Part shown: one piece after another, positions 1 to 64,000 of the stretch
How positions within the stretch are numbered: the first letter of the stretch is position 1
Layout: the number at the start of each line of letters is the position of its first letter
Assembly: GCA_018062345.1 (NCBI GenBank)
Contig: JAGOSL010000002.1
Coordinates: 130,192-194,191, forward strand
DNA: 64,000 nucleotides
DNA from: Pseudomonadota bacterium
Lineage (GTDB): Bacteria > Pseudomonadota > Alphaproteobacteria > Paracaedibacterales > CAITNM01
Reading direction: 5' to 3'
Translations under genes and position numbers: made by a program
Notes under the pieces: model-generated
Told to the model about the DNA's origin: nothing
What the model saw: the letters and a program-made list of their open reading frames with translations, nothing else
The model's database searches: none

Positions 1-2
1 AA

Positions 3-380
3 GAGTGCTTTGGCCGTGATGAAGCATGGCTTCAGCATATAGACGATCAAAAATACCAAGCTTTTCATATAAATAAGCAAGCTTTTATTTTTACCTACAC
101 TGTTCAGAATTCTACAGATTTACTAACTATTGGTGTAAATCCAGATCAGCGTAAAAAAGGTCTGGGATTGTCTTTAATGAAATGGGTTATAAACAAAGCT
201 CCGCAAGCGCAAAAATTTTTCTTAGACGTTGAGTGCCAAAATATTGCGGCGATTCAGCTGTACAAAAAAATCGGGTTTGAATTTATTTCGGTTCGAAAAG
301 GATATTACCCCCAAGCATCTGGTTTAGCCCTTGATGCGCATGTTATGACTTACCAAAAACCGGCAAGCTTGCTATTGTAA
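3..380 (+). CDS. rimI: GNAT N-acetyltransferase, RimI-like (5' end outside window)
   Basis: Frame 3 is open from base 3. Translation ...IGVNPDQRKKGLGLSLMKWV...IAAIQLYKKIGFEF... carries the GNAT acetyl-CoA motif (Q/R-x-x-G-x-G). The ORF track shows only the part after an internal Met (168..380). Confidence 0.6.
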   Translation, partial: ECFGRDEAWLQHIDDQKYQAFHINKQAFIFTYTVQNSTDLLTIGVNPDQRKKGLGLSLMKWVINKAPQAQKFFLDVECQNIAAIQLYKKIGFEFISVRKGYYPQASGLALDAHVMTYQKPASLLL

Positions 381-406
381 TGTAAGTTATTTGTTATATT
401 TATTTC

Positions 407-1426
407 ATGAATCCGATTACACAGAGGCGTCTTTACCAATTCAAGGCAAATAAGCGAGGATATTATTCGTTCTTAATTTTTTTTGGTATTTTCTTTGTAA
501 CTTTGTTTGCGGAATTCATTGCTAATGATAAGCCTTTGCTAGTTAGTTACAAAGGGGATTTGTATTTTCCTGTGCTGAAAAACTATCCGGAAACAACATT
601 TGGCGGCACATTTGAAACAGCGACAAATTATCGTGACCCGTTTGTGCAAAATCTTATAAAGCCAAATGGTTTTATTGTGTGGGCACCTATTCCATTCGGT
701 ATTAATACGGTTAATTATGCGCTTAGCTCTCCGGCTCCATCGTCCCCTACTTCTGAAAATTTTCTAGGAACAGATGACCAGGGGAGAGATGTTTTAACGC
801 GACTAATTTATGGTTTTCGTATTTCTATTTTATTTGGATTAGCCCTTACATTAGGGGCTTCTGTAATTGGAATTTTTACAGGCGCTATTCAAGGGTATTT
901 TGGAGGAAAATTTGATCTGTTGATGCAGCGATTTATCGAAATCTGGAGCAATCTTCCTGTTTTATATTTGCTTATTATTTTGTCTAGCATGATTGAGCCA
1001 AATTTTTGGTGGTTGTTAGCAATTATGCTGACATTTTCATGGATGACGCTTGTAAGCGTAGTAAGAGCTGAATTCTTTCGCACGCGCACACTTGATTACG
1101 TTCGGGCGGCCGAAGCATTAGGCGTGCCGAGTGGTCGAATTATATGGCGACATATGCTTCCAAACGCAATGGTTGCGGTTATTACATATTTGCCTTTTAT
1201 ATTAAATGGATCAATTGCAACGCTTACTTCACTTGATTTTTTGGGGTTTGGGTTACCACCAGGATCAGCATCTTTGGGTGAATTAATAACTCAAGCCAAA
1301 AATAACATTCAGGCGCCCTGGTTAGGGCTGACAGCATTCTTTTCAATTTCTGTGCTTTTGAGTTTGTTGATTTTTACTGGTGAAGCGGTGAGAGATGCGT
1401 TTGATTCCAGGAAAATTAAAGTCTGA
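407..1426 (+). CDS. yejE: ABC transporter permease, YejE-type (peptide/microcin C family)
   Basis: Near full-length resemblance to E. coli YejE as I recall it (NKRGYYS..., ANDKPLLV, NFWWLLAI, VVRAEF, LPNAM, SLDFLGFGLP, GEAVRDAFD). Confidence 0.85.
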   Translation: MNPITQRRLYQFKANKRGYYSFLIFFGIFFVTLFAEFIANDKPLLVSYKGDLYFPVLKNYPETTFGGTFETATNYRDPFVQNLIKPNGFIVWAPIPFGINTVNYALSSPAPSSPTSENFLGTDDQGRDVLTRLIYGFRISILFGLALTLGASVIGIFTGAIQGYFGGKFDLLMQRFIEIWSNLPVLYLLIILSSMIEPNFWWLLAIMLTFSWMTLVSVVRAEFFRTRTLDYVRAAEALGVPSGRIIWRHMLPNAMVAVITYLPFILNGSIATLTSLDFLGFGLPPGSASLGELITQAKNNIQAPWLGLTAFFSISVLLSLLIFTGEAVRDAFDSRKIKV

Positions 1427-1502
1427 TCAGGTATTTGCTAATTAAACAGTTATTAATGCATATATTGGATTCTTAAAAAGAAGGTTTTTTTTGAGGATTT
1501 TT

Positions 1503-2033
1503 ATGAAATTAGCGATAGCATTGATAAGCATTTTAGGAATGTTTAATTTTTTGAGTTCAGCTGACGCTGTTCGAAGTTTGGATGATTCTTGTGCGTACTG
1601 CATGACTGATGAGAATCCATCATTAACATATAGGCAAGCACTGGAAATAGTTTTAGTTAATTTAGATGGGCTAGATGTGAGCGTTAAGAGAACAGTAGAA
1701 AATGGTATAGAGGTTTTTTCTAAACCTGTTATAACGTCAATAGTTTTTGGTCCCACAGATTATTTGCAATTGGAAGAGGGAATAAAAGTTCTTCGACAAG
1801 TTCTTGCTTTAAAAAAGCCTTATCTTAGGATTTTTACATTGAAGCATTCTCCGCAAGCTGATTTGGATGCAAAGAAATACTCTGCAGAATACCTTTTAGG
1901 CTACAGTCTTGATTATGCACTTGGTACGATTGGTGTGAATGCTTGGAATTATAAAAGAGATCAAAAAGAGCTCGGCAAATGGCATGATTGCCTTGGTTTA
2001 ATAGAAGAAGTTAATGAAGAAAATAACGCGTAA
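1503..2033 (+). CDS. hypothetical secreted protein
   Basis: ORF with N-terminal signal-like segment MKLAIALISILGMFNFLSSADA. ATG at 1503 preferred over the TTG at 1491. No recognisable domain. Confidence 0.45.
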   Translation: MKLAIALISILGMFNFLSSADAVRSLDDSCAYCMTDENPSLTYRQALEIVLVNLDGLDVSVKRTVENGIEVFSKPVITSIVFGPTDYLQLEEGIKVLRQVLALKKPYLRIFTLKHSPQADLDAKKYSAEYLLGYSLDYALGTIGVNAWNYKRDQKELGKWHDCLGLIEEVNEENNA

Positions 2034-2040
2034 CTCTTGA

Positions 2041-2745
2041 TTACTTATGGAGTAAATTACGCAAAAATTTAACCAATCTATTTTTTGACGAAGATGATGG
2101 CAGATTACTTTTTGTTGCATGCCCTTGTCTGAATTGGTTTATAAACTCAGCAAGACCGATCTGACGCTTACGACTGGCTCGTTCTGCATTTAATATAGCT
2201 GCTACTTGAGACAGGCTTTTGTCAAAATCGCTATTCACGATTACATAATGATATTCAGGCCAATGACTTATTTCTGAAGAAGCTTCGCTCATTCTTTTTG
2301 CAATGGTTTCTTCATTATCTTGCCCTCTGAATTGCAGACGTTCATGTAATGCTTGTAAGTTCGGGGGAAGAATAAAAACGGTGACTAAATCATTAGAAGC
2401 TAGCTGTGCAATTTGTTGAGTGCCTTGCCAATCAATATCAAAAATAACATCGATTCCTTTGTCTAGTTGCTCAAAGACAAAATCTTTTGGGGTGCCATAG
2501 AGGTTTCCAAATACTTCTGCGTGTTCCAATAACTCACCCTTTTTGCGCATTTTTTTAAACTGATTTTCATTGATGAAAAAATAGTCTTCGCCATGAATTT
2601 CAGATGGACGTTTGGGCCGTGTAGTAACGGAAATAGAATTTTTTAAATTATTATCTTGAGCTAGCAATGCCCGGGCAATTGAGGTTTTACCTGCTCCTGA
2701 AGGAGATGACAATACAAGCATTAACCCGCGCCTTTTAATGTTCAT
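2041..2745 (-). CDS. gmk: guanylate kinase
   Basis: P-loop SSPSGAGKTS and TTRPKRPSE..GEDYFF guanylate kinase motifs. About 25 aa C-terminal extension. Confidence 0.9.
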   Translation of the reverse strand: MNIKRRGLMLVLSSPSGAGKTSIARALLAQDNNLKNSISVTTRPKRPSEIHGEDYFFINENQFKKMRKKGELLEHAEVFGNLYGTPKDFVFEQLDKGIDVIFDIDWQGTQQIAQLASNDLVTVFILPPNLQALHERLQFRGQDNEETIAKRMSEASSEISHWPEYHYVIVNSDFDKSLSQVAAILNAERASRKRQIGLAEFINQFRQGHATKSNLPSSSSKNRLVKFLRNLLHK

Positions 2746-3716
2746 AGAGATTTCTTTCTTTGTTTTTCGATGGCTCTTAATAGTTGCACATTTTTATTGT
2801 GCGCCTTTAAATTAGTGCTGAATTCATGCCCACCTATGTCGTTTGCAACAAAATACAAATATTCAGTTTGAGCGGGTTTTAATACTGCCATAATACTAGC
2901 TTCTCCGGGGCAAGCAATAGGTGTTGGGGGTAGCCCTTTTTTTAAGTAGGTATTATAAGGTGAATCAAATGCTAAATCATTCTTAGATATTGGCCTGTAA
3001 AATGAGGTTTTTCCATTGGTGATAGCGTAAATAACTGTAGGGTCTGCTTGCAAAGGCATGTTGTACTGTAGGCGATTGAGATAAACTGAAGCTACTAAGT
3101 CTCGTTCTTCAGGAAGACGAGTTTCTTTTTCAATGATTGAGGCCAGAATAAGGACTTCATTCCAATTATTTAAAGCTGATTGTTTTTCGTATGTCGGCCA
3201 CACTTTATTTTTAAGTGATTCCATACTCTTTACCATGCGCTGCAGGACGTGTTGCTTCGATTCACCCCAATAGTAATCGTAGGTTTGAGGTAGAATTGTG
3301 CCTTCTGGGGGTAATTCAACAGAGCCTGTTAGAATTTCAATAGCTTCAAGCTTTTGTGCAGTTTCGTAGACAGTAAGACCTTCAGGAACTGTTATATAGT
3401 GAATAACAACTTCGCCTTTTGTAATTTTTTGCAAGAAGCTCCACAAAGTCATTTGAAGGTCAATAAGGTACTCACCATGTTTAAGGGGCTGGCGAAGCAT
3501 TTTATTAAACGCTGCACCCGCTAAGAAGCTGATTGTGTGCGGAAGAATTTTTTGTGCTTTTAGATTTTTTGCAATTGTATAAGTTGAATCGCCTTTTTTG
3601 ATAATGAAGTAGGTGTTATCAGTCACATGTAAAGATCTTAAAAGACCTCCTGGCCCATAGGTAAGGAGGGCCCCAAGAATAAAAACCGACAATACAATTG
3701 ATATGATATAGCGCAT
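2742..3716 (-). CDS. mltG: endolytic murein transglycosylase MltG (YceG-like)
   Basis: N-terminal TM helix and YceG-like core (ASIIEKET..., SVYLNRL, LQADPTVIY, SPYNTY...GLPPTPI). Its stop codon overlaps the gmk start by 4 nt. Confidence 0.85.
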   Translation of the reverse strand: MRYIISIVLSVFILGALLTYGPGGLLRSLHVTDNTYFIIKKGDSTYTIAKNLKAQKILPHTISFLAGAAFNKMLRQPLKHGEYLIDLQMTLWSFLQKITKGEVVIHYITVPEGLTVYETAQKLEAIEILTGSVELPPEGTILPQTYDYYWGESKQHVLQRMVKSMESLKNKVWPTYEKQSALNNWNEVLILASIIEKETRLPEERDLVASVYLNRLQYNMPLQADPTVIYAITNGKTSFYRPISKNDLAFDSPYNTYLKKGLPPTPIACPGEASIMAVLKPAQTEYLYFVANDIGGHEFSTNLKAHNKNVQLLRAIEKQRKKSL

Positions 3717-3729
3717 GATCTTAATAAAA

Positions 3730-3804
3730 TGGTGGTCGCAACAGGGATTGAACCTGTGACCCCTACAATGTCAATGTAGTGCTCTACCGCTGAGCTATGC
3801 GACC
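3730..3804 (-). tRNA. tRNA-Val (anticodon GAC), CCA encoded
   Basis: Reverse complement folds as a cloverleaf: GGTCGCA/TGCGACC acceptor, GCTC..GAGC D stem, CTACA-TTGACAT-TGTAG anticodon arm, ACAGG-TTCAATC-CCTGT T arm, ACCA end. Confidence 0.9.
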
Positions 3805-3852
3805 GATTTAATGTTTATAGCATTACATAAATTTTGCTGCAATGGCAGAGCC

Positions 3853-5874
3853 TTAGGAAAATTGAATTTCCATGTCTTCTAATGAGCGTAGTTCGTCACG
3901 TAAACTTGCTGCTTTTTCAAATTCTAAATTACCAGCGGCTGCTTTCATGTCTTTCAAGAGCTGATTTTTTTTCTTTTCAAGTTGTTTAGGTGAAAGATTT
4001 TTGAGTGGCGAATCCAAAGGCTCTTGTTTTTCACGTAAATCAAGCGATGAAGAAATGGTTTTTTTAATAGTTTCTGGCGTGATGCCATGAGCAGCATTAT
4101 GAGCTAATTGCTTATTTCGGCGACGTTCAGTTTCTTCTAATGCACCTTTTAAAGACCCTGTTAGTTTGTCTGCATAAAGAATAACGCGGCCTTCAACATT
4201 TCGTGCAGCACGTCCTATGGTTTGAATAAGCGAAGTTTTTGAGCGCAAGAACCCTTCTTTATCAGCATCTAAAATGGCTACAAGGCCGCACTCTGGAATG
4301 TCTAGCCCTTCGCGCAAAAGGTTAATGCCTACTAAAATATCAAATTCACCGGAGCGCAGACCTCGAATAATTTCAATACGCTCGAGGGTTTCTATGTCTG
4401 AATGCAAATAGCGAACGCGCATGTTTGCTTCAATTAAATATTCTGTGAGAGCTTCGGCCATTTTTTTTGTAAGTGTGGTAACCAATACTCTAAAGCCTTG
4501 ACCGACGGTCTGACGACATTCTTCCATTAGATCATCGACTTGATGATCGCATGGTTTTATTATGCAGATAGGGTCAACCAGACCCGTTGGGCGAATGAGC
4601 TGTTCAACGAACACTCCTTGGGTTTGATCTAGTTCCCAAGGACCGGGAGTGGCTGAAATAAATAGAGTTTGAGGGCGATAACTATTCCATTCTTCAAACA
4701 TTAAAGGGCGGTTATCTTTGCATGATGGCAACCTGAAACCGTGTTCTGATAATACTTCTTTACGAGCACGGTCACCTTTGTACATCCCACCGATTTGTGG
4801 AACGCTGACGTGACTTTCATCGACGAATAATAAGGCATCTTTTGGAAGGTATTCAAATAATGTTGGGGGTGGTTCACCAGGGTTGCGTCCTGTTAAATAT
4901 CTAGAATAGTTTTCAATACTTGCGCAACTTCCCGTTGCTTGCATCATTTCTATATCAAATTTTGTGCGCTGCGAAAGGCGTTGCGCCTCTAATAATTTGC
5001 CTGCACTTTCAAGTTCAGCAAGACGAACAGCCAATTCTGATTGAATTTTTTTAATTGCTTGTTGAATGGTTGGGCCAGGTGTTACGTAGTGGCTATTGGC
5101 AAATACACGAATTTCATCAAGCTGGGCGAATTTCTCTCCTGTTAGAGCGTCTACTTCAGTAATGCTTTCAATTTCATCGCCAAAAAAACTTAAGCGCCAA
5201 GAGCGATCAGCGAAGTGACTTGGGAAAATATCTAGCACATCGCCACGGCTGCGAAATGCCCCCCTGACAAAAGCTAAATCATTGCGTTTGTATTGCAATT
5301 GGATAAGTTGTTGCATTAACTGTTGTTTATCAAAATTCTGCCCAACTTTAAGTGGAATTGTCATTTCGCTATAAGTGTTGGCACCGCCAATGCCATAAAT
5401 ACACGAAACGCTGGCAACCACAATTACGTCGCGCCTTTCTAGCATTGAACGAGTGGCGGAATGTCGCATTCTATCTATTTGTTCGTTGATGGAAGCGGTT
5501 TTTTCGATGAATGTATCGGTGCGAGGAACGTATGCTTCTGGTTGATAGTAATCATAATAAGATACAAAATACTCAACTGCGTTATGGGGGAAAAATTCCT
5601 TCATTTCTGAATACAATTGTGCTGCTAAAATTTTGTTTGGGGCCATTACGAGTGATGGACGCTGTAAATGTTGAATGACTTGCGCCACAGTAAACGTTTT
5701 TCCAGAACCTGTGACACCTAACAAAACTTGGTTACGCTCACCTGTTTCAAAACCCTTAATAATTTCCTTGATAGCAGCAGGTTGGTCTCCTGCTGGCTGA
5801 AATGGGGATTCAAGCGCAAATGGAGCGCTGGTTTTGCTGCATTCGTTATATAGCAAAGGAACAATGGTGGTCAT
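3853..5874 (-). CDS. uvrB: excinuclease ABC subunit B
   Basis: Walker A GVTGSGKT, helicase motifs (DESH), C-terminal UVR domain ([13 protein letters not shown]). 673 aa. Confidence 0.95.
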
Positions 5875-5942
5875 GATGCAAAGCTTTTGATAAGTTCTGT
5901 ATTATTGATAAACTATAGCGAAGCCGCAAGAGAAGATTTTTT

Positions 5943-6893
5943 ATGGAGTGTAAATCAATAGAAATTGTTCCGTATGATGCTGACTGGCCAAGGATATTTG
6001 AACATGAAGCTGCAGCTATTAGAGAACAATTAGATGGTAATTGTGTTGAGATTCATCATGTAGGATCTACAGCTGTGTTAGGGCTAAGTGCTAAGCCGAT
6101 TATTGATATGGTCTTGGTTGCTAAAAATCCATCTGAGGCTATTTGCCTTCTGGAATCTCTTGGCTATGTTTACGAAGGAGAGATGAACATTCCTTTCCGA
6201 TTTTATTTTAATAAAAAGAGCACGATAGAATTTCACTTGCATGTGTATTCGCCAGATAGTCCAGAAGTAGAATTAAATTTATTGTTTAGAAATTTTTTAC
6301 GATCGCATCCTGATGCATGCAATGAATATGCTGATCTGAAACGTACTCTTGCTGAGGAACAAAAAGCATATAAAGATATTCGACCTATGCTTTCGCATTA
6401 TACACTAGGGAAAAATATTTTTATTCGAAATATCTTACAGCAAGCTGGGTTTGATAGGTTAAGGCTAATGCATTGTACGCATTATGCTGAATGGGAGGCA
6501 GCGAAAATCTTCCGTCAAAAATATTTTTTTGATAAAGTTCCTATTGCTGATCCTTATACTTGGACTTTTAAACATAAAGACCATGTGCACTTTGTGTTGT
6601 ATAAGGGTGTGGAGATTGTAGGATATGTGCATCTGCAATATTGGCCCGAAAAACGAGTTGCTATGCGTATTATTGTGATTGATGAGAATTTTAGGGGGCA
6701 GGGATTTGGTGGACATTTGCTAGGGCTTTGTGAAAAATGGTTGCGCTTACATGGTTTTAAAACCATTCATATTCAAACTTCACCAGAATCTTATAATTTT
6801 TATAAAAAAAATGCTTACGCTGAAATGCCTTTTAATGATCCTGATGAACATGCGGTTTATCATCAAGATATTGATATGGGCAAGTTGTTGTGA
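5943..6893 (+). CDS. GrpB-family (UPF0157) domain fused to a C-terminal GNAT acetyltransferase
   Basis: N-terminal half IEIVPYDADWP...IHHVGSTAV.GL.AKPIIDM is GrpB-like. C-terminal half has the GNAT motif RGQGFGGHLL...YKKNAY. Confidence 0.7.
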   Translation: MECKSIEIVPYDADWPRIFEHEAAAIREQLDGNCVEIHHVGSTAVLGLSAKPIIDMVLVAKNPSEAICLLESLGYVYEGEMNIPFRFYFNKKSTIEFHLHVYSPDSPEVELNLLFRNFLRSHPDACNEYADLKRTLAEEQKAYKDIRPMLSHYTLGKNIFIRNILQQAGFDRLRLMHCTHYAEWEAAKIFRQKYFFDKVPIADPYTWTFKHKDHVHFVLYKGVEIVGYVHLQYWPEKRVAMRIIVIDENFRGQGFGGHLLGLCEKWLRLHGFKTIHIQTSPESYNFYKKNAYAEMPFNDPDEHAVYHQDIDMGKLL

Positions 6894-7224
6894 GTGCTAT
6901 GCAACTTTGTTGCCAAGTATTAGATTGCCACAGCCCTTTCCGGCCTTCGCCGGGACGACTTAGTGTTATTTCTTAAAAGTCGACTTTGGATTGTTGATCT
7001 TCAGGAGAGCTCATTCCCTTGGATTTAAAATCCTATTTTACGATCTCATGAAATAGGTATTTTGGCAAAAAATAAATTTTGTTTGAGCGGAAAATTGTGC
7101 TGGGAGAGAACTTAATTAAGTTTATGTTAAAAAAATCTTATAAAAAATTTAACTATTGTTAACAGTTAATTAATTTTTGTTTATTAATATATAATTACTA
7201 ATATTTAATATTTAGTTTTAAATT

Positions 7225-7794
7225 ATGAAAATATATGTAATTTTTCTTTCTTTGATTTTAATGCCTAAGGATATTTATAGCTCGTTCGATAATGATATTG
7301 GTGGCATCGATGTTGAAATGGGTTTGAGAGATTTAACCCGCGTAGAGACAAATTTAAGTGCAGAAAGTGGGAATTCACAAGAAATTGCAGAAGAAACTGG
7401 CATAAGAAAAAACACAGTAACAAAAGTTCATAATCTTCTTAGTAATGATTACGAAAGGAATGTGCAGGATTTACTTTGGGCACGATGGTTTTTTAGAAAA
7501 ACAGCAAATATTTCAGAGCTGTTTGGTAATACCCTTACATATGTTGGTATTGGTGCAACAACCCTTGCGACAGGCACGCGTCTTATAAACGAAGAGCATC
7601 TTTCTGATATGCTTCTTTTTACTGGCACAGCGTGTTTTGCTGTGCATTTAACTTTTATTGGAATTGCCAGGTGTAGCGCTAGAGAACAGGAAGAAAGAGA
7701 AGAGCAACTCAAATCTTTAGCTAAGGAAGTAAAATTTAATGTGGTGCCGTTAACACCTGTGATTACTAGTGATGCTAATGCTCAACGAAGTTGA
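7225..7794 (+). CDS. hypothetical membrane protein with paired hydrophobic segments
   Basis: 189-aa ORF after a very AT-rich 330-bp spacer. Two adjacent hydrophobic stretches (LTYVGIGATTLATG / MLLFTGTACFAVHLTFIGIA). No known domain. Confidence 0.4.
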   Translation: MKIYVIFLSLILMPKDIYSSFDNDIGGIDVEMGLRDLTRVETNLSAESGNSQEIAEETGIRKNTVTKVHNLLSNDYERNVQDLLWARWFFRKTANISELFGNTLTYVGIGATTLATGTRLINEEHLSDMLLFTGTACFAVHLTFIGIARCSAREQEEREEQLKSLAKEVKFNVVPLTPVITSDANAQRS

Positions 7795-10118
7795 GCATTT
7801 ACTTTTGCTGCAGATTGAACAATAGCTTCATGAATCTGGGTAAGTGATTCTTCATCTAGCGTTTTTTGTGTGGGTTGTAGTGTAATAGAAAGCGCCAGTG
7901 ACTTTTTACCCTGCTCGATGTGAGATCCTTGATAGCAGTCAAAAACCTCTACTTGTGTAATAAGATCATTGGCTCTTTCAACAGCTTTTATAAGTGTTGC
8001 TGCTGGAATGTCTGAATCTAAAACAAAAGCGAAATCACGGCGAACAGGCATAAGATCAGCTAAAGTTGCTTGAATTTTTTTAAGCTTTGCTGGGTGAATA
8101 TTGTCTAGAAAAATTTCAAAGCCAACTGTGTTTAAGTCATTAGTAATTTTGGGATGCAATTCACCAAAATAGGCTAAAACTCGATTTCCCTGTTTGAAAG
8201 TGCCTTTGCGTCCGGGGTGATAATATGAAGGTCCATCAATGCTCAGCTGCATAGAAGATTCGGGTACGCCTAATATTTTTAATGTACTTAGGGCATCTGC
8301 CTTGGCATCAAACACATCTACATTTCTTGGTGGTCCTGAGAGCCAGTGACGATCTTGAGAGTTTCCAAAGCGAAGCCCTGCAATAGAGGTGGTTTGGTTG
8401 TGTTGAAGATGCGCTCCGTAAATAGGAGCAATTTCGAAAATAGCACCACTAGAACGAGCATTTGCTGTATTGAATTGAGCTACTTTTAGACATGAGATAA
8501 GTAAAGATGGGCGCATCACAGAAAAATCTTCAGTTATTGGATTTTGTAAGTGAACTAAATGCTGTTGATTTTCGCTGAATTCTAGAGCGCTGGTTTTATC
8601 AGTAAATGACCAATTAATTGTTTCTAAAAATCCGCGAGTGCATAAATGTTTTTTTGCTAATTCTTCGCGCGAGGCTAAGTTCTTTATTGGTTGTAATGGT
8701 AGAGATTTTGCAGGGATTTCATGATAGCCCTTTAATCGTGCTATTTCTTCAATAAGATCTTCAGCAATTGTTAAATCATGACGCCACCTTGGGGGTGTTA
8801 TTTTTAAGCTAGCTGTTTGATCAACAGAACAACCTAATTTTTCCAAAATATTTACAATTTCACTAACTTCAATTTTTAATCCAAGTCGCTGCTCAACATG
8901 CTTATGATCAAGATTAATTACTTGTTGTGCTTTTAAATAAGCCCCTTGAATGGATTGTTTAGAGGGTGTTCCCCCGCATAGATCCATGACCATTTTTGTT
9001 GCCATATCAAGGCAAGGTGTAACAAAAGTAGGGTCAACACCCCGCTCAAAACGCATTCTTGAATCAGAAGTTATGTTGAGTCGTTGCCCCGTTATGGCGA
9101 TGGATACGGGGTCAAAATAAGCGGATTCAAGAAGTACATTTGTTGTTTTTTCGTCGACCGCTGTTTCGCGTCCGCCCATAATTCCTGCCAAAGAAATAAC
9201 ACCACGATTATCAGCAATAACGATCATGTTATCTTCAAGAATGTAATCTTGATCGTTAAGGGCTTTTAAAATTTCTCCGTTTTTTGCCATGCGAACAACT
9301 ATGTTGCCTTGAATTTTATCAGTATCAAAAACATGCATGGGACGCCCTAATCCAATACAAAAATAATTTGTGATGTCGACTAGAGTGCTAATAGATTTTT
9401 GGCCAGATCGCGTTAACAAATCTTGCAGCCAAGAGGGCGAAGAGCCATTTTTAACGCCGCTAATTTGGCAAAGACTAAACTGCGAGCACAAATCAGTTTG
9501 TATTGAAATAATTGGTGTTTCACCTTGTCTTACTATGGTTGGCAAATCGTGATGTTTTAAAGTGCCAATTCCTGCTGCTGCTAAATCACGGGCAATTCCA
9601 TATACAGAAAAGCAGTCACCACGATTGGGAGTAATTGAAAGATCAAAAATTGCATCAGTTGAAAGAATGTCAGTAAGGGGGGTGCCAGGTTCATAATCAA
9701 GGCCCAAGTCCATAATACCTTCAGATTCTTCACCTAGTAATAATTCTTTAGAAGAACAAAGCATACCAAAGCTATCAACGTTACGTATGGTGCCCTTTTT
9801 TAGTGCTTCTCTGGTTATGGGAATAACAGTGCCAACCGATGCGAAAGCAACGCCCATGTTTGATTTTACGTTTGATGCGCCGCAAACAACTTGAATAAGT
9901 TCGCCAGTTCCTGCATCAACTTTGCACAAAGAAAGTCGATCAGCATTGGGATGTTTTTCTCTTTCTACAACTTGGGCGTATACAAAACCTTTTAAGGCTG
10001 TTGCAGGATCATCGAGTGACTCAACTTCGAGCCCAAGCTCAACAAGTTTTGAAGCAATCTCATTCGGAGTCACATCAGTATCTAAATATTTTTTAAGCCA
10101 TTCGTAGGAAAATTTCAT
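7782..10118 (-). CDS. pheT: phenylalanine--tRNA ligase beta subunit
   Basis: N-terminal tRNA-binding domain (HPNADRLSLCKVD), B3/4 and B5 regions, 778 aa. Lies directly downstream of pheS. Confidence 0.95.
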   Translation of the reverse strand: MKFSYEWLKKYLDTDVTPNEIASKLVELGLEVESLDDPATALKGFVYAQVVEREKHPNADRLSLCKVDAGTGELIQVVCGASNVKSNMGVAFASVGTVIPITREALKKGTIRNVDSFGMLCSSKELLLGEESEGIMDLGLDYEPGTPLTDILSTDAIFDLSITPNRGDCFSVYGIARDLAAAGIGTLKHHDLPTIVRQGETPIISIQTDLCSQFSLCQISGVKNGSSPSWLQDLLTRSGQKSISTLVDITNYFCIGLGRPMHVFDTDKIQGNIVVRMAKNGEILKALNDQDYILEDNMIVIADNRGVISLAGIMGGRETAVDEKTTNVLLESAYFDPVSIAITGQRLNITSDSRMRFERGVDPTFVTPCLDMATKMVMDLCGGTPSKQSIQGAYLKAQQVINLDHKHVEQRLGLKIEVSEIVNILEKLGCSVDQTASLKITPPRWRHDLTIAEDLIEEIARLKGYHEIPAKSLPLQPIKNLASREELAKKHLCTRGFLETINWSFTDKTSALEFSENQQHLVHLQNPITEDFSVMRPSLLISCLKVAQFNTANARSSGAIFEIAPIYGAHLQHNQTTSIAGLRFGNSQDRHWLSGPPRNVDVFDAKADALSTLKILGVPESSMQLSIDGPSYYHPGRKGTFKQGNRVLAYFGELHPKITNDLNTVGFEIFLDNIHPAKLKKIQATLADLMPVRRDFAFVLDSDIPAATLIKAVERANDLITQVEVFDCYQGSHIEQGKKSLALSITLQPTQKTLDEESLTQIHEAIVQSAAKVNAQLR

Positions 10119-10120
10119 TT

Positions 10121-11107
10121 CTATAGTGCTCCAAATCCATAAAGGTCAAGCCAACGTGTGTCACCATTGTAAAAGGATCTGATGTCATCAATTCCGTATT
10201 TCAACATAGTGAATCGATCAACGCCCATGCCGAAAGCAAATCCTTGAAATTTATTTGGGTCAATGCCGCAATTTTCAAGAACTGTTGGGTGAATCATGCC
10301 GCAGCCTAATACTTCAAGCCACTTGCCATTCTTCCATGAGATATCAACTTCTGCAGATGGTTCAGTGAAAGGAAAAAAACTAGGTCGAAAACGTAAATTT
10401 AGGTCTGGATTTTCAAAAAACCACCTACAAAAATCAATAAGTGTACCTTTGAGATGGCCAAAATGAATACCTTCCTCAATAACAACCCCTTCAATTTGGT
10501 GAAACATCGGTGTGTGAGTTGCATCCAAATCATCACTGCGAAAAACTCTACCGGGTGCCAAAAAACGAATAGGAGGCTTGTGATCGCGAAGGGTTCTTAT
10601 TTGCACAGGTGATGTTTGGGTGCGCAAAATATTATCGGATCCCTTAATGTAAAATGTATCATGACTTTGGCGAGCGGGGTGATGCGCAGGAATATTGAGA
10701 GCATCAAAATTTAGTTCTTGCGTTTCGATGTGTGGTCCGTCAAAAACTTGAAAACCAATTTGAGCAAAATATTGAGTAATGTCAGCAATAGCTTTTGAAA
10801 TGGGGTGGATCTTTCCAATAAATTCTGGCCTTGCTGGCAGGGTTATATCAATCCTTTCGTGAGCCAATCGCTGTTCAAGGGCCTGAGTTTCAAGGGAGAC
10901 TTTTTTTTCATCAATTGCTGAACTAATTGTCTCTTTAAGGATATTTATTTCAGTGCCTTTGGCTTTGCGTTCCTCAGCAGGCAGGGATCCAAGAGTCTTT
11001 AATTGTTGGGTTACTAATCCATTTTTACCTAAAAGATGAACTCTGAGATCATCAAGTTCAGACAAATTGGAGGTGGATTGTATTTGATGCAACCATTTTT
11101 CTTGCAT
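10121..11107 (-). CDS. pheS: phenylalanine--tRNA ligase alpha subunit
   Basis: Class II motifs (HPARQSHDTFY, FRPSFFPFTEPSAEVD, GFAFGMGVDR). Start moved to ATG 11107 (MQEKW...) so it does not overlap holC; the track ORF extends to 11134. Confidence 0.92.
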   Translation of the reverse strand: MQEKWLHQIQSTSNLSELDDLRVHLLGKNGLVTQQLKTLGSLPAEERKAKGTEINILKETISSAIDEKKVSLETQALEQRLAHERIDITLPARPEFIGKIHPISKAIADITQYFAQIGFQVFDGPHIETQELNFDALNIPAHHPARQSHDTFYIKGSDNILRTQTSPVQIRTLRDHKPPIRFLAPGRVFRSDDLDATHTPMFHQIEGVVIEEGIHFGHLKGTLIDFCRWFFENPDLNLRFRPSFFPFTEPSAEVDISWKNGKWLEVLGCGMIHPTVLENCGIDPNKFQGFAFGMGVDRFTMLKYGIDDIRSFYNGDTRWLDLYGFGAL

Positions 11108-11111
11108 ATTT

Positions 11112-11561
11112 TTAAATTCCTTTTTCCCATGCACCTTTTAATGTTTGTTTCCACGCGGTGATTTCGTGGCCTGCATCTTTATATTTTTGCATTCTTTCTT
11201 TAGCACTTTGCAAAGCTGATTGATCATTGCCATCGTAAATGTCAAGAATGCGCTGATAATTGTTATCTTTAGCATATTCTTGGGTGGTTATCACTAATAC
11301 TGTTGCATCAATAGGGTTATCATTGCTAGTTGTTAGCCAAATGGGCTGATGCTTGTGAAATTCTTTTGGGTCAGACTTTGAGCCATGGGGTAAAAATCCA
11401 AGAGTAGTATAGGTCCACATAGCGCTATCAATTGATTTTAAGCGTTCTTCACTTTCGATGTGCACAACTGCCTTGAACCCCCCTTCATAAACCTTTTCAA
11501 GAATTTTAGGCAGGGTTTTTTCTAGCGATGTGGCAATGAGTTCATAAAAAGTTACTTGCAT
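11112..11561 (-). CDS. holC: DNA polymerase III chi subunit
   Basis: About 149 aa, begins FYEL... and has SAMWTY...FLPHG typical of HolC. Confidence 0.75.
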   Translation of the reverse strand: MQVTFYELIATSLEKTLPKILEKVYEGGFKAVVHIESEERLKSIDSAMWTYTTLGFLPHGSKSDPKEFHKHQPIWLTTSNDNPIDATVLVITTQEYAKDNNYQRILDIYDGNDQSALQSAKERMQKYKDAGHEITAWKQTLKGAWEKGI

Positions 11562-11569
11562 GAAAATTC

Positions 11570-11803
11570 CTACAGTAACAAAATATCTATGGTGTTATTG
11601 CTAATTTGTGCGAGACCGCTTTTAACTATGAAATTTTGATTGCTATCTACTGATTTTAGATGAATTTCACCTTCAGTGAGTATTACTGACATGGAGGCGT
11701 GATGAGGGCGCACACCAATATTTCCATAAAGGCCTGGTAAGTTTATTTCTTGTGCTGAATCTGAAAAAATAACGGCATCAATAGTGCGTATTGTAACGTT
11801 CAT
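11570..11803 (-). CDS. ATP synthase epsilon (AtpC) N-terminal beta-sandwich-like protein, truncated and stand-alone
   Basis: 77 aa. The pattern INLPGLYGNIGVRPHHASMSVILTEGEIHL...FIVKSGLAQISNNTIDILL matches the epsilon N-domain consensus (lPG.eG..gvlpgHap....L..G.i....f.v.gG). No C-terminal helical hairpin and no atp genes nearby. Confidence 0.55.
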   Translation of the reverse strand: MNVTIRTIDAVIFSDSAQEINLPGLYGNIGVRPHHASMSVILTEGEIHLKSVDSNQNFIVKSGLAQISNNTIDILLL

Positions 11804-12159
11804 GACATAACCATTTTGGAACCCAAATCATTTCCACCTAATAAATGCACATGAAAATGTGGTATTTCTTGTCGGCCGTGAATGCCTGTATTTGCAATGA
11901 GTCGGTACCCATTTTGTTTTAAATTTAATGCGTTGATAGTTGCATTAACGCCCTTCCAAAATCCAATAATTTCTTCTGCTGATGCACGCGCTGAAAAATC
12001 ATGAGCATTTAAATAAGGGCCTTTGGGGATTATTAATGCGTGAGAAGGTGCTTTTGGATGAAGATCGTGAAAACTTAAGAAGTGTTCATCTTCCTCTATT
12101 TTATTGCAAGAAATTTCTTTGCGAAGAATTTTTGCAAAAATATTGTTTGTATCGTACAT
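11800..12159 (-). CDS. HIT-family nucleotide hydrolase (HinT-like)
   Basis: Histidine triad PHFHVHLLGG. IFAKILRKEI N-terminus. 119 aa. Confidence 0.85.
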   Translation of the reverse strand: MYDTNNIFAKILRKEISCNKIEEDEHFLSFHDLHPKAPSHALIIPKGPYLNAHDFSARASAEEIIGFWKGVNATINALNLKQNGYRLIANTGIHGRQEIPHFHVHLLGGNDLGSKMVMS

Positions 12160-12257
12160 TTAAGGTGCCTCGCTCTTAACGCTTAAGCTAGCATTGTCTG
12201 AGATTTGAGACAATATGCGAATCTTACATAAGCATTTTAATTAAGGAATTTATATTT

Positions 12258-12752
12258 ATGCAAAAGAATCTTATCTCTGTGCCAGAAATGAAGCTTGTTG
12301 GTATTACAGCTAGAACAAATTTAGCTTCTGAAATGAATTTAGCAACGGCTAAAATTGGAGCTACTGTGCAAAAATATTTTCAGCAAGGACTATCTGGAAA
12401 AATTCAAAATCGAAAAAAACCTGGGGTAACGTATTGCATTTATACAAATTACGAGAGTGATTTTACAGCAGATTATACGTATTTCATTGGCGAAGAGGTT
12501 GTTGAATTTAAGGACGTAGCGGCTGATTGCGAAACGCTTGTCATACCAGTGCAGCATTATGCAAAATTTACAACTGAGGCAGGACCAATGCCCGCAGTTT
12601 GTATTGGCGCTTGGCAAAAAATATGGGCAATGACAGCGGCTGAATTAGGTGGTGAGCGTGCTTATATTGCTGATTTTGAAATTTATGATGAGCGTGCACT
12701 AGAGCCGCAAAATACAGTGCTTGATATTTATGTTGGGCTTAAAGATTTATAA
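12258..12752 (+). CDS. GyrI-like / AraC effector-binding domain protein
   Basis: 164 aa. The N-terminus (V.EMKLVGITARTN) and size are typical of stand-alone GyrI-like small-molecule-binding domains. Confidence 0.6.
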   Translation: MQKNLISVPEMKLVGITARTNLASEMNLATAKIGATVQKYFQQGLSGKIQNRKKPGVTYCIYTNYESDFTADYTYFIGEEVVEFKDVAADCETLVIPVQHYAKFTTEAGPMPAVCIGAWQKIWAMTAAELGGERAYIADFEIYDERALEPQNTVLDIYVGLKDL

Positions 12753-12958
12753 AAATTTCAGGCTACCTTAAATGTTGATCCACTTTTACCGGAATATTTT
12801 GGTTATAAAAATTATAGACTTCGACCACAGCAAGAAATGTGGAATGTGCAGGTTGGGGGGATTTTTGTCTGATCAAAAAGAAGGGTCATAAGGCTTCATT
12901 CACTGTTTGTTAATGTTTTGTGTATTCTAATAGAACACATGAAGGGGAGCAGAGCTTT

Positions 12959-14149
12959 ATGAAATATATCTTTTTTATGTTAGCTATTATTGCGTTAAAA
13001 GCTGCTGATAATGCTGAGGCGGATAAAACTAGAGCAGATCAGTGCACAGAAGCGCTGAACAAACAACTTGTGGTGACACCGCCTGCGGGTGATTCATTAG
13101 TTGCGTCAAACCATTTTAAAATTCTTATTCTTTTGCAGAGATTAGAAGGTATTTTAAAAGAGAAAAAAGATGTGGTGCTTCCTGAGTTTTCTCCTGTTCG
13201 TCCTTTGAAAGCTGGTGACAAAGATGAAAGCATACTGATTTTACGCCAAATTTTACAATCTTTAGGATATCTTGAAAGCGCTACTAACTCTCCATTTTTT
13301 GATATGGAATTGGAAAAAGCAGTTAAAGCCTTTCAAGCGGGTCATTGCATAGAAGATGATGGAGTGATTGGTGAAGCGACAAAACTAAGACTTAATTGGG
13401 GGTTCCCAAAGCGTTTAGCAATGATAGCCGATAGCATATCAAAAATAAAAAGTTTGGCAACGACGGGCCGTGTGATAATTGTGAATATTCCTACTTATTC
13501 TTTGCACGCTTATGAAGACCAAAAACTAAAAATGAGTATGAAAGTTATTGTTGGAAAACCTAAACGTCCCACTCCTATAATGAAAAGCTACATAGATGGT
13601 ATTGAATATAATCCGGTGTGGGTTGTTCCACACACTATTCTTTTTGAGGACAAATTACCCAAAGTTCAAGAAGATAAAGAATTTTTTCAAAAGAATGATA
13701 TGAAAATTTTTGATCGCAATGAGAATGAGGTGGATCCTGATTCAGTGGATTGGAATGAAATAGATGTAAATGACTTTCCTTATATTTTTAAGCAAAATCC
13801 AGGAAAGAATAATGCTCTTGGTTTGATCAAATTTAATTTACGGAATAACGAACAAATTTATATGCATGACACACCGCATCATGAGCTATTTAAGCAAAAT
13901 TCTCGGGCTTTGTCGTCGGGTTGTATACGGTTGAATCAGCCAGGAAAACTAGCAAGTTGGTTGCTAAATGTTGATAGGGATGAGATAAAAGAGGAACTTG
14001 ATTCGGGAGATACAAGTACGCAGCCTTTAGAGAATAGCGTCACTGTATATATTACTTATATCCCCGTGTGGATTGATGAAGAATTGGGGGATGGAAGAGT
14101 TTTATGGGGAGATGATCCTTATAATCTCGAGCCAAAGCCATTCCATTAG
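12959..14149 (+). CDS. L,D-transpeptidase (YcbB-like) with peptidoglycan-binding domain
   Basis: Signal peptide MKYIFFMLAIIALKA. PG_binding_1-like segment (LRQILQSLGYL...AVKAFQ...DDGVIG). YkuD catalytic motif IYMHDTPHHELF...SSGCIRL. Confidence 0.8.
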   Translation: MKYIFFMLAIIALKAADNAEADKTRADQCTEALNKQLVVTPPAGDSLVASNHFKILILLQRLEGILKEKKDVVLPEFSPVRPLKAGDKDESILILRQILQSLGYLESATNSPFFDMELEKAVKAFQAGHCIEDDGVIGEATKLRLNWGFPKRLAMIADSISKIKSLATTGRVIIVNIPTYSLHAYEDQKLKMSMKVIVGKPKRPTPIMKSYIDGIEYNPVWVVPHTILFEDKLPKVQEDKEFFQKNDMKIFDRNENEVDPDSVDWNEIDVNDFPYIFKQNPGKNNALGLIKFNLRNNEQIYMHDTPHHELFKQNSRALSSGCIRLNQPGKLASWLLNVDRDEIKEELDSGDTSTQPLENSVTVYITYIPVWIDEELGDGRVLWGDDPYNLEPKPFH

Positions 14150-14959
14150 ACCCCAAAAGTGACAGCGGGTGAAAATTTTTATACAGCTATCAGGATCATT
14201 AGGATTCCACTGAACTAAGAGGTTTTGTAAAAATAGTAATCCGATGCATGCGGGGATAATTCCTTTGAGCCCAAGAAACATTATCAAAAACAAATGAAGA
14301 AATACGTTAATTAAACTGAGCCAGATTTTGGGTGAATAGCTCATTATTATTGCTGTTGATTTGATACCAATTTTTAGATCATCTTTGATATCAGCAAACG
14401 CGTAAATTGTATCATAAAAAATTGTCCATAAAATTAAGCTAATAAATAAGCTTAAAAATTTCCATGTCAAAACAAGAGTTGAAGAGTGAGCGACGGCAAT
14501 AAGTAGCCCAATATTAAAAGTGAATCCTAAAAATAGTTGTGGCCAATTGGTTAGACGTTTCATAAATGGATAAATGAGAATCATGCATGCTGCAACAATG
14601 CTTATGTACTTAGCTATTTCACTTAAATGCAGCCACAAAAAAATGCTGATACTAAGGAAGATAGAAATCTCGATTAGGGCTTGTTTTTTTGTGAGTAATT
14701 TTGCAGCTATCGGTCTTAATTTTGTGCGCTTAACTTTGGAATCAAAATTTTTATCGGCGAGATCATTGATAATGCAACCAGCGCTTCGTGTGACTACAGC
14801 ACCAATGAAGAACAAGAGATAATCAAAAAAGCAAGCATGACCAATGGCGAGGCCAAAAAAACACGGCCAAAGCAATAGGAAAATGCCAACGGGTTTATGT
14901 AGGCGAGCAAGATGAATGTATGGTAAAAGCTGTATAGGAATAAAAAATTTTAAATGCAT
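14102..14959 (-). CDS. ubiA: 4-hydroxybenzoate polyprenyltransferase
   Basis: UbiA prenyltransferase motifs (ARLHKPVG, NDLADKNFD, YDTIYAFADIKDD). Multi-TM, 285 aa. Confidence 0.85.
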   Translation of the reverse strand: MHLKFFIPIQLLPYIHLARLHKPVGIFLLLWPCFFGLAIGHACFFDYLLFFIGAVVTRSAGCIINDLADKNFDSKVKRTKLRPIAAKLLTKKQALIEISIFLSISIFLWLHLSEIAKYISIVAACMILIYPFMKRLTNWPQLFLGFTFNIGLLIAVAHSSTLVLTWKFLSLFISLILWTIFYDTIYAFADIKDDLKIGIKSTAIIMSYSPKIWLSLINVFLHLFLIMFLGLKGIIPACIGLLFLQNLLVQWNPNDPDSCIKIFTRCHFWGLMEWLWLEIIRIISP

Positions 14960-15626
14960 GACAAGACTGTATCTTACACAAACCTTGAAGGCTGGGCAAA
15001 TTATTGAATTAAGTAAAGACCAGCGTCATTATTTGGAGAAAGTTTTACGATTTAAAAGTGGTGAATATTTTCTTGGTTTTAACGAAAAAAATGGTGAATG
15101 GAAAATTATTTTTGAAAAGCCGGACTACAAATGTATTAATCAAACACGAGAATCTTTGACAACTCAAACTTGCTGGTTAGCTTTTTCACCACTGAAACAC
15201 GATGCAATGAATTTTCTTATTGAGAAAGCAACAGAGCTTGGGGTAACAGATTTTCAACCCATTATTTGTGAGCGCACCAATAGTCATCGCATTAATATCG
15301 AGCGTTTGACAAAAAATGTTATTGAGGCATCGCAACAATGTGAGCGATTTGATGTGCCAAGAATACATGAAGCTATAGATTTAAAGAAATTTTTAAAAGA
15401 ACTGCCTACTGACATTGATTGGTATGCGGCGGTGGAAAGATCAGATGTTGAGCATGTAAAATTTGTCTTTCCTGCTGGATTTATTATTGGTCCGGAAGGA
15501 GGGTGGTCAGCAGAAGAGCAACTAATACTGAAAAAATTCTCTAAACCAATTTCTCTAGGTGCAAATATTTTGCGTGCGGAAACAGCAGCAGTTGTTTGCT
15601 TGGGGGCGAAAATTTTTCAGAAGTAA
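14958..15626 (+). CDS. rsmE: 16S rRNA (uracil1498-N3)-methyltransferase
   Basis: RsmE pattern: MTRLYL start, IEKATELGV, C-terminal GPEGGWS..E......LG..ILRAETA. ATG 14958 preferred over 14916. Confidence 0.8.
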   Translation: MTRLYLTQTLKAGQIIELSKDQRHYLEKVLRFKSGEYFLGFNEKNGEWKIIFEKPDYKCINQTRESLTTQTCWLAFSPLKHDAMNFLIEKATELGVTDFQPIICERTNSHRINIERLTKNVIEASQQCERFDVPRIHEAIDLKKFLKELPTDIDWYAAVERSDVEHVKFVFPAGFIIGPEGGWSAEEQLILKKFSKPISLGANILRAETAAVVCLGAKIFQK

Positions 15627-15635
15627 TTTTATTTA

Positions 15636-16154
15636 TTACTGAAATCGCTGCTTGAGCTTTTTTGCATTACGAAAATTATCGAGAAGCAATAGCCCAACAC
15701 CCAGAACGATGGCTGAGTCTGCTAAGTTGAAAGTGTACCAGTGCCATCCAAAAACATGAAAATCAATAAAATCAACAACTGCTCGCAAACGTACACGATC
15801 AACTAAATTTCCTAATGCTCCAAATAAAATGATTGCTGTAGCATAGCGCTGAAGTATGGTTTCTGCTTTCCACCACCATACAGTAACTAGGCATATAAGC
15901 ATGAAAACGGCAAGTACTAATAGAATGTAGTGTATGTTTGAATATGCGTGCAGTAAACCAAATGTTATGCCAGGGTTAAATGCCAGCACAAAATTTAGAC
16001 ATGAGCATATGCTTAAGGTTTCGCTGGAACTTACATTTTCGAGTACCCAGAATTTTGAGATTTGATCTAAAAGCAAAACAAGGCATCCAATTAAGAGGCT
16101 ACCTTTTTTTGGGAGGATTTTTTCTTTAAAAATGCGCATGAATAACCTCATCAC
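15636..16154 (-). CDS. lspA: lipoprotein signal peptidase II
   Basis: DQISK...NPG..FG...GNL.DR...VVDF and FNLAD motifs, 4 TM. Overlaps the ileS 3' end; the true start may be the internal ATG at 16139. Confidence 0.85.
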   Translation of the reverse strand: MMRLFMRIFKEKILPKKGSLLIGCLVLLLDQISKFWVLENVSSSETLSICSCLNFVLAFNPGITFGLLHAYSNIHYILLVLAVFMLICLVTVWWWKAETILQRYATAIILFGALGNLVDRVRLRAVVDFIDFHVFGWHWYTFNLADSAIVLGVGLLLLDNFRNAKKLKQRFQ

Positions 16155-18924
16155 AACGTTTGCATAAGTCTGGCTCGCGCTGAGATCCTACTTCTTTTAG
16201 TATTTTCCAACAACGATTACACTTTTGCCCTTCTGCTATTTCTATAGCAACACCAATTCCGCGAACGTCTTCTAATGTAAATGCATTGGCTGGAATTTGG
16301 GCGTGTACTATTTGCAGTTGAGATGCAATTGCAAGTTCAGCCCAATCAATATTATCCAGGCGGTCTGACCACTCTGAACAAACATACATGATGACGTTTG
16401 CTTGCAAGCTTGAGCCAATTGTTTTTGCAGCACGCTCTACTTCGAGTGCTCCGGTTAATACTCTTCTGATATTGCGCAAATCTTCCCATTTAGAAGCTAT
16501 GGAAGGGTTTTCCCATTGACGTGGAGTCTCTGGAAAAAGCTGGGCGTGAATGCTGCTTGGTTCTTCGCTTTCTTGGTGAGCATGCCAAGCTTCTTCTGAT
16601 GTAAAGCTTAATACAGGGGCTAACCAATGGATTAAATGCATGAACGTATGGTGCATGACGTTCAAAGTGGCTAGGCGCTTTGGTGCATTTTGTGCATCGC
16701 AATAGAGGCTGTCTTTGCGAATATCAAAATAAAATGCTGATAAGTCAGTAGCACAAAATGTATGTAATTCACTGTAAAAAGCGGCAAAATCATAAGTTTT
16801 GAAAAGTTTTTGATGGCTTTTTTTAAGATCGCTTAAACGGTGTAATACCCATTGTTCAAGGTTAGGTAATTCTTCATAAGGTATTTCTTGATAAGAATAG
16901 CCAGAAAGTGCGCCCAAAAGGTAACGTAGGGTATTGCGAAATCGTCGGTAAACATCTTCGTGATGTTTTAGAATTTCTTTGCCTATGCGAACATCGTCTG
17001 TGTAATCGGAGCTTGCAACCCAAAGGCGTAACATGTCAGCGCCCATAGCGTTGATTACTTGTTGTGGTTCAACCCCATTGCCTTGAGATTTTGACATCTT
17101 GTAGCCTTTTTCATCGAGCACAAAACCATGTGTAAGTACTTGGCGAAACGGTGCTTGGCCTCGTGTTCCGCATGACTGTAGTAAGGACGTTTGAAACCAT
17201 CCACGATGCTGGTCTGAACCTTCAAAATACATATCTGCTGGCCAATGCATATTTGGATTATTTTCTAAAACAAAAGTATGAGTGCATGCGCTATCAAACC
17301 AGACATCTAAAATATCATTGGCTTTTTCAAAATCATCTGCTTTGTATTCGTTGCCTAAGAAATACGAGCTATCATGCTTGTGCCAAGCTGCAATGCCTTC
17401 TTTTGAAATAGCATCAACAATGCGTTGATGGACTGCTTCATCACGTAGAACATCGCCAGTTGTTTTATTTACAAATACGGTAATAGGCACACCCCAAGTG
17501 CGCTGACGTGATAAACACCAGTCTGGCCTATTTGTTACCATTGCTGAAATGCGATTCTTTCCTTGGGATGGGAACCACCTAACTTTATCAATTTCTTGCA
17601 TGGCTTTCTTTCGCAAATCATTGCGATCCATAGAAATAAACCATTGTGACGTTGCTCGATAAATGAGTGGTGTTTTTGATCGCCAAGAATGGGGGTAGCT
17701 ATGAAGCAATTTGCTTGCATGCAAAAGAGTGTGAACTTCTCTTAATGCTTCTAATACATCTGGTCCAACTTTGAAAATATGTTTGCCAGCAAATAATGGA
17801 ACATGCGCATAGTATACACCATCACCTTGTACAGTTTCTGGTACTTCTAAATTAAATTCTTGACCAACGGTGAAATCTTCAATGCCGTGACCAGGAGCTG
17901 TGTGTACAAGGCCTGTACCTGCTTCGGTTGTGACATGTTCCCCTGGCAATAAGGGCACATCAAAATCGTAACCTTTACCATGCCATGGGTGATGACAAAT
18001 TGTTTCTTTTAATTCTTCTCCATTCACATGCCCAACAATCCCGTAATTTGTAATTCCTAGTGTTGTTACAACGTCTGCGATTAAATCCTTTGCTAGCAGC
18101 AAACGCATGCCTACAGAAATTAAATCAGTGCCTTTTAAAACTTCGATAACTGAATAGGTGTAATCTTTTCCGTAAGCAATGGCTCGATTGCCTGGCAATG
18201 TCCACGGAGTTGTTGTCCAGATTACAGCATGAGCATTCTTCAGAATTTCAATGTTTGTTTTTTGAATGGGAAAGGCGACAAAAATTGCATCACTAGTGTG
18301 GTTGTGATATTCAACTTCTGCTTCGGCTAGAGCTGTTTTTTCAACGACAGACCACATTACAGGCTTAAGTCCTCGATACAATCCGCCATTCATTAAGAAT
18401 TTACCAAGTTCAGCTGTAATTTGAGCTTCACTTTTAAAATCCATAGTAACGTAAGGATTTTGCCAATCTGCTATTATGCCAAAGCGTTGAAATTCTTCTG
18501 ATTGTGTGGCGATCCACTTATTTGCATAGGTGCGGCAAGATTCAATATATTCTAAAATATTGATATCTTCTTTGCGTTGATTTTTAGCTTTATATTGTTC
18601 TTCGACCTTCAGCTCAATTGGCAGGCCGTGGCAATCCCAGCCTGGAATAAATGGAGCGTCATATCCAGCCATTTGATAGCTTTTGTTTACCAAGTCTTTC
18701 AATATGTAGGAAAGCGCGTGACCGCAATGCAAGTGACCGTTTGCGTAAGGTGGGCCCCAGTGCAAAATGAATTTTTTCTGGCCCTTTGATTTTTCACGAA
18801 GTGTTTTATAAAGATCAATTTTTTGCCAGTAAGCAAGAAAATCTTTTTCGCGAACGGCTAAATTTGCTTTCATAGAAAACGGTGTTTTTGGCAAAAAAAC
18901 CGTGTCTTTATAATCCCTTGTCAT
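16126..18924 (-). CDS. ileS: isoleucine--tRNA ligase
   Basis: PPYANGHLHCGHAL (HIGH), KMSKS, C-terminal Zn-ribbon CNRCW..CKRC. 932 aa. Confidence 0.95.
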   Translation of the reverse strand: MTRDYKDTVFLPKTPFSMKANLAVREKDFLAYWQKIDLYKTLREKSKGQKKFILHWGPPYANGHLHCGHALSYILKDLVNKSYQMAGYDAPFIPGWDCHGLPIELKVEEQYKAKNQRKEDINILEYIESCRTYANKWIATQSEEFQRFGIIADWQNPYVTMDFKSEAQITAELGKFLMNGGLYRGLKPVMWSVVEKTALAEAEVEYHNHTSDAIFVAFPIQKTNIEILKNAHAVIWTTTPWTLPGNRAIAYGKDYTYSVIEVLKGTDLISVGMRLLLAKDLIADVVTTLGITNYGIVGHVNGEELKETICHHPWHGKGYDFDVPLLPGEHVTTEAGTGLVHTAPGHGIEDFTVGQEFNLEVPETVQGDGVYYAHVPLFAGKHIFKVGPDVLEALREVHTLLHASKLLHSYPHSWRSKTPLIYRATSQWFISMDRNDLRKKAMQEIDKVRWFPSQGKNRISAMVTNRPDWCLSRQRTWGVPITVFVNKTTGDVLRDEAVHQRIVDAISKEGIAAWHKHDSSYFLGNEYKADDFEKANDILDVWFDSACTHTFVLENNPNMHWPADMYFEGSDQHRGWFQTSLLQSCGTRGQAPFRQVLTHGFVLDEKGYKMSKSQGNGVEPQQVINAMGADMLRLWVASSDYTDDVRIGKEILKHHEDVYRRFRNTLRYLLGALSGYSYQEIPYEELPNLEQWVLHRLSDLKKSHQKLFKTYDFAAFYSELHTFCATDLSAFYFDIRKDSLYCDAQNAPKRLATLNVMHHTFMHLIHWLAPVLSFTSEEAWHAHQESEEPSSIHAQLFPETPRQWENPSIASKWEDLRNIRRVLTGALEVERAAKTIGSSLQANVIMYVCSEWSDRLDNIDWAELAIASQLQIVHAQIPANAFTLEDVRGIGVAIEIAEGQKCNRCWKILKEVGSQREPDLCKRCDEVIHAHF

Positions 18925-19218
18925 AAAAAAACTTTTTCGTTTGATTCTTATTTCTAAACGGTTTTTAAGGTTTTTGAAACCCTAATTTAAGAAGGGGGGG
19001 ATCAATAAAAGACAACCACAACAATATTAGGTTATTTTTAAACTACGATTTTCATTAAAGATTCAGATAATTAAGTACGCGCATTGCTTTTCTCGATTTG
19101 CACACCTTCTTCGTAGGATCAAGATGGCGTGCCTAAACATGACTTGAAAAGAACTCAAGAGATGTGATTGACGCTTTTCTTGTGTCTTTCTAAATATATT
19201 CTTGAATGTTTTTAGACG

Positions 19219-20550
19219 TTACGCTGCAAAGTATTCAAGTAAAATACTTATGCAATAAAGAATAGGTAATAGAATTACACATGACCATGCCATATAACCC
19301 AGGAAGCTAGGCATTTCAACGCCGCTTTGTTTTGCAATACTTCGCACCATAAAATTCGGGGCATTGCCAATGTAGCTTATGGCGCCCATGTATACGGACC
19401 CCAGAGATATAGCGAGTAATGTTGATGGTAACTGATGCATTAACGTTTGTGCGTTGCCACCTGCCATTTTGAAGAACAATAAGTATGTTGGGGCATTATC
19501 TAAAAATGCTGATAAACTGCCTGCAGTCCAGAAGTAGCGCGCAGCAATGGGAGAGCCGGAGGCATTGTGTGTGAAATCAAATAGTATGTGGAATGGGCCA
19601 TCAGCGCCTAGCTTTAGCATTGCTGATATAGGGATGAGGGTTAAGAAAATAACAAGAAATACGCGAGAAACTTCTTTTAATGGTTCAAAATTGAAGTGTT
19701 GTTGATGATGAACATGCTTTGGTGTTAGCCACAATGATATAGCGCCGATAGAAACGTAACTCAAGTCGCGAACAATATCTTGCCAGGAAATGCCTATTCC
19801 CATAATAGTGGCAGCATTGTCATCACTTAGTGTTGGCGCTAAAAGTGTAATTCCTGCAATTGCTATCATTAGTGCAAAGTTAAAGCCACCTTCAATTGTT
19901 ATGCCTACATCATTACGTTGAGAAATGGTGTGCTTATTTTTTACACGATCAATCAATGCAAAAATGCATAGGCTGCATGGGACAATAAAGAAAAATGGCT
20001 TCCACCCGTGTAACAACGTCCAAGAAAAATCAACGCCTGCCAGATATCCCATAAATAAAGGCGGATCCCCTAGGGGCGTTAAGCTGCCACCGATGTTTGC
20101 TACTATAAGAATGAAAAAAACACCCAGGTGAGTTTTATATGGGCGGTTGTGGTTAAGTTTTAGAAAAGGGCGAATCAATACCATTGATGCGCCTGTGGTG
20201 CCAATAAAATTGGCCAGGAAGGCTCCGATTAAAAGAATAAGTACATTATTTTTTAGGCTGTCAGAGATATTGAATTGCACATGAATACCGCCTGCGACTG
20301 CAAACAGGGCAAATAGTATTGCTATGAATGCAATATATTCATGAAATAGCATATGACCAAAATTGTGTATGGCTTGATGTGTGCCTTCAACACGGAACAT
20401 TGTGACTAATGTCCATATTCCAATAATTGCTAAAATATGCTTTTCAAAAGTATGCCAAATTTTAGGCAGCAACAAAGGACACAGAGCAAGTGCCAGCATC
20501 AGTGCTGTATATGGAATGGCGTCATACAATGAATACAATAATCCCTCCAT
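19219..20550 (-). CDS. ArsB/NhaD-superfamily ion transporter (putative Na+/H+ antiporter)
   Basis: 443 aa polytopic membrane protein. GASMVLIRPF and GDPPLFMGYL..V.F.WT resemble proteins usually annotated as sodium:proton antiporters of the citrate-transporter-like fold. Confidence 0.55.
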   Translation of the reverse strand: MEGLLYSLYDAIPYTALMLALALCPLLLPKIWHTFEKHILAIIGIWTLVTMFRVEGTHQAIHNFGHMLFHEYIAFIAILFALFAVAGGIHVQFNISDSLKNNVLILLIGAFLANFIGTTGASMVLIRPFLKLNHNRPYKTHLGVFFILIVANIGGSLTPLGDPPLFMGYLAGVDFSWTLLHGWKPFFFIVPCSLCIFALIDRVKNKHTISQRNDVGITIEGGFNFALMIAIAGITLLAPTLSDDNAATIMGIGISWQDIVRDLSYVSIGAISLWLTPKHVHHQQHFNFEPLKEVSRVFLVIFLTLIPISAMLKLGADGPFHILFDFTHNASGSPIAARYFWTAGSLSAFLDNAPTYLLFFKMAGGNAQTLMHQLPSTLLAISLGSVYMGAISYIGNAPNFMVRSIAKQSGVEMPSFLGYMAWSCVILLPILYCISILLEYFAA

Positions 20551-20553
20551 TTT

Positions 20554-20601
20554 TTGGCGTTCCCGACGGGATTCGAACCCATGGCCTCAAGATTAGGAAT
20601 C
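20554..20601 (-). repeat. 47-48 nt perfect copy of the 3' part of tRNA-Arg(CCU), from anticodon loop to CCA (att-like)
   Basis: tggcgttcccgacgggattcgaacccatggcctcaagattaggaatc is identical to 37069-37115, plus one flanking t. Same orientation as the intact gene. It ends 4 nt from the transporter ATG. Confidence 0.9.
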
Positions 20602-20998
20602 GTAAAATCTACTATTTTCTATAGCTTTAAATTCCTTAATAAACCTTTGCAAATATTTTTGTAACCCTTGTGTAGTCCCGAAAAAGATACAAAAACTAAG
20701 TTGAACTATAAACATGATGGATAATAAAATCAATTTTAATAAAGCAGCTTTTGATGGCACAAGATTTTTTTCTTCTGCGCCAGGTTCTGCCGAAATGTGT
20801 TGGAGGAACTGATGTTGCTTAGATAGTTGGAGGATGTTAGTAAAAGAATGAAGATATTTATGGTTACTAATTATGAAAGCAAAGCGAGATAAAGGAAGAA
20901 CTTAGAAGAGAATATCTATATATTGTCTTTAGCGTTTTGGAACATGAATACCTATTTAATACGCACGTAATCGAAGAACATAGTTCAAAGAGGTTTTT

Positions 20999-22534
20999 AT
21001 GAAGGCACTTCGTTTAGTTTTTTGGGATCAGTTATCTCTTTCTCTATCTTCATTAAAAGATGTTGGCCCTCATGATATTGTTTTAATGTGTGAATTACGG
21101 AATGAAGTAACGCGCGTTAAACATCACCCTAAAAAAATTGCATTATGGTTTTCAGCTATGCGCCATTTTGCCGAAGAATTAACTAATAAAGGGTTGAATG
21201 TTCGGTATATTGATTTTAATGATTCGTTGAATACCCATAATCTTACTGAAGAAGTTAAAAGGGCAGTTAATAGTAGTTTGATCAAGAAAATTATTGTCAC
21301 AGAGCCAGGAGAATATCATTTTCAAGAAACCATAAAATCATGGGAAAAAGCTCTAGATGTAGATGTGGAAATTCGCGCAGATGATCGATTTTTATGCGGC
21401 ATCGAAGAATTTAAAGAATGGGCTAGCACTAAAAAAGAGCTGAGAATGGAATACTTTTATCGGAATATGCGCAAAAAGTATCACATCTTAATCGAGCCAG
21501 ACGGACAACCCACAGGCGGGCTTTGGAACTACGATAAAGAAAATCGCAAACCTCTATCTAGGGATATTATCCCTATAAAGCGTATGATTCATAAAAAATC
21601 GGCGATTTTAATGAGCGTTTTAGAATTGGTTCGTGCCAATTTTAATAGTCATTTCGGGGACTTAGATCCATTTTATTATGCCATTACCCGTGATCAAGCG
21701 TTGATGGAGTTGGATCATTTTATTGATCAAATTTTACCACACTTTGGTGATTACCAAGATGCTATGCTGAAGGGGGATGCTTATCTTTATCATTCTCTTT
21801 TGTCTTCATATATTAATATTGGTCTTCTCTTACCCCTTGAAATATGTCAAAAAGCTGAAGCAGCCTATAGAAGAGGTAAGGTGTCTCTTAATTCTGCTGA
21901 AGGTTTTATCCGTCAAATTCTTGGATGGAGAGAATTTATAAGGGGGATTTATTGGTTTAAAATGCCTGGGTACGCTGATCTCAACACTCTTGATGCGAAA
22001 AATCCTCTCCCTAATTTTTACTGGGGGAAAAAAAACCATATGACTTGTGTGTCAGAGGCTGTTTCGGATACAAAAATTCACGCCTATTCTCATCATATTC
22101 AACGCCTGATGGTTACAGGAAATTTTGCACTTCTTGCAGGATTAGATGTTAAAGAGGTGCAAGAGTGGTATTTAGCGGTCTATAGTGATGCATATGAGTG
22201 GGTTGAAATGCCCAATACTCTTGGTATGACCCTTTTTGGTGATGGAGGGGTTGTTGCTAGTAAGCCTTATGCCGCAAGTGGTCAATACATCAATAAAATG
22301 AGTAACTTTTGCAAACATTGCGCTTATGATGTAAAAGATATGACGGGTCCTAAAGCTTGCCCATTTAATGCGCTGTATTGGAATTTTTTACAACGCCATC
22401 GCGAGTCATTTTCAAAAAATCCTCGCCTTTCTTTTATGTACAGTACCTGGGATAAGTTTGATATCTCTAAAAAAAATGCCATCATCTCCAAGGCTGCTGA
22501 TATTTTGAAAAAAATGGAAGAGGGAACTCTTTGA
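20999..22534 (+). CDS. cryptochrome/photolyase-family protein, FeS-BCP / bacterial (6-4) photolyase-like (COG3046 type)
   Basis: 511 aa. N-terminal LVFWDQLS..., a [12 protein letters not shown]-type helix, and a Cys set (MTCVSE...NFCKHCAYD...ACPFN) spaced like the 4Fe-4S ligands of CryB/PhrB. Confidence 0.75.
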
Positions 22535-22704
22535 TGTCCCAAAATATAAAAAAACAAGATCTTCCTCAAAAAGTATGTATCGTTTGCAAACGTCCCTTTA
22601 CCTGGAGAAAAAAATGGAAAAAAGTTTGGGATGACGTTAAATATTGCTCTTATAAATGTCAAAAGAATAAAAAATTTTTGGTATTAGTTCAGGAAAAAAC
22701 ATGA
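22534..22704 (+). CDS. DUF2256 zinc-ribbon protein (56 aa, absent from the ORF track)
   Basis: ATG overlaps the photolyase TGA (tgATGa). The translation contains [28 protein letters not shown], the DUF2256 signature. Confidence 0.7.
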
Positions 22705-22831
22705 AGAAAACTAGGATTATCAGAGCAGGTTTATTAGCTTTTACTTTGAAAGAAAAGCTTTCTCAAAAGTTAGTGACTGCGTATTTGAAATCTGCTGATT
22801 TTGTTGTTTCAAAAAATTCGAGTTACGTCTT

Positions 22832-23311
22832 ATGAAAATCAAAAAAACCCCCTACCTTTCTTTAATCATTTGGATTTTATCAATCATAACGATTGGAGGG
22901 CTTATTGGCTCTTTAACCAAGCCGCAGATCAGCACTTGGTATATAACCTTAAATCGTGCTCCACTAACACCACCAAATTACATATTTTCTGTGGCTTGGA
23001 CTTTATTATATGCAATGATTGGCACTTGTGGCTGGCTTATTTGGCGCGAAGATTCATTTGCCCGGCTAAAGGTTATAAAAACCATATTCGTGACTCAGCT
23101 TATTCTAAACTGGATTTGGACACCCGTATTTTTCTATTATCATTTACCCAACGTTTCTCTGCTAATTTTGTGTGCTATGGATATTCTGGTTGGTATAATA
23201 ATTTGCCAGGCCTATTTAACCAAGAGAGCGGTATTCTTTTTATTGATTCCCTATTTTTTATGGATTCTATTTGCTACCTACTTAAACTTTTATATTTGGT
23301 GGTTTAACTAA
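22832..23311 (+). CDS. tspO: tryptophan-rich sensory protein TspO/MBR
   Basis: 159 aa, 5 TM. W-rich motifs WY..L.RAP.TPPN..F...WTLLY..IG...W. Confidence 0.85.
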   Translation: MKIKKTPYLSLIIWILSIITIGGLIGSLTKPQISTWYITLNRAPLTPPNYIFSVAWTLLYAMIGTCGWLIWREDSFARLKVIKTIFVTQLILNWIWTPVFFYYHLPNVSLLILCAMDILVGIIICQAYLTKRAVFFLLIPYFLWILFATYLNFYIWWFN

Positions 23312-24201
23312 TATGTTTGCTGTAAATACGGAAGACATCCCCTTAAAAGACCAGATCTGTAATCTGGATAAATTAACTCTACACCTAATTTTTTAATAAT
23401 TTTTCTGTTATTAACTTTTTTGTTATCCGTAAAAAACATTTTTAAATTCTCTGAAATTTTTGCTTCTTCTTCCAGTATTTCTTTTAATTTATCCCTCTTC
23501 AAAATTGCAGCTCCAAACTGTTGGACTATGTGAAGCGGTGCAGGCTCATTATCGCTTATGTTATAAATTTCTCCTGGTGTCGGATGGTTTATTGATCCAA
23601 GAACTAATTCGCATATATCGTCTATGTGTATCCTAGAAAAATAATGATTTTTCTTAACGATCGTAAAATTTTTACCCATGAGAATGTCTTCTAAACAGTT
23701 TCTGCCAGGACCATAAATTCCTGATAATCGAAAGACATGTACAGGCGACTTAACTGTTTTATAAAGGCTTAACCATTGTATTTCTGCGTCTAATCTCGAT
23801 CTTGCTTTTTCATTGCTTGGATAGCATGGTGTTGTTTCATCAATCCAAGCACCTTTATGGTCTCCATAGACATTTGTTGACGAAAGGTATCCTGCCCACT
23901 GCAATGACGATTTTTTGGCTGCAATGATATTGCTATATTCTTGCAAGACCGGATCTGCATTTTTCTCATTTGGCGGAATGGTAGTCACAATTACATTAGA
24001 ATCTTCAATAATTTCTGGAAGAGTGGGGTCAAAAAAATTGATGAATCTGAGATTTTCCTTTTCAACTGGAATCCCGATCTCAATTTTTCTTGAGGTGCAT
24101 ACAACATTCCAGCCAAGATGATTAAATATTTTAATCAAAGACTTCGATACATAACCGTGACCAAAAATTATTGCTTTAACTTTATTAGGTAATAGGCGCA
24201 T
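23308..24201 (-). CDS. NAD(P)-binding epimerase/dehydratase-like (extended SDR) protein
   Basis: N-terminal Rossmann-like IIFGHGYVS, SSTNVYG, IYGPGR. 297 aa. Confidence 0.55.
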   Translation of the reverse strand: MRLLPNKVKAIIFGHGYVSKSLIKIFNHLGWNVVCTSRKIEIGIPVEKENLRFINFFDPTLPEIIEDSNVIVTTIPPNEKNADPVLQEYSNIIAAKKSSLQWAGYLSSTNVYGDHKGAWIDETTPCYPSNEKARSRLDAEIQWLSLYKTVKSPVHVFRLSGIYGPGRNCLEDILMGKNFTIVKKNHYFSRIHIDDICELVLGSINHPTPGEIYNISDNEPAPLHIVQQFGAAILKRDKLKEILEEEAKISENLKMFFTDNKKVNNRKIIKKLGVELIYPDYRSGLLRGCLPYLQQTY

Positions 24202-24242
24202 GTGACTTTATTGAAAGCTATCAAGCCAGACGTTGCCTGAGT

Positions 24243-24872
24243 TCATATAGGGAAACATAGTAGCTCACTGATTGACTCACTGACTGTCTCAAACCTTGCA
24301 AATAACTGGCCATCGTAATCATCATCTCCAATAGCAATCGCTGCCATATTTAGGTTTTTGGCAAATTCCCAGTCAGTAATGCTATCTCCAATATAAACAG
24401 TATCGCTAGCATTTAATTTGAAATGTTCCAGAGCAACTAAACCCATTTCAGGATTAGGCTTATCAAAAGCAGTGTCTCCCGACCCCAGAACTAAATCAGC
24501 GGGAATATTAAATAATTCAATTTCTTCACGTAAAAGACCACCTTTTTTATTGCTGATGATTGCAATAATTTTCTCAGCCTTTTTTAATGAGTTTAGCAAG
24601 GGAAGCGTTCCGTCATACAATTTTATATCCTTTTTATTTTCATTAATTGATTTATAAAAAACGTCTAGCGCTTCTTTCCAGTCATTTCCAAATAGCTTAG
24701 GAAAACTTTCTCGCGAGGAAAGTCTGGCTCGGATTTTAACTTCCTCCATGGAAATTTCTGCTCGTCCAAAATGTTTTAATGTAACATTTGTAGCTTTGAA
24801 AAGAGTCGGCCATGTATCAACTAAAGTATTATCCCAATCGAAAAATACTGCTTTGAATTTTTGCTTTATCAT
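24243..24872 (-). CDS. HAD-superfamily phosphatase (phosphoglycolate phosphatase-like)
   Basis: Motif I FFDWDNTLVD, motif II ISNK, motif IV GDSITD. Its ATG overlaps the secretin TGA (ATGA). Confidence 0.75.
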   Translation of the reverse strand: MIKQKFKAVFFDWDNTLVDTWPTLFKATNVTLKHFGRAEISMEEVKIRARLSSRESFPKLFGNDWKEALDVFYKSINENKKDIKLYDGTLPLLNSLKKAEKIIAIISNKKGGLLREEIELFNIPADLVLGSGDTAFDKPNPEMGLVALEHFKLNASDTVYIGDSITDWEFAKNLNMAAIAIGDDDYDGQLFARFETVSESISELLCFPI

Positions 24873-26536
24873 TTTAAGGGTCTCGGGTCTGTTGTGTATT
24901 CGCTCATTAATCGATGGTCAGCGCCATCAAGCGTGGCTCCATTATCCATAATTGTAGCTTTTAAGACAATCACTAATTCCACAATCGTGTCCCCTTCTGT
25001 CAAACTACCTGTTAGATCACGCACTAAAGGTATTTCATCTAGCCCAGGAACTCCTTGTCTGTGCTCTGATGAACGCACTTCCATTAAGCCCCCAAGAATA
25101 GCCATTTCTTTGTCTTGCAGTCTTAGAACTGAGTCAATTTCTCGTACTTCTACAACTGGAATCATTGATTGAGTTGGCGATTTAGAAGCATTTGTTTCGC
25201 TGCTAATAGATGCGTTAAAAGCAATATCAATAGCTGGGTCTGCAACGGTTTGGGTAAGCCTTGATATGCTTGGTCTTAAAAATAATATTATTTCACCAGT
25301 TTGTGGGTCAATTGAAGGCTGCACCAGCATAATTAATCCAATAGGAACTGTCTGAATATCACTCGATACAGTAGTGCTTTCTCGGTTGTTCTGTGAATTA
25401 TACATTTTGTCATAGTTAAGTCTGAAATAGACTTTATTTTGTGCAACTTTCAGTATGGCTGCTTGATTGTTCATAACAGTAAGACGCGGGCTTGATAACG
25501 TGCGAACTAGCCCGAATTCTTGTAAAGTATTAGCAATAGCTGAAAATTTTGTACCATCTGCTCCAAAGCTAATCATGTCGGTTTGGGCAGTAGTTGGGTC
25601 TAAAAAAATACCTTTTCTAGTCATGTCACCAAAGTTTGCTCGCACTTGAAGATCACTATTGGTCCCAACTGTATGCCAATTAATACCGCTCCTGTACTCA
25701 TCTTTCAGTGTTACTTCAATGATTTTTGCCTCTATTAAAACTTGGCAACAAGCTATTTGGCGCAGTTTTTTTAAATATAATTCTACCTGCTGATGTTGCT
25801 TTCTATTGGCATGTAAGGATATCAATCCTGCTTGCCTATGCATTGAATACGCCCCTTTTTCCGATCCAGCATCCAAAATGGTTTTTAAGTTTTGCTCTAA
25901 TTCATCCCAAAAGTCATTTTTGGTCGTGGCCTTTAATGCGCTTTTTGACACATTGTCGCTCATATTTGTTTTTGAGGGTCCAACACTTGAAAATACATCT
26001 GAAGCAATGGATAGTTGGTCTTCGCTGGTACGAGCAAGATTCAAGAACTGCACATTATAATTTTGTGAATATGCAATATCACGTTCTATGCGAATGGCAT
26101 TATCAATAACATCAAATCTTAAATTTGCCATCTCACACATAGATTTTATTACATCTATGAATGGGCGTTTTTTTGCCGTGAAAATAATCTTTGCATCAAT
26201 TGTGTGATCTAGTTGCAAATCAACATCTGCTTGTCGAGCTAACTCAATAAAAATATTTTTAAGGGGAACTCCTTCCGAAACCGAAATACTAACAGGCTGA
26301 TACATCATCTTAGGCAGTTTTGGAATTTTTACAGATCGAGATATTTTTTTAGCTAGTGGCCCTACTGTAAAATCAGTCGGTTGAACTAAATTCTTTGCTT
26401 CTTGTTTGCTTATTTTTGGCATTAGAGGTTGATGATCAACCATTTCTCTGCAGCCTGCCAACATTAAGAAAAGTGAAAAAAATAAAGCTAGCAATTTATA
26501 TCTCCATTTTACATCACCATCTGCTAAGTGAAACAA
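24869..26536 (-). CDS. lipoprotein secretin (MshL / type IVb-pilus-secretin-like)
   Basis: Lipobox LFLMLAGC. C-terminal secretin domain (RTLSSPRLTVMNNQAAILKV...IPVVEVREIDSVLRLQDKEMAILGGL...GVPGLDEIPL...ELVIVLKATI). TTG start assumed. Confidence 0.8.
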   Translation of the reverse strand: MFHLADGDVKWRYKLLALFFSLFLMLAGCREMVDHQPLMPKISKQEAKNLVQPTDFTVGPLAKKISRSVKIPKLPKMMYQPVSISVSEGVPLKNIFIELARQADVDLQLDHTIDAKIIFTAKKRPFIDVIKSMCEMANLRFDVIDNAIRIERDIAYSQNYNVQFLNLARTSEDQLSIASDVFSSVGPSKTNMSDNVSKSALKATTKNDFWDELEQNLKTILDAGSEKGAYSMHRQAGLISLHANRKQHQQVELYLKKLRQIACCQVLIEAKIIEVTLKDEYRSGINWHTVGTNSDLQVRANFGDMTRKGIFLDPTTAQTDMISFGADGTKFSAIANTLQEFGLVRTLSSPRLTVMNNQAAILKVAQNKVYFRLNYDKMYNSQNNRESTTVSSDIQTVPIGLIMLVQPSIDPQTGEIILFLRPSISRLTQTVADPAIDIAFNASISSETNASKSPTQSMIPVVEVREIDSVLRLQDKEMAILGGLMEVRSSEHRQGVPGLDEIPLVRDLTGSLTEGDTIVELVIVLKATIMDNGATLDGADHRLMSEYTTDPRPLK

Positions 26537-26688
26537 AAGTAATAGGACTTGAGTAGCTATCAGATTTTATATATTGATTCATATTAACAATAGAAATCTA
26601 AGCACTTCCTGTTTTATAAAACGAAATGCAACACCAAGATGTTTGTTAAAAAGTAGACATAAGTAATTGGTTTTGGATAAAAGCTACT

Positions 26689-28509
26689 CTAAAGAAGTGG
26701 CTCTTCTTGGTGCAAAAGCTCTTTAAGATTTTTTGGGATACAGATCCATGTTTCAATGTTATGTTGCAAAGCACGCTCCATAAGAATCTTACCTTGCTTT
26801 GTGGCTCCAGTATGGATAAGAAAAATTCCTTCAAGCCAGAGACCAAAAAGATCTTGTGAGTTTCTAGAAAGTATGGCGTTTATAAGGCCTTTTGCTTTTG
26901 TAAAATCATTGTTCTCAATAAGTTCGCTGATATATTGAACCAATAAATCACTTCTTTTGGGTGCTTTTTGTTGAATAGCGCTTGCAATGCCATCGAATAA
27001 AAATTCTTTTTCAATTGTAGATCCTTGGAAATGTCTCATTGCATGCAGTAATGCTATATCTAGAATTAATGGACTGGTTTTTGAATCATAATTTTTAAAT
27101 ATTAAATCTAGCTCATTCATCGTTGCCTGAGAGGGGGGCTGCTTCATTTTCTTTAAAATGCTCAAAGTGAAATGCCCAAGATGGAATCCCCTGTAATTAT
27201 AAGGTTGTTTTATATCACTTGCAGTTGGTAATTTCTTACTATGAGTAAATCTAAAAAATAAAGATTTTTGATTTGCAGGATATAAGATTGCTGTGTTCCA
27301 GTAAGTTACTGCTGCATAAGCACAAAAAATTGTTGAAATCCATAACCATAAAATAGTTAAAGGAGCTCTGGTGATGGTAATTCTATGCCGATTAAATATA
27401 GAAAAGCCCACTATTAAAAAAGGCCAGACACATACTAAGGTGAACCATGTGGATGTTAAGCATCCAAAAAGTATCACGAATATGAAAATGTGAATTCTAC
27501 TCTTTCTAGTGGTAGGTTCAGATAATGGCGTAACCAGCAAAGTAATGTAAAGAATTAGTCCGATTATTCCTATACTGAAAAGTGTTTCAGCGCCAAAATG
27601 CATGCAGTGGAAGTCTAGTCTGTCAATTCCATCCCAACTAGGCTTCCAAGAATTATCTTGAAAAAATGTAACAGGAAGCCTTGTTATTTGTTTTTGCAAA
27701 TTTTCAAAATAATATCCCCATCCATTGCCAGATAATAGTTTTAGTGGATTGTCGTTCCAGGTCAGCACATAACTCTGTAGGGCTAATTTTCTGGATTCTA
27801 GTGAAGAAAATACAGGCCATTTCTCAACAATATGCTTAGCGCCTAGAACGTATATAGCTATTATCGTTCCAAACGGAATACTTGCACATAAATATTTTTG
27901 CAAACGTTGTCTGTGTTTTATTATAGGCCAAACACATAAGCTTAAAGCAAGCGCTGCCCATGCTGTTTTATTGTGCGATAATAGCAAGAGCAGGCAGCTA
28001 AGCAAGAGAAGAATTTTTTGTTGTGTCTTGCTTTTTAAGTGTGTGCTTACCGCATAAATTCCTAGTGCGATTGGTGCTAGAAAAGCTCCAAAAACGTAAG
28101 GAAGCCAATCTGGATTAACTTTTAAACCATGCTGGGGATGATGCAGAAAAACTAAAATTCCCGCAACAATACCTGCGAAAACCGCAGACCAATATATAAT
28201 GCTTTTTTCAGAGGAATTATCGATTGCAAAAGATAAAAGAGATAAACCGCAAAATAGCACTGACCCTTCTCCTAGCAAAGGGCTGCCTAAATGGTGCACG
28301 ATGGAATTGTTGGCCCATAATGTTGAAAATAAAGAAAAAAGGCCGAAACCAAAGAAAATTAATGTGTGAGCTGAGCAATACAGCTTTCTTTTTAGGCTCC
28401 ATAAAATAATCAAACATAAGCCCAGAACTGAAAATATCAAATGTGCTGTAGCCAAAACGCATTCTGAATCAACCCATATGCCAATCCTAAATGGTGGAAG
28501 CGCCATCAA
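26689..28509 (-). CDS. O-antigen ligase-like (Wzy_C) polytopic membrane protein with C-terminal TPR-like region
   Basis: At least 10 TM segments. Wzy_C-like loop plus MHFGAETLFSIGIIGLILY. Soluble C-terminal ~190 aa with TPR-like helices. This is the PglL/PilO-type architecture. Confidence 0.6.
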   Translation of the reverse strand: MMALPPFRIGIWVDSECVLATAHLIFSVLGLCLIILWSLKRKLYCSAHTLIFFGFGLFSLFSTLWANNSIVHHLGSPLLGEGSVLFCGLSLLSFAIDNSSEKSIIYWSAVFAGIVAGILVFLHHPQHGLKVNPDWLPYVFGAFLAPIALGIYAVSTHLKSKTQQKILLLLSCLLLLLSHNKTAWAALALSLCVWPIIKHRQRLQKYLCASIPFGTIIAIYVLGAKHIVEKWPVFSSLESRKLALQSYVLTWNDNPLKLLSGNGWGYYFENLQKQITRLPVTFFQDNSWKPSWDGIDRLDFHCMHFGAETLFSIGIIGLILYITLLVTPLSEPTTRKSRIHIFIFVILFGCLTSTWFTLVCVWPFLIVGFSIFNRHRITITRAPLTILWLWISTIFCAYAAVTYWNTAILYPANQKSLFFRFTHSKKLPTASDIKQPYNYRGFHLGHFTLSILKKMKQPPSQATMNELDLIFKNYDSKTSPLILDIALLHAMRHFQGSTIEKEFLFDGIASAIQQKAPKRSDLLVQYISELIENNDFTKAKGLINAILSRNSQDLFGLWLEGIFLIHTGATKQGKILMERALQHNIETWICIPKNLKELLHQEEPLL

Positions 28510-28754
28510 AAACAGCCAAAAGCTAGCAGCTATACAAATAAATAGGCATTTTTCAAAAAAATAGCTTACTCTCTTTATTGTAATCTCCGCATTTTCAGCT
28601 AGTGTTGTTTGTTAACTTTTGCTTAGTTTTTTTGATAAAGTAAGTTTTATCTTCCTTATGATGTCTTTAAATATTTAGAACCGTGTTTAAATAACAACGG
28701 TTGCCTGAAATAATAGCTAAAATATGAAATCAGTAGTAAGAAAAGACTTCATAT

Positions 28755-29741
28755 TTGTTAGTCTATATTCGTAAAGTTATAGATTTTTATCCTGTGGGCA
28801 ATTTTTGCGCGCTATTTTTATTTTTAATCGCACCCCTTCTAGGTAGCGTTGCCATTCCTTCTGTGAATCACCAGCCGGCAGTTCAAAGTCAAAACGTTGT
28901 AGGCGATACAGCAGGTGAGTCGAACGAGCCAGTCGAACAAATTACTGAAGCTCCTTCTTTAAAAGCTGCACCTATTAATCCTGATGAGCCTCAATCTTTT
29001 AAGCTTATGCCTCATAAGGCAGTTTATGAAATACATTTGCATCCAGATCCTCTTAAAAAACCAAAGGACCCTACAATTAGCGATGTGACTGGTACCGGTT
29101 CAATTGAGATTATCAAAACTAAGGAAGGTTGGGTATACCGTCAAAATTTGGCTGTACAAATTCACTATCACGATGGCACAACAACAACCATTGAGAGAAA
29201 TATTGCTTCTTGGGAATCTCCAACAGAAATATCTTTTCACATTGAAAATTTTCGTGATGGTGTGACAGAATCCCTTCTGCAAGGTGGAGCCGAAGCAACA
29301 GAAGAGGGAATTTGGAGTGTGTATTTTCAAAAACCTGAAATGGATGGCTTTATAACAGACCAACCTCTTACTTTTCCGATAATGCATCTTGAAAAAGTGC
29401 TTGAAACTATCAAAAAGGGAAACTGTATGAAGGTAGGGTGCATTCTTTCTAATCAGATTGTCTTTTCATATGAGCTGCAAGCACAAGTGCGAATTGATAC
29501 GATCGTGATTCCATTAAAAGGAGAAAGATTCTCTTTAAAAGATAGCTCATTGTTGCCCTCGAATAAGCTTTGGCGTCTCCAAGAGGCCTTATATGAATTG
29601 CAGTCAAATAATTCTGTTCCTGACTATGAAGAAAGCAACATCGATATATTTTCCACAGGCGTTATTAGTGCAATGGAAACAACGTGGGGAGAAGGTATAA
29701 CAGTTGTTTTAAAGCTTAAAGAGCTGACGGTTTATCAATAA
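28755..29741 (+). CDS. DUF1849 / EipB-like periplasmic protein
   Basis: Signal-like N-terminus, then PHKAVYEI...GW...SWES...F.DG...LTFPIMHLEKVLETIKKG, resembling the alphaproteobacterial DUF1849 pattern (PHRAVYDL...FPT.H). TTG start. Confidence 0.5.
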   Translation: MLVYIRKVIDFYPVGNFCALFLFLIAPLLGSVAIPSVNHQPAVQSQNVVGDTAGESNEPVEQITEAPSLKAAPINPDEPQSFKLMPHKAVYEIHLHPDPLKKPKDPTISDVTGTGSIEIIKTKEGWVYRQNLAVQIHYHDGTTTTIERNIASWESPTEISFHIENFRDGVTESLLQGGAEATEEGIWSVYFQKPEMDGFITDQPLTFPIMHLEKVLETIKKGNCMKVGCILSNQIVFSYELQAQVRIDTIVIPLKGERFSLKDSSLLPSNKLWRLQEALYELQSNNSVPDYEESNIDIFSTGVISAMETTWGEGITVVLKLKELTVYQ

Positions 29742-29856
29742 AAATTATAAATTCAGGTATTTCTGCAGGTAAAATATCTGAGGAAGCTTAGGCTTTTTTC
29801 TATAGCCTAATCTTATAATTTTTATCGTAACGTTAATTATTTTTGATAAAAAAAAT

Positions 29857-29893
29857 AAAGAGCTGCTTATTAAAACAGCTCTTTAGTATTTTT
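29857..29893. terminator. bidirectional rho-independent terminator between convergent genes
   Basis: AAAGAGCTG-cttattaaaa-CAGCTCTTT 9-bp stem flanked by an A-run (upstream) and a T-run (downstream). Confidence 0.6.
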
Positions 29894-29901
29894 GTAGAGA
29901 G

Positions 29902-31989
29902 CTAGTCTTGATTGACTGCTTTCATGCTTAGCTTTATTTTCCCGCGGTCATCAAACCCAAGAACCTTTACTTGCACGATATCGCCAAGCTTAACAACATC
30001 CTCAGTTTTGTTAACGCGAGTTGGGGCTAATTCACTAATGTGTACTAAGCCGTCACGTCCACCCATAATGTTTACAAACGCTCCAAATTCGGCAACTTTT
30101 ACGACTTTGCCTTCATAGATATGACCAACTTCTGGGTCACAAGCAATTCCTTGAATCATTTTTACTGCTGCATCCATTGCTTCTTGTGTGACGCCAGCTA
30201 CAGTAACTTGGCCGTCGTCTTCAATGTCAACTTTAGCGCCAGTTGTTTCGCAAATTTCGCGAATTACTTTACCGCCAGAACCAATCACTTCACGAATTTT
30301 GGAAGGATTAATTTTAAAGGTTGTCATCTTTGGCGCATACGTACTTAATTGGCTTCTGGAATATTCAAGAGCTTTAGACATTTCCCCAAGAATATGTAGG
30401 CGACCTTTTTGTGCTTGTGCTAAAGCTTCTTTCATAATGCTGGCAGTAATACTGGTAATTTTAATGTCCATTTGCAGAGCTGTAATACCCTCTGTAGTTC
30501 CAGCAACTTTGAAATCCATATCTCCCAAATGATCTTCATCGCCTAAAATATCACTTAGAACTGCATATTTTTTTCCTTCTTTTACAAGCCCCATAGCAAT
30601 GCCAGCAATAGGTTTAGATAATGGTGTGCCAGCATCCATTAGGGCAAGTGATGTGCCGCATACGGTTGCCATTGAAGATGAACCATTAGATTCAGTGATT
30701 TCTGAAACCACACGAATTGTGTAGGAAAACTGTTCTTTTGTAGGTAGTAGTGGATTAATTGCTCTCCATGCTAACTTTCCATGACCTATTTCACGTCTGC
30801 CAACGCCGCTTAAGCGTCCTACTTCACCGACGGAATATGGTGGAAAATTATAATGAAGTAAAAATCGCTCTTTATATTCACCTTCCAAAGCATCAATAAT
30901 TTGTTCATCTTGGCCTGTTCCAAGTGTCGCAACAACTAACGCTTGTGTTTCTCCGCGGGTAAATAACGCGCTTCCATGAGCACGTGGTAAAACGCCAACT
31001 TCTGCAACAATTGGGCGAATCTCATCAAGTTTTCGACCATCAAGCCTTTTTTGTGAATCCAAAATGTCACCACGCAGAATCTCTGATTGCAAATCGGTAA
31101 AGGCACTGTTTACTAATTTTGGAGATGTTTCCATATACTCAGCTAGTTCTTGCGCAACTTTTTGTTTTGCGGCGTCAATTGCTGCATAGCGGTCTTGTTT
31201 AATTTTTATGTTATATGCTTTGCGTAAATCTTTTTCCGCAATCTTTGCAACTTTTTTTGAAATTTCTGTAACTTCAGAGGCTGCTTTAGGCAGTGCCCAT
31301 TGTGGTTTTCCTGCTTTTTTTACAAGCTTTTCAATAAGTTTTAAAACTGGTTGAAAGCTTTCATGTCCGAATTCTACGGCACTTAGCATTATATCTTCTG
31401 GTAGTTCTTTTGCTTCTGATTCAACCATTAATACTCCTTCTTTGGTGCCAGCTACAACCAAATCAAGATCTGATGCCTTCATTGCTTCAAGAGTAGGATT
31501 AAGAACTAATTTTCCATTAATGTGCCCAACTTTTGCTACCCCTACTGGTCCTTGAAAAGGAATACCTGAGATTGCAAGTGCTGCAGAAGCACCAATCAGC
31601 GCAGTAATATCGGTATCATTTTCAAAGTCATAAGCGAGTACTGTGCAAATAACTTGCACTTCGTTGCGAAAATCTTCAGGAAATAAGGGGCGAATCGGTC
31701 TGTCAATAAGCCGAGATTTCAGTGTTTCAGAATCAGAAGGTCTGCCTTCGCGACGCAAAAATCCTCCGGGAATTTTTCCAGCAGCAAATGTTTTTTCTTG
31801 GTAGTGTACGCTTAAGGGGAAAAAATCTATATCAGGCTTTGCATCTTTTTGTGCAACGACGGTACACAATACTGTTGTTCCGCCATAGGTTGCCATTATG
31901 GCACCATCTGCTTGGCGGGCAACTTTCCCTGTTTCTAGTACTAGTTTGCGGCCAGCCCATTCAATTTCTTCACGTGTAATGTTAAACAT
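29902..31989 (-). CDS. pnp: polyribonucleotide nucleotidyltransferase (PNPase)
   Basis: Two RNase PH domains plus KH and S1 ([13 protein letters not shown]). 695 aa. Confidence 0.95.
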
Positions 31990-32016
31990 AAAATTTCCTA
32001 ATGGTTAAAATGTAAA

Positions 32017-32047
32017 ATGGAAGAACCGCAAGCATGTTCTTCCATTA
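32017..32047 (-). terminator. rpsO terminator / pnp leader hairpin
   Basis: 11-bp stem AATGGAAGAAC...GTTCTTCCATT followed on the minus strand by TTTTACATTTT. Its position matches the classical rpsO-pnp intergenic hairpin. Confidence 0.6.
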
Positions 32048-32088
32048 TGTGTTTACAGCAGATAATGTGATTCAAATTTTTCACAAAT

Positions 32089-32358
32089 TTAGCGACGAAT
32101 ATTCAAGCGCTTAATTAACGTTTGATAACGATCCTCATTAACGCGCTTTAAATAATCAAGTAAGCGGCGACGCTGGCCGACAAGCATCAGCAATCCTCGA
32201 CGAGAGTGTAAATCGTGCTTGTGTTCTTGCATGTGGTCGGAAAGATTTTTAATGCGTTCAGATATAATAGCAACCTGAACTTCTGGTGAACCCGTATCAC
32301 TCGCTTTTGTTGCAAATTCTTTAATAACTTCTTGTTTACGTGTTGGACTAATCGACAT
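32089..32358 (-). CDS. rpsO: 30S ribosomal protein S15
   Basis: 89 aa. GSPEVQVA..., [22 protein letters not shown]. Confidence 0.95.
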
Positions 32359-32378
32359 CGAACATTCCTTTACTTTAG

Positions 32379-33242
32379 TTAAATGTTAAACACACGATCC
32401 GGATAAAATATATTATCTTGCACGTGACCAAGGGCGATGAGCTTGTCATCGAGCCAGGCCGAAGTATTAGAACAATTGCTTTTACATACTTCAACTGCTT
32501 GACCGTGCTGGATCTTAGTAGCCTTTTGAAACGATACAGATACTGCCGGGATGTCGTCCAGAACAGATCCAATCGGTAACAAAAAGCAAGCCAGGGAAGT
32601 ATCGCCTATTTTTTTTATATTTTCCAGTGAAATCGCATTATCAATATTAAAATGGCCAACACGTGTTCTCCTCAACATTGTTAAATGGCCAACAGATCCA
32701 AGGTATAACGCCAGATCCCTTCCCAGGGAGCGCACGTATGTTCCTGTGCCACATGTTACGCTGAGAGTGGCGTTTCCCCCTTCATAAGCATCAAGAGTAA
32801 GGTCATAAATTTTTACTTGCCTAGAAGGCATGTCTATTTCTTCTCCATCACGAGCTCTTTTGTAAGCTGGTTTTCCTTTAATTTTTATCGCTGAATATAT
32901 TGGCGGAGTTTGCTGTATTAAGCCTGTAAAAATTTTTAAAGATGAATATATGTCTTCTAAGGAAGGTCTGTGTTCAGAAGTAGCAACAATCTCACCTTCT
33001 GTGTCACCCGTTGTTGTTTGGGCTCCAAAAGAAAGAGTAAATTGATAAGTTTTTGAACTATTCATCAAATAAGGCATTGTTTTAGTGGCTTCGCCAAGGG
33101 CTAAGGGCAAAACTCCACTTGCAAAAGGATCTAGTGTTCCCGCGTGGCCAATCTTTTTTTGGCCAAAAGCACGCTTTACTATGCTGCCAGCATGAGTAGA
33201 GGTTATGCCTTCAGGTTTATCTAAAACTAGCCAGCCGTGCAT
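32379..33242 (-). CDS. truB: tRNA pseudouridine(55) synthase
   Basis: [11 protein letters not shown] and [15 protein letters not shown] (catalytic Asp). Confidence 0.9.
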
Positions 33243-33245
33243 ATG

Positions 33246-33884
33246 CTAAAAACGATAATAAATGATGCAATCGGGATTTTTGTTATCCAAATTCAAATGT
33301 CCGTCTCTTATGCATCTTCCTGTAGCTCCTGGTGCATCTTTCACGATTAATTGCCCTTGATTGAGGTCAACTGCGCTACTTCCTTGATCAATTTTATTTT
33401 TCAAAGCTTGAGCTTGTTTTGGGGTTAAAAGGCCAGAGCCTTCTTCTTTTGCTAACATAAGCCAATGTCCAGGCATTTCTGCTGAGGGTTGAAACACAAC
33501 AGTGTATTTCCCGCCAAGCTTCGAGGCTGGTGCTTTGTCACCATTGATAATAGATGCCTTACTTAAGTGCTGCCAGAAAAGATCTGCCTCAACACCTGTA
33601 ATCTGGCCATTACCATCGCCAGATGTTGTGCCTGTGAAATGCATTGTTGCTCTGGGATCATCCCCAGGAAGAGACTGATAAATTTCTTGATACGTGTTGA
33701 CAGCTAGCGAGTAATGTTGAAAATCTTGAACAACAGAGCGAATTTTTGCATTTCCTAAAAGTTCTTGACCTTTAAAAACAGCTCCGGTGATAAGCCCAAT
33801 TACTACCAGCACAATAGACATTTCTATCAAAGAGAAAGCTGGAACTACCATGGTCAGTGGCTTTTTCCATCTGCTATTTCTCAT
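33246..33884 (-). CDS. type IV pilin-like / pseudopilin protein (prepilin-type N-terminal methylation domain)
   Basis: Leader MRNSRWKKPLTMVVPA, then FSLIEMSIVLVVIGLITGAVF (F1...E5 hydrophobic helix). C-terminal Cys pair GRCIRDGHLNLDNKNPDC resembles a pilin D-region. Its stop lies 3 nt before the truB start. Confidence 0.7.
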   Translation of the reverse strand: MRNSRWKKPLTMVVPAFSLIEMSIVLVVIGLITGAVFKGQELLGNAKIRSVVQDFQHYSLAVNTYQEIYQSLPGDDPRATMHFTGTTSGDGNGQITGVEADLFWQHLSKASIINGDKAPASKLGGKYTVVFQPSAEMPGHWLMLAKEEGSGLLTPKQAQALKNKIDQGSSAVDLNQGQLIVKDAPGATGRCIRDGHLNLDNKNPDCIIYYRF

Positions 33885-34064
33885 TAATTTGTCCTTTTTT
33901 ATGGTCCATGATTAGTATAAAAGGTTTTTCTATGGAATCAATTCTTTAAGCATATTCGAATTGAGTAATTGAAAGTTGCTTATATTTCTGAAGTTGAATG
34001 ACTTGGCATAAAAAGCACGCTCTAAAAATTAGAACGTGCTTAAAAGTGATTTGTTTTGTTTTAC

Positions 34065-36140
34065 TTATGCAGCGCCTGCTGCTTCAGTTTGCTTTGAGAG
34101 GTATGGCGCCAAGGATTGTTGCAGTGGTGATGTAACAGATGCTTTTAGAGTGCTTTCATCTACTACTGACGTTTGGGGGTTAGGCGCCAAATTTTCGCCA
34201 TTATTTATTACTTCATCGCCTGCGGAGTTATCAAGAGGAAGAGTTTGTTGTTGCTCCATATTCGTGCCGTCATCTGCTAAACCATTTGCAACGGGTTTTG
34301 TTACTTCGTCGCCTGAGGAGTTATCAAGAGGAAGAGTTTGTTGTTGCTCCATATTCGTGCCGTCATCTGCTAAACCATTTGCAACGGGTTTGGTTACTTC
34401 GTCGCCTGCGGAGTTATCAAGAGGAAGAGTTTGTTGTTGCTCCATATTCGTGCCGTCATCTGCTAAGCTATTTGCAACGGGTTTGGTTACTTCGTCGCCT
34501 GCGGAGTTATCAAGAGGAAGAGTTTGTTGTTGCTCCACATTCGTGCCGTCATCTGCTAAACCATTCGATTGAGAAGCTAAATCTCCAGCAGGGGCATTTA
34601 GAAGGGTAGGCGATAACATTGCGTTATCATCTTTAGTTTTTGCTGTGGCCACTTGTATAATAGCGTTATGAGCTTTATCTAGTCTTTTCTCTGCTTCTAG
34701 TTTTTCTTCTTCTGCCTTTTGTGCCAGAATAGCTGCCTGTTTAGCTTCTTCTTCTGCTGCTAATTTTTCCTGTTCAGCCTTTTGCGCTAAGATTGCCGCT
34801 TGTTTAGCCTCTTCTTCTGCAGCCAGTTTTTCTTCTTCTGACTGCTCACGGGCTGCTTTTTCTAGAATTAATTCATTTTGTGTTGCATCTAAAATTGCTT
34901 TAGCGTTTTCAGCTTCTAGATCAGCTTTTGCTTTTTCTAATTTTTGTTCGTCGGCTGTAGTAAGTGCCTGAGCGGCCAACTCTTTAGCAGCATCTAGCTG
35001 TGCTTGCATAAGTCTCATTGATTCCATGGCTGCTTCATATTCTTTTACAGCTAGGTTATGTTTTTCTTGTAATGATTTCATTTCATCAGGTGAAAAAGTA
35101 GTTGACCTTAGGTGCTCCACATATCTGCGTGCTGTTTGAGGATCTATTTCCGATGAAAACATTAGATTAACAGATATACCTTCTCCAGATATGCGAATTT
35201 GTCGCAGGTTATTACTATTTTCATCATCTAAAGCTAAAGAAAACATTGCAACAGCTACATTTGGAAGTGTACTGAATAGTTCTAAAAGTTTGCTTACAAG
35301 TTTTAAAAAGGTTTCTTGGGTAGCTTTAGGATCAGAAGTTGTGCAGACAAGATTCATTTGTTTGCCCTCAAATATACCGTCTCCAAACTGAAATTTCTTG
35401 GTTAGAAGGCCTTCTGAATTTGTAGCTGCTGGAAGATCAGTATTAACAGATTGCCCTGGTTCAGCAGCAACAGCATATGCCCCTGATTTTAACTTTTCTT
35501 GAAGTTCAGCTAACTCTTCTTTCGCCTTTTGTAATGCTTTCTCCTTTTCTGTGGCTTCTAAATCAGGGACTTCATAAACATAAACGGATGCTTGCTTGCC
35601 AAGAATTAAAGACGCATTTGGATCAGGCTCTTCTGTGTATGGGTATAAATAATTATTTTCGTCTTTATACATCCACCATTCTTTTGGATCTCCAGAATAT
35701 CCGGGAAAATTACCGATGTTTGCATTTGCAGGAACAAGCTTAATCTCATCCTTGTTATCATTTTTTCTTAATACGTATACAATTGCCGCACCTTCTGGCA
35801 TCTTTTCTCCTGCCATATACGGAAAATTTTGTTTGCCAGTTGGGTCGTATATTCCACCATCTTGGAATTTAAGTTTTTTAGTAATCATGCCTGGATGCAT
35901 TGATTTATCAAAAAATTGAACTTCAATTTCATTGCCGTCCAAATTGATCGCTTTGTATTTTTTTTCTGATTTTTCCTCTGAAGAATGTTCTTTATTTTCT
36001 TCTGAAATAGCAGAGTCTGTTGCAGCTAGAGCAGGGCTCTGCCCTTCAATTGAAGCAGAATCTTCTGCTGTTGCATGCATTTCATTTATCCAAGAGAACG
36101 AAGAACCTAAAAGTAAGGAAAATAATAATTTTTTATTCAT
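34065..36140 (-). CDS. secreted repeat protein (coiled-coil A/E/K-rich region plus 4 x 31-aa C-terminal repeats)
   Basis: Signal peptide MNKKLLFSLLLGSSFSWINEMHA. EEKLAAEEEAKQAAILAQKAE repeats. NGLADDGTNMEQQQTLPLDNSAGDEVTKPVA x4. Confidence 0.6.
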   Translation of the reverse strand: MNKKLLFSLLLGSSFSWINEMHATAEDSASIEGQSPALAATDSAISEENKEHSSEEKSEKKYKAINLDGNEIEVQFFDKSMHPGMITKKLKFQDGGIYDPTGKQNFPYMAGEKMPEGAAIVYVLRKNDNKDEIKLVPANANIGNFPGYSGDPKEWWMYKDENNYLYPYTEEPDPNASLILGKQASVYVYEVPDLEATEKEKALQKAKEELAELQEKLKSGAYAVAAEPGQSVNTDLPAATNSEGLLTKKFQFGDGIFEGKQMNLVCTTSDPKATQETFLKLVSKLLELFSTLPNVAVAMFSLALDDENSNNLRQIRISGEGISVNLMFSSEIDPQTARRYVEHLRSTTFSPDEMKSLQEKHNLAVKEYEAAMESMRLMQAQLDAAKELAAQALTTADEQKLEKAKADLEAENAKAILDATQNELILEKAAREQSEEEKLAAEEEAKQAAILAQKAEQEKLAAEEEAKQAAILAQKAEEEKLEAEKRLDKAHNAIIQVATAKTKDDNAMLSPTLLNAPAGDLASQSNGLADDGTNVEQQQTLPLDNSAGDEVTKPVANSLADDGTNMEQQQTLPLDNSAGDEVTKPVANGLADDGTNMEQQQTLPLDNSSGDEVTKPVANGLADDGTNMEQQQTLPLDNSAGDEVINNGENLAPNPQTSVVDESTLKASVTSPLQQSLAPYLSKQTEAAGAA
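34208..34570. repeat. 93-bp tandem repeat, about 3.9 near-identical copies, in-frame within the CDS
   Basis: Units start at 34208, 34301, 34394 and 34487 (ttacttcRtcgcctgMggagttatcaagaggaagagtttgttgttgctcca...). Only a few substitutions between copies. Confidence 0.9.
34700..34835. repeat. about 63-bp tandem repeat (about 2 copies) encoding the A/E/K-rich 21-aa unit
   Basis: gccttttgYgcYaRaatWgcYgcYtgtttagcYtcttcttctgc recurs with a 63-bp period. Coordinates are approximate. Confidence 0.6.
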
Positions 36141-36209
36141 AATAATAAAACCCTAGTTAAGAATTTTTAACCTGAGTCTATTAAATCAAAAATAAATTAA
36201 TAAAATATT

Positions 36210-36243
36210 AAAAAAGCTCACCAAAGTATAGCGAGCTTTTTTT
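36210..36243. terminator. rplT terminator hairpin (A/T-flanked, potentially bidirectional)
   Basis: AAAAAAGCTC-accaaagtatagc-GAGCTTTTTT just downstream of the rplT stop. Confidence 0.5.
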
Positions 36244-36263
36244 AAAGTTTAGTTTGAAAAAAA

Positions 36264-36617
36264 TTAGGCAGACTTTTTAACTTGATCTACTAAAGCTTTG
36301 AAACTTTCAGGCTGATTCATTGCTAAATCAGCAAGAACTTTCCGATCGATATCAATATTGTTTTTTTGCAAAGCGCTAATGAATACTGAATAGGTTAGCC
36401 CCAATTCACGGACAGCTGCATTAATACGCTGAATCCAAAGTGCCCTAAAATTACGCTTCTTAACGCGGCGATCGCGATAAGCATAAGTTAATGCTTTTTC
36501 AACTCTCTGTATTGCTGAGCGAAAGCAAGTGCTAGAGCGCCCACGATAGCCTTTGGCCATCTTTATAATTTTTTTGTGACGTGCGTGCGTTGTGACGCCT
36601 CTTTTTACTCGTGCCAT
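36264..36617 (-). CDS. rplT: 50S ribosomal protein L20
   Basis: [17 protein letters not shown]..., 117 aa. Confidence 0.95.
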
Positions 36618-36626
36618 GATAACTCC

Positions 36627-36824
36627 TTAGACGTGAAAATAGTAAGTGCGAATACGCTTGATCTCTGGAGATGCGCATATTTTCATGCCGCGAGCATTTC
36701 GTAAAAATTTATTTGAACGTTTCCGCATGCCATGGCGTTTTCCAGCCGGAGCTACCTTCACTTTTCCTGTGCCAGTAAGGCGAAAGCGCTTCTTGACACT
36801 GCTTTTTGTTTTTAATTTGGGCAT
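36627..36824 (-). CDS. rpmI: 50S ribosomal protein L35
   Basis: [22 protein letters not shown]..., 65 aa. Confidence 0.95.
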
Positions 36825-37068
36825 TTTATCTCTCTAAAGTTAATAATTTAAGTAATTTACCGCAACAAAGGCATGCCCGGGCACTATACCCTAGCCACGC
36901 TGCTATATAGTGTATAAATGGTTTTTTTGTATAAATCAAGAATTTTTGTGTGCGAGTTCAGGCGATTTGAGTCAACAAAGCCATGATTTATAGCTTATTA
37001 AATGCAACCCCGGTGCAACCTCGAGCAATCTTTATGACGCTACTAAATCTTAAATACATTGGTGCAAT

Positions 37069-37145
37069 TGGCGTTCCCGACGGGATTCGAACCCATGGCC
37101 TCAAGATTAGGAATCTTGCGCTCTATCCTGCTGAGCTACGGGAAC
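37069..37145 (-). tRNA. tRNA-Arg (anticodon CCT), CCA encoded
   Basis: Reverse complement: GTTCCCG-TA-GCTC-AGCAGGATA-GAGC-G-CAAGA-TTCCTAA-TCTTG-AGGCC-ATGGG-TTCGAAT-CCCGT-CGGGAAC-G-CCA. Confidence 0.92.
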
Positions 37146-37243
37146 CACAGGCAAATATTAGCTTTTCATGGATAGGTTGTCTAGATAGATAGCCCTAAAG
37201 TATTGCTCCATATACAAGAGGGCCACCTTAAGGAATTAAGCTT

Positions 37244-38821
37244 TTAAGAACTTACAGCCAAAGAAGAAATAATTTGGATGGAGTCAGCATGGCCTAAATT
37301 GGCAGATTTTCTGAGCAATTCAATAGCTTGTTGTTTTAAAGAATTGGTTTGAGGCTGCTTTTGCAAAAGCCCTACAGCAAAATTATATAGCATGATTGGG
37401 AGGTTAGCTCTAGCGTTTTGATTCCCAAGTATTGCTGCCTCTTCACAAAAATTTATACCTAGCTGTTCATTTTTAGCAGTAAAATTACCTAAGTAAAGCC
37501 GTGATGCATATTCGTAAAGCATAATGGGAAGATTATGTTCTGCTTCTTTATTGCCTAAGTCAGCTGCTTCTGTGCAAAATTCTATAGCTTTGGGCATGCT
37601 TGCTTTGAATCCGTGCTTTCCATGAAAATGCCATGCAGAAATATGTTTTAGCATGGTAGGATTTCCTATGCTTTTTAAGAATTCAATTTCTTGGCAAGAA
37701 TTTATATTACTGGATCGCTTATTTGCTTCTCTCATCGTCATTGTATAGATTTTGCTAATTTGAGTTTCTGGAGCTTTGGCAAGGGGCCTTCTTAAAATTT
37801 CTGCTAGTTCGGGATCGGCTTCTCTTGTGAAAAATAAACGTAAAATACCCATACCACCAACATGACCTTCGGTCATTTCTGAAGTCGCTGGATCATATAT
37901 GTATGACAGAATTATTGTGTTGGTAGTTAGGCCAAGCTGAGAAAGAATAGCTTCTGAAGCAAAATCTGCCATTGCAGAGCGACAGTGGATATCAACGGGT
38001 ATATCATTGGCTATAAGTTCAAAGGCTCTTTTATTTAAAGAAGTTTCTAGCCATGCATAATTTACTTTTTCTTCGGCCGTGAAAACTATTGGATAAGCAA
38101 TTGCACCGTGTATTGTCCATCCTTTGTAGGTAGTGCTGGCTGCCATATCTTCGTAAATTTTATTCAAAGTTAGATTGGGTGCAAAAATATCAAAGATTTT
38201 TTTTGTGAGAATTACCATTGGTTGGTTTGTTTCTAAAAACTGTTCCAAGGACTCAGCTAAAGCTGAATTCCAAGATTTTTGTTCGTGTGTTTGCGCATAT
38301 TTTTTAAGGGCTTCAATAAATTTTGAAGAAGATACATTTTCTGCATTAACAGTTGTCCATTGTGTTTCAAAGGTCTCATCATCGTTGCTCATGGATTTTG
38401 CTATCATTGTATCAATAGCTAAAATGGTGGTTTGTTGAGGAGTGATAGCTGTTGTTTCAGTTACTCCATAAAAATCTACTAGTATGTTACGTTTGCCAGG
38501 AAATTTGTGCCGTATGCGTATAACCGAATAAATAAGTTTTGCGGGCGACGTTTCTACCTCACCATATCTACCTGCAAGGGTTGTTGCTATTTCTTTAGTG
38601 TAATATTTGAAAGCTTCGAAAGCTGCTAAAGCATCTGCTTTATCACGCTCAACTTCTAATATATCGATCCATTGAGCTGAATTTATTTCTGCTGGTTTGG
38701 TTAAAGATTCATGATTATGTGTGAATCCAGGAATAGGGTCTTCGTGCTGCCAAACCTGAGCAGTTGCGCTTAGTGCTGGCAGCATAATTAGCAATGTCAA
38801 AAGCGCTAGAAATTTTTTCAT
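37244..38821 (-). CDS. secreted protein with C-terminal Sel1-like (SLR/TPR) repeats
   Basis: Signal peptide MKKFLALLTLLIMLPALSATA. C-terminal repeats AADLGNKEAEHNLPIMLY / AAILGNQNARANLPIMLY / SANLGHADS resemble Sel1 repeats. The N-terminal ~380 aa is unrecognised. Confidence 0.55.
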   Translation of the reverse strand: MKKFLALLTLLIMLPALSATAQVWQHEDPIPGFTHNHESLTKPAEINSAQWIDILEVERDKADALAAFEAFKYYTKEIATTLAGRYGEVETSPAKLIYSVIRIRHKFPGKRNILVDFYGVTETTAITPQQTTILAIDTMIAKSMSNDDETFETQWTTVNAENVSSSKFIEALKKYAQTHEQKSWNSALAESLEQFLETNQPMVILTKKIFDIFAPNLTLNKIYEDMAASTTYKGWTIHGAIAYPIVFTAEEKVNYAWLETSLNKRAFELIANDIPVDIHCRSAMADFASEAILSQLGLTTNTIILSYIYDPATSEMTEGHVGGMGILRLFFTREADPELAEILRRPLAKAPETQISKIYTMTMREANKRSSNINSCQEIEFLKSIGNPTMLKHISAWHFHGKHGFKASMPKAIEFCTEAADLGNKEAEHNLPIMLYEYASRLYLGNFTAKNEQLGINFCEEAAILGNQNARANLPIMLYNFAVGLLQKQPQTNSLKQQAIELLRKSANLGHADSIQIISSLAVSS

Positions 38822-38974
38822 AGGGCTCCTCTTAATGTGTTGAGAACATCTTCAGCGTATTTGCTAAAAAGTTAATGAAAGGTTAACGAAATGCGCTTTG
38901 TTTATTTGATTGTGATCTTGCGGTTTCTTATAAAATTCGTCACATTAATGGACAAAAATAAATAGAGATTATAA

Positions 38975-40075
38975 ATGGGATTTAATTGTGGAATTGTTGG
39001 GTTGCCTAATGTTGGTAAGTCTACGTTATTTAATGCGCTTACAGCAACGGCTGCAGCACAAGCGGCAAACTATCCCTTTTGCACAATTGAGCCTAACGTT
39101 GGTCGCGTAGGTGTTCCTGATGATCGTTTGGAGATTCTAGCAAAGCTTGCTAGTTCGCAAAAAATTATTCCAACGCAACTCGAATTTGTTGATATTGCAG
39201 GTCTTGTGCGTGGAGCTAGTAAAGGTGAAGGGCTTGGCAATCAGTTCTTAGGACATATTAGAAGTGTTGATGCTATTTTGCATGTGTTGCGCTGTTTTGA
39301 GGATGACGATATTACTCATGTAGATGGATCAGTGGATCCAATTCGCGATCTTACAACTATTGAGACGGAATTGCTTTTGGCTGACCTTGAATCACTAGAA
39401 AAGCGAATTCCTAATTTGGAAAAACGTGCTCGAGGTAATGATAAGGAGGCAAAAGAAAGCCTTGAAGTGATTCAAAAAGTATTGCCCCTTTTACAAGAAG
39501 GTAAGCCTGCAAAAATAGCAAAAATAGATGCTGCTGAGAAAAGCACTTTTGAGCAGTTGCAATTGCTTACTTCAAAGCCAATTCTTTATGTGTGTAATGT
39601 TTCTGAGCAAGAGGCAGCAACAGGAAATGATTTTACAGAAAAAGTTATTGCTTATGCGAGAAGCCGAGGAGATTCAGCTGTTATTATTTCTGCAGCAATT
39701 GAGGCTGAAGTTTCAAGTTTGAATGATCCTGCAGAGCAGCAAGAGTTTTTACAGGCTTTGGGGCTGAAAGAAACGGGTTTGCGTCAGGTTATTAAGGCAG
39801 GGTACGGATTGCTTGATTTACTAACATTTTTTACTATCGGTCCAAAAGAGGCGCGTGCATGGACGGTGCATCAAGGCGCTAAAGCGCCTCAGGCCGCAGG
39901 AGCCATTCACACAGATTTTGAGCGCGGGTTCATATGTGCGGAAACTATTGCTTACAAAGACTACATCGATGCTCAAGGAGAGCAAGGAGCTAAAAACTCA
40001 GGGAAGCTTCGTCAAGAAGGCAGAGATTATCTTGTAAGTGATGGGGATATTTTTCATTTTAGGTTTAATGTATAG
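38975..40075 (+). CDS. ychF: redox-regulated ATPase YchF
   Basis: GIVGLPNVGKSTLFNA, DIAGLV.GAS.GEGLGN, C-terminal TGS-like domain. 366 aa. Confidence 0.93.
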   Translation: MGFNCGIVGLPNVGKSTLFNALTATAAAQAANYPFCTIEPNVGRVGVPDDRLEILAKLASSQKIIPTQLEFVDIAGLVRGASKGEGLGNQFLGHIRSVDAILHVLRCFEDDDITHVDGSVDPIRDLTTIETELLLADLESLEKRIPNLEKRARGNDKEAKESLEVIQKVLPLLQEGKPAKIAKIDAAEKSTFEQLQLLTSKPILYVCNVSEQEAATGNDFTEKVIAYARSRGDSAVIISAAIEAEVSSLNDPAEQQEFLQALGLKETGLRQVIKAGYGLLDLLTFFTIGPKEARAWTVHQGAKAPQAAGAIHTDFERGFICAETIAYKDYIDAQGEQGAKNSGKLRQEGRDYLVSDGDIFHFRFNV

Positions 40076-40220
40076 ATACTCTTATTAGAGTGAAATTTTT
40101 AAGGATATTTATCATATCAAATATTGATTTATGCATTATGATTTCGTTTTGTTCTTGAACTTTCTAAAAAACACGGCTAAATCTTAACCACAATTAACAT
40201 ATTAACTCAGTGAAGGTTTC

Positions 40221-40457
40221 ATGTCTGATATTACCGCGCGCGTAAAGCAAATTGTGGTTGAGCATCTTGGTGTAGATGCATCTAAAGTTGTTGATGGAGC
40301 AAATTTTGTTGATGATCTTGGCGCAGATAGTCTTGATCAAGTTGAGCTTGTAATGAAGTTCGAAGAAGAGTTTAAATGCGAAATTCCTGATGATGCCGCT
40401 CAAACACTAACAACTGTTGGTAAGGCTATTGAGTTTCTTCAGGAAAAAACTAATTAA
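40221..40457 (+). CDS. acpP: acyl carrier protein
   Basis: DLGADSLD phosphopantetheine site. 78 aa. Confidence 0.95.
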
Positions 40458-40462
40458 CAACG

Positions 40463-41737
40463 ATGAGAAGAGTCGTTGTTACTGGTGTTGGCGCAGTTAC
40501 GCCATTAGCTAATGGTGCTGTGTCAACATGGGAAAAGTTGATTGCTGGCCAGTCAGGTATTACCAATATTGATGCGTTTGATGTATCGGATCTTTCGGCA
40601 AAAATTGCTGGAAGTGTTCCGTTACAATCAAGCGACGGACCTCAGCAATCAGATCTTTTCAATGCTTCCGACTATTTAGAGCCAAAAGAGCAACGAAAAA
40701 TTGACCGATTTATTCTTTATGCTATAGCAGCAGCAGAGGAGGCGGTTAAGGATTCTGGCTGGAAACCAGCTAGTGCTGAGGAAAAAGAGCGCACCGGCGT
40801 CACGATTGGCTCAGGAATCGGTGGTCTTCCGTGGATTTACGATACATCTGTTACCCTGCTTCAACAGGGAGCAAGACGTGTAAGTCCGTTCTTTATTCCA
40901 GCAAGTCTTATTAATTTAGCCTCTGGGCAAGTTTCTATTCGCCATGGATTTCAAGGGCCAAATCATGCTGTTGTTACGGCTTGTGCAACAGGAGCGCATT
41001 CTATTGGTGATGCAGCACGCATGATTATGCTTGATGATGCTGACGTTATGGTGGCGGGTGGCGCAGAAGCTGCTGTTTGCCGTGCTGGAGTTGCTGGATT
41101 CGCAGCATCGCGTGCCCTTTCAACGTCTTTCAATGATATGCCTACTAAGGCTTCTCGCCCTTGGGACAGAAACCGCGATGGATTTGTTATGGGTGAAGGC
41201 GCAGGGGTTGTTGTTTTAGAGGAATATGAGCACGCAAAGAAGCGTGGAGCTAAAATTTACGCTGAAATTCTTGGTTACGGTATGTCTGGTGATGCTCACC
41301 ATATAACTTCACCTGCTGAAGATGGTGGTGGAGCTTTTCGTGCTATGCGAGCTGCGTTGAAGAATTCTGGGCTTTCTTTGGAAGATATTGGTTACATTAA
41401 TGCTCACGGAACGTCGACGCCTGCGGGTGATGTTATTGAAGTTAAAGCAATGAAGCGTTTGTTCGGTGATTACTGTTATAAACTTGCCGTTTCATCTACA
41501 AAATCAGCTATAGGTCATCTTTTGGGCGCTGCCGGTGCTGTAGAGTCTATATTTTCGATTTTTGCGATGCAGCACGGAATTGTGCCCCCAACATTAAATC
41601 TTGATGAACCATCTGAAGGATGTGATCTTAATTTTGTGCCGCACAAAGCCCAAGAGAAGAAGCTTAATTATGTTATGTCAAACTCTTTCGGGTTTGGCGG
41701 AACAAATGCATCCCTAATTTTTGGAAAAGCTCCTTAA
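40463..41737 (+). CDS. fabF: 3-oxoacyl-ACP synthase II
   Basis: Active-site ACATG, HGTSTP, GHLLGAAG, SNSFGFGG. Confidence 0.93.
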   Translation: MRRVVVTGVGAVTPLANGAVSTWEKLIAGQSGITNIDAFDVSDLSAKIAGSVPLQSSDGPQQSDLFNASDYLEPKEQRKIDRFILYAIAAAEEAVKDSGWKPASAEEKERTGVTIGSGIGGLPWIYDTSVTLLQQGARRVSPFFIPASLINLASGQVSIRHGFQGPNHAVVTACATGAHSIGDAARMIMLDDADVMVAGGAEAAVCRAGVAGFAASRALSTSFNDMPTKASRPWDRNRDGFVMGEGAGVVVLEEYEHAKKRGAKIYAEILGYGMSGDAHHITSPAEDGGGAFRAMRAALKNSGLSLEDIGYINAHGTSTPAGDVIEVKAMKRLFGDYCYKLAVSSTKSAIGHLLGAAGAVESIFSIFAMQHGIVPPTLNLDEPSEGCDLNFVPHKAQEKKLNYVMSNSFGFGGTNASLIFGKAP

Positions 41738-41738
41738 C

Positions 41739-42224
41739 TTATGCAGTAGGTGCTGCATTGCGAACAATGTCAGTATTTGGATTTGGGTTGGAAACTTTTA
41801 AATCCAAGTCAGCTTTTAGCAAAGATTCATCATTATTGGGAGTTTGATCTGCAATAGGTCCATATTGTAAATCTTCTATTGATTCCTGCTTTTGAAGCTC
41901 TTCTCGAGCTCCTGGAATGCTTGCTGCTTCTAGAATTGCACTATCTTTATTTTTTAATGCTTCTTGAGGGTCAATCGCAGGATTTTTTAATATTTCTGTT
42001 TTAGCAGAAGGTATGACCGGAGAAATTTCTGCATGCTTTAATATTTCACCATCCTTATCCTTCTCTTCGGAAGGCATTTGCTGGGCGTGAGGAGCAACTA
42101 ATGACGCAGCCCATCTAGCTAAAAAACCATCTGAAGTATCACTAACGGCGCGCAATGCAAATGTTAGAAAAGAAAAAATGCAAATGTAAAATAATACTTT
42201 CATTACTGCCTCAAATTTATTCAT
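41739..42224 (-). CDS. hypothetical membrane-anchored protein
   Basis: N-terminal TM (VLFYICIFSFLTFAL) followed by an acidic/Pro-rich low-complexity region. No domain recognised. Confidence 0.35.
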   Translation of the reverse strand: MNKFEAVMKVLFYICIFSFLTFALRAVSDTSDGFLARWAASLVAPHAQQMPSEEKDKDGEILKHAEISPVIPSAKTEILKNPAIDPQEALKNKDSAILEAASIPGAREELQKQESIEDLQYGPIADQTPNNDESLLKADLDLKVSNPNPNTDIVRNAAPTA

Positions 42225-42443
42225 TAAATTTATTCATTGTTTTACAGATTACGCAAAAAATATTAAGATTTTATTAATGAGGATTTGGTGGTTTATTTAT
42301 ATAAAGCAATTATAACCACTAATTTTATTAGGTGATTTTTGCATGGCCACTACGGGTGTATGTAAACTCATTAAAAGAAGTATTTTCTGCAGAGCGTTAA
42401 AAAGCTATTCTTGCTAAGATGGTAGATGGGGATTTTGAAGAAG

Positions 42444-43541
42444 CTACGACGACTTTAACTGAGCCTTCGGCTTTATCCAACCAGTTGGAAGATCACGGTT
42501 GATATTAACACTAAGTTGACTACTTAAAATGTCATCAATAGGATCTTTTAAGGTTACTGGGATTTGAGAAATTTTTATTTCTTTTTGTGTTGTTCTGGCT
42601 TTTGATTTTTTTAATTTTTTCTTATTCTTTGGTTTAAAAACAGGCTCTTGTGACTGTTCTTGTTCATTCTTTTCTATGATAGTGTCAATTGCATCTGGAG
42701 TTGCAGCAACGGTTTGCATTCTAGGTAGAGCGTTAAGTTTTCTAAAGGCATTTTCCATAAGTTCTGCAGCTTTTTTATCGCGTGAAAATGAGGTTTGTCC
42801 TCCAAGTACAACGCCAAACACACGAATAGGTTGGCCATTTGGGCCAATGCGTTGAGCTGAGACACTTATATTAAAGCGTGAAGCAAAGGTAAACCCAGTT
42901 TTAATGCCATCCATACCTGTGAACGAATTCAGCATACGGTTATGATTGCGTATAGGTTTACCGTGAAAATGGAAAGTCTTTGTTTTGAAATATGCATATT
43001 CTTTTGGAAAATTCTTATGAAGGGCTCGAGCAAGAATCATCATATCTTTTGCTGTTGTTATCTGTCTTCTATCTGGTAAGCCAGTTGGATTATAAAATTT
43101 TGTGCGAACCATTCCTAATTCCTTTGCTTTTTTATTCATCAGAGTGACGAAATTTTCAACACTACCACAAAGTCCTTCAGCTGCTGCAATAGACACGTCA
43201 TTTGCAGATCTGGTAACCAAGGCATAAATAATATCTTTTACACTGATCGTATCGCCAATTTTTAACCATAGATTACAAGGTTCCTGAATTGTTGCCCGTT
43301 TTGAAATGGAAAATCTTGTTTTCAGTGTTATTTTTCCGTTTTGAAGAGCTTCAAAAATTAAATACAAAGTCATTTTCTTTGTAAGTGATGCAGGTGGGCG
43401 AATTTCATCGGCCCGATGACTTGCCATTACTTTTCCAGATTGCCCATCAACTATGATATAGGCAAAATTATTCGCATGTGTGATTGAGGGGAATAAAAAA
43501 ACAAATAAAAACAAAAAAATAAAATTAAAAATCTTTATCAC
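42444..43541 (-). CDS. D-alanyl-D-alanine carboxypeptidase (PBP5/6 class)
   Basis: SxxK (ASLTKKMT), SxN (SAND), KTG (IKTGFT). Lys-rich C-terminal tail. Confidence 0.85.
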   Translation of the reverse strand: MIKIFNFIFLFLFVFLFPSITHANNFAYIIVDGQSGKVMASHRADEIRPPASLTKKMTLYLIFEALQNGKITLKTRFSISKRATIQEPCNLWLKIGDTISVKDIIYALVTRSANDVSIAAAEGLCGSVENFVTLMNKKAKELGMVRTKFYNPTGLPDRRQITTAKDMMILARALHKNFPKEYAYFKTKTFHFHGKPIRNHNRMLNSFTGMDGIKTGFTFASRFNISVSAQRIGPNGQPIRVFGVVLGGQTSFSRDKKAAELMENAFRKLNALPRMQTVAATPDAIDTIIEKNEQEQSQEPVFKPKNKKKLKKSKARTTQKEIKISQIPVTLKDPIDDILSSQLSVNINRDLPTGWIKPKAQLKSS

Positions 43542-43625
43542 TTATTTGCTCGCAACTAACTTGGCTATTAGGATACCAAAAAAATCAACTAATCAAAAGA
43601 CACGATAGCAAAAAATCTGTCAAAA

Positions 43626-46220
43626 TTACTTGGTAAATAAATGTATTTTTTCAGAAGTTTGTTTTGAGTTCCTGTTTTGGCTCTTGCTTGTGTGTTTTTT
43701 TAAATCATATAAAACTTGCAGTGCTTGGCGTGGAGACAAATCGTCTGGTTTGATGCTGTGTAAGAATTTTAGGGTGTTTTTTTCTTCGACAGAGATTGAA
43801 GATGGCTCTGGTGAAGCATGAGAGGTGAGCGGGGCAGAGGTTTTCTTTAAAAATTCTTGAGCACGGGTAATCACTATTTGGGGAAGGCCAGCTAATTCGG
43901 CCACATGAATTCCATACGACTTATCAGCACTACCTTCAATGACTTCATGGAGAAAAATAACTTTTCCATCATGCTCAACAATCTTCATGGTTAAAAGTCT
44001 GATCGGGTGATTTTTTGCCAAATCAACCAATTCGTGATAATGGGTTGCAAATATGCAGCGTGACTTGATAGTGTTAATTAGATATTCGCTAACCGCATTT
44101 GCTATTGCTAAGCCATCTTGAGTGGATGTGCCACGGCCAATTTCGTCAAGAATAACAAATGAACGATTTGTTGCCTGATGTAGGATGCTTGCGGTTTCGA
44201 CCATTTCAACCATGAAGGTAGAGCGTCCTGCCGCTAAATCATCAGCGGCCCCTATGCGTGAGAATAGCTGATCTATCCAGCCTATTTCAGCGCGTGCTGC
44301 TGGAACAAAAAGACCGCAATGAGCCATCCATATGATTAGTGCATTTTGCCTGAGATATGTGCTTTTACCTGCCATATTTGGTCCGGTTAAAAGAGCAAAT
44401 GGCTGATCAGAAAGATTGCAACTGTTGGCCGTAAAAGTATTGGAAACGAATGTTTCTATTATCGGATGACGACCAGCTGCAATGTCAAGAATTTCATTGT
44501 CTTTTAATATTGGGCGGGTGAAATTTCTACTAATAGCTAATTCTGCCATACTGGACATGACATCAATTTCAGCCATTAATGAAGCAAGTTTTTCTAGCTG
44601 GTTTTTATGATTTAGAATTTGCGCACTTAATTCTTTAAAAATTTTTATTTCCTGGGCAATCGCTGAAGTTGATGCGTGTTCAAGTTTTGATGCTAATTCT
44701 TGTAGCTCACTAGTGATGTATCTGGCGCCATTGCTGATTGCTTGGCGATGAAAGAAAGTTGATGGAATTTTATTTAAATGATTGGCTCCAACTTCAATAT
44801 AGTAGCCGACAAGATTGTTGGTTTTTATTTTTAAATTTGAAATGTTTGTCTCTTCTTGATAGCGCAATTCTAGTGATTTTAACTGTTGACTGCCATGATC
44901 TCGTAAGTGCCGAAGCTCATCTAAGATAGGGTCTATGTTGGCTTTTATGAGTCCGCCGTCATGCAAGGCAGCAGGTAAATGATCTTCTAGGGTTTGTTCT
45001 AGGGTATCGAGTAACTCGAAAGGAATATCGAAGGTCCAAAATGATTGTTTTGCAAGTATTGGTTTTATGTTTTTAGCAACCGACAACATTTGAGAGATTG
45101 CTTTTAAGTCACGCGGTAAGGCTCGTTCCAGAACAATACGCACCAATGAGCGTTCACTATCAGGGCAATTAATTAATGATTTTCGTACAGATGCGCGTTC
45201 ACAGCTATTTGTGATAAACCAATCAATATTGTTTAAGCGCTGATTCAAAATGGTTAGATCATTTGTTGGATGTGTCAGCAGTTCGAAAAAAAGTCTTCCG
45301 CCAATAGCTGTTTGTGTATTATCTAACGCGTGCAAAAGGGATCCCTGGAAAGTGCCTTTTAGCGTACGGGTGATTTCAAGATTTTGGCAAGATTGGGCGT
45401 CAACTTTAACAAACTTAGTTGTGCTAATAAGTTTAGGAGAATGCAGGTGTTGATAATGTTTTTGCTGAGTTAAGTGGACATAGTCGCACAAAATACCAGC
45501 TGCTTGAATCAATCGAGGTTCGCGCAAGCCAAAAATTTCGGAGCTAATTGTGCTGAAAGTTTCCCGTAATTTTTTTTCTGCATTATTGAAATTAAAGCGA
45601 ATGTCTGCAAGTGGTTGAATAATTTTTTTAAATTCTCTGAATGCATCTAAATTAAGTGATTGCCATATACTTTCAGGCATTAATATTTCAGCAGGATCTA
45701 ATTGATAAAGACTGCTAGCTAAAGATTCCATCTCTAAATCTGCTACAAAAAAAGTGCCGGTTGATATGTCTGCCCAGGCCATACCAGCGCGTTGCGTCTT
45801 TTTATCGATTGGGCTGATTGCCACTAAATAATTTGCTTTTTTGGGGGCGAGTAAATTTTCTTCAGTTAGAGTGCCTGGCGTGATGATGCGCACAACGCCA
45901 CGTTCTAGGGGGCCTTTTTTACCTTTTTCTTTTGCTTGTTCTGGGGTTTCAATCTGTTCGCAAACTGCAACGCGAAATCCTTTTTCAATAAGTTTGGACA
46001 GATACATTTCATGAGAATGTACAGGAACTCCTGCCATGGGGATTGGTTGTCCCGCGTTTTGTCCTCGCTTTGTTAATGTAATATCCAAAGCTGTAGATGC
46101 TTTGATGGCATCTTCAAAAAAAAGTTCATAGAAATCACCCATGCGATAAAATATTAAGCAGTCACTGTGTTGCTGCTTAATTTTATTGTATTGCGCCATC
46201 ATGGGGGTTTGAAGTGCCAT
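43626..46220 (-). CDS. mutS: DNA mismatch repair protein MutS
   Basis: N-terminal TPMMAQY..IK, Walker [25 protein letters not shown]. 864 aa. Confidence 0.95.
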
Positions 46221-46481
46221 AACTTTTAAAGAATAAGTTCTGCACTTCTTATAGCAAACTTTTCAGAAAATGTCCTGAGAACTTGTTTTTATGAAAAGAA
46301 ATAGGGAAGAAGCGAAACACATAAAAATTACCTAAATTTTTAATCAAATTAACTGTTTATTTACCGTTAATAACTAACCTTAGCAGTAGGAGGTTCGTCC
46401 TTCCAATAGTAATAGGAGATTAGTGCATGCCAATCAAAATTATATTGACGTACTTTATCTCTCAGCTTTAGGGGAATTGTT

Positions 46482-48119
46482 ATGGTTAATTTAAGGGGAT
46501 TATTTTTACAATCTATAATCTGCAGATTTTGTTTGGCTTGGGTGTTTGCTTATTTTTTCCATGATGCATTCTCTGCTACGAAAACTATGAATGTCGGGGT
46601 ATCTATTGGTGAAGTGTCTGAGTTGGGAGATGTTCTTAAAGATGGCTCTGGAATTAATAAAATTGGAAAAGGTCTGTTAGTTTTTCCGGCTGGGCAAAGT
46701 GATGCTGGCCCAATATCTGTTTTAGAAGGTGGTTTGGTTAGCAATGGCCCTGTAAATACTGATTTAATAGTGGAGTCTGGTGCCACCTATAGAAGTTCGG
46801 TATCAGCTGGCACTATAACTAATAGAGGCAATGTAGAAACAGGTCTTGTAACTGATGATTTTGCTAGTTGTTTAGCGCTTACAAATTTTATACAAGATGC
46901 ACTTAGTGCTTCTTTCTCGGTTAAAATTTTTCCTGATGGCACCTGTGATTACCTAAAGGTAAACACAGCAAATTTGACGGGACAACTGCGTATTTATGTG
47001 GCAGCTGGAAGTTATCCTTCATCTGGACGAACTTATCCCGTTATTAGAGCGGATACGTCAGTTAGTGGTGCCTTTCTTTCATTAGTGAATGAGAGCGCAG
47101 CAGATGTAGCTTTGTCTTCTCATGTAGATGCTACAACTTTTAACTTAATTGTAAAAGGAAATGTGCCATATGTGATTCCAACGAGCACAGCTTATGAATG
47201 CGGAATACGATTAAATGTAAATCAGCGACGCGATACTATTAAGATTGGTGGTACGGGTGGATTTAACGGATTTGTGACTCCTGAGGATTGGTGTGAGGTT
47301 CTTTTCATAAACTTTGTGCAAACAGGATCGGCTGTTGAGCAGAATACAATCCTTACTAATGCTTATACAGGAATCGGTGATGTTCCTGAGTTACCTGAGC
47401 ATGTTCAGGAAGTTTGGATTACTGGAGATCCAACGGGATACGACGTTCTTGTTGCAGGTGGTGCTCAATATGCATTACCACTTCCAGGTCCTCACACAAG
47501 AATTCGTTTTGCTTTGAGCAGATCTCCGGCTACTGACCCACTAACTTGGTTCCAAGGGGCTCTTCCTGTAGGGTGTACGTTAGTTGTTGAGCCTGGTTCG
47601 GCTGATCCATTTATTAAGAGTGTATTACCATTGAGGGGAGGAAATATGATAATTGGTTCAAATGTTAAGTTTGGAGTAGGGGTTGCAGCCTTACTTGCTT
47701 CTTCTGAACACTGTCCAATTCAAAGGTATCCAGTAGAAACAACTGCTGACTTAATTAACCCACCAATTATTACAATAACAGAACCTACAGCATTCCAATG
47801 GGGTATATATGGATTAAGTATCAGAGGTGAATTCCCTGTGACATTTAGTAATGGACGTGGTGGACATTGCCGGGACGGTATGAGCCCTAATTTGTTTAAT
47901 CCTGATTCGACTGGTGCACTTTACAATATTGAGCCTGGATGCTTATTAACGATTTATCGTAGTCCTGAATATGTATTGCCAGAAATTGATGGTTGTTTGG
48001 TTGAAGGCGGAGCTTCTCGTATTAATATCTCAACTAATTTGAGCGAGGCTATAAAGGCTTACCCTGAAATTGTGCCGCCACTAAATCAGTGGATTGATAT
48101 GTTAGGTAATACTAAATAA
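46482..48119 (+). CDS. hypothetical secreted protein with an autotransporter-passenger-like N-terminal module and no beta-barrel
   Basis: Signal-like N-terminus. GSGINKIGKGLLVF...GGLVSNG...GTITNRGNVETG...DYLKVNTANLTGQLRIYVAAGSYPSSGRTYPVIRADTSVSGAFLSL mimics the repeat and 'junction' pattern of autotransporter passengers. The C-terminus lacks barrel features. Confidence 0.5.
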   Translation: MVNLRGLFLQSIICRFCLAWVFAYFFHDAFSATKTMNVGVSIGEVSELGDVLKDGSGINKIGKGLLVFPAGQSDAGPISVLEGGLVSNGPVNTDLIVESGATYRSSVSAGTITNRGNVETGLVTDDFASCLALTNFIQDALSASFSVKIFPDGTCDYLKVNTANLTGQLRIYVAAGSYPSSGRTYPVIRADTSVSGAFLSLVNESAADVALSSHVDATTFNLIVKGNVPYVIPTSTAYECGIRLNVNQRRDTIKIGGTGGFNGFVTPEDWCEVLFINFVQTGSAVEQNTILTNAYTGIGDVPELPEHVQEVWITGDPTGYDVLVAGGAQYALPLPGPHTRIRFALSRSPATDPLTWFQGALPVGCTLVVEPGSADPFIKSVLPLRGGNMIIGSNVKFGVGVAALLASSEHCPIQRYPVETTADLINPPIITITEPTAFQWGIYGLSIRGEFPVTFSNGRGGHCRDGMSPNLFNPDSTGALYNIEPGCLLTIYRSPEYVLPEIDGCLVEGGASRINISTNLSEAIKAYPEIVPPLNQWIDMLGNTK

Positions 48120-48130
48120 TCTAGCAAATT

Positions 48131-49255
48131 TTAAAGTTTGGGCCCCTCAATTAATTTTTCTGATTGAGGGGTTTTCAAAAGAAAGTTTAATGCTTTTTGT
48201 ATATAGATATCGAGGTTTTTGCTTTTTGAAATTTCTGATTTTTCAATTTTGATGTCTGGTTTTACACCTTCGTTACCAATTCTTTTTCCTAACGGATCAT
48301 TTAGAAAAGCAATTGTGAGAATTAGGCCATCTTCTCGATTTTGATACTGAAATACTCTTTTTGCAGTGGCGCTACCTGATGAGTTTTCGCCAATAAGTAT
48401 TGCGCGTTTATGCGCTTTTAAAGCAGATGCAATAACTTCTGCAGCTGAGCTTGAGTTTTTGTTTTGCAGTACTACTATTGGGAGATTCTTTAAAATATCA
48501 GGGCCTGTTGAACAGAATTTTGAGAAAGCTTTCTTTTTTTGCATTTCTACAACAACATGACCATCTAAAAATTGGCTTGCAATACCTATTGCTGCTTCAA
48601 AACTACCTCCTGGACAATCACGCAAATCAAGAATTAATCCTGATAACTGCTGATGAGTGGTGATTGTTTCTAGGTAATTATGCACTTCATTTGCTGCATT
48701 TTTGTTTATACACCCAAATTTTAAGCAGGCGATATTTCCAAACCAGTTTAGTTCAGCTGATGGGATTATGAATGGTCCTGGGGTTATTTCTTTTATAAGA
48801 GGTTTATTTCTTCTTAACAGAGTTACTTTGCAAGGATTTGCTCCTTTAATGAGTTTTAAAAAGTCATATAAAATGATTTCTTTTAAAACTGTCCCGTTAA
48901 ATTCAATCAAAATATCATTTTCTTTAAAATTCGCAATATAAGCAGCAGATTCTTTGTAAACTTTTTTGACAAGCAATCCATCTTGATGCTTTGCTAGAAT
49001 CATTCCTAGCTTTAATTCTCCACCATCAACATTTTCTTTCAGGGATTTTGTGTCTTCTTTACTTAAGTAATTACCATGGATATCAGCACCTTGGATTAAT
49101 CCTTGAAGCATTTCTTGACGAAGTTTTTCTAGAGATGGTTTTTCGGGATAAAATTCTTTAATGATTTCTAGCGTTTCGTCTAGGCTATCGTGTAATTCTT
49201 GATAGGGGTTTGAGCATCCCATAAGCAAAAAAAGTGATAAGAAATACCGATTCAT
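48131..49255 (-). CDS. ctpA: C-terminal processing peptidase (S41)
   Basis: PDZ region, LILDLRDCPGGSFEAA, and VVLQNKNSSSAAEVIASALK...IGENSSG (Ser/Lys dyad context). Confidence 0.85.
   Translation of the reverse strand: MNRYFLSLFLLMGCSNPYQELHDSLDETLEIIKEFYPEKPSLEKLRQEMLQGLIQGADIHGNYLSKEDTKSLKENVDGGELKLGMILAKHQDGLLVKKVYKESAAYIANFKENDILIEFNGTVLKEIILYDFLKLIKGANPCKVTLLRRNKPLIKEITPGPFIIPSAELNWFGNIACLKFGCINKNAANEVHNYLETITTHQQLSGLILDLRDCPGGSFEAAIGIASQFLDGHVVVEMQKKKAFSKFCSTGPDILKNLPIVVLQNKNSSSAAEVIASALKAHKRAILIGENSSGSATAKRVFQYQNREDGLILTIAFLNDPLGKRIGNEGVKPDIKIEKSEISKSKNLDIYIQKALNFLLKTPQSEKLIEGPKL
48143..48175 (+). terminator. putative terminator of the 46482..48119 gene, embedded in the 3' end of ctpA
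   Basis: CCCCTCAA-ttaatttttctga-TTGAGGGG followed by TTTT. Confidence 0.45.
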
Positions 49256-50154
49256 AATTGTGTAATCTTGTGGTAGGGATCTGGATCTAGCATCACATCA
49301 TCTCGCCAAAGTTGTAATTCAACTACGCTTGGATTTTTATCGGCACAAAAGCCAAGCGGATCTCCTTGTTTTAATTTGTCTCCTTTGTCGACGCAACACT
49401 GATTGATTCCCGTGATAACATAGGTGAAATGAGCTTGCCTGATGAATACAGCTATAGAGCCTTCAAAATGATTTATTGCCGCCACAGTGCCAGAATCTGG
49501 GCAAAGAATAATGCCTCCTTCTAAAGGAATCCATGTGGTTTTTGTTGATGAGTCTCTAATGCCTGCAACTGGTGCAATCCAATTTAATAGATTGTTTGAT
49601 TTATTAATTTTGAGCGTAGGAAATTTTCTAATAAAATCTCTAATTGAACTAATTTCTGCGATTTTTGACTTATCTGTCCAATATTTTATTTTTTGATTTT
49701 GTTTTAGTTCTTCAAATAGTTTTGCATACATGAAATTTAGAGATTCTAATTCTTTGATAAGCTTTTGATTTTTTTCAAATTCTACATTCCCATATTTTTT
49801 TTGATAGTCTCTTACGTATTTTTGGTACAAGGGTATGAGTTCTTTTGTTTTTAAAGTGAGAAAGGTTTTTTTTCTTACGTAGTTATGCACTGCTCTTTCT
49901 GTTGGGAGTAAGGCTGTGCCAAAACCAAGTTGATAGCGCTTTTGTGCAAAATAAATAGCCCCTAATTGTTGTTGGATATTAAAAAATTCTTGATTGCTGT
50001 GTAATTTGTCATTGTGTAGCCGAGTACATTGATTATAGAAGAATGCTAGTTGTTGTTGAATTTGATACCATTTTTGTGCTTGTTCACGAATTTCATTGTA
50101 AGTTTCTGCGTGAAGACCAGAAAAACAGAAAAATAAAACGACAATATTTAGCAC
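49252..50154 (-). CDS. EnvC-like murein hydrolase activator (coiled coil plus degenerate LytM/M23 domain)
   Basis: N-terminal coiled coil. The C-terminal M23-like fold (KGDKLKQGDPLGF...VELQLW) lacks the H-x-H catalytic histidines. Conserved gpmI-envC-ctpA order. Confidence 0.6.
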   Translation of the reverse strand: MLNIVVLFFCFSGLHAETYNEIREQAQKWYQIQQQLAFFYNQCTRLHNDKLHSNQEFFNIQQQLGAIYFAQKRYQLGFGTALLPTERAVHNYVRKKTFLTLKTKELIPLYQKYVRDYQKKYGNVEFEKNQKLIKELESLNFMYAKLFEELKQNQKIKYWTDKSKIAEISSIRDFIRKFPTLKINKSNNLLNWIAPVAGIRDSSTKTTWIPLEGGIILCPDSGTVAAINHFEGSIAVFIRQAHFTYVITGINQCCVDKGDKLKQGDPLGFCADKNPSVVELQLWRDDVMLDPDPYHKITQL

Positions 50155-51659
50155 AACAATGATTTTCCTGACATTTCTTTGGGTTTAGGGATATCCATAA
50201 TATCGAGAATTGTTGGTGCAATATCTGCCAAGGACCCAGTATTGAGATTTAAAAAATCACTGTTTATCAATACAAAAGGTACGGGATTACGAGTGTGTGC
50301 TGTATGAGGGGTTACTTTATCATGCGCTCTCATACACTCTGCGTTACCATGATCAGCAGTTATGATAAGTAGCCAATTATTTTGTATGGCTTTTTCTTCT
50401 AAAGTTTTTATACACGCATCGACACAGCCCACTGCTTTGTTGACAGCATCTATCATTCCAGTATGACCTACCATATCTGCATTAGCATAATTGACAACAA
50501 TTAGATTCAGATCTTGTCGTTCCATTGCGATTGTTACAGCTTGGGTGACTTCGTGAGCAGACATTTCTGGTTGGTGGTTATAGGTAGAAACTTTTGGAGA
50601 GGGAATCATTATTCTTTCTTCATTTGGAAATGGATATTCTTGTCCGCCATTTAGAAAGAATGTCACGTGAGCATATTTTTCAGTTTCAGCGACACGTAGT
50701 TGTTTTAATCCAAGATTTGAAATGACTTCTCCTAGGCTATGATTAATAGGATCTTTTGAAAATATTGATGGAATTAAAGGTGTAAGATCTTGAGCGTATT
50801 CATTCATTGCTAAGGTAGGGCCAAAATGAATGGTTTTCTCACGTTTGAATTGATCAAAATTTGCAACCAAAAAGCTACGCAAAATTTGTCGCACTCGATC
50901 TGATCTAAAATTAATCATCCATAGCCCATCTCCATCTTGCATGCCTTTGTACCCTTCTGAGGCAGTAGGTACTATAAACTCATCGGTGATGCCTTTTTCA
51001 TAATTATTCATGATGAGCTGAAAAGTACTTGAAAATTTAGGCGCATTCCCTTCTATGATTGCTTTGTAGGCAAGCTCAATTCTATCCCAACGGTTATCTC
51101 TATCCATTGAAAAATATCGACCACTTAAAGAGGATAAATGGATATTGGGATGTTCTTTTATTGCATCTGAAAATTCTTGTACGTAGTTTTCAGCGCTTTT
51201 AGGAGGAGTGTCGCGTCCATCTAAGAATCCATGCACATGAACATTAATACCAGATTCGCTTAAAAATTTTGCTGTGGAGATAATATGATTTATATGAGAA
51301 TGCACCCCGCCAGGAGATAGCAATCCCATAATGTGGCAAGATTTTTTAGTTTTTCTTAAGTGGTCTACAGCTTTTTGGATGAGGACGTTTTTTTTAAATA
51401 ATCCTTTGGATATTGCTTGATCAATTTTGGGTAGATCTTGCATTAGTACGCGTCCAAGACCAATGGTCATGTGCCCTACTTCGCTATTGCCCATTTGTCC
51501 GTCAGGCAGCCCAACATAATGATCAGAAGCTTGTAGCTGAGTATGTGGATATTTTTGTAGGATGGCAGCCCAATTCTTGGCGCTATTAATAGCATTGAAT
51601 GAATCTTGTGATCCTATTCCCCATCCATCAAGAATACATAAAACGACTTTTTTGTTCAC
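50148..51659 (-). CDS. gpmI: 2,3-bisphosphoglycerate-independent phosphoglycerate mutase
   Basis: ILDGWG, GNSEVGHMTIG, ADHGNAE. 503 aa. Confidence 0.93.
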   Translation of the reverse strand: MNKKVVLCILDGWGIGSQDSFNAINSAKNWAAILQKYPHTQLQASDHYVGLPDGQMGNSEVGHMTIGLGRVLMQDLPKIDQAISKGLFKKNVLIQKAVDHLRKTKKSCHIMGLLSPGGVHSHINHIISTAKFLSESGINVHVHGFLDGRDTPPKSAENYVQEFSDAIKEHPNIHLSSLSGRYFSMDRDNRWDRIELAYKAIIEGNAPKFSSTFQLIMNNYEKGITDEFIVPTASEGYKGMQDGDGLWMINFRSDRVRQILRSFLVANFDQFKREKTIHFGPTLAMNEYAQDLTPLIPSIFSKDPINHSLGEVISNLGLKQLRVAETEKYAHVTFFLNGGQEYPFPNEERIMIPSPKVSTYNHQPEMSAHEVTQAVTIAMERQDLNLIVVNYANADMVGHTGMIDAVNKAVGCVDACIKTLEEKAIQNNWLLIITADHGNAECMRAHDKVTPHTAHTRNPVPFVLINSDFLNLNTGSLADIAPTILDIMDIPKPKEMSGKSLLC

Positions 51660-51758
51660 TGACGAATACAGCCTTACTCAAATTTTCTGTAGCTTGATTT
51701 TAGCCTGATTTTATCTTCTAATGCTAATGAATCTGGTTTTAATTTTTTAGGAGATGTT

Positions 51759-52196
51759 ATGAACATTATGATGATTCGTCTATTATCAGCTATTAGCTTG
51801 GCTGTTATAGCAATTTTGGGAATTGATCTTTCCGCGGCGTCTTCAGAAACATCAGCAGTTACAGTGCCTGCTGCGGTGATTGCCGAGAAAACAATGGAAG
51901 AAGTTGAAAGCATGCTTGGAAAAGCCACGATTATAGATGCTCGTGGTCAGGGTGCAACTGCCATAAAAGGGGCAAAATTTCTTGCGGCAGATGCCAAAGA
52001 TTCAGAAATTCAGGAGTTGTTAGCTGATAAAACATCAATGGTTATTGTGTATTGCGGAAATGTTAAATGTCCGGCAAGCATGACATTAGCAGAGCGTCTT
52101 GTTGGCTTGGGTTATACAAATATTTCTCATTATGCAGGGGGAATTGCTGAATGGGAAGAAAACCAGAAGCCAGTTGATGAGCATAAACCTAGGTAA
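51759..52196 (+). CDS. periplasmic rhodanese-domain protein
   Basis: Signal peptide, then rhodanese fold with active-site loop VYCGNVKCPAS and YAGGIAEWEE. Confidence 0.75.
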   Translation: MNIMMIRLLSAISLAVIAILGIDLSAASSETSAVTVPAAVIAEKTMEEVESMLGKATIIDARGQGATAIKGAKFLAADAKDSEIQELLADKTSMVIVYCGNVKCPASMTLAERLVGLGYTNISHYAGGIAEWEENQKPVDEHKPR

Positions 52197-52217
52197 TAAA
52201 TTAAAACTCACAAACAG

Positions 52218-52246
52218 AGCAGCTGAGTTTTTCAGCTGCTTTTTTT
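52218..52246 (+). terminator. rho-independent terminator after the rhodanese gene
   Basis: AGCAGCTGA-gtttt-TCAGCTGCT followed by TTTTTT. Confidence 0.7.
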
Positions 52247-52261
52247 ACAAGAGAAGTTAGC

Positions 52262-52915
52262 ATGAATAGTCCAATTGAGATGGAAAAAAAATTCCAAGTT
52301 TTGCAAAGTGATTTAGAAGGATTTTTAAGAAATAAGCGTTTCATTTCTTCAAAGACAGTTGTTGATGAGTATTTAGATACATCTGATGGGTTATTTTATC
52401 AGGATGGAATTTTTATAAGAGTTCGAAATAACATAACTCTAGATTTTAAATTTAATCCCGATCATTTGGGAATAGCGGATGTCAATGATTATGTGGTATG
52501 TCATGAGTACAACGTTCCATTACCTTTTCAGATTGAAACGTTTCATGTTTTTGAGGCTTTGGAAAAAATGATTCCTATTAAATGTCCTCATCCTTATACA
52601 TATGAAAAATTTTTAGAAGAAAATGATTTGCGGACTCTTTTGATTTTAAATAAAAATCGCACTACTTATGAAGATGACACTTTCGTTATAGCTGTGGATG
52701 AATTTGCTGATTTTGGAGTATTTCTGGAGCTAGAAGCAAAAAATAATAACATGTCGCAAGAAAGGTTTCTGAAGGAAATTGCAAAAGTAACTGAGGGTAT
52801 GGCAGTGAAAGAATTTAATTCTGGTTATATTGAGCTTCGTTTGCGCCAGCTTAACGAGTCTTTGTATTTGAAGGGGAAATACCTTATAAATCCGGAACTT
52901 GAAATAGCTGCCTAA
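52262..52915 (+). CDS. CYTH-domain protein (class IV adenylate cyclase / triphosphatase family)
   Basis: N-terminal ExExK motif (IEMEKKF). FIRVR and later acidic strands (FLELEA) are typical of the CYTH tunnel fold. Confidence 0.65.
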   Translation: MNSPIEMEKKFQVLQSDLEGFLRNKRFISSKTVVDEYLDTSDGLFYQDGIFIRVRNNITLDFKFNPDHLGIADVNDYVVCHEYNVPLPFQIETFHVFEALEKMIPIKCPHPYTYEKFLEENDLRTLLILNKNRTTYEDDTFVIAVDEFADFGVFLELEAKNNNMSQERFLKEIAKVTEGMAVKEFNSGYIELRLRQLNESLYLKGKYLINPELEIAA

Positions 52916-54087
52916 TGGTTCATTGCGATGTTGTAGTAATTGGTGGTGGGGCGGCTGGGCTTATGGCGGCCGCAACTGCAGGTAAACGCGGTCGAAAGGT
53001 TATACTTATTGAGCATACTGAGAAGATTGGCGAAAAAATTCGCATCTCTGGTGGTGGACGTTGCAATTTTACGAATCTATTTGCATCACCTAAAAATTAT
53101 ATTTGTGCGAACAAGCACTTTGTTAAGTCGGCATTAGCTTGTTACACACAGCATGATTTTATTAAGCTCGTGGAAACATATGGTATTGCTTATCATGAAA
53201 AGACTTTAGGGCAATTGTTTTGTGATGGGTCTTCTAAGCAAATTGTTAGCATGATGCTAAGTGAGTGTCAGATTGGACAAGTAGATGTGCGGCTTAATTG
53301 TTCTGTGAAATCAATTGAAAAAAATGATCGATTTATTTTAAGCACAACAACAGGTGTGATTGATACAGCATCGATTGTAATTGCAACAGGTGGACTTTCT
53401 ATTCCACAGATTGGTGCTTCTGATTTTGGTTATAAAATTGCCCGACAATTTGGCATTAAAGTTTTAGCAACAAAGCCTGCTTTGGTTCCATTAAGAGTCG
53501 ATAATGCAAAGCTTGCAATGTGCACAAAACTTAGTGGTGTTTCGCAAGATTCATTAGTCACCCATAAAGGGGCGCAGTTTAGAGAGAATATTTTATTTAC
53601 GCACCGTGGATTAAGTGGCCCTGCGATTTTGCAAATTTCATCGTATTTAGAAAAATTCTCACAAACAGAAATCCTGATTAATCTGTTACCTGATATGGAT
53701 TTAAAACAAGAATTCATAATGCATAAGAATAGTAAGCAAACAGTTGCGAATTTTTTGAAAAATTATTTACCAAGCCGTTTGGTTGAAGCGATAGCAACTT
53801 CAGATTTTGATCGAAGCATTACAGATCTTAAAAATAGTGTCTTGTTAAATATTGCTGATTCACTTCATCAGTTTAGAACGCCAATTAATGGAAGCGAGGG
53901 CTATCAAAAAGCAGAAGTGACGCTAGGTGGCATTGATACAGATGAACTATCTTCCAAAACAATGGAAAGCAAAAAGGTTCCTGGATTATTTTTTACGGGA
54001 GAAGCTGTTGATGTGACGGGATGGCTTGGTGGATATAATTTTCAATGGGCTTGGTCATCAGGGTATGTTGCTGGGCAACATTGCTAG
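52915..54087 (+). CDS. FAD-dependent oxidoreductase, HI0933/YhiN (BaiN-like) family
   Basis: VVVIGGGAAGLMAA...KIRISGGGRCNFTN...GEAVDVTGWLGGYNFQWAWSSG. Confidence 0.85.
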   Translation: MVHCDVVVIGGGAAGLMAAATAGKRGRKVILIEHTEKIGEKIRISGGGRCNFTNLFASPKNYICANKHFVKSALACYTQHDFIKLVETYGIAYHEKTLGQLFCDGSSKQIVSMMLSECQIGQVDVRLNCSVKSIEKNDRFILSTTTGVIDTASIVIATGGLSIPQIGASDFGYKIARQFGIKVLATKPALVPLRVDNAKLAMCTKLSGVSQDSLVTHKGAQFRENILFTHRGLSGPAILQISSYLEKFSQTEILINLLPDMDLKQEFIMHKNSKQTVANFLKNYLPSRLVEAIATSDFDRSITDLKNSVLLNIADSLHQFRTPINGSEGYQKAEVTLGGIDTDELSSKTMESKKVPGLFFTGEAVDVTGWLGGYNFQWAWSSGYVAGQHC

Positions 54088-54168
54088 AGTTCTTTGTTGC
54101 AAAGCATTGAAAAATTAAAACAAATCATTATATATTGATCATTAAAATTAATTTATGGAAATTTATAG

Positions 54169-55569
54169 ATGAGATTGATGGCTTTATTAACATTTATTTT
54201 TGTATGGTCTGTACAAGTTTATTCAATGGAAGTTCGTGATCCTTTTGAGTGTTTACCTGGAGCAAGACCTTTTGCAGGAATTAAAATTAAAGGCGAAGCT
54301 GCTGAACAACTTATGAGAAATTTTGAAGAATTTCGAACAACACGAAAAAATCAAAGGAACAAAATAAATGAGTTTAAATCTATTGAAACAGTTGCTGCTG
54401 AAATTATAGAAACACCTTCTCACGTTGCTTGTGGTAATGATGTTCTTCAAGGAATTAGAGAGTGGGTTAGTAAGCCCGTTCATGCTGCAAGTGGAGCGAC
54501 TTGTGTGCCTGGTGAAGATAGAATTTTTTCCGTTGATTTTGATACACTTGCGAAGGTTTTAAGTATAAGAGCAAAAAAACCTGTTACAGCACAGGAACTA
54601 TCAGAGCTTGTAGAAGATACAAAAAATAAAAACAAGCAATATTCTATGCTAAGATTCTTTGCTCAAAAAGTTTTAAACTTTCCTCATTGTGAACTTGAGC
54701 AATTAAATTCTTGGCTGGTGGGTGGCAATAATGGAGCGGCAGCAATTCCTTCATCTAATAGATTGCTGAAATGCAATATTGATTTAGTATTCAAATTATT
54801 TAATGCAAGAGTTGACCGAGATATTGCAGACGAGTTCGGACATTTTGTTGAAGAATACAATGAAAAGGAAGATAGGATTTTCTTAAAGGAAGATTTTGAT
54901 GCATATACCACGGGGCCATCTGCACCTTCTTGCACCATGACATCTACATATGAAGAATTTTATGAAAATGGTGTGCAAACATCACGTATGGCTTTTCCAA
55001 AAGGGTACGATATATCCGTTGCACTGATGACTACGAAGAATGATTTTTTTGCAAACTTAACCACAGGAATTGATAATAGTCGTTATAGAATTTATGATTG
55101 TTTCTTGGTGGGGGCTCAATATTCTGGAGTTGAGATTTGTCATGCTGAATTCATGAATCATTCCAAAATAAATATTGAAAACGGCTTAATTTACCAAGAT
55201 GGAGAAGTATTGAATACAGGTGATACGGTTTGGGCTTTAAATGCACATAAAGAGCTGCGTATTTTCCCACAGAAAAAATCTAATATTTTAGGTGGCGCTC
55301 ATCATAGTTATCTTTTTCAAGAAGATAGTGTTGGCCTCCCAGCTGCTTGTGCTGGTCACATGGAAGTAAGAAATGGAAAAATTTCAAAAATTGATCGTTC
55401 GAGTGGTCATTATTCACCAGTAGAACTTCAGCTGCTTTTAGCAATATCATATTTCCACAAAATAGATATTATTGCTGATGATGTTATACTGAATGGGAGT
55501 GGGTACTCTACAGGCTACAGCACTTTAGCAGAAGCCTTATCTATAGCAAATATGATTGAACTGACTTGA
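54169..55569 (+). CDS. hypothetical secreted protein (candidate effector/toxin-like)
   Basis: Signal peptide MRLMALLTFIFVWSVQVYS. 466 aa. C-terminal block GGAHHSYLF...PAACAGHMEVRNGKISKIDRSSGHYSP looks like a conserved catalytic-type module that I cannot assign. Confidence 0.45.
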   Translation: MRLMALLTFIFVWSVQVYSMEVRDPFECLPGARPFAGIKIKGEAAEQLMRNFEEFRTTRKNQRNKINEFKSIETVAAEIIETPSHVACGNDVLQGIREWVSKPVHAASGATCVPGEDRIFSVDFDTLAKVLSIRAKKPVTAQELSELVEDTKNKNKQYSMLRFFAQKVLNFPHCELEQLNSWLVGGNNGAAAIPSSNRLLKCNIDLVFKLFNARVDRDIADEFGHFVEEYNEKEDRIFLKEDFDAYTTGPSAPSCTMTSTYEEFYENGVQTSRMAFPKGYDISVALMTTKNDFFANLTTGIDNSRYRIYDCFLVGAQYSGVEICHAEFMNHSKINIENGLIYQDGEVLNTGDTVWALNAHKELRIFPQKKSNILGGAHHSYLFQEDSVGLPAACAGHMEVRNGKISKIDRSSGHYSPVELQLLLAISYFHKIDIIADDVILNGSGYSTGYSTLAEALSIANMIELT

Positions 55570-55590
55570 AATAAAGCAATCACTGCGCAA

Positions 55591-55620
55591 AGGGTGGCTG
55601 TTTGACAGTCACTCTTTTTC
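55591..55620 (+). terminator. rho-independent terminator
   Basis: AGGGTGGCTGT-ttg-ACAGTCACTCT (11 bp including G-U pairs) followed by TTTT. Confidence 0.6.
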
Positions 55621-55637
55621 TATTTAAATTTAAAGAA

Positions 55638-55778
55638 CTTTTTGTGTTCGGGAATTCGGTTTAAATCCGAAGCTGTCCCTCGCAACTGTAAGTTGGGAGC
55701 GCACTTTATATACCACTGGAGTAATCTGGGAAGGTTAAGTGTTTGCTGTGAACAACGAGCCAGGAGACCGGCAAAAAG
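55638..55778 (+). promoter_or_regulatory. cobalamin (B12) riboswitch aptamer
   Basis: P1 CTTTTTG/CAAAAAG. Conserved core GGGAAttcGGTttAAATCCgaaGCTGTCCCtCGCAACTGTAAg. CCACTGGagtaatcTGGGAAGG. B12 box GAGCCAGGAGACCGGC. Lies about 90 nt upstream of btuB. Confidence 0.8.
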
Positions 55779-55869
55779 AGCGTCACTTTTTCTAGATTCG
55801 AGCGGTTGATCAAGAAGGGTAGCCTATGGGTGATGCGATTAATATTAACGCAACCTATAAGGGCAATTT

Positions 55870-57648
55870 ATGCGCTTGTTTTTTATTGTATTGGCGGCTT
55901 CATTGTCTGCTTCAACAGTTGTTTTGGAGCCGATTGTGATAAAAGCAAAAAAAGAAGCTCCAATTTCTGCTTGGCAATTTATTGAAACACTCACAACTGA
56001 TCACTTAACAACACTTGGTTTTGAGGAGCAGCAATTGAAAAATATTCCAGGCGTTAATACAACGACAACGGGTAATCCGGGGCAATTAACATCTATTAAG
56101 ATTCAAGGGGCAGATTCAAAATATGCAAAGGTGCTTTGGTCAGGTCTTAGTGTGACCGAAATGATGGTTGACGTATCCTTAATTCCTTTGTCTACCGGAA
56201 AGATTGAGATTGTAAAAGGTGTGCATTGCGCGGAATACGGAAATGGTGCAATAGGTGGTGTTGTCAATGTGCTTCCTTTTTTAATGCCAGATGAGCAAGA
56301 CGGAGGGGCAAAACTAAGCGTTGGTAATTATGCAAGATCTGCGCATCTTTGGTGGCGTCAAAAAATAAAGGATGGCTTTTCATTGCAGCAACATTTAGAG
56401 CGTGATGCTTTTCATGGAAAAAATACTATTCCAAAACGCTATCAAATAAAATATCCAACAGCAATGAATCCTGAAACACAAAAACAATATTTTTTAAACC
56501 AGCTTACTTTTGAGAATCATCATGTAAGAACATCTTTTCAAATAGGTCTTATTAAATCAGCCTCAACTGGTAGTAATATATCTCCGTTTCCTCCAGTTGT
56601 GCCTTACGATTCCAGATCAAAAAGGACGTTGCAAGTTTATGCGCTAGATCTGGAAAGTAAGGGCAAGCGGGTGAGTCCATACTTAAAGATGCTCAGCACT
56701 ATTATGCATTTTCAAGATTTTTCCCCTTATGGAGCGAGTGGAGGAACAGATAGAGGTGGTAGTGGAAAAGCAAAATTTGGCGTAAGGGTAAAAAGTAATT
56801 CAATGATCTTTGAGCCAATTGTTGAATATCATAACAATACATTCTCTCCTACGGGGGGAAAACAAATTAAGAATAGCGAATATGCTTTTGCGCAAGGTAT
56901 ACATGTGCAAAAAGGTACTCTTGAATGGAAGAATTGGGCGCGTGTTCAAAAAGCTGATCATTACAATTGTGTTTATGCGCTCAGTTCAAGCGTATTAAAA
57001 AAATACAGTGACACTGAATTTTCTGCTCATTTTGGAACAGGGTTTAATATACCTGATTTGTATATGTTGAATGATAAGAAATATGGTAGTAGGAACTTAA
57101 AACATGAATCCGCTTATGGTGGAAATTTGGGAATTTCTCAACAAACAACTTTAGGAACATTTAGTATCCTTATCTTTAAAACAGACTATAAACAGCAAAT
57201 AGTTTTCAAAAATAAACAATTCCAAAATATTAAAAATGCAAGACAGGAAGGTTTTGAAATAGGATGGAAAAAAAAGATTAACGGGGCATGGATGATCGAA
57301 TTATCTGGCATGTATGTAGATTCCGTGAGCTTGAACCCTAAAAAGCGACTTCTAAATGTTCCTAGAACTTCCGCAAATGTTAAAATTATTCATGAGCAAG
57401 ATGATCTAAAGGCAGGATTTGGTTGTCGCTATACAGGAACGCAAGTTCAACCACATTTCGAACAATACACAGTTGGAATTAAGCGAGGGGGGTATCCAAT
57501 TTTCTTTGGAGATATTCAATATAAATTTAAAGAACACGCAACATGGTTTTTAAATGTTGAAAATGCATTTAACAGGAAAACGGAAAATCCAATTGGATAC
57601 AGAAATCTGGGATTTCAAATTAATACAGGAGTTAATGTTACATGGTAA
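55870..57648 (+). CDS. btuB: TonB-dependent outer-membrane receptor, vitamin B12 type
   Basis: Signal peptide, TonB-box-like STVVLEPIVI, plug motifs (IEIVKGVHCAEYGNGAIGGVVNV), C-terminal barrel ending ...VNVTW. Preceded by a B12 riboswitch. Confidence 0.75.
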   Translation: MRLFFIVLAASLSASTVVLEPIVIKAKKEAPISAWQFIETLTTDHLTTLGFEEQQLKNIPGVNTTTTGNPGQLTSIKIQGADSKYAKVLWSGLSVTEMMVDVSLIPLSTGKIEIVKGVHCAEYGNGAIGGVVNVLPFLMPDEQDGGAKLSVGNYARSAHLWWRQKIKDGFSLQQHLERDAFHGKNTIPKRYQIKYPTAMNPETQKQYFLNQLTFENHHVRTSFQIGLIKSASTGSNISPFPPVVPYDSRSKRTLQVYALDLESKGKRVSPYLKMLSTIMHFQDFSPYGASGGTDRGGSGKAKFGVRVKSNSMIFEPIVEYHNNTFSPTGGKQIKNSEYAFAQGIHVQKGTLEWKNWARVQKADHYNCVYALSSSVLKKYSDTEFSAHFGTGFNIPDLYMLNDKKYGSRNLKHESAYGGNLGISQQTTLGTFSILIFKTDYKQQIVFKNKQFQNIKNARQEGFEIGWKKKINGAWMIELSGMYVDSVSLNPKKRLLNVPRTSANVKIIHEQDDLKAGFGCRYTGTQVQPHFEQYTVGIKRGGYPIFFGDIQYKFKEHATWFLNVENAFNRKTENPIGYRNLGFQINTGVNVTW

Positions 57649-58145
57649 AAATGCGTTTTTTACTAATTGGATCTGTTTTTTTTCATGGGTTGATTGCATT
57701 TTCTATTGGGCAGTATGTTTCATCTGAAAAATTAAAAACATCAAATAGTTTTCCAATTATTTTATTGAGTTCCACAAAAAAAAATGATGTGGAGATGGTA
57801 AGGAGTGGTTCTTCTAGAAAAGTTGCTCATTATCAAAATAAGAAAATGCCTAGTTCTAAAGAAAATAATATTGTGATGCAAACTTCTGATGCTTTGAAAG
57901 TTATTTACAATCCAGCTCCTGCTTACCCGGCTAATGCTAAAAGGAATGGTGAAGAGGGAATTTTTTCAGTGAAAATCATAGTTGGTATGAGTGGAAAAGT
58001 AGAGCATGTTGAGCTTGTGCCTATTAAAGGCAAAAAAGAATTTTTTGAAGAAGAATTATTACGCACCTTGAAAACTTGGCAATTCAAACCTCATGATAGA
58101 GAAATTTCGTTTGAGGTTCCTATTTCATTTCAATTGGAAGAGTAA
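57642..58145 (+). CDS. tonB: TonB-like energy transducer
   Basis: N-terminal TM anchor. C-terminal TonB_C motif PAPAYPANAKRNGEEGIFSVKIIVGMSGKVEHVELV...LKTWQFKP. Overlaps the btuB stop by 7 nt. Confidence 0.65.
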   Translation: MVKMRFLLIGSVFFHGLIAFSIGQYVSSEKLKTSNSFPIILLSSTKKNDVEMVRSGSSRKVAHYQNKKMPSSKENNIVMQTSDALKVIYNPAPAYPANAKRNGEEGIFSVKIIVGMSGKVEHVELVPIKGKKEFFEEELLRTLKTWQFKPHDREISFEVPISFQLEE

Positions 58146-58176
58146 ATTAAGTACAGTGATGAAAAGGAATGATAGA

Positions 58177-58668
58177 ATGAAAAAATATTTCATCATAGTT
58201 TGTCTTATCAGTGCGTGTTTTAGCGAAGAAATAACAAAACAAAATTCGGCAAATGATATTCAAATTAAGGCTGAGAACATGCAATATAACACATCGCGTA
58301 ATCAAGCAGATGCGAGTGGCAGTGCAATATTATCTTATATAGTAAATAACGAGCTTGTTACATTAAAAGCTGATAAACTACATGCAGAATTTGATAAATC
58401 CGGAAATTTAACAAGTGCAATAGCTGAAGGTGGTGTCGAAATTGACTACAAAGATACTAAGTTGCTTGCCACAAAATGCCTGCATGATTTCAATAAAAAT
58501 GTTGCTGTGTGTACCGGAGAAGATGTGCGGTTGTTGCAAGATAAAAATGAAGTGCACGGTACGCAGGCTACTCTTGACATTCAGACCCATGTTTTTACAA
58601 TGCAGACAGATTCGCAAGAGCAAGTTTCTTGTGTAGTCTATCCAAAAACAGAAGGGAGGAAAAAATAA
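58177..58668 (+). CDS. lptA: LPS transport periplasmic protein LptA (OstA-like)
   Basis: Signal peptide MKKYFIIVCLISACFS. The OstA-fold pattern IQIKAENMQYN...GSAIL...LKADKL...AEGGVEI fits an LptA-type protein directly upstream of lptB. Confidence 0.7.
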   Translation: MKKYFIIVCLISACFSEEITKQNSANDIQIKAENMQYNTSRNQADASGSAILSYIVNNELVTLKADKLHAEFDKSGNLTSAIAEGGVEIDYKDTKLLATKCLHDFNKNVAVCTGEDVRLLQDKNEVHGTQATLDIQTHVFTMQTDSQEQVSCVVYPKTEGRKK

Positions 58669-59387
58669 GAACGCTTAAAGCTCAAAAATTAACAAAAACG
58701 TTTCAAAAACGCATGGTGCTAAAGGGGATTGATATTTCCTTATCTACTGGTGAGATTGTTGGTTTGCTTGGTCCAAATGGCGCAGGAAAAACAACGTGCT
58801 TTTCTGTCATTACAGGATTAATTATGCCTGATTCTGGCAGTATTTTTCTGGATGAAAAAAATATTACAGACTTTCCTATGTATGAGCGAGCGCGATTGGG
58901 AGTTAGTTATTTACCACAAGATGCTTCAATTTTTCGTGGGCTTAATGTTCAGGATAATATTCTGGCAGCTCTTGAGCGGGTGGAATTGGACCCAGATCAT
59001 CAGCAGGAGCGATTGGAAGAATTGATGGATGAGTTTGGTATTACACATTTGAGAGAAGCGCCTGCTGTTGCTCTTTCTGGTGGCGAAAGGCGGCGTGTTG
59101 AAATTGCGCGTTCTCTTGCAATTAACCCTAGCTTTTTATTTTTAGACGAACCGCTAGCAGGTATTGACCCAATTGCAGTGCAAGATGTTAAAGATATTAT
59201 TACACGCTTAAAGAGTCATAATATAGGAGTCTTGATTACAGATCACAACGTTCGTGAAACATTAGATGTTATAGATAGAGCGTATATCATTGCAGAAGGT
59301 AAGGTGCTTACTGAAGGTGATTCGGCGCATATTATTAATCATCCGGATGTTAGGCGTGTGTATCTGGGTGAGAATTTTTCTTTGTAA
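58629..59387 (+). CDS. lptB: LPS export ABC transporter ATP-binding protein LptB
   Basis: Walker A GPNGAGKTT, signature LSGGERRRVEIAR, Walker B FLFLDEP. The start is uncertain: a TTG at 58629 that overlaps lptA. Confidence 0.88.
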   Translation: MCSLSKNRREEKIRTLKAQKLTKTFQKRMVLKGIDISLSTGEIVGLLGPNGAGKTTCFSVITGLIMPDSGSIFLDEKNITDFPMYERARLGVSYLPQDASIFRGLNVQDNILAALERVELDPDHQQERLEELMDEFGITHLREAPAVALSGGERRRVEIARSLAINPSFLFLDEPLAGIDPIAVQDVKDIITRLKSHNIGVLITDHNVRETLDVIDRAYIIAEGKVLTEGDSAHIINHPDVRRVYLGENFSL

Positions 59388-59846
59388 TTATAGAGATTAT
59401 TCATTTTTCAGTTGATGTATTGATCTGATTGCTTGGCGCAGTTCCTTTTTTCAAAATTTCTATTGAGGTACCTAAGTGCCTTTTCCATTTGTAAGATTTA
59501 TGTTAAATTTTAATAATTATACAGATAGGTACATCTTTTGATTTACTCTTGTAGAAGTTCCGATCAATTTCAGGAGCCATCTTTTGTAAGTGGGTGGTCT
59601 TTTCCTCTGAAAAAAAATACAGATGTGACGACATATGGAGTCTCTCCGGTTTTTCCCCAAATGCAAAAAGTTGCAAATAGAATTTCTGAGTGGCCAGCAC
59701 GTACTCATTCCCAATATATTTCCAGGCAAAATACATATAGACAATCTCAGGATTTTTCCAGGTTGGTGAGTGCTGTCTCTTACAAGGGATTAAACTCTAA
59801 AACTACTCTTTGGAAAGAGTTTAAACGTATCTATATTACCGAGGTA

Positions 59847-60179
59847 ATGGCTTTTACTATGAGCAAATCAACAATTTTTGCGTTAATATTCTCATTCATG
59901 TTCTTGGGATGTATTTTTTTTCTAAGTGGCTTTTTTACAGCTGCAAATCTTTATCGCGAACAACATGTTGTTCATGCAGAAAGCAGACAGCATGTGCCGA
60001 CAGAAACAGCTATTTTACAGGGGCGTCCCGAGAAAATTGTTAATATGGGAACAGGTTTAGCTTATGCGGCTCCTCAAGCCTATCAACATCAAGGTGGTGT
60101 CAAAGTTGATCAAACAAGAAGAAGGCCTTCCATTTATGCAGAGCGATATATATCTGGTCACCAGCCCAATTATCGCTAA
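59847..60179 (+). CDS. hypothetical small membrane protein
   Basis: ATG preceded by GAGG. One TM (IFALIFSFMFLGCIFFLSGFF). The upstream part of track ORF 59538.. has no coding signal I can support. Confidence 0.3.
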   Translation: MAFTMSKSTIFALIFSFMFLGCIFFLSGFFTAANLYREQHVVHAESRQHVPTETAILQGRPEKIVNMGTGLAYAAPQAYQHQGGVKVDQTRRRPSIYAERYISGHQPNYR

Positions 60180-60244
60180 GTAGCCATCGTCACTATTATT
60201 GGCTAGTATGATTTTTGAAAAAATTAATTTGGTTTTTAGCTTTT

Positions 60245-61585
60245 ATGGTGCGTGTTCGTTTTGCTCCTTCTCCTACTGGATATTTACATATTGGTAATGC
60301 CAGAGCAGCTTTAATTAATTATCTTTATGCACTTCGTCATAACGGTGAATTTATTTTAAGAATAGATGACACCGATTTAGAAAGATCAAAGCCTGAGTAT
60401 GAGGAGGCTATCTATCGTGATTTTGAGTGGCTTGGAATAAAATATTCGCAAACCTTTCGTCAGTCTGAGAGGTTCGATCGTTATGTACAAGTAAGGGATA
60501 TGCTAATAAAAAATGGAAAATTGTACCCTTGCTACGAAACACCAGAAGATCTTGATTTCAAGAGAAAGCGCCAAATGGCAAAAGGGCATCCACCTATTTA
60601 CGATCGCGCAGCCCTTTTATTAACTGATGCAGAAAAATCTGAATTTGAAGAGGCAGGGCGTAGCCCCCATTGGCGCTTTAAATTAGATCATGAGCCAATT
60701 GTTTGGCAGGATATGGTTCGTGGTGAGGTGAGATATAATGGGGCTCAACTTAGCGATCCTGTTTTAATTAGAGCAGATGGAATGTTTTTGTACAGCTTAT
60801 GTTCTGTAATTGATGACATTGATTATGCAATAACTCATATTATTCGTGGTGAAGATCACGTCTCAAATACGGCAACTCAGGTTCAGCTTTTTAAGGCGGT
60901 AAATGGTGAAAAAGATTATTCTGTAACGTTTGCGCACACAACTTTATTGATGGATGAAGATGGGGCCCCTCTTTCAAAGCGCTTAGGAAGTTTGAGTTTA
61001 GGGCAGATGCACGATTCAGGAATTGAGCCAATGGCTATTGCATGCTTGTTGGCAAGACTTGGAACATCTCTTCCAATTGAACCTTTACTAACATTAGAAG
61101 AGTTGGCAAGCTCTTTTGATTTGTCTATTTTTAGTCGTACACCGCCAAGATTTAGCGAGAAAGACTTATGGGCGCTAAACCACAAACTCTATCATCTTAT
61201 GCCATTTACTCAGATAAAAGAGCATTTGGTAGCAAGTGGCTTTGTGGATTTCACTGAAGTACACTGGCGTGCTATTCATGACAATATTGAAAAATTTGAA
61301 GATTTGAAGCCATGGCAAGAAATTTTCTTTGGGCACATTCAAGGAACCTCTTCTGATAATGAATTTTTAAAAATAGCTTTGGATCTTTTGCCTAGTGGCC
61401 CGTGGAATGAGGAAACTTGGGGTATTTGGACTCAACGAATTAAAGAAAAAACTTCTCGCAAAGGTAAAGAGCTATTTATGCCGCTTCGACAAGCATTAAC
61501 TGCAATGGATCATGGACCTGAGATGAAAGCTTTACTACCATTAATAGGGGTAGAGAAAACTAAAGAAAGATTATGCGCAATGTAA
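60245..61585 (+). CDS. gltX: glutamate--tRNA ligase (short form)
   Basis: RFAPSPTGYLHIGNARAAL (HIGH) and PLSKRLGS (KMSKS variant). ATG 60245 preferred over the upstream TTG. Confidence 0.92.
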   Translation: MVRVRFAPSPTGYLHIGNARAALINYLYALRHNGEFILRIDDTDLERSKPEYEEAIYRDFEWLGIKYSQTFRQSERFDRYVQVRDMLIKNGKLYPCYETPEDLDFKRKRQMAKGHPPIYDRAALLLTDAEKSEFEEAGRSPHWRFKLDHEPIVWQDMVRGEVRYNGAQLSDPVLIRADGMFLYSLCSVIDDIDYAITHIIRGEDHVSNTATQVQLFKAVNGEKDYSVTFAHTTLLMDEDGAPLSKRLGSLSLGQMHDSGIEPMAIACLLARLGTSLPIEPLLTLEELASSFDLSIFSRTPPRFSEKDLWALNHKLYHLMPFTQIKEHLVASGFVDFTEVHWRAIHDNIEKFEDLKPWQEIFFGHIQGTSSDNEFLKIALDLLPSGPWNEETWGIWTQRIKEKTSRKGKELFMPLRQALTAMDHGPEMKALLPLIGVEKTKERLCAM

Positions 61586-62460
61586 CGGTTATTTTAGCGG
61601 GATCAGGTTGGGGTGCAGGAAATTTTGCAACAGCTGATGGCGCAGTAACTGTGCTACAATATCAACTTCTTAATAGCTTATTTGAGCATCCTGATGTTCA
61701 CGTTGAGGTGTATTATGCGCAGTGGCATTTAAATTCTGATGAAAAAAGTGAAGGGTATTCAATCGAGCAAAGGCGCGTTTACGTATTGCAATCTGCTTAT
61801 TGGGTGAGCAAGCAAGTAGAGCAAGCTGTTTTACGAGGAGACTTTGTTTTAGTGATTGGAGGAGATCACTCTCTTGCAATGGGGACCTGGAGCGGAGTGA
61901 ATAACGCTGGCCGAGATTTCGGATTGCTTTGGATTGATGCTCATATGGATGCGCATACGTATGAAACTACAATCTCAAATAATCCCCATGGCATGCCCGT
62001 TGCTGTATTGCTTGGAAGTGGAGATCGTGAGTTCGTTGATCTTGCAAAAAATCTTCCGATACTAAAACCTTCTGGACTTATACAGATGGGAATTCGTAGC
62101 TATGAAGAAAAGGAAAAATCTTTTTTGGAGCTCCTGGGAGTTAAAGTTGCATATCATTATAAGCGCCATTCCTATAGCGGGATTGAGTGTTTTGGTGAAA
62201 ATAGAAAGCTCTTGTTAAAAACATATCCATTTTTTGGGGTTAGTCTTGATATTGATGGAATTGATCCGATTTATTGTCCTGGAACGGGCACCCCAGAAGG
62301 AGAAGGGCTAGAGCTGGATGATATAGTGCAGTCACTTAAAGGAATTGTATTTGATTCAAAGTGTATTGGTTTAGAGATTGTTGAATATAATCCCTTGTTG
62401 GATCAAGAACATATTACTTTAAATGCGATTAAAAGAATTATAGACACTATTACTGTTTGA
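61573..62460 (+). CDS. arginase-family (ureohydrolase) enzyme
   Basis: Mn-binding motifs GGDHSLA, DAHMDAHT, SLDIDGIDP. Overlaps the gltX 3' end by 13 nt. Confidence 0.8.
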   Translation: MRNVTVILAGSGWGAGNFATADGAVTVLQYQLLNSLFEHPDVHVEVYYAQWHLNSDEKSEGYSIEQRRVYVLQSAYWVSKQVEQAVLRGDFVLVIGGDHSLAMGTWSGVNNAGRDFGLLWIDAHMDAHTYETTISNNPHGMPVAVLLGSGDREFVDLAKNLPILKPSGLIQMGIRSYEEKEKSFLELLGVKVAYHYKRHSYSGIECFGENRKLLLKTYPFFGVSLDIDGIDPIYCPGTGTPEGEGLELDDIVQSLKGIVFDSKCIGLEIVEYNPLLDQEHITLNAIKRIIDTITV

Positions 62461-62560
62461 GCATTATCTGGGCTGTAAAATTAGTGTATTGTCAAAAGTC
62501 ATCGCAAAAGTTATAAAAAACGTCTATAATTATCTTGATTTTACATTAAGGAGATTATGA

Positions 62561-62875
62561 ATGTTAGCGGTTACCGATGAGACTTTTGATCAAGAGGTTT
62601 TAAAGTCAGCATTACCAGTTGTGGTTGATTTTTGGGCTGAATGGTGTGGGCCGTGCCGCATGTTAACCCCTATTTTGGAAGAGTTAGCTCCTGAAATTAC
62701 TGGTAAAGCAGTGGTTGTGAAGGTGAATATAGACCAAAATCCGCAAGTAGCGAGTAAGTTAGGGGTTCGCAGTATTCCTACAATGATTTTGTTCAAAGAT
62801 GGGCAAGCTATTAGTAATATGGTTGGCGTGAATCCTAAGCCAAAAATAAAGTCCTGGATTGACTCTAATGTATAA
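62561..62875 (+). CDS. trxA: thioredoxin
   Basis: [10 protein letters not shown] active site. 104 aa. Confidence 0.93.
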
Positions 62876-62962
62876 ATTTATTTTTTCTAAATAAGGGTGT
62901 TGCAGAAAAATTAAGACAATATCTTTTCAAAATGGTACATTTGTGCTAAATATTATCTTATG

Positions 62963-63038
62963 TTCCCCGGTAGCTCAGTTGGTAGAGCAAGTGGCTGTTA
63001 ACCACTGGGTCAGCGGTTCGAGTCCGTTCCGGGGAGCC
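62963..63038 (+). tRNA. tRNA-Asn (anticodon GTT), CCA encoded
   Basis: TCCCCGG-TA-GCTC-AGTTGGTA-GAGC-A-AGTGG-CTGTTAA-CCACT-GGGTC-AGCGG-TTCGAGT-CCGTT-CCGGGGA-G-CCA. Confidence 0.92.
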
Positions 63039-63142
63039 AATAAATGAAGGCGTTTTAGGGGCTTTTGTTTTTAGTCAAAAAATTTCAGTGCTACCCTGGT
63101 GCTACTTTTAACGAAAGTTAAGAAAATATCTTAATTGAAATT

Positions 63143-63188
63143 TCCTAGATTTTAAGGCCATGGGTTCGAATCCCGTCGGGAACGCCAA
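63143..63188 (+). repeat. third, inverted copy of the tRNA-Arg(CCU) 3' segment (34 nt exact, 5' third diverged)
   Basis: 63155-63188 aggccatgggttcgaatcccgtcgggaacgccaa is identical to the tRNA-Arg 3' end. 63143-63154 (ttcctagatttta) is a diverged match to the anticodon region. No tRNA 5' half precedes it. Confidence 0.85.
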
Positions 63189-63425
63189 CTATATCTACGC
63201 ATTTAAGATTTAGTAGCGCAATAAAAAATTGCTCGGGGTTACACTGGAGTTACATTTAACTGGCTATGAATCACAGGCTTTTCTCTTTTGTGAATTTCGA
63301 TAAAAAAACTTCAAGAATTCCCAAATTTTTGTATTCAACTTAGGTAATTTTTAACAAGAAAATAACCCATACATTGCCTTGGTTTATGTGCTATAAAGGT
63401 CCCATGAAATAAAAAAAATTATATC

Positions 63426-64000
63426 ATGTTTTTAATTCTTTTAGCTGCACTAGCGCCTTTCTTATTTTCAGCAAATGAAAGTTCTTTTGAAGACTATCCA
63501 TTGATTAAGGATGCTAGAAATTATAAGAATTCTTCTGGTGGGAAAGGTATCAAAGCTCAAGGAATTCCTCTTTTAACAAAAACAGAGAGAATGATCATTG
63601 GTGAAAATTTTCTTGATTTGGATGATGATACAGTCACCAAATACCCATGGAGATACTTAGTCACCATGAATTTCAAGAAAACTACAACAAAAAAACTTGT
63701 AGAATTGGCTGCTAAGTTAGCCACACAACTTTTACCTTCTACCGAATGTAGTCGCTTAGCAATCTTAATTGGAATTAATGAAAAGATAAAATCAACTGAC
63801 GATATAGATGAAGTATCCTTTAATTGGGAAGAATTAAGAAATAAAAGAGAAAAATTACAAGCTCTAGGAGTGCCAATTCTTTTCATTTATACACCTTGGG
63901 CTGCATATAGGGATGGTCCTGAAAAAGAAATGACACCTGAGGATATTATTAGAAATATTAAACATTTATCAGACAATGTTAAAAAACAAGCAGAAAGTCC
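63426..64000 (+). CDS. hypothetical secreted protein (3' end outside window; absent from the ORF track)
   Basis: The frame is open from ATG 63426 to the window edge (191 codons). Signal-like MFLILLAALAPFLFSANE. The antisense track ORF 63557..63886 is its shadow. Confidence 0.45.
   Translation, partial: MFLILLAALAPFLFSANESSFEDYPLIKDARNYKNSSGGKGIKAQGIPLLTKTERMIIGENFLDLDDDTVTKYPWRYLVTMNFKKTTTKKLVELAAKLATQLLPSTECSRLAILIGINEKIKSTDDIDEVSFNWEELRNKREKLQALGVPILFIYTPWAAYRDGPEKEMTPEDIIRNIKHLSDNVKKQAES

Follow-up and report, generated by a model that had tools for sequence, protein, structure and literature searches.

A repeat search of the window, by which we mean the whole analyzed stretch of 64,000 nucleotides, revealed that the 3' half of an intact tRNA-Arg(CCU) gene is present a second time (Table 1). 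The preliminary description had reported a perfect repeat of 47-48 nt, and it is indeed a direct repeat of 48 nt with 100% identity. In tRNA numbering its first base is G31, which lies two bases upstream of the anticodon loop, and it extends to one A beyond the CCA end. Exactly two occurrences of the 47-mer were found in the window, even with three mismatches allowed, and no match was expected by chance (100 shuffles). The intact gene has the same or almost the same sequence as the sole tRNA-Arg(CCU) of three related metagenome-assembled genomes (MAGs). The fragment has the orientation of the intact gene, lies on its 3' side, and was not called as a tRNA by ARAGORN or Rfam. In one strain (L001), it carries a G to C substitution that breaks the T-stem (1 of 48 positions), as is expected for a non-functional copy.

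Table 1. Features of the tRNA-Arg(CCU) locus and of the third att-like copy in the window.
Feature	Position	Strand	Evidence
CitMHS_2 transporter, ancestral 3' neighbor of tRNA-Arg (B' flank)	19219..20550	-	Pfam
Putative attR copy of the identity block, displaced tRNA-Arg 3' fragment	20554..20601	-	repeat search
Non-coding attR-side segment	20602..20998	-	missing from empty sites
Photolyase-related (DPRP), DUF2256, 44-aa ORF, TspO (+); epimerase-like (-)	20999..24201	.	Pfam; L001 annotation
Putative relocated block, HAD to rpmI with about 118 nt of native rpmI leader	24243..36942	-	collinear with L009 19326-2916 and with L007
34 nt of unassigned origin between arm and rpmI-upstream homology	36943..36976	-	alignment; blastn
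Putative element-derived arm beside attL	36977..37067	-	local alignment, about 80% identical to 63189-63281
Putative attL copy of the 48-nt identity block (tRNA positions 31-77 plus 1 nt)	37068..37115	-	100% identical
Intact tRNA-Arg(CCU), putative regenerated attL side	37069..37145	-	ARAGORN; Rfam RF00005, 69.3 bits
Sel1-like 525-aa gene, ancestral 5' neighbor of tRNA-Arg (B flank)	37244..38821	-	relatives' gene order
Third, diverged identity block with arm, attP-like	63142..63281	+	alignment; block 63142-63188

An intact tDNA followed downstream by a 3' fragment in the same orientation is the arrangement of the islands collected in Islander, and the repeat block, which extends from tRNA position 31 to 1 nt past the CCA, corresponds to the anticodon-centered 'A' subsite that is used by 2083 of 3919 of these islands (PMC4383910). 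The gene content named in the preliminary description for the bracketed DNA was recovered with Pfam (DPRP, TspO, epimerase-like, HAD, secretin, EipB-like, pnp, rpsO, truB, rplT, and rpmI), and DUF2256 was confirmed through the annotation of a contig of the same species (L001).

The preliminary description had asked for relatives in which the transporter gene directly follows the tRNA-Arg gene. Three related MAGs (L003, L004, and L005) have this order: the Sel1-like gene, one intact tRNA-Arg, the transporter, and ileS are directly adjacent, and the intervening segment is missing. This arrangement is an empty site, which makes positions 20602-37068 an insertion in the lineage of the window. With the correct polarity of the repeat and an empty site in relatives, the proposed attL/attR geometry stands. 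The position of the transporter start next to tRNA-derived sequence is another matter: its ATG (20550) lies 3 nt past the repeat end and 4 nt after the CCA, but the orthologues in the three MAGs likewise begin 3-5 nt after the intact tRNA, so this is not a product of the insertion.

Most of the bracketed DNA has a clear counterpart in relatives. The segment 24291-36942 is collinear with a block of two related species (L007 and L009), where it is flanked by phaC and by a branched-chain amino-acid transporter followed by mreB. It comprises genes for a HAD protein, a secretin, a 606-aa protein, an EipB-like protein (+ strand), pnp, rpsO, and truB, followed by a pilin-like protein of 212 aa, a repeat protein of 691 aa, rplT, and rpmI. 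The block (L009, 320-342 kb) and the empty site (L005, 144-152 kb) are on the same contig, JBKCOJ010000005.1, more than 170 kb apart, in opposite orientation and with opposite GC3-skew sign. The proteins of the block and those of the flanks have identities to the JBKCOJ MAG in the same range, and the GC content of the bracket (0.38) equals that of the flanks, with 0.35 at the photolyase end (3.6 kb). As 12.7 kb, about 77% of the bracket interior, are orthologous to and collinear with DNA of relatives, the interior does not look like a horizontally acquired island but, as far as gene order and divergence tell, is mostly ordinary chromosomal DNA that was moved from another part of the genome. 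Three constituents that had been taken as accessory, the secretin operon, the pilin-like gene, and the repeat protein, are part of the conserved block that also contains pnp, truB, and rplT. Capture of core genes by an element does not agree with a block that diverges like the flanks and a bracket without integrase, and paralogous core genes do not agree with the single context in which the identical RplT was found (23 contigs read, 10 places listed).

The protein identities suggest the tree ((window, L007), L009), from which the phaC/rpmI adjacency would be ancestral. All examined contigs of the same species (95-100% nucleotide identity) have only the tRNA-Arg/rpmI arrangement, and some of them keep a decaying PfkB remnant of the ancestral block. 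By these comparisons, the block appears to be present once, to have been inherited vertically, and to be fixed among the strains sampled. The bracket has a weaker GC3 skew than its flanks (p about 0.002); as the orthologous block of L009 is weak too, skew is uninformative on timing and was discarded as a signal of arrival or age. Look-ups of phaC homologues in three genomes did not reveal a donor locus of the window species, and no att-like sequence was present at these loci. The phaC neighbors in these three genomes differ (Sdh5/TLC, RibD_C, and a ruvAB-containing cluster), so that, with the L007/L009 block included, phaC has four different neighbors across genomes, and the gene order is fluid.

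Next to the tRNA gene, about 91 nt that are missing from the empty sites of relatives form the attL arm. The identity block has a third, diverged copy 26 kb from the tRNA-Arg site in the same strain and in inverted orientation, and the flank of this copy is homologous to the attL arm, which favors an origin of the arm from an element. In this third copy, the 3' 33 nt are identical to the core, and the anticodon-stem part is altered with a 4-bp stem and a 7-nt loop kept. The copy is located 100 nt into a strain-specific segment that starts directly after tRNA-Asn, and the homology of three other strains (L011, L013, and L014) to the window stops at 63041. Within the attL arm there is a tandem hexamer pair, GTTGCA-N5-GTTGCA. 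We considered GTTRCA-N5-GTTRCA as an arm-type binding site, as it occurs in both homologous arms, yet its count is not above chance, and the motif was rejected. Homology to L007 and L009 ends at 36942 (blastn), and the following 34 nt up to the arm probably represent an illegitimate junction. On the attR side, the 27 nt beside the core show a weak similarity to the flank upstream of the third copy, and positions 20853-20970 are replaced by a different sequence in strain L001. Scans for promoters and terminators at both junctions gave nothing above the shuffled expectation, and Rfam had no match in the rpmI leader or the arm.

In line with the preliminary description, no integrase or excisionase was visible in the bracket, and phage genes were also missing there. 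No integrase was found with Pfam in the ORFs of at least 110 aa of the whole 64 kb window, nor in 4.4 kb beyond, and thus no tyrosine integrase (PF00589) lies between tDNA and fragment, where the longest non-coding gap is 397 nt. Structural, replication, and lysis genes of a prophage were not detected with PHROGs and Pfam; the PHROGs matches were of a generic kind (secretin, HAD, and epimerase), apart from one to a family of unknown function, which was on the Sel1-like protein in the flank. Scans of viral contigs gave no match with the core, none with core plus arm, and three with an 18-mer of the arm, which we attribute to chance because these three had nothing in common beyond the 18-mer. 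One metagenome scan returned contigs of the same species only, BLAST against phages and plasmids matched the tRNA part alone, and none of the indexed contigs of the same species has an empty site. As no element was found, the involvement of an integrase is argued from the geometry and the arm homology; with no recombinase gene in the window, the segment is most likely immobile.

The remaining 3.2 kb module with the photolyase-related gene, TspO, and the epimerase-like gene has a different distribution. Its homologues at 81-84% identity stand in unrelated contexts; in two other genomes (L025 and L027), linked homologues (photolyase 81-82%, epimerase 71%) are present at unrelated sites. The sequence of strain L029 departs from that of the window within the epimerase gene, approximately 23 nt from its 5' end. 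The module may be cargo of the island or a second relocated module.

Taken together, we consider it probable that the repeats are the relic attL and attR of a degraded integrative element, the interior of which was replaced by chromosomal rearrangement. This fits the first explanation offered in the preliminary description, in which later rearrangement brought an old island and core DNA together. In the ancestor of the species, an element of the tyrosine-integrase type would have integrated by recombination at the anticodon-loop subsite of tRNA-Arg(CCU), thereby regenerating the tRNA and displacing its original 3' part to the transporter gene. Of the element, short non-coding arms would have survived, measuring about 91-125 nt on the attL side and at most 397 nt on the attR side, whereas its interior would have been lost later and replaced by the 12.7 kb block and the 3.2 kb photolyase/TspO/epimerase module. 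The block would have come from the phaC side, which in relatives is on the opposite replichore. It may have arrived by a pair of nested inversions that crossed the replication axis and each had one endpoint in the old island, which would yield exactly the observed product and preserve gene orientation relative to replication; excision followed by reinsertion would be equally compatible.

It is unlikely that no mobile element was involved and that the 48-nt duplication arose from an illegitimate or homology-driven rearrangement, for instance from recombination with another tRNA-Arg copy or from an error in replication. The lack of detected integrase or element genes and the fluid gene order of the group around phaC would agree with such an origin. 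However, the limits of the duplication are those of a classic integrase identity block, relatives lack the approximately 91 nt beside the tRNA, which are homologous to the flank of the other att-like copy, and have one tRNA-Arg(CCU) match only.

We judge it rather improbable that the bracket is still a functional, mobilizable island with captured core genes, on which a cognate integrase encoded elsewhere acts by excision or inversion. In favor of this, the two core copies are identical and intact, the arms are kept, the related att-like site in the same strain is inverted, and the DNA beside attR differs between strains; the strain-specific element beside tRNA-Asn with its attP-like third copy could be the source of the integrase. 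Against this stand the absence of an integrase from the window and the 4.4 kb beyond, the absence of same-species contigs with an empty site or another context, the consequence that excision would take the sole detected copy of rplT and rpmI off the chromosome, and the attR copy that is already mutating in one strain. There is likewise little chance that such an integrase still acts on the att sites and that site-specific recombination moved the rpmI-rplT-truB-rpsO-pnp block. If this were true, a 16.5 kb circle could be excised, or the 26 kb that separate the inverted copies (37.1 and 63.1 kb) could flip, and the order of essential genes would have been rewired by a mobile-element recombinase in an intracellular alphaproteobacterium.

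It is very improbable that the order in the window is ancestral and that the relatives lost the segment from tRNA-Arg and reinserted it beside phaC. The direct repeats would permit a precise deletion, but L007 is apparently nearer to the window species than L009 and both have the phaC/rpmI adjacency, MFS and PfkB are intact in the block of relatives whereas the window species has a decaying remnant or none, and the relatives do not have the arm sequences. An assembly artifact in the form of a chimeric join at the tRNA repeat, for which a probably metagenome- or host-derived assembly and repeats as typical misassembly points might be considered, is effectively refuted, as both junctions recur in independent assemblies (NCBI, ENA, JGI, and Logan) with 95-100% identity, at least eight for the attL junction and at least two for the attR junction.

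Rearrangement breakpoints at tRNA genes or prophages are known, including inversions that are symmetric about the replication axis. The relic att bracket shares with them the breakpoints at a tRNA-linked element and a block that changed its skew domain and kept its orientation relative to strand bias; it differs in that the inversions are deduced here and in the outcome, a clean translocation of 12.7 kb into an att bracket where a large inversion would have been visible in the known cases. In aberrant excision of the specialized-transduction type, for which lambda gal/bio is the paradigm, chromosomal genes are also joined to element arms between att sites, but here no element genes are left, there is no merodiploidy, and the junction between arm and chromosome is illegitimate and about 100 nt from the core. 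With Islander islands (PMC4383910), the bracket shares, beyond the intact tRNA gene, the fragment, and the subsite, the empty site in related genomes and an element-type arm beside the core. Unlike these islands, it has no integrase, mobility, phage, or conjugation gene, and about 77% of its interior is a vertically inherited block with ribosomal-protein genes; Islander filters would reject it for want of an integrase. Remnants of degraded islands and orphan fragments of tRNA genes are discussed in PMC9897764. As with orphan fragments, a non-functional partial copy lasts as a footprint and gathers mutations, but in the window strain both scars are still perfect and enclose relocated core DNA instead of decayed cargo. 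The bracket is thus a known kind of genome scar and not a new mobile system or mechanism.

Its meaning lies in an att scar that outlived its element and now encloses essential core genes. Island predictors that use a tRNA gene and a displaced fragment would miss the bracket, as it has no integrase, or would mis-call core genes as cargo. With two tRNA 3' ends, those of tRNA-Arg and tRNA-Asn, as breakpoints in one 64 kb window, the locus points to a gene order that was reshuffled at tRNA-linked sites in an uncultured lineage related to Paracaedibacteraceae.

The tRNA-Arg(CCU) gene is one of three tRNA genes that ARAGORN detected in the window. A repeat search of the window returned a direct repeat of 48 nt whose copies are 100% identical, and its 47-mer occurs exactly twice even when up to three mismatches are tolerated, as compared to an expectation of zero in shuffled sequences. 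Numbered along the tRNA, the repeat extends from G31, which is two bases 5' of the anticodon loop, to CCA plus one A. The displaced fragment lies 3' of the tRNA-Arg gene and in the same orientation, so that the perfect repeat and its geometry are as the preliminary description had them. Geometry and extent of the identity block agree with the anticodon-centred subsite that Islander recorded in 2083 of 3919 islands (PMC4383910). As both repeat junctions were found again in independent NCBI, ENA, JGI, and Logan assemblies with 95-100% identity, the structure is real. The attR fragment of another strain of the species (L001) carries a G-to-C change that breaks the T-stem, as expected for a non-functional relic.

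Coordinates of features in the window
Feature	Position	Strand	Remarks
attR copy of the 48-nt repeat	20554-20601
Photolyase-related/DUF2256/44-aa/TspO module with convergent epimerase-like gene	20999-24201		3.2 kb
Tandem repeat, 691-aa protein gene	34208-34565		93 nt, 3.8 copies, 96% matches
Tandem repeat, 691-aa protein gene	34690-34840		63 nt
rpmI upstream region (leader)	36825-36942		about 118 nt
attL copy of the 48-nt repeat	37068-37115
tRNA-Arg(CCU)	37069-37145	minus	ARAGORN, Rfam concordant
Cobalamin riboswitch	55625-55790		Rfam RF00174, 102 bits
tRNA-Asn	62964-63039
Third, diverged identity-block copy	63142-63188	plus	63189-63281 adjoins 3'

A scan with the 47-mer that covered one genome per GTDB species matched three MAGs, with one match apiece, and in all three the match was the intact tRNA-Arg(CCU) gene. 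Its immediate neighbours are the Sel1-like orthologue (window 37244-38821) on one side and the transporter-ileS-lspA orthologues (window 15.6-20.6 kb) on the other; this is the arrangement, tRNA-Arg followed at once by the transporter, that had been proposed as worth seeking in relatives. Relative to these genomes, 20602-37068 is therefore an insertion, and it is flanked by att-type repeats. No empty site was found among the same-species contigs examined. The transporter ATG of the relatives is situated 3-5 nt past the intact tRNA; thus, the transporter initiation region does overlap tRNA sequence, as had been noted, but this overlap is ancestral and not a by-product of the insertion. In the relative JBKCOJ, an extra MarR-family gene (L005 5558-6571) is present between the transporter and ileS, which the window species does not have.

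Pfam agreed with the first gene list for the bracket, in which DUF2256 is supported by the annotation of the L001 contig. Homologues of the encoded PNPase have graded identities of 99-100% (window species), 92%, 89%, 79%, and about 70%, the last being called Paracaedibacter or Paracaedibacteraceae by their sources. The 92% group (L006, L007) and the 89% group (L008-L010) share the order tRNA-Leu, phaC, and divergently rpmI, rplT, repeat protein, (MFS, PfkB), pilin-like, truB, rpsO, pnp. Beyond pnp, the 89% group continues with (peptidase S66), EipB-like, an unknown protein, (245 aa), secretin, HAD, a branched-chain amino-acid transporter, mreB, and mreC. In blastn, L009 19326-2916 is collinear with window 24291-36942. 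The secretin operon, the pilin-like gene, and the repeat protein, initially regarded as accessory, thus belong to the same conserved order as pnp, truB, and rplT.

Protein identities to the JBKCOJ MAG (GCA_046309815.1) are 56-95% for the block, apart from the 691-aa repeat protein (52%), and 76-94% for the flanks. As these ranges overlap, the block is vertically inherited and was moved within the genome rather than imported. L009 corresponds to JBKCOJ010000005.1 320-342 kb, and the empty tRNA-Arg site (L005) is found at 144-152 kb of the same contig. The block is hence more than 170 kb away from tRNA-Arg, in opposite orientation and in the opposite GC3-skew domain, from which we infer that block and tRNA-Arg site occupy opposite replichores. 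Identities of PNPase, TruB, and the pilin-like protein are higher between window and L007 than between window and L009, and the window-L009 values are about equal to those between L007 and L009. This pattern points to a ((window, L007), L009) topology, under which the shared phaC/rpmI adjacency would be ancestral and the window arrangement derived. A 94-aa PfkB remnant in two strains, at the site of the relatives' intact MFS and PfkB genes, fits decay following descent from the ancestral block.

The idea that the core genes of the bracket are paralogues finds no support, as a second block copy or another context was absent among the 23 contigs with identical RplT that were read (10 places shown). 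In all of them, the Sel1-like gene is followed by tRNA-Arg and then by rpmI, and this arrangement is fixed in the window species.

The region upstream of rpmI is strongly conserved among the window species, L007, and L009, and moved along with the block. It contains a GC-rich hairpin (GCAGCGTGGCTAGGG...GCCCGGGCATGCC); neither covariation nor an Rfam match was found for this region, which may serve as a leader of the L35/L20 operon or as a promoter element. The 691-aa protein gene contains two tandem repeats, and the length of the protein varies between 646 and 774 aa across strains and relatives (complete calls); it is therefore a variable surface or repeat protein of the contingency type.

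Homology to the relatives upstream of rpmI ends at 36942, and the 125 nt from there to tRNA-Arg are foreign relative to them. Within these, 36977-37067 matches, at about 80% identity, the DNA adjoining the third identity-block copy (63189-63281), which means that element-type arm DNA is present at attL. In the third copy, the 3' 33 nt are identical, and the anticodon-stem part is changed with a 4-bp stem and a 7-nt loop retained. This copy sits 100 nt inside a segment shared by the window strain and L012 alone. In three other strains, homology is lost at exactly 63041, two bases beyond tRNA-Asn; two of them continue into rpsT, with topA coming next in the longer contig, and the third contig stops. 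The third copy with its homologous arm in a tRNA-Asn-linked segment therefore reveals that this lineage has a family of att-like sequences tied to tRNA 3' ends.

The strain-specific segment itself (63042-64000, continuing in L012 11470-16840) starts 2 nt past tRNA-Asn, contains the tRNA-Arg-like attP-type site 63142-63281, and encodes a secreted 714-aa protein, a toxin-like 563-aa protein, and, adjoining the latter, a SUKH immunity protein. It is probably a second tRNA-linked island. A single contig of another strain (JACCDN010449946.1; L011 and L030) is 95.0% identical to window 51.6-63.0 kb versus 99.0% to 34.3-46.2 kb, a mosaic divergence that suggests between-strain recombination. The cobalamin riboswitch precedes a TonB-dependent receptor, TonB, and ABC cluster in an ordinary arrangement.

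As for the module at the attR side, other genomes carry linked homologues of photolyase (81-82%) and epimerase (71%) in unrelated places; the module may be old island cargo or, equally, a second relocated module. Strain L029 (VFQS010002930), which is 98.5% identical, parts from the window within the epimerase gene, about 23 nt from its 5' end. Comparison of its positions 1-520 with window 24178-24243 showed that all sequence left of HAD is replaced by another gene, of which a C-terminal fragment of 115 aa lacking any Pfam match is encoded. Change in the attR-proximal part is therefore ongoing, and the species is polymorphic for the DNA adjoining attR. Just upstream of the photolyase gene, window 20853-20970 (about 118 nt, non-coding) and L001 9601-9698 (about 98 nt) are unrelated, L001 being otherwise 98-99% identical to the window.

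The donor locus was not found with phaC homologues from three further genomes (not tied to species), which had three different neighbours. Across L007, L009, L031, L032, and L036, the DNA upstream of phaC varies between the rpmI block, Sdh5 with a TLC ATP/ADP translocase, RibD_C, and a ruvAB-ptsI cluster, and homology stops about 105-137 nt out in all loci examined, so that this site resembles a breakpoint at which rearrangements recur. The TLC translocase is suggestive of life inside host cells.

Integrase, excisionase, phage, and conjugation genes were absent from the bracket, for which the lack of integrase and excisionase had been reported before, and also from the rest of the window and the 4.4 kb past its end; the bracket is densely coding, with a largest gap of 397 nt. 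Searches of viral, phage, plasmid, and metagenome data returned no related element. The interior is mostly a relocated, single-copy, vertically inherited block. Together with the att-type repeats and the attL arm, this favours, among the origins initially considered, an old island fused with core DNA by later rearrangement. An element would have integrated at tRNA-Arg, and its interior would then have been swapped for chromosomal DNA with loss of the element genes. The block could have been carried into the bracket by a pair of nested inversions spanning the replication axis, each having one of its ends within the island. They would flip it relative to the chromosome and keep its orientation relative to replication, which agrees with the JBKCOJ positions and GC3 skew. 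Excision of the block followed by reinsertion fits equally well, as does a reciprocal swap in which the integrase went to the donor locus. It is very improbable that a trans-acting recombinase still operates on the att sites. Capture of core genes by an element is disfavoured, as the block diverges like the flanks and the bracket has no integrase.

The bracket works like a tRNA-integrated island and descends from one, but two features that define such islands, an integrase and foreign cargo, are missing. The structure is best described as a relic att bracket and is a further case of a known scar type, not a new system. In this sense, it is a caution for island callers, and it marks genome fluidity in an uncultured relative of the Paracaedibacteraceae.

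What the first reader, a model, noticed from the sequence alone, without database searches (positions are those of the whole stretch)
23308..28509. Minus-strand operon of O-antigen-ligase-like/TPR protein, lipoprotein secretin, HAD phosphatase (ATGA-coupled) and SDR, with no other pilus or secretion genes
A secretin with a lipobox (LAGC) and an MshL/BfpB-like layout stands alone. No ATPase, platform protein, prepilin peptidase or alignment-complex genes are adjacent. Its neighbours are glycan-type enzymes. Upstream is a 606-aa Wzy_C/PglL-like polytopic protein with a TPR tail. Downstream is a HAD phosphatase whose ATG overlaps the secretin TGA, implying translational coupling. Then comes an epimerase/dehydratase-like SDR. 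Coupling a secretin to sugar-phosphate-type enzymes is not a standard T2SS or T4P layout. It suggests either a glycosylated-pilin export module, with the pilin candidate at 33246-33884, or a secretin-dependent glycoconjugate pathway not described as such.
Basis: partly seen in the sequence, partly recalled or inferred. Interest (0 to 1): 0.65.

Follow-up and report, generated by a model that had tools for sequence, protein, structure and literature searches.

The report
Orphan pilus secretin among unrelated neighbours
The four genes are real, but they are not a sugar-export module: the secretin is one scattered piece of a small pilus-type machine, its pilin lies 6.7 kb away, and the 'glycan' neighbours sit beside it only in this organism and its closest relatives.

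Summary
All four minus-strand ORFs exist as described. They are an SDR, a HAD phosphatase with a 4-nt ATGA overlap, a lipoprotein secretin (LAGC) and a 606-aa polytopic protein with a TPR-like tail.

The window comes from a Holosporales/Paracaedibacteraceae-like alphaproteobacterium. Related MAGs are named Ca. Finniella and Ca. Odyssella.

About 70 related loci show no co-conservation of the four genes:
- The SDR follows only in same-species contigs.
- The HAD follows only in relatives whose secretin is at least 72% identical (8 of 8 such loci).
- At 47-64% identity, none of 23 loci has the HAD.
- In sister genera, the 606-aa gene is separated from the secretin by 1-2 opposite-strand genes.
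- In all more distant relatives the 606-aa gene is absent from the neighbourhood.

In relatives at 35-42% identity, the secretin heads a compact operon. The order is secretin, pilin, second pilin, PilB/GspE-like ATPase, GspF-like platform. The first pilin is a homologue of the window's gene at 33246-33884.

So the secretin and that pilin are dispersed parts of a type IV filament machine. The other neighbours are most likely incidental.

The 606-aa protein is a divergent WaaL/PglL-fold protein. Its essential histidine is replaced by methionine, and its function is unknown.

Verdict: an ordinary case of operon break-up in a streamlined genome, and of low interest.

The parts
24869..26536 (-). 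Lipoprotein secretin of 555 aa. It is the outer-membrane channel of a dispersed type IV filament (pilus or pseudopilus) machine.
   Evidence: Pfam Secretin 95.6 bits. The best NCBIfam match is MshL at 197 bits, below its cut-off. The family profile hits GspD (E~1e-17) and BfpB (E=2e-13). The AF2 model's best PDB match is BfpB 9u5s (E=5e-19). Relatives are 72-84% identical in sister genera.
26450..26461 (-). Lipobox L26-A27-G28-C29 of the secretin signal peptide.
   Evidence: Read from the translation. A lipobox cysteine is present in 85 of 113 homologues; the rest are calls that start at an internal Met.
33246..33884 (-). Type IV pilin or pseudopilin of 212 aa, the filament subunit that partners the secretin. 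It now lies 3 nt upstream of truB.
   Evidence: The N-terminus is ...VPA|FSLIEMSIVLVVIGLI with Glu5. TIGR02532 scores 17.4 bits, above its 16.3 cut-off. In 11 relatives its homologue lies directly downstream of the secretin.
24243..24872 (-). HAD-IA phosphatase of 209 aa. It is probably co-transcribed with the secretin but is not part of the filament machine.
   Evidence: HAD_2 117.9 bits. The best equivalog is phosphoglycolate phosphatase at 66 bits against a 225 cut-off. It follows the secretin in 8/8 relatives at 72-84% identity and in 0/23 loci at 47-64%.
24869..24872 (-). ATGA overlap of the secretin stop codon and the HAD start codon.
   Evidence: Sequence. The same -4 overlap occurs in 6 of 8 sister-genus loci. 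In L054, L064 and L069 the pilin gene occupies this overlapping slot instead.
23308..24201 (-). Atypical SDR-fold protein of 297 aa, an incidental neighbour.
   Evidence: Epimerase 31.3 bits over residues 94-215 only. It is present downstream of the HAD only in same-species contigs. In sister genera a branched-chain amino acid transporter and mreBCD-pbp2-rodA follow instead.
26689..28509 (-). Divergent WaaL/PglL-fold (Wzy_C superfamily) membrane protein of 606 aa, with an extra transmembrane helix and a periplasmic TPR-like tail. Function unknown; not shown to be linked to the secretin.
   Evidence: The family profile hits WaaL 7tpg (E=3e-7) and OTase 9rmk (E=5.6e-7). 23/47 members hit Wzy_C and none hits PglL_A. 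AF2 pLDDT is 75.7, and Foldseek finds WaaL (prob 0.99) and MamA TPR (prob 1.0). Topology is from the positive-inside rule.
27598..27609 (-). Motif H301-C-M303-H304 in the large periplasmic loop of the 606-aa protein. The position of the essential His of WaaL/PglL is Met here.
   Evidence: Alignment A2 shows HSHN in the wider family, HSHH in intermediates and HCMH in the window clade. The mapping to NmPglL R298/H349 comes from the hmmsearch alignment and PMC3643930.
26692..27222 (-). C-terminal TPR-like helical domain of the 606-aa protein (about residues 430-605).
   Evidence: The AF2 helices have pLDDT 84-93. MamA TPR matches have prob 1.0 and profile E=0.0016.
28510..28587 (-). A conserved in-frame 26-codon extension upstream of the called start of the 606-aa gene, with no ATG, GTG or TTG. 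The start codon is therefore uncertain.
   Evidence: The 87%-identical relative L080 starts at an ATG here, which is destroyed in the window. The changes are 6 synonymous and 3 conservative.
28755..29741 (+). EipB-like periplasmic protein. It is the conserved divergent neighbour of the 606-aa gene.
   Evidence: PF08904 83 bits. It is adjacent and divergent in L007-L012 and L016 and also in L031 and L080.
26537..26688 (.). A 152-bp spacer between the 606-aa gene and the secretin. Sister genera carry 1-2 opposite-strand genes for secreted proteins at this position.
   Evidence: The spacing there is 825-2089 bp, holding ORFs of 204-334 aa on the other strand.

Best explanation
**What the secretin is.** It is the outer-membrane channel of a small type IV filament machine (a pilus or pseudopilus). 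The ancestral gene order is secretin, pilin, second pilin, PilB/GspE-like ATPase, GspF-like platform. In the Holosporales/Paracaedibacteraceae-like lineage of this window that operon has been broken up.
- The secretin stays as a lone gene.
- The first pilin has moved 6.7 kb away, in front of truB-rpsO-pnp.
- The ATPase, platform and prepilin peptidase must be encoded outside the window (inferred).

**How it most likely works (inferred from the families).**
1. The secretin precursor is lipidated at Cys29 and sorted to the outer membrane.
2. It forms a multimeric gated pore.
3. A filament of the 212-aa pilin is assembled at the inner membrane by the ATPase and platform, and passes through the pore.

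**The neighbours.** The HAD phosphatase, the SDR and the WaaL-fold/TPR protein are neighbours by recent rearrangement in a compact genome.
- The HAD is probably co-transcribed and translationally coupled to the secretin, but only as a passenger.
- The WaaL-fold/TPR protein belongs with its conserved divergent partner, the EipB-like gene, and acts on some envelope substrate that is still unknown.
For: **Shown**
- Gene identities.
- Neighbourhood survey of the secretin family, about 70 loci:
  - The SDR follows only at >=99% identity.
  - The HAD follows in 8/8 loci at 72-84% identity and 0/23 at 47-64%.
  - The 606-aa gene lies upstream in 5/5 sister-genus loci, always with 1-2 opposite-strand ORFs between it and the secretin. 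It is absent from the upstream flank (about 1.5-10 kb sampled) of more distant loci.
  - At 47-64% identity the secretin is a lone gene among varying housekeeping genes.
- At 35-42% identity, 11 loci have a homologue of the window's 212-aa pilin directly after the secretin, with gaps of -4 to +17 nt. A twelfth (L077) has it one gene further on.
- In L059 the next genes are a second N_methyl pilin, a T2SSE+MshEN ATPase (386 bits) and a T2SSF platform (143 bits).
- The ATPase was found by tblastn in 10 loci. In 9 of them it is about 49-76% identical; the tenth, L052, is only about 30% identical and is a weaker case. The platform was found in 8 loci.
- The window's pilin has the class III signal motif with Glu5, and it aligns along its length with these pilins.
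- The secretin is well conserved: 72-84% identity to sister genera, against 59-62% for the 606-aa protein in most of the same loci (69% over a partial match in L015). The lipobox is retained.
- A TXSScan survey reports 'incomplete type IV pili' in most Holosporales (PMC9992710).

**Inferred**
- The direction of change, from operon to scattered genes.
- The presence of the ATPase and platform elsewhere in this genome.
- The function of the filament.
Against: - The genome outside the 64-kb window could not be searched. A working set of partner genes is therefore assumed, not shown.
- The pilin has Ala instead of Gly at position -1 of the prepilin cleavage site. Its closest relative L007 has Gly. 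This may lower processing.
- The HAD keeps an exact 4-nt overlap with the secretin in 6 of 8 sister-genus loci. This could reflect more than chance synteny.
- The 606-aa gene stays within about 2 kb of the secretin throughout the sister genera, so a clade-specific link cannot be excluded.
Confidence: 0.75

Rival explanations
1. Glycosylated-pilin module. The 606-aa WaaL/PglL-fold protein is an O-oligosaccharyltransferase that glycosylates the 212-aa pilin before it is exported through the neighbouring secretin.
For: - The protein belongs to the Wzy_C superfamily, which contains PglL, TfpO and PilO.
- A periplasmic TPR-like tail could bind a protein acceptor.
- It lies within about 2 kb of the secretin in 5/5 sister-genus loci.
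- The pilin is 4.7 kb further on.
Against: - 0 of 47 family members match the PglL_A motif.
- The His equivalent to NmPglL H349 is Met.
- No family member was found beside the intact secretin-pilin-ATPase-platform operon in 11 loci.
- None of four distant family members with context has a pilin or pilus-gene neighbour.
- Opposite-strand genes lie between it and the secretin in sister genera.
Confidence: 0.08
2. Secretin-dependent glycoconjugate export. The secretin exports a polysaccharide or glycolipid made with the help of the HAD, the SDR and the WaaL-fold protein.
For: - The four genes lie on one strand with short gaps in this species.
- A preprint reports secretins needed for slime export in cyanobacteria and myxobacteria (10.1101/2022.03.08.483542, listed; abstract only read).
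Against: - The four genes are not co-conserved.
- No glycosyltransferase, flippase or Wza/Wzc-type gene is in the region.
- The HAD and the SDR reach only generic family scores.
- The secretin's conserved partners in relatives are pilins, an ATPase and a platform.
Confidence: 0.03
3. Relic. The filament machine is incomplete and non-functional in this lineage, and the secretin and pilin are leftovers on the way to loss.
For: - 'Incomplete type IV pili' are reported for most Holosporales (PMC9992710).
- No ATPase or platform is in the window.
- The pilin has Ala at -1.
Against: - The lone secretin is kept intact, with its lipobox, across many lineages at 47-84% identity.
- It is more conserved than its neighbours in most sister-genus loci.
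- The pilin ORF is intact and 69% identical to L007's.
- Scattered genes are scored as 'incomplete' by tools that expect clusters.
Confidence: 0.1
4. True secretin-HAD pair. The HAD phosphatase has a role in the biogenesis or regulation of the secretin or the filament.
For: The HAD follows the secretin in 8/8 sister-genus loci, 6 of them with the same ATGA overlap.
Against: - The pair is limited to one clade in which the whole region is syntenic (pnp, EipB-like, 606-aa gene, secretin, HAD).
- It is absent in 0/23 loci at 47-64% identity and from all loci with the intact operon.
- The HAD has no specific family assignment.
Confidence: 0.04

Closest known systems
BfpB, MshL and PilN-type lipoprotein secretins of type IVb and MSHA pili
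   Same: - An N-terminal lipobox.
- An N-domain plus an N3-like domain plus a C-terminal secretin domain.
- The best structural match is BfpB 9u5s (E=5e-19).
- The best NCBIfam match is MshL.
   Different: - It scores below the MshL equivalog cut-off (197 against 250 bits).
- It is not in an msh or bfp operon.
- By sequence profile it is about as close to T2SS GspD.
- In relatives its operon has only five genes.
Type II secretion and type IVa pilus machines (GspD/E/F/G, PilQ/B/C/A)
   Same: The relatives' operon encodes the core set of secretin, pilin-like subunits, a PilB/GspE-like ATPase (462 bits to both models) and a GspF-like platform (282 bits).
   Different: - All scores are below the equivalog cut-offs.
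- No alignment-complex genes (PilMNOP, GspC/L/M) are in the operon.
- In the window's lineage the genes are scattered.
'Incomplete type IV pili' reported for Holosporales genomes (PMC9992710)
   Same: The same group of organisms. A secretin and a pilin are present without a clustered machine.
   Different: That survey gives no gene-level account. Here the lone secretin is tied to an intact ancestral-type operon in more distant relatives.
WaaL O-antigen ligase (7tpg) and PglL O-oligosaccharyltransferase (9rmk)
   Same: - The 606-aa protein's family shares the fold and the Wzy_C core.
- Arg240 aligns with EcWaaL R288 / NmPglL R298.
- Lys181 aligns with R215 / R224.
   Different: - The essential His (H338 / H349) is Met303, with an invariant His304 next to it.
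- There is an extra transmembrane helix and a periplasmic TPR-like domain.
- There is no PglL_A motif.
- It is not in an LPS locus and not beside a pilin.

Membership tests
Secretin (PF00263) | A C-terminal secretin domain above the Pfam gathering score | tested here: met
   95.6 bits against 27.5, residues 338-530.
Secretin (PF00263) | Periplasmic N-domains in front of the secretin domain, and a fold like solved secretins | tested here: met
   The AF2 model has alpha/beta domains at 81-161 and 209-277 plus a beta domain at 324-530. Foldseek finds BfpB at E=5e-19, and PilQ, InvG and GspD at E<1e-13. Secretin_N_2 scores 23.0 bits, just under its 23.4 cut-off.
Secretin (PF00263) | A 12-17-mer gated pore in the outer membrane | not testable with these tools
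   Needs biochemistry or cryo-EM.
MshL (TIGR02519 equivalog) | A score at or above the curated cut-off | tested here: not met
   197.4 bits against 250.2. The relative in L059 scores 220.7.
MshL (TIGR02519 equivalog) | Encoded in an MSHA-type operon (mshI-Q) | tested here: not met
   It is a lone gene in the window. The relatives' operon has five genes only.
Lipoprotein (self-piloting) secretins such as BfpB and PilN | A signal peptide ending in a lipobox with an invariant Cys | tested here: met
   The lipobox is LAGC with Cys29. C29 is invariant in alignment A3. 85/113 homologues have a lipobox.
T2SS GspD (TIGR02517) | A score at or above the curated cut-off | tested here: not met
   98.6 bits against 351.
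Type IV pilin / pseudopilin (gene 33246-33884) | A class III signal peptide: a short basic leader, a hydrophobic alpha1 helix and Glu5 | tested here: met
   The sequence is ...KKPLTMVVPA|FSLIEMSIVLVVIGLI. TIGR02532 scores 17.4 against 16.3. Pfam N_methyl scores 16.5, below its 21.2 cut-off.
Type IV pilin / pseudopilin (gene 33246-33884) | Gly at position -1 of the cleavage site | tested here: not met
   The window has Ala, as do L054, L064, L065 and L067. L007 and most others have Gly.
Type IV pilin / pseudopilin (gene 33246-33884) | Encoded with secretin, ATPase and platform genes | tested here: met
   Not met in the window itself. Its homologues directly follow the secretin in 11 relatives, and ATPase and platform genes are encoded nearby in most of these loci.
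Wzy_C superfamily (PF04932) | A Wzy_C domain above the gathering score | tested here: inconclusive
   The window protein scores 15.7 bits against 31.7. Its family does qualify. 23/47 members hit Wzy_C at E<0.001. In the sample with scores listed, two members exceed the cut-off (38.9 and 43.1 bits). The family profile hits WaaL 7tpg at E=3e-7.
WaaL O-antigen ligase | Three essential residues (E. coli R215, R288, H338; PMC3643930) | tested here: not met
   R240 aligns with R288 and is invariant. K181 aligns with R215. The H338 position is Met303 in the window clade.
WaaL O-antigen ligase | Located in an LPS core or O-antigen locus | tested here: not met
   Its neighbours are the EipB-like gene, pnp and the secretin. 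One distant member (L021) lies downstream of an HldE-like gene.
PglL-type O-oligosaccharyltransferase | The PglL_A motif (PF15864) | tested here: not met
   0/47 family members hit it at E<0.001.
PglL-type O-oligosaccharyltransferase | The essential His349 and adjacency to an acceptor such as a pilin | tested here: not met
   Met303 occupies the H349 position. The pilin is 4.7 kb away with four genes between. None of four distant members with context has a pilin neighbour.
PglL-type O-oligosaccharyltransferase | Transfer of a lipid-linked glycan to Ser/Thr of a protein | not testable with these tools
   Needs an activity assay or glycoproteomics.
HAD-IA phosphatase | The HAD core with a DxD nucleophile motif | tested here: met
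   HAD_2 scores 117.9 bits, and the motif is FFDWDNT. TIGR01549 scores 50.8 against 23.3.
Phosphoglycolate phosphatase (equivalog models) | A score at or above the curated cut-off | tested here: not met
   The best score is 66.3 bits against 225.
Extended SDR epimerase/dehydratase | A full-length match to the family, including the Rossmann N-terminus | tested here: inconclusive
   Epimerase scores 31.3 bits, above its 20.9 cut-off, but aligns only to residues 94-215. All specific NCBIfam models are far below their cut-offs.

The most novel reading that the evidence does not exclude
The 606-aa protein could be the founder of an undescribed class of WaaL-fold enzymes. Its features are a periplasmic TPR-like domain and an essential histidine shifted by one residue (HSHN to HSHH to HCMH). 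Such an enzyme might modify an envelope protein: the pilin, the secretin, the conserved EipB-like neighbour, or, in distant relatives, the adjacent autotransporter-type protein. In the Finniella/Odyssella-like clade it could then be functionally tied to the nearby secretin.
Probability: 0.1. Interest if true: 0.55.

Novelty: new member of a known kind. Interest (0 to 1): 0.25.

Why it matters
The result removes a tempting but unsupported idea, a secretin used for glycoconjugate export. It replaces that idea with a testable account.

Holosporales-like symbionts keep a lone lipoprotein secretin and a displaced pilin. Both derive from a compact five-gene pilus-type operon that is still intact in more distant relatives. 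This explains why cluster-based tools report 'incomplete type IV pili' in this group. It also says which partner genes to look for elsewhere in these genomes.

The divergent WaaL-fold/TPR family, paired with an EipB-like gene, is a modest lead for work on the cell envelope.

Tried and rejected
- An exact look-up of the 555-aa secretin found nothing, probably because public gene calls differ slightly. The HAD look-up worked.
- Pfam and NCBIfam gave nothing significant for the 606-aa protein directly. A profile search was needed.
- A second word-indexed protein search, with the wide alignment A2, added almost nothing and used the last search.
- Literature searches for pil genes in Paracaedibacter or Finniella found no gene-level inventory. 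The supplements of PMC9992710 hold no pil gene table.
- The promoter and terminator scan of 23000-29000 was no better than shuffled sequence. It does not settle the operon structure.
- Rfam found no regulatory RNA in the region.
- I considered that the 606-aa protein is the organism's WaaL. I set this aside because of the His-to-Met change, the extra TPR domain and the lack of LPS neighbours. It is not excluded.
- I considered that the secretin is a decaying paralogue. I rejected this because of its high conservation and its retained lipobox.

Full report
**1. Observation**

- SDR, 23308-24201, 297 aa
- HAD, 24243-24872, 209 aa
- secretin, 24869-26536, 555 aa
- polytopic protein, 26689-28509, 606 aa

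The HAD start overlaps the secretin stop as ATGA. The 606-aa gene and the secretin are 152 bp apart, and the HAD and the SDR are 41 bp apart.

Domain searches confirm three of the four calls directly:
- Secretin: 95.6 bits. The nearest NCBIfam model is MshL at 197 bits, under its 250 cut-off.
- HAD_2: 117.9 bits. The best specific model is phosphoglycolate phosphatase at 66 bits against a cut-off of 225.
- Epimerase: 31.3 bits, covering residues 94-215 of the SDR only.

The secretin signal peptide ends in the lipobox L26-A27-G28-C29. This cysteine is invariant in a 31-sequence alignment. It is present in 85 of 113 homologues, and the remainder are calls that begin at an internal Met.

An AF2 model of the secretin (pLDDT 67) shows two periplasmic alpha/beta domains and the beta-rich secretin domain. 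Its best solved match is the lipoprotein secretin BfpB (E=5e-19), followed by PilQ, InvG and GspD. By sequence profile it is closest to GspD (E~1e-17) and BfpB (E=2e-13).

**2. The 606-aa protein**

It has no significant Pfam or NCBIfam hit of its own (Wzy_C E=0.014).
- A word-indexed search found only 27 relatives, down to 43% identity, none with a domain call.
- A profile search of 1.8 billion cluster representatives found 485 clusters of similar length.
- 23 of 47 sampled members hit Wzy_C, and none hits PglL_A.
- The family profile matches the solved WaaL 7tpg (E=3e-7) and an O-oligosaccharyltransferase, 9rmk (E=5.6e-7). The numbering of 9rmk fits Neisseria PglL (R298, H349).
- The AF2 model (pLDDT 75.7) matches WaaL (prob 0.99) for the membrane part. 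It matches MamA-type TPR proteins (prob 1.0) for residues of about 430-606.

Hydropathy and the positive-inside rule place the large loop (229-301) in the periplasm. They also place the TPR-like tail there, behind one extra transmembrane helix (inference).

PMC3643930 lists three residues as essential in WaaL and PglL. In the window protein:
- Arg240 (equivalent to R288/R298) is invariant.
- Lys181 stands at the R215/R224 position.
- The histidine position (H338/H349) is Met303.

The wider family has HSHN at this motif, intermediate members have HSHH, and the window clade has H-C-M-H with an invariant His304.

The protein nonetheless fails the tested defining features of both WaaL and PglL.

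**3. Organism**

Relatives of the 606-aa gene in reference genomes are MAGs named Ca. Finniella, Ca. Odyssella, or simply Alphaproteobacteria. Same-species contigs come from freshwater metagenomes.

The rest of the window is housekeeping: aminoacyl-tRNA synthetases, pnp, truB, mutS, fabF and lptAB.

**4. Are the four genes a unit?**

I compared three sets of loci:
- 8 same-species loci
- 10 genome loci found with the 606-aa protein
- 55 metagenome loci found with a secretin alignment, plus three looked up individually

Genes were called and labelled by BLAST against the window's proteins.

| Secretin identity to window | What sits around the secretin |
|---|---|
| >=99% | All four genes, as in the window |
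| 72-84% | HAD follows in 8/8 loci (the same -4 overlap in 6, +12 nt in 2). The SDR never follows. |
| 47-64% (23 loci with usable downstream flank; one is named Holosporales) | No HAD, no 606-aa gene, no pilin. The neighbours are varied housekeeping genes. |

At 72-84% identity, a branched-chain amino acid transporter and mreBCD-pbp2-rodA come after the HAD. The 606-aa gene lies upstream in 5/5 of these loci, but 825-2089 bp away. One or two opposite-strand ORFs for secreted proteins of unknown family lie in between.

Four distant members of the 606-aa family with context have no pilus or secretin neighbour:
- Two sit divergently next to an autotransporter beta-domain gene.
- One sits downstream of an HldE-like gene.
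- One sits among unrelated genes.

A fifth contig (L020) holds only the gene itself and gives no context.

In the window clade, the constant partner of the 606-aa gene is the divergent EipB-like gene.

The four genes are therefore not co-conserved.

**5. What the secretin belongs to**

In relatives at 35-42% identity, the gene directly after the secretin is a homologue of the window's 212-aa gene at 33246-33884. This holds in 11 loci, with gaps of -4 to +17 nt. tblastn of L069's pilin against the window gives E=1e-18.

In L059 the genes that follow are:
- a second N_methyl pilin of 291 aa
- a 596-aa T2SSE ATPase with an MshEN domain
- a 403-aa T2SSF platform

The ATPase recurs in 10 loci by tblastn. 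In 9 of them it is about 49-76% identical, and the tenth (L052) is only about 30% identical and is a weaker case. The platform recurs in 8 loci.

NCBIfam places the ATPase equally near PilB and GspE (462 bits each). It places the platform nearest GspF (282 bits) and the secretin nearest MshL (221 bits). All are below the equivalog cut-offs.

The window's pilin has the class III leader ...VPA|FSLIEMSIVLVVIGLI with Glu5. It aligns with these pilins along its length, including a C-terminal Cys pair. It has Ala at -1 where its closest relative L007 has Gly.

The window holds no ATPase, platform or second pilin.

The simplest reading is inferred by parsimony. A compact operon (secretin, pilin, pilin, ATPase, platform) was broken up in the Holosporales-like lineages. 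The secretin was left alone, and the pilin now sits 3 nt upstream of truB-rpsO-pnp.

This fits a published TXSScan survey, which found 'incomplete type IV pili' in most Holosporales (PMC9992710).

**6. How it most likely works**

- Shown: a conserved, intact lipoprotein secretin and a conserved pilin.
- Inferred from the families: Lol-dependent sorting of the lipidated secretin, multimeric pore formation, and passage of a filament. The filament would be built from the 212-aa pilin by an ATPase and platform encoded elsewhere.

The role of the filament (adhesion to the host, secretion or DNA uptake) is unknown.

The HAD is probably co-transcribed and translationally coupled. In L054, L064 and L069 the same overlapping slot is occupied by the pilin. 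The overlap therefore looks like a property of the secretin's 3' end in compact genomes, not evidence of shared function.

**7. Operon structure in the window**

This cannot be settled. The promoter and terminator scan is no better than shuffled sequence, and Rfam finds nothing in the region.

The start of the 606-aa gene is uncertain. Twenty-six in-frame codons upstream of the called start are conserved with an 87%-identical relative, with 6 synonymous and 3 conservative changes. The relative's ATG, however, is destroyed in the window.

**8. Comparison with known systems, and verdict**

The secretin is a new member of the BfpB/MshL-like lipoprotein secretins. The machine it belongs to is a minimal type IV filament system that sits between the T2SS, T4P and MSH models. 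The 606-aa protein is a divergent WaaL/PglL-fold protein of unknown function.

Nothing supports a secretin-dependent glycoconjugate pathway. A pilin-glycosylation role for the 606-aa protein is not excluded, but it has no positive support beyond proximity within one clade.

Interest is low. The main value is the explanation of the orphan secretin, plus a small lead on the WaaL-fold/TPR family.

Noticed in passing
L054-L077 (e.g. L059:5842-12132, L056:1467-7804, L069:5716-12106): A compact five-gene type IV filament operon is found in uncultured relatives. The order is lipoprotein-type secretin, a pilin of about 212-229 aa, a pilin of about 290 aa, a PilB/GspE-like ATPase with an MshE-type c-di-GMP motif, and a GspF-like platform. 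All components score below every NCBIfam equivalog cut-off. No alignment-complex genes are in the operon.
   Followed up: partly
window 27598-27609 (606-aa protein residues 301-304): The essential histidine of WaaL/PglL is Met in the window clade, with an invariant His one residue later. Intermediate family members carry both histidines (HSHH). This suggests a stepwise shift of the catalytic residue, or a changed activity.
   Followed up: partly
window 28510-28587: The 606-aa gene has a conserved in-frame 26-codon upstream extension that includes a hydrophobic segment. It has no ATG, GTG or TTG. The ATG used by an 87%-identical relative (L080) is destroyed in the window.
   Followed up: partly
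window 28755-29741 with 26689-28509; L023:8683-12058; L024:8417-12043: The WaaL-fold/TPR gene is always divergently paired with an EipB-like gene in the window clade. In two distant relatives the divergent neighbour is instead an autotransporter beta-domain protein. Some distant members are fused to DUF192 (P0097, P0117).
   Followed up: no
window 34065-36140: A 691-aa secreted protein with a signal peptide, a long Glu/Lys/Ala-rich coiled-coil stretch and a 93-bp tandem repeat (3.8 copies, 34208-34565). It has no Pfam family. L007 has a partial homologue. It could be a surface or effector protein.
   Followed up: no
window 55625-58145: A cobalamin riboswitch (102 bits) lies in front of a TonB-dependent receptor and a TonB-like gene.
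   Followed up: no
window 20999-23311: A cluster of a photolyase-related DPRP protein, a DUF2256 ORF, a 44-aa ORF and TspO. It is conserved in same-species contigs. TspO ends 4 nt into the convergent SDR gene.
   Followed up: no
window 33243-33248: The pilin gene ends 3 nt before truB. It is therefore embedded at the head of the truB-rpsO-pnp housekeeping cluster. The same order is seen in L007.
   Followed up: partly
L007:11861-12625, L016:12088-13674, L008, L015, L031: Sister genera carry one or two genes for signal-peptide proteins of unknown family between the 606-aa gene and the secretin. One of them has His/Glu-rich repeats. These genes are absent from the window.
   Followed up: partly
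window 37244-38821: A 525-aa protein with Sel1 repeats (below the Pfam cut-off), next to a tRNA gene at 37072-37145.
   Followed up: no

What the first reader, a model, noticed from the sequence alone, without database searches (positions are those of the whole stretch)
36975..37068. About 95 nt downstream of tRNA-Arg are homologous to the DNA downstream of the third copy, with covarying phased 7-mers
Read in the tRNA direction, 37068-36975 aligns with 63188-63285 at roughly 80 percent identity. The alignment includes an 18-nt identical block, atttaagatttagtagcg. Within it the tandem 7-mers differ coordinately: GGTTGCA-ccgg-GGTTGCA (37003-37020, minus strand) versus GGTTACA-ctgg-AGTTACA (63237-63254). 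The same G-to-A change is present in both half-sites of one locus. Coordinated change that preserves a direct repeat suggests a protein-binding site co-evolving with its binding protein, for example two related integrase or excisionase specificities. A shared promoter or operator module is an alternative. In both loci the next gene starts at nearly the same distance (244 nt to rpmI, 238 nt to the 63426 ORF). A GGTTACA also occurs on the element side of the 20601 copy (minus strand near 20660), which is weak evidence.
Basis: seen in the sequence. Interest (0 to 1): 0.6.

Follow-up and report, generated by a model that had tools for sequence, protein, structure and literature searches.

The report
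Relic integrase attachment-site arm beside tRNA-Arg
The ~95 bases after tRNA-Arg and their look-alike 26 kb away are decaying leftovers of the "arm" of an attachment site used by tRNA-targeting mobile elements, and the phased short repeats in them look like former integrase docking sites, so this is a genuine but ordinary footprint of past integration.

Summary
37055-36977 (minus) aligns with 63201-63281 at 81% identity over 81 columns (z = 24 against shuffles), and both stretches directly follow an identical 32-nt tRNA-Arg(CCT) 3' end.

Three related alphaproteobacterial MAGs have tRNA-Arg directly followed by the CitMHS transporter gene. So 20602-37068 is a 16.5-kb insertion into the tRNA, bounded by a 48-nt identity block that starts at the anticodon loop. 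X1 is therefore the insertion-side (P') arm of attL.

Pairs of 9-mers resembling GGGGTTACA, phased 11 bp apart, occur exactly three times in the 64-kb window: in X1, in X2, and in the opposite (P) arm beside the displaced tRNA fragment at 20554-20601. The same pair lies next to tyrosine-integrase genes or tRNA att cores in four unrelated viral contigs. A weaker X-like module with its own pair follows tRNA-Asn.

X evolves at or above the neutral rate. One strain has lost a repeat unit. The window holds no integrase. X contains no promoter, terminator or RNA structure signal.

The G/A "covariation" is not a specificity switch, because the P arm of the same insertion carries A where its P' arm carries G.

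Verdict: relic attP arm with probable former arm-type integrase sites; a new member of a known kind, of low to moderate interest.

The parts
37069..37145 (-). Intact tRNA-Arg(CCT); its 3' 48 nt (37068-37115) form the att identity block of attL
   Evidence: ARAGORN, Rfam tRNA 69.3 bits, 48-nt exact direct repeat with 20554-20601
36975..37068 (-). X1: insertion-side (P') arm relic of attL; homologous to X2 over 37055-36977
   Evidence: Absent downstream of tRNA-Arg in relatives L027/L028/L032 and absent upstream of rpmI in L001
37003..37022 (-).
   Evidence: One unit is deleted in strains L005/L023
20554..20601 (-). Displaced 48-nt 3' fragment of tRNA-Arg (attR core), starting at the anticodon loop, followed by the ancestral downstream gene (CitMHS transporter, 19219-20550)
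   Evidence: In relatives the full tRNA abuts this transporter. The fragment is decaying in L025, which has one substitution
20660..20679 (-). P-arm phased 9-mer pair GGGACTACA (20679-20671) and AGGGTTACA (20668-20660), 11-nt spacing, 59-77 nt upstream of the attR core, same orientation as the tRNA
   Evidence: Conserved in L025 and L026
20602..20998 (-). Non-coding insertion-side arm of attR (P arm region) between the DPRP gene and the displaced fragment
63141..63187 (+). Third, degenerate tRNA-Arg 3' block (anticodon loop to CCA; the last 32 nt are exact), with no tRNA 5' half
   Evidence: inverted repeats I1 and I2. It drifts at 10% between the window and L039
63188..63285 (+). X2: P'-type arm homologous to X1, with the pair GGGGTTACA (63235-63243) and GGAGTTACA (63246-63254)
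   Evidence: Evolves at 6.1% against 2.9% at fourfold sites of the neighbouring gene
63040..63140 (+). XA: start of a strain-specific insertion directly after tRNA-Asn (62964-63039). It is an X-like module (63077-63112 resembles 63223-63260) with its own exact pair GTGCTAC-cctg-GTGCTAC (63088-63105), starting 48 nt after the tRNA-Asn 3' end
   Evidence: Insertion relative to L011-L019. Similarity 28/36, z = 6.2, 0 of 2000 shuffles reach it. Pair
36825..36947 (-). rpmI promoter and leader block. It is not part of X; it marks where cargo begins
   Evidence: Nearly invariant across 11 sequences, including L001, which lacks the tRNA and X

Best explanation
X1 and X2 are homologous relics of the element-borne P' arm of the attP site of a family of integrative elements. 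These elements recombine in the anticodon-loop-to-3'-end segment of tRNA genes. In the window's lineage, DNA entered tRNA-Arg(CCT) by tyrosine-integrase recombination. The event regenerated the tRNA (attL = tRNA + X1) and displaced a 48-nt 3' fragment (attR = P arm + fragment + the old downstream gene). The 11-bp-phased GRGGTTRCA 9-mer pairs, one pair in each arm and all in the tRNA's orientation, are most likely former arm-type sites. The N-terminal arm-binding domain of a heterobivalent (P4/lambda-like) integrase would have bound them to bridge arm and core in the intasome. No integrase remains here and the modules now decay neutrally, so they are currently inert. Shown: the homology, the insertion relative to relatives, the placement of X on the insertion side, the motif pairs in both arms, the same pair next to integrase/tRNA att regions elsewhere, and the neutral decay. 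Inferred: integrase binding, and the history of X2.
For: Empty site: L027, L028 and L032 have fabF-ychF-sel1-tRNA-Arg-CitMHS-ileS-lspA contiguous, with the same upstream flank as the window's tRNA. The window instead has tRNA-Arg, X1, 16.5 kb, a 48-nt exact tRNA fragment, then CitMHS. The identity block starts at the anticodon loop. That is the commonest attP class in Islander, which uses an intact tDNA plus its displaced fragment to mark island ends (PMC4383910). X is absent downstream of tRNA-Arg in those relatives and absent upstream of rpmI in L001, so it belongs to neither ancestral flank. Motif pairs: two 9-mers, each within 2 mismatches of GGGGTTACA and spaced 10-12 nt, occur exactly three times in 64 kb on both strands, at 63235(+), 37022(-) and 20679(-). 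All are within 80 nt of a tRNA-Arg block and in the tRNA's direction. Shuffled windows give 0.35 pairs. Across 570 kb of related loci the pair occurs only at these three sites. Only 5 exact 7-mer pairs at 11-nt spacing exist in the window, and 2 of them lie in att arms. Independent elements: the pair starts 47 nt after tRNA-Lys in L074. In L065 it lies 18 nt upstream of an integrase gene with Pfam Arm-DNA-bind_3 and Phage_integrase domains, and about 150 nt upstream of a tRNA-Phe-like 3' fragment that starts at the anticodon arm. In L053 it sits at the 5' end of another Arm-DNA-bind_3 integrase gene. In L070 it lies beside an integrase plus tRNA-Met. A second tRNA in the window, tRNA-Asn, is followed at a strain-specific insertion by an X-like module with its own 11-nt-phased pair at the same offset. 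Published precedent: paired 11-bp arm-type sites flanking tRNA/tmRNA cores in mycobacteriophages, and five arm-type sites in the ICEMlSymR7A attP (PMC3203893; PMC11963761). Relic status: X2 differs 6.1% between strains, against 2.9% at fourfold sites of the adjacent gene. X1 differs from the L002-4 allele by 16-29%, against 4-10% at fourfold sites. There are unit and base deletions in strains.
Against: No integrase or excisionase gene lies in the window or in the 5.5 kb beyond it in L020. The 16.5 kb between attL and attR holds only housekeeping genes (rpmI, rplT, truB, rpsO, pnp, a secretin and others), which is atypical for an island. The third copy lacks an Arg-type P-arm pair, so it is not an intact attP. 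About half of the 24 viral matches to the degenerate 18-mer are collagen-like coding repeats, and in L060/L063 the motif forms clusters near a VapE-like primase gene, which could be iterons rather than integrase sites. The literature search by motif string found no description of it. Binding was not and cannot be tested here.
Confidence: 0.65

Rival explanations
1. X2 is not an element's own P' arm. It is a copy of the chromosomal tRNA-Arg-X junction of a related strain. For example, it could be an attR formed when a later element integrated into a tRNA-Arg already followed by the X relic, and was then carried to the tRNA-Asn island. Or it could be a segmental duplication. The X1/X2 similarity would then be plain common descent with no separate element family.
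For: The third copy has the left boundary typical of attP or attR: homology to the tRNA starts at the anticodon loop. It lacks an Arg-type P-arm pair upstream. X1, the L002-4 allele and X2 are roughly equidistant, in a star-like pattern. This is what divergent orthologous junctions would give.
Against: This rival still needs X to have come from an element in the first place, because the ancestral attB has no X. The X-like module after tRNA-Asn and the same pair at the same offset after tRNA-Lys in L074 show that the design travels with elements, not with the tRNA-Arg locus. Homology stops about 30 nt before the rpmI promoter block, so no chromosomal cargo came along.
Confidence: 0.2
2. X is a currently functional cis-regulatory module: an operator for a winged-helix regulator of the OmpR/PhoB type (two 7-mers separated by a 4-nt spacer), or a promoter serving the downstream genes.
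For: The direct 7-mers at 11-bp spacing match the geometry of such operators (established knowledge of pho boxes). The next genes start at similar distances, 244 and 238 nt.
Against: No sigma-70-like promoter lies in either X. The rpmI promoter and leader are a separate block, conserved without X in L001. X evolves at or above the neutral rate and tolerates loss of a whole unit. The downstream genes are unrelated (rpmI against a 714-aa protein with no known domain). A third pair lies in the opposite arm at 20679, pointing at a tRNA fragment rather than at a gene start.
Confidence: 0.05
3. X encodes a small RNA or a structured tRNA trailer/terminator that was duplicated together with the tRNA 3' end.
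For: X directly follows a tRNA 3' end. RNAalifold draws a 10-bp stem between GATTTAGTAGC and GCTATRAATC that all alleles keep.
Against: Folding z-scores range from +0.97 to -0.75 on either strand. The covariation term is only -0.79 kcal/mol and the long stem shows no double-sided changes. There is no Rfam hit at gathering score or at E <= 1. No terminator-like site was found. The 3' stem block carries indels within the population in L009 and L010.
Confidence: 0.03

Closest known systems
Arm-type binding sites of heterobivalent tyrosine integrases (lambda P/P' arms; paired 11-bp sites in mycobacteriophages CrimD, Giles, L5 and Pixie; P1-P5 of ICEMlSymR7A)
   Same: Short direct repeats lie in both arms flanking a tRNA-derived core. 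They come as adjacent pairs about one helical turn apart, and after integration the arms are split between attL and attR (PMC3203893; PMC11963761). Here there is one pair in the P arm and one in the P' arm. The same 9-mer pair lies next to Arm-DNA-bind_3 integrase genes in L053 and L065.
   Different: No cognate integrase is present in the window, and the sites are decaying. Binding is untested. The 9-mer GGGGTTACA was not found described in the searched literature.
tDNA genomic islands as defined by Islander (regenerated tRNA plus displaced 3' fragment, anticodon-centred attP class)
   Same: There is an intact tRNA-Arg plus a 48-nt direct 3' fragment that begins at the anticodon loop, 16.5 kb apart. 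Three relatives have the empty site (PMC4383910).
   Different: Islander requires an integrase gene inside the island and none is present. The content is housekeeping genes rather than accessory cargo.
Coordinated arm-site consensus changes between related phages (CrimD T against Anaya G at position 7, mixed in Adephagia)
   Same: Related elements differ at one position in all their arm sites, and the integrase N-terminal domain changes with them (PMC3203893).
   Different: Here the two arms of a single insertion disagree: A in the P arm and G in the P' arm. This resembles the mixed Adephagia state at best. No integrase sequences exist to compare. Slippage offers a non-selective route.
OmpR/PhoB-type direct-repeat operators (7-mer, 4-nt spacer, 7-mer)
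   Same: The geometry of two 7-mers at 11-bp spacing is the same (established knowledge).
   Different: There is no associated promoter and no conservation, and the repeats sit in att arms on both sides of a tRNA block.

Membership tests
tRNA-gene integration junctions (attL/attR) of a tyrosine-integrase element | Intact tRNA gene plus a displaced 3' fragment in direct orientation | tested here: met
   Exact 48-nt direct repeat, 37068-37115 and 20554-20601
tRNA-gene integration junctions (attL/attR) of a tyrosine-integrase element | Uninterrupted (empty) site in related genomes | tested here: met
   In L027, L028 and L032 the tRNA-Arg is directly followed by CitMHS-ileS-lspA and preceded by sel1-ychF-fabF
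tRNA-gene integration junctions (attL/attR) of a tyrosine-integrase element | Identity block at a canonical sublocation (anticodon loop, or T-loop/acceptor junction) | tested here: met
   The block begins at the base before the anticodon loop TTCCTAA. This corresponds to class A in Islander
tRNA-gene integration junctions (attL/attR) of a tyrosine-integrase element | Integrase gene inside the inserted DNA | tested here: not met
   All sizeable ORFs in 20.6-37.1 kb are housekeeping or unknown, and there is no Phage_integrase hit anywhere in the window
Arm-type integrase binding sites of an attP | The same short motif repeated in both arms flanking the core | tested here: met
   Pairs at 37022-37003 (P' arm) and 20679-20660 (P arm). 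These, together with X2, are the only such pairs in 64 kb; shuffles give 0.35
Arm-type integrase binding sites of an attP | Association of the motif with integrases that carry an arm-DNA-binding domain | tested here: met
   The GGGGTTACA pair is adjacent to integrase genes with PF13356 + PF00589 in L053 and L065, and beside tRNA cores in L065, L070 and L074. This evidence comes from other elements, not from this locus
Arm-type integrase binding sites of an attP | Cognate integrase present and binding the sites | not testable with these tools
   No integrase is present at this locus. Binding needs EMSA or footprinting
Arm-type integrase binding sites of an attP | Sites maintained by selection (currently functional) | tested here: not met
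   Divergence is at or above the fourfold-site rate, with unit loss in L005/L023 and a 1-nt deletion in L039
   The same insertion has A in both P-arm units and G in both P'-arm units. The L002-4 allele has AGTCACA and GGTTACA
Structured RNA / sRNA / terminator | Thermodynamic or covariation support, or an Rfam match | tested here: not met
Promoter/operator of the downstream gene | Promoter elements within the module, and conservation together with the regulated gene | tested here: not met
   No promoter-like site lies in X. The rpmI promoter and leader are conserved without X in L001

The most novel reading that the evidence does not exclude
The att-arm relics may mark integrase-mediated relocation of core chromosome. 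On this reading, a 16.5-kb block made only of housekeeping genes (rpmI, rplT, truB, rpsO, pnp, a pilus secretin) was excised as a circle between relic att sites and re-integrated into tRNA-Arg by an integrase acting in trans. It was then fixed because it carries essential genes. The family's arm-site 9-mer (GGGGTTACA pairs about 48 nt beyond the tRNA end) would be a widely conserved signature shared by elements that target different tRNAs (Arg, Asn-like variant, Lys, Phe, Met). The tandem arrangement of tRNA-Asn, XA, Arg block and X2 would be a snapshot of an element switching or doubling its tRNA target.
Probability: 0.15. Interest if true: 0.6.

Novelty: new member of a known kind. Interest (0 to 1): 0.3.

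Why it matters
The result explains three puzzling tRNA-Arg fragments and a local hypervariable spacer in an uncultured freshwater alphaproteobacterium as integration scars. It also gives a concrete candidate arm-site motif: GGGGTTACA pairs, 11-bp phased, starting about 46-48 nt beyond the tRNA end. That motif could help to delimit degraded islands that have lost their integrase.

The result also warns against reading concerted changes in tandem repeats as protein co-evolution when slippage is demonstrably active.

The more interesting by-product is the nature of the DNA between the att sites. It consists of essential housekeeping genes and has a GC skew opposite to its flanks. If confirmed, this would document integrase-linked rearrangement of core genome.

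Tried and rejected
**Exact-pattern scans.**
- The X module (AAGATTYAGTAGCR...ARATYGCTYGRRGT) gave 0 hits in genome contigs and 0 in viral contigs. It gave 4 metagenome contigs, all of them the same tRNA-Arg/rpmI locus of close relatives.
- The tRNA 3' end 32-mer and an anticodon-to-T-arm 31-mer gave 0 viral hits.
- A relaxed X pattern gave 0 viral hits.

**Homology between non-X arms.** I looked for similarity between the P-arm region of copy 2 and the sequence left of the third copy. blastn with word size 7 found none.

**Compensated anticodon stem.** I considered that the third copy keeps a compensated anticodon stem, which would make it a truncated foreign tRNA. I rejected this because the L039 allele shows that those bases are simply drifting.

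**MITE with 11-bp terminal inverted repeats** (GATTTAGTAGC/GCTATAAATC). Rejected: there are only two copies, both abutting tRNA-Arg blocks. The apparent block conservation is within chance expectation given 58% invariant columns, and the 3' block has indels among strains.

**Inversion between the inverted copies.** Rejected: the 26 kb between them has the same arrangement in strain JACCDN010449946.1, which lacks the third copy.

**Tracing the 714-aa protein next to X2.** Homologues at about 58% identity sit beside GTA-like head genes, with no X or tRNA nearby. A 98% homologue (L039) supplied only a second X2 allele.

**Outgroup context of the inserted block.** The RpsO look-up returned only close relatives with the same order.

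**Literature search for the motif string.** It returned only unrelated primer sequences.

**GTGCTAC pair in viral contigs.** There was one hit, in a coding-like repeat, which is uninformative.

Full report
**1. The observation**

ARAGORN finds a full tRNA-Arg(CCT) at 37069-37145(-). Its last 32 nt recur exactly at 20555-20586(-) and at 63156-63187(+). The copy at 20554-20601 is an exact 48-nt direct repeat of the tRNA's 3' part.

The sequence after the tRNA (X1, 37068 downward) aligns with the sequence after the third copy (X2, 63188 upward).
- blastn gives 81.5% identity over 81 columns, 37055-36977 against 63201-63281.
- The local alignment score is 83, against 18.7 +/- 2.7 in 1000 dinucleotide shuffles (z = 24).
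- The best of 622 other windows of this sequence scores 30.

**2. What the surroundings show**

The window comes from an uncultured freshwater alphaproteobacterium. It is close to GCA_020047435.1, and related contigs occur in several metagenomes.

The decisive comparison is with three more distant relatives, L027, L028 and L032.
- There the same tRNA-Arg, with the same upstream flank, is directly followed by the CitMHS transporter gene.
- Their gene order is fabF-ychF-sel1-tRNA-Arg-CitMHS-ileS-lspA.
- In the window the transporter (19219-20550) is preceded only by the 48-nt tRNA fragment.
- The full tRNA lies 16.5 kb away and is followed by X1.

So 20602-37068 is an insertion into the tRNA, with duplication of a block that starts at the anticodon loop. 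Islander uses this signature to delimit tDNA islands, and anticodon-centred sites are its commonest class (PMC4383910).

X1 abuts the identity block on the insertion side. By the logic of attP x attB recombination it is therefore the P' arm of attL.

X is absent from the ancestral downstream flank. It is also absent from upstream of rpmI in L001. In L001, homology to the window begins only at the rpmI promoter and leader (about 36947), which are nearly invariant in all 11 sequences. X therefore belongs to neither ancestral neighbour, and it does not carry the rpmI promoter.

**3. The repeats occur in both arms, and only there**

I took GGGGTTACA, the X2 unit, as consensus. I then asked for two 9-mers, each within two mismatches of it and spaced 10-12 nt apart.
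- There are exactly three such pairs in 64 kb, counting both strands.
- They are 63235(+) in X2, 37022(-) in X1, and 20679(-).
- The third is GGGACTACA-N2-AGGGTTACA. It lies 59-77 nt upstream of the displaced fragment, in the opposite (P) arm of the same insertion.
- All three point in the tRNA's direction.
- Shuffled windows give 0.35 pairs.
- Single 9-mer matches are common (114 in the window). The phased pair beside copy 2 is therefore expected by chance at roughly 3e-4 to 2e-3.
- Across 570 kb of related loci the pair is found only at these three orthologous places.
- Of only five exact 7-mer pairs at 11-nt spacing in the whole window, two lie in att arms.

**4. The same design elsewhere**

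A scan of viral contigs with GGTTRCACYGGRGTTRCA returned 24 loci. About half are collagen-like coding repeats (GYTGVT) and are chance matches. Four of the non-coding hits are informative.

| Locus | Context of the GGGGTTACA pair |
|---|---|
| L074 | tRNA-Lys, then the pair starting 47 nt after the tRNA 3' end, about the same offset as X1 and X2 |
| L065 | Integrase gene with Pfam Arm-DNA-bind_3 and Phage_integrase domains, the pair 18 nt upstream of its start, then about 150 nt further a tRNA-Phe-like 3' fragment starting at the anticodon arm; an attR-like layout matching 20679-20554 |
| L053 | The pair sits at the 5' end of another Arm-DNA-bind_3 integrase gene |
| L070 | An integrase, tRNA-Met, then GGGGTT sites at +49, followed by the pair |

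Within the window, tRNA-Asn (62964-63039) is followed by a strain-specific insertion.
- Nine related strains have rpsT-topA at that position.
- The first 100 nt of the insertion (XA) are similar to X2 at the same offset: 28/36 matches, z = 6.2, and 0 of 2000 shuffles reach the score.
- XA carries its own exact pair, GTGCTAC-N4-GTGCTAC, starting 48 nt after the tRNA-Asn 3' end.

Paired 11-bp arm-type sites flanking tRNA or tmRNA cores are documented for mycobacteriophages CrimD, Giles, L5 and Pixie (PMC3203893). Five arm-type sites are required in the ICEMlSymR7A attP (PMC11963761).

Together this makes arm-type integrase sites the best reading of the repeats. Pairs in both arms fit integrase arm sites better than excisionase sites, which typically occupy one arm. 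That last point is an inference from the lambda paradigm.

**5. The modules are relics**

- No integrase is present in the window or in the 5.5 kb beyond it in L020.
- Between the window and L039, X2 differs at 6.1% and the tRNA-like block at 10%. Fourfold sites of the adjacent 714-aa gene differ at only 2.9%.
- L039 has lost one base inside the first unit.
- At the tRNA-Arg locus, strain L005/L023 lacks exactly one 11-nt unit. L009 and L010 have indels in the GCTATAAATC block.
- The L002-4 lineage carries a third allele. It differs from X1 by 16% (blastn) to 29% (multiple alignment), against 4-10% at fourfold sites of the neighbouring genes.
- In that lineage the divergent patch begins inside the tRNA, with a G-to-T change in the 3' strand of the T stem. 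It ends near column 100 of the alignment.
- Within the patch, X1, X1' and X2 are about equidistant. Beyond it, X1 and X1' are 92% identical.
- This fits replacement of the arm by a later family member followed by deletion, but short-patch recombination is not excluded.

**6. The covariation claim**

The G/A position does not separate two specificities.
- The insertion that has G in both P'-arm units has A in both P-arm units.
- The L002-4 allele has AGTCACA and GGTTACA at 12-nt spacing.
- Loss of a unit by slippage is observed directly. Loss and re-duplication can therefore homogenise the units without selection.
It cannot be tested here without integrase sequences.

**7. Rejected alternatives**

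- Promoter or operator: no promoter-like or terminator-like site lies in X, and the rpmI promoter is independent of X.
- Structured RNA: folding z-scores lie between +0.97 and -0.75. The covariation term is negligible. There is no Rfam match even at E <= 1.
- Inversion between the inverted copies: the intervening 26 kb has the same order in a strain that lacks the third copy.

**8. What remains unexplained**

First, the third copy (block + X2) has no Arg-type P-arm pair. It sits directly after XA, giving two P'-type modules in tandem at the left end of the tRNA-Asn insertion. It could be a fossil attR formed on an X-bearing attB, or the remnant of a dual or switched attP.

Second, the 16.5 kb between attL and attR consists of housekeeping genes (rpmI, rplT, truB, rpsO, pnp, a secretin, EipB-like and others). 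Its GC skew is about zero to negative, against +0.1 to +0.2 in both flanks. Either an island's content was replaced by later rearrangements, or a core segment was itself moved through att sites.

**9. Verdict**

The homology is real, and it is explained as relic attachment-site arms of tRNA-targeting integrative elements, with probable former arm-type integrase sites. This is a new member of a well-known kind and is currently non-functional. Interest is low to moderate. The most interesting part is the core-gene content of the inserted block.

Noticed in passing
window 20602-37068: The 16.5 kb bounded by tRNA-Arg and its displaced 48-nt fragment holds only housekeeping or cell-envelope genes (rpmI, rplT, a 691-aa repeat protein, truB, rpsO, pnp, EipB-like, secretin, HAD, epimerase, TspO, DPRP) and no mobility gene. 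Its GC skew is about 0 to negative, against +0.1 to +0.2 in both flanks. Three outgroup MAGs have the uninterrupted tRNA-Arg-CitMHS site.
   Followed up: partly
window 63040-64000; L020 10480-15852; L039: There is a strain-specific insertion directly after tRNA-Asn; nine related strains have rpsT-topA there. It carries a 714-aa protein with no Pfam domain, a SUKH-family immunity protein, and a large toxin-like ORF. L039 has an IS630 transposase after the 714-aa gene. Homologues of the 714-aa protein at about 58% identity lie beside GTA-like portal/protease/capsid genes in other lineages.
   Followed up: partly
L002-L004 position about 2744 (tRNA-Arg): In this sister lineage the tRNA-Arg carries a G-to-T change in the 3' strand of the T stem, creating a T-T mismatch. 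This is exactly where the divergent X allele begins, which suggests that the tRNA 3' end was replaced together with the arm.
   Followed up: partly
window 36825-36947 (-): About 120 nt upstream of rpmI are almost invariant in 11 sequences, including a distant relative with a different upstream neighbour. This may be the promoter plus an autoregulatory leader of the rpmI-rplT operon. Rfam gave no match. rpmI-rplT lies about 25 kb from pheS-pheT (7782-11134), with which it is usually linked.
   Followed up: partly
window 34115-34565 and 34690-34843: The gene for the 691-aa secreted-looking protein contains four tandem 93-nt repeats (97% identical) and a 63-nt repeat series. Many related assemblies break at this gene, and its length varies among strains (611-774 aa).
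   Followed up: no
window 55625-55790 (+): A cobalamin riboswitch (Rfam 102 bits) lies upstream of a TonB-dependent receptor/TonB/ABC cluster (55870-59387).
   Followed up: no
L060 4254-4512; L063 3600-3850; L059 1393-1533: In some viral contigs, GGGGTTACA-type units form clusters of 3-7 direct and inverted copies. In L060 the cluster lies next to a VapE-like primase gene. These could be replication iterons rather than integrase arm sites, so the motif may have more than one use.
   Followed up: partly
L014 and L019 8736-9848: Two related strains carry a DDE_Tnp_1 transposase inserted between the arginase and thioredoxin genes. It is absent at the orthologous place in the window (about 62460-62561).
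   Followed up: no
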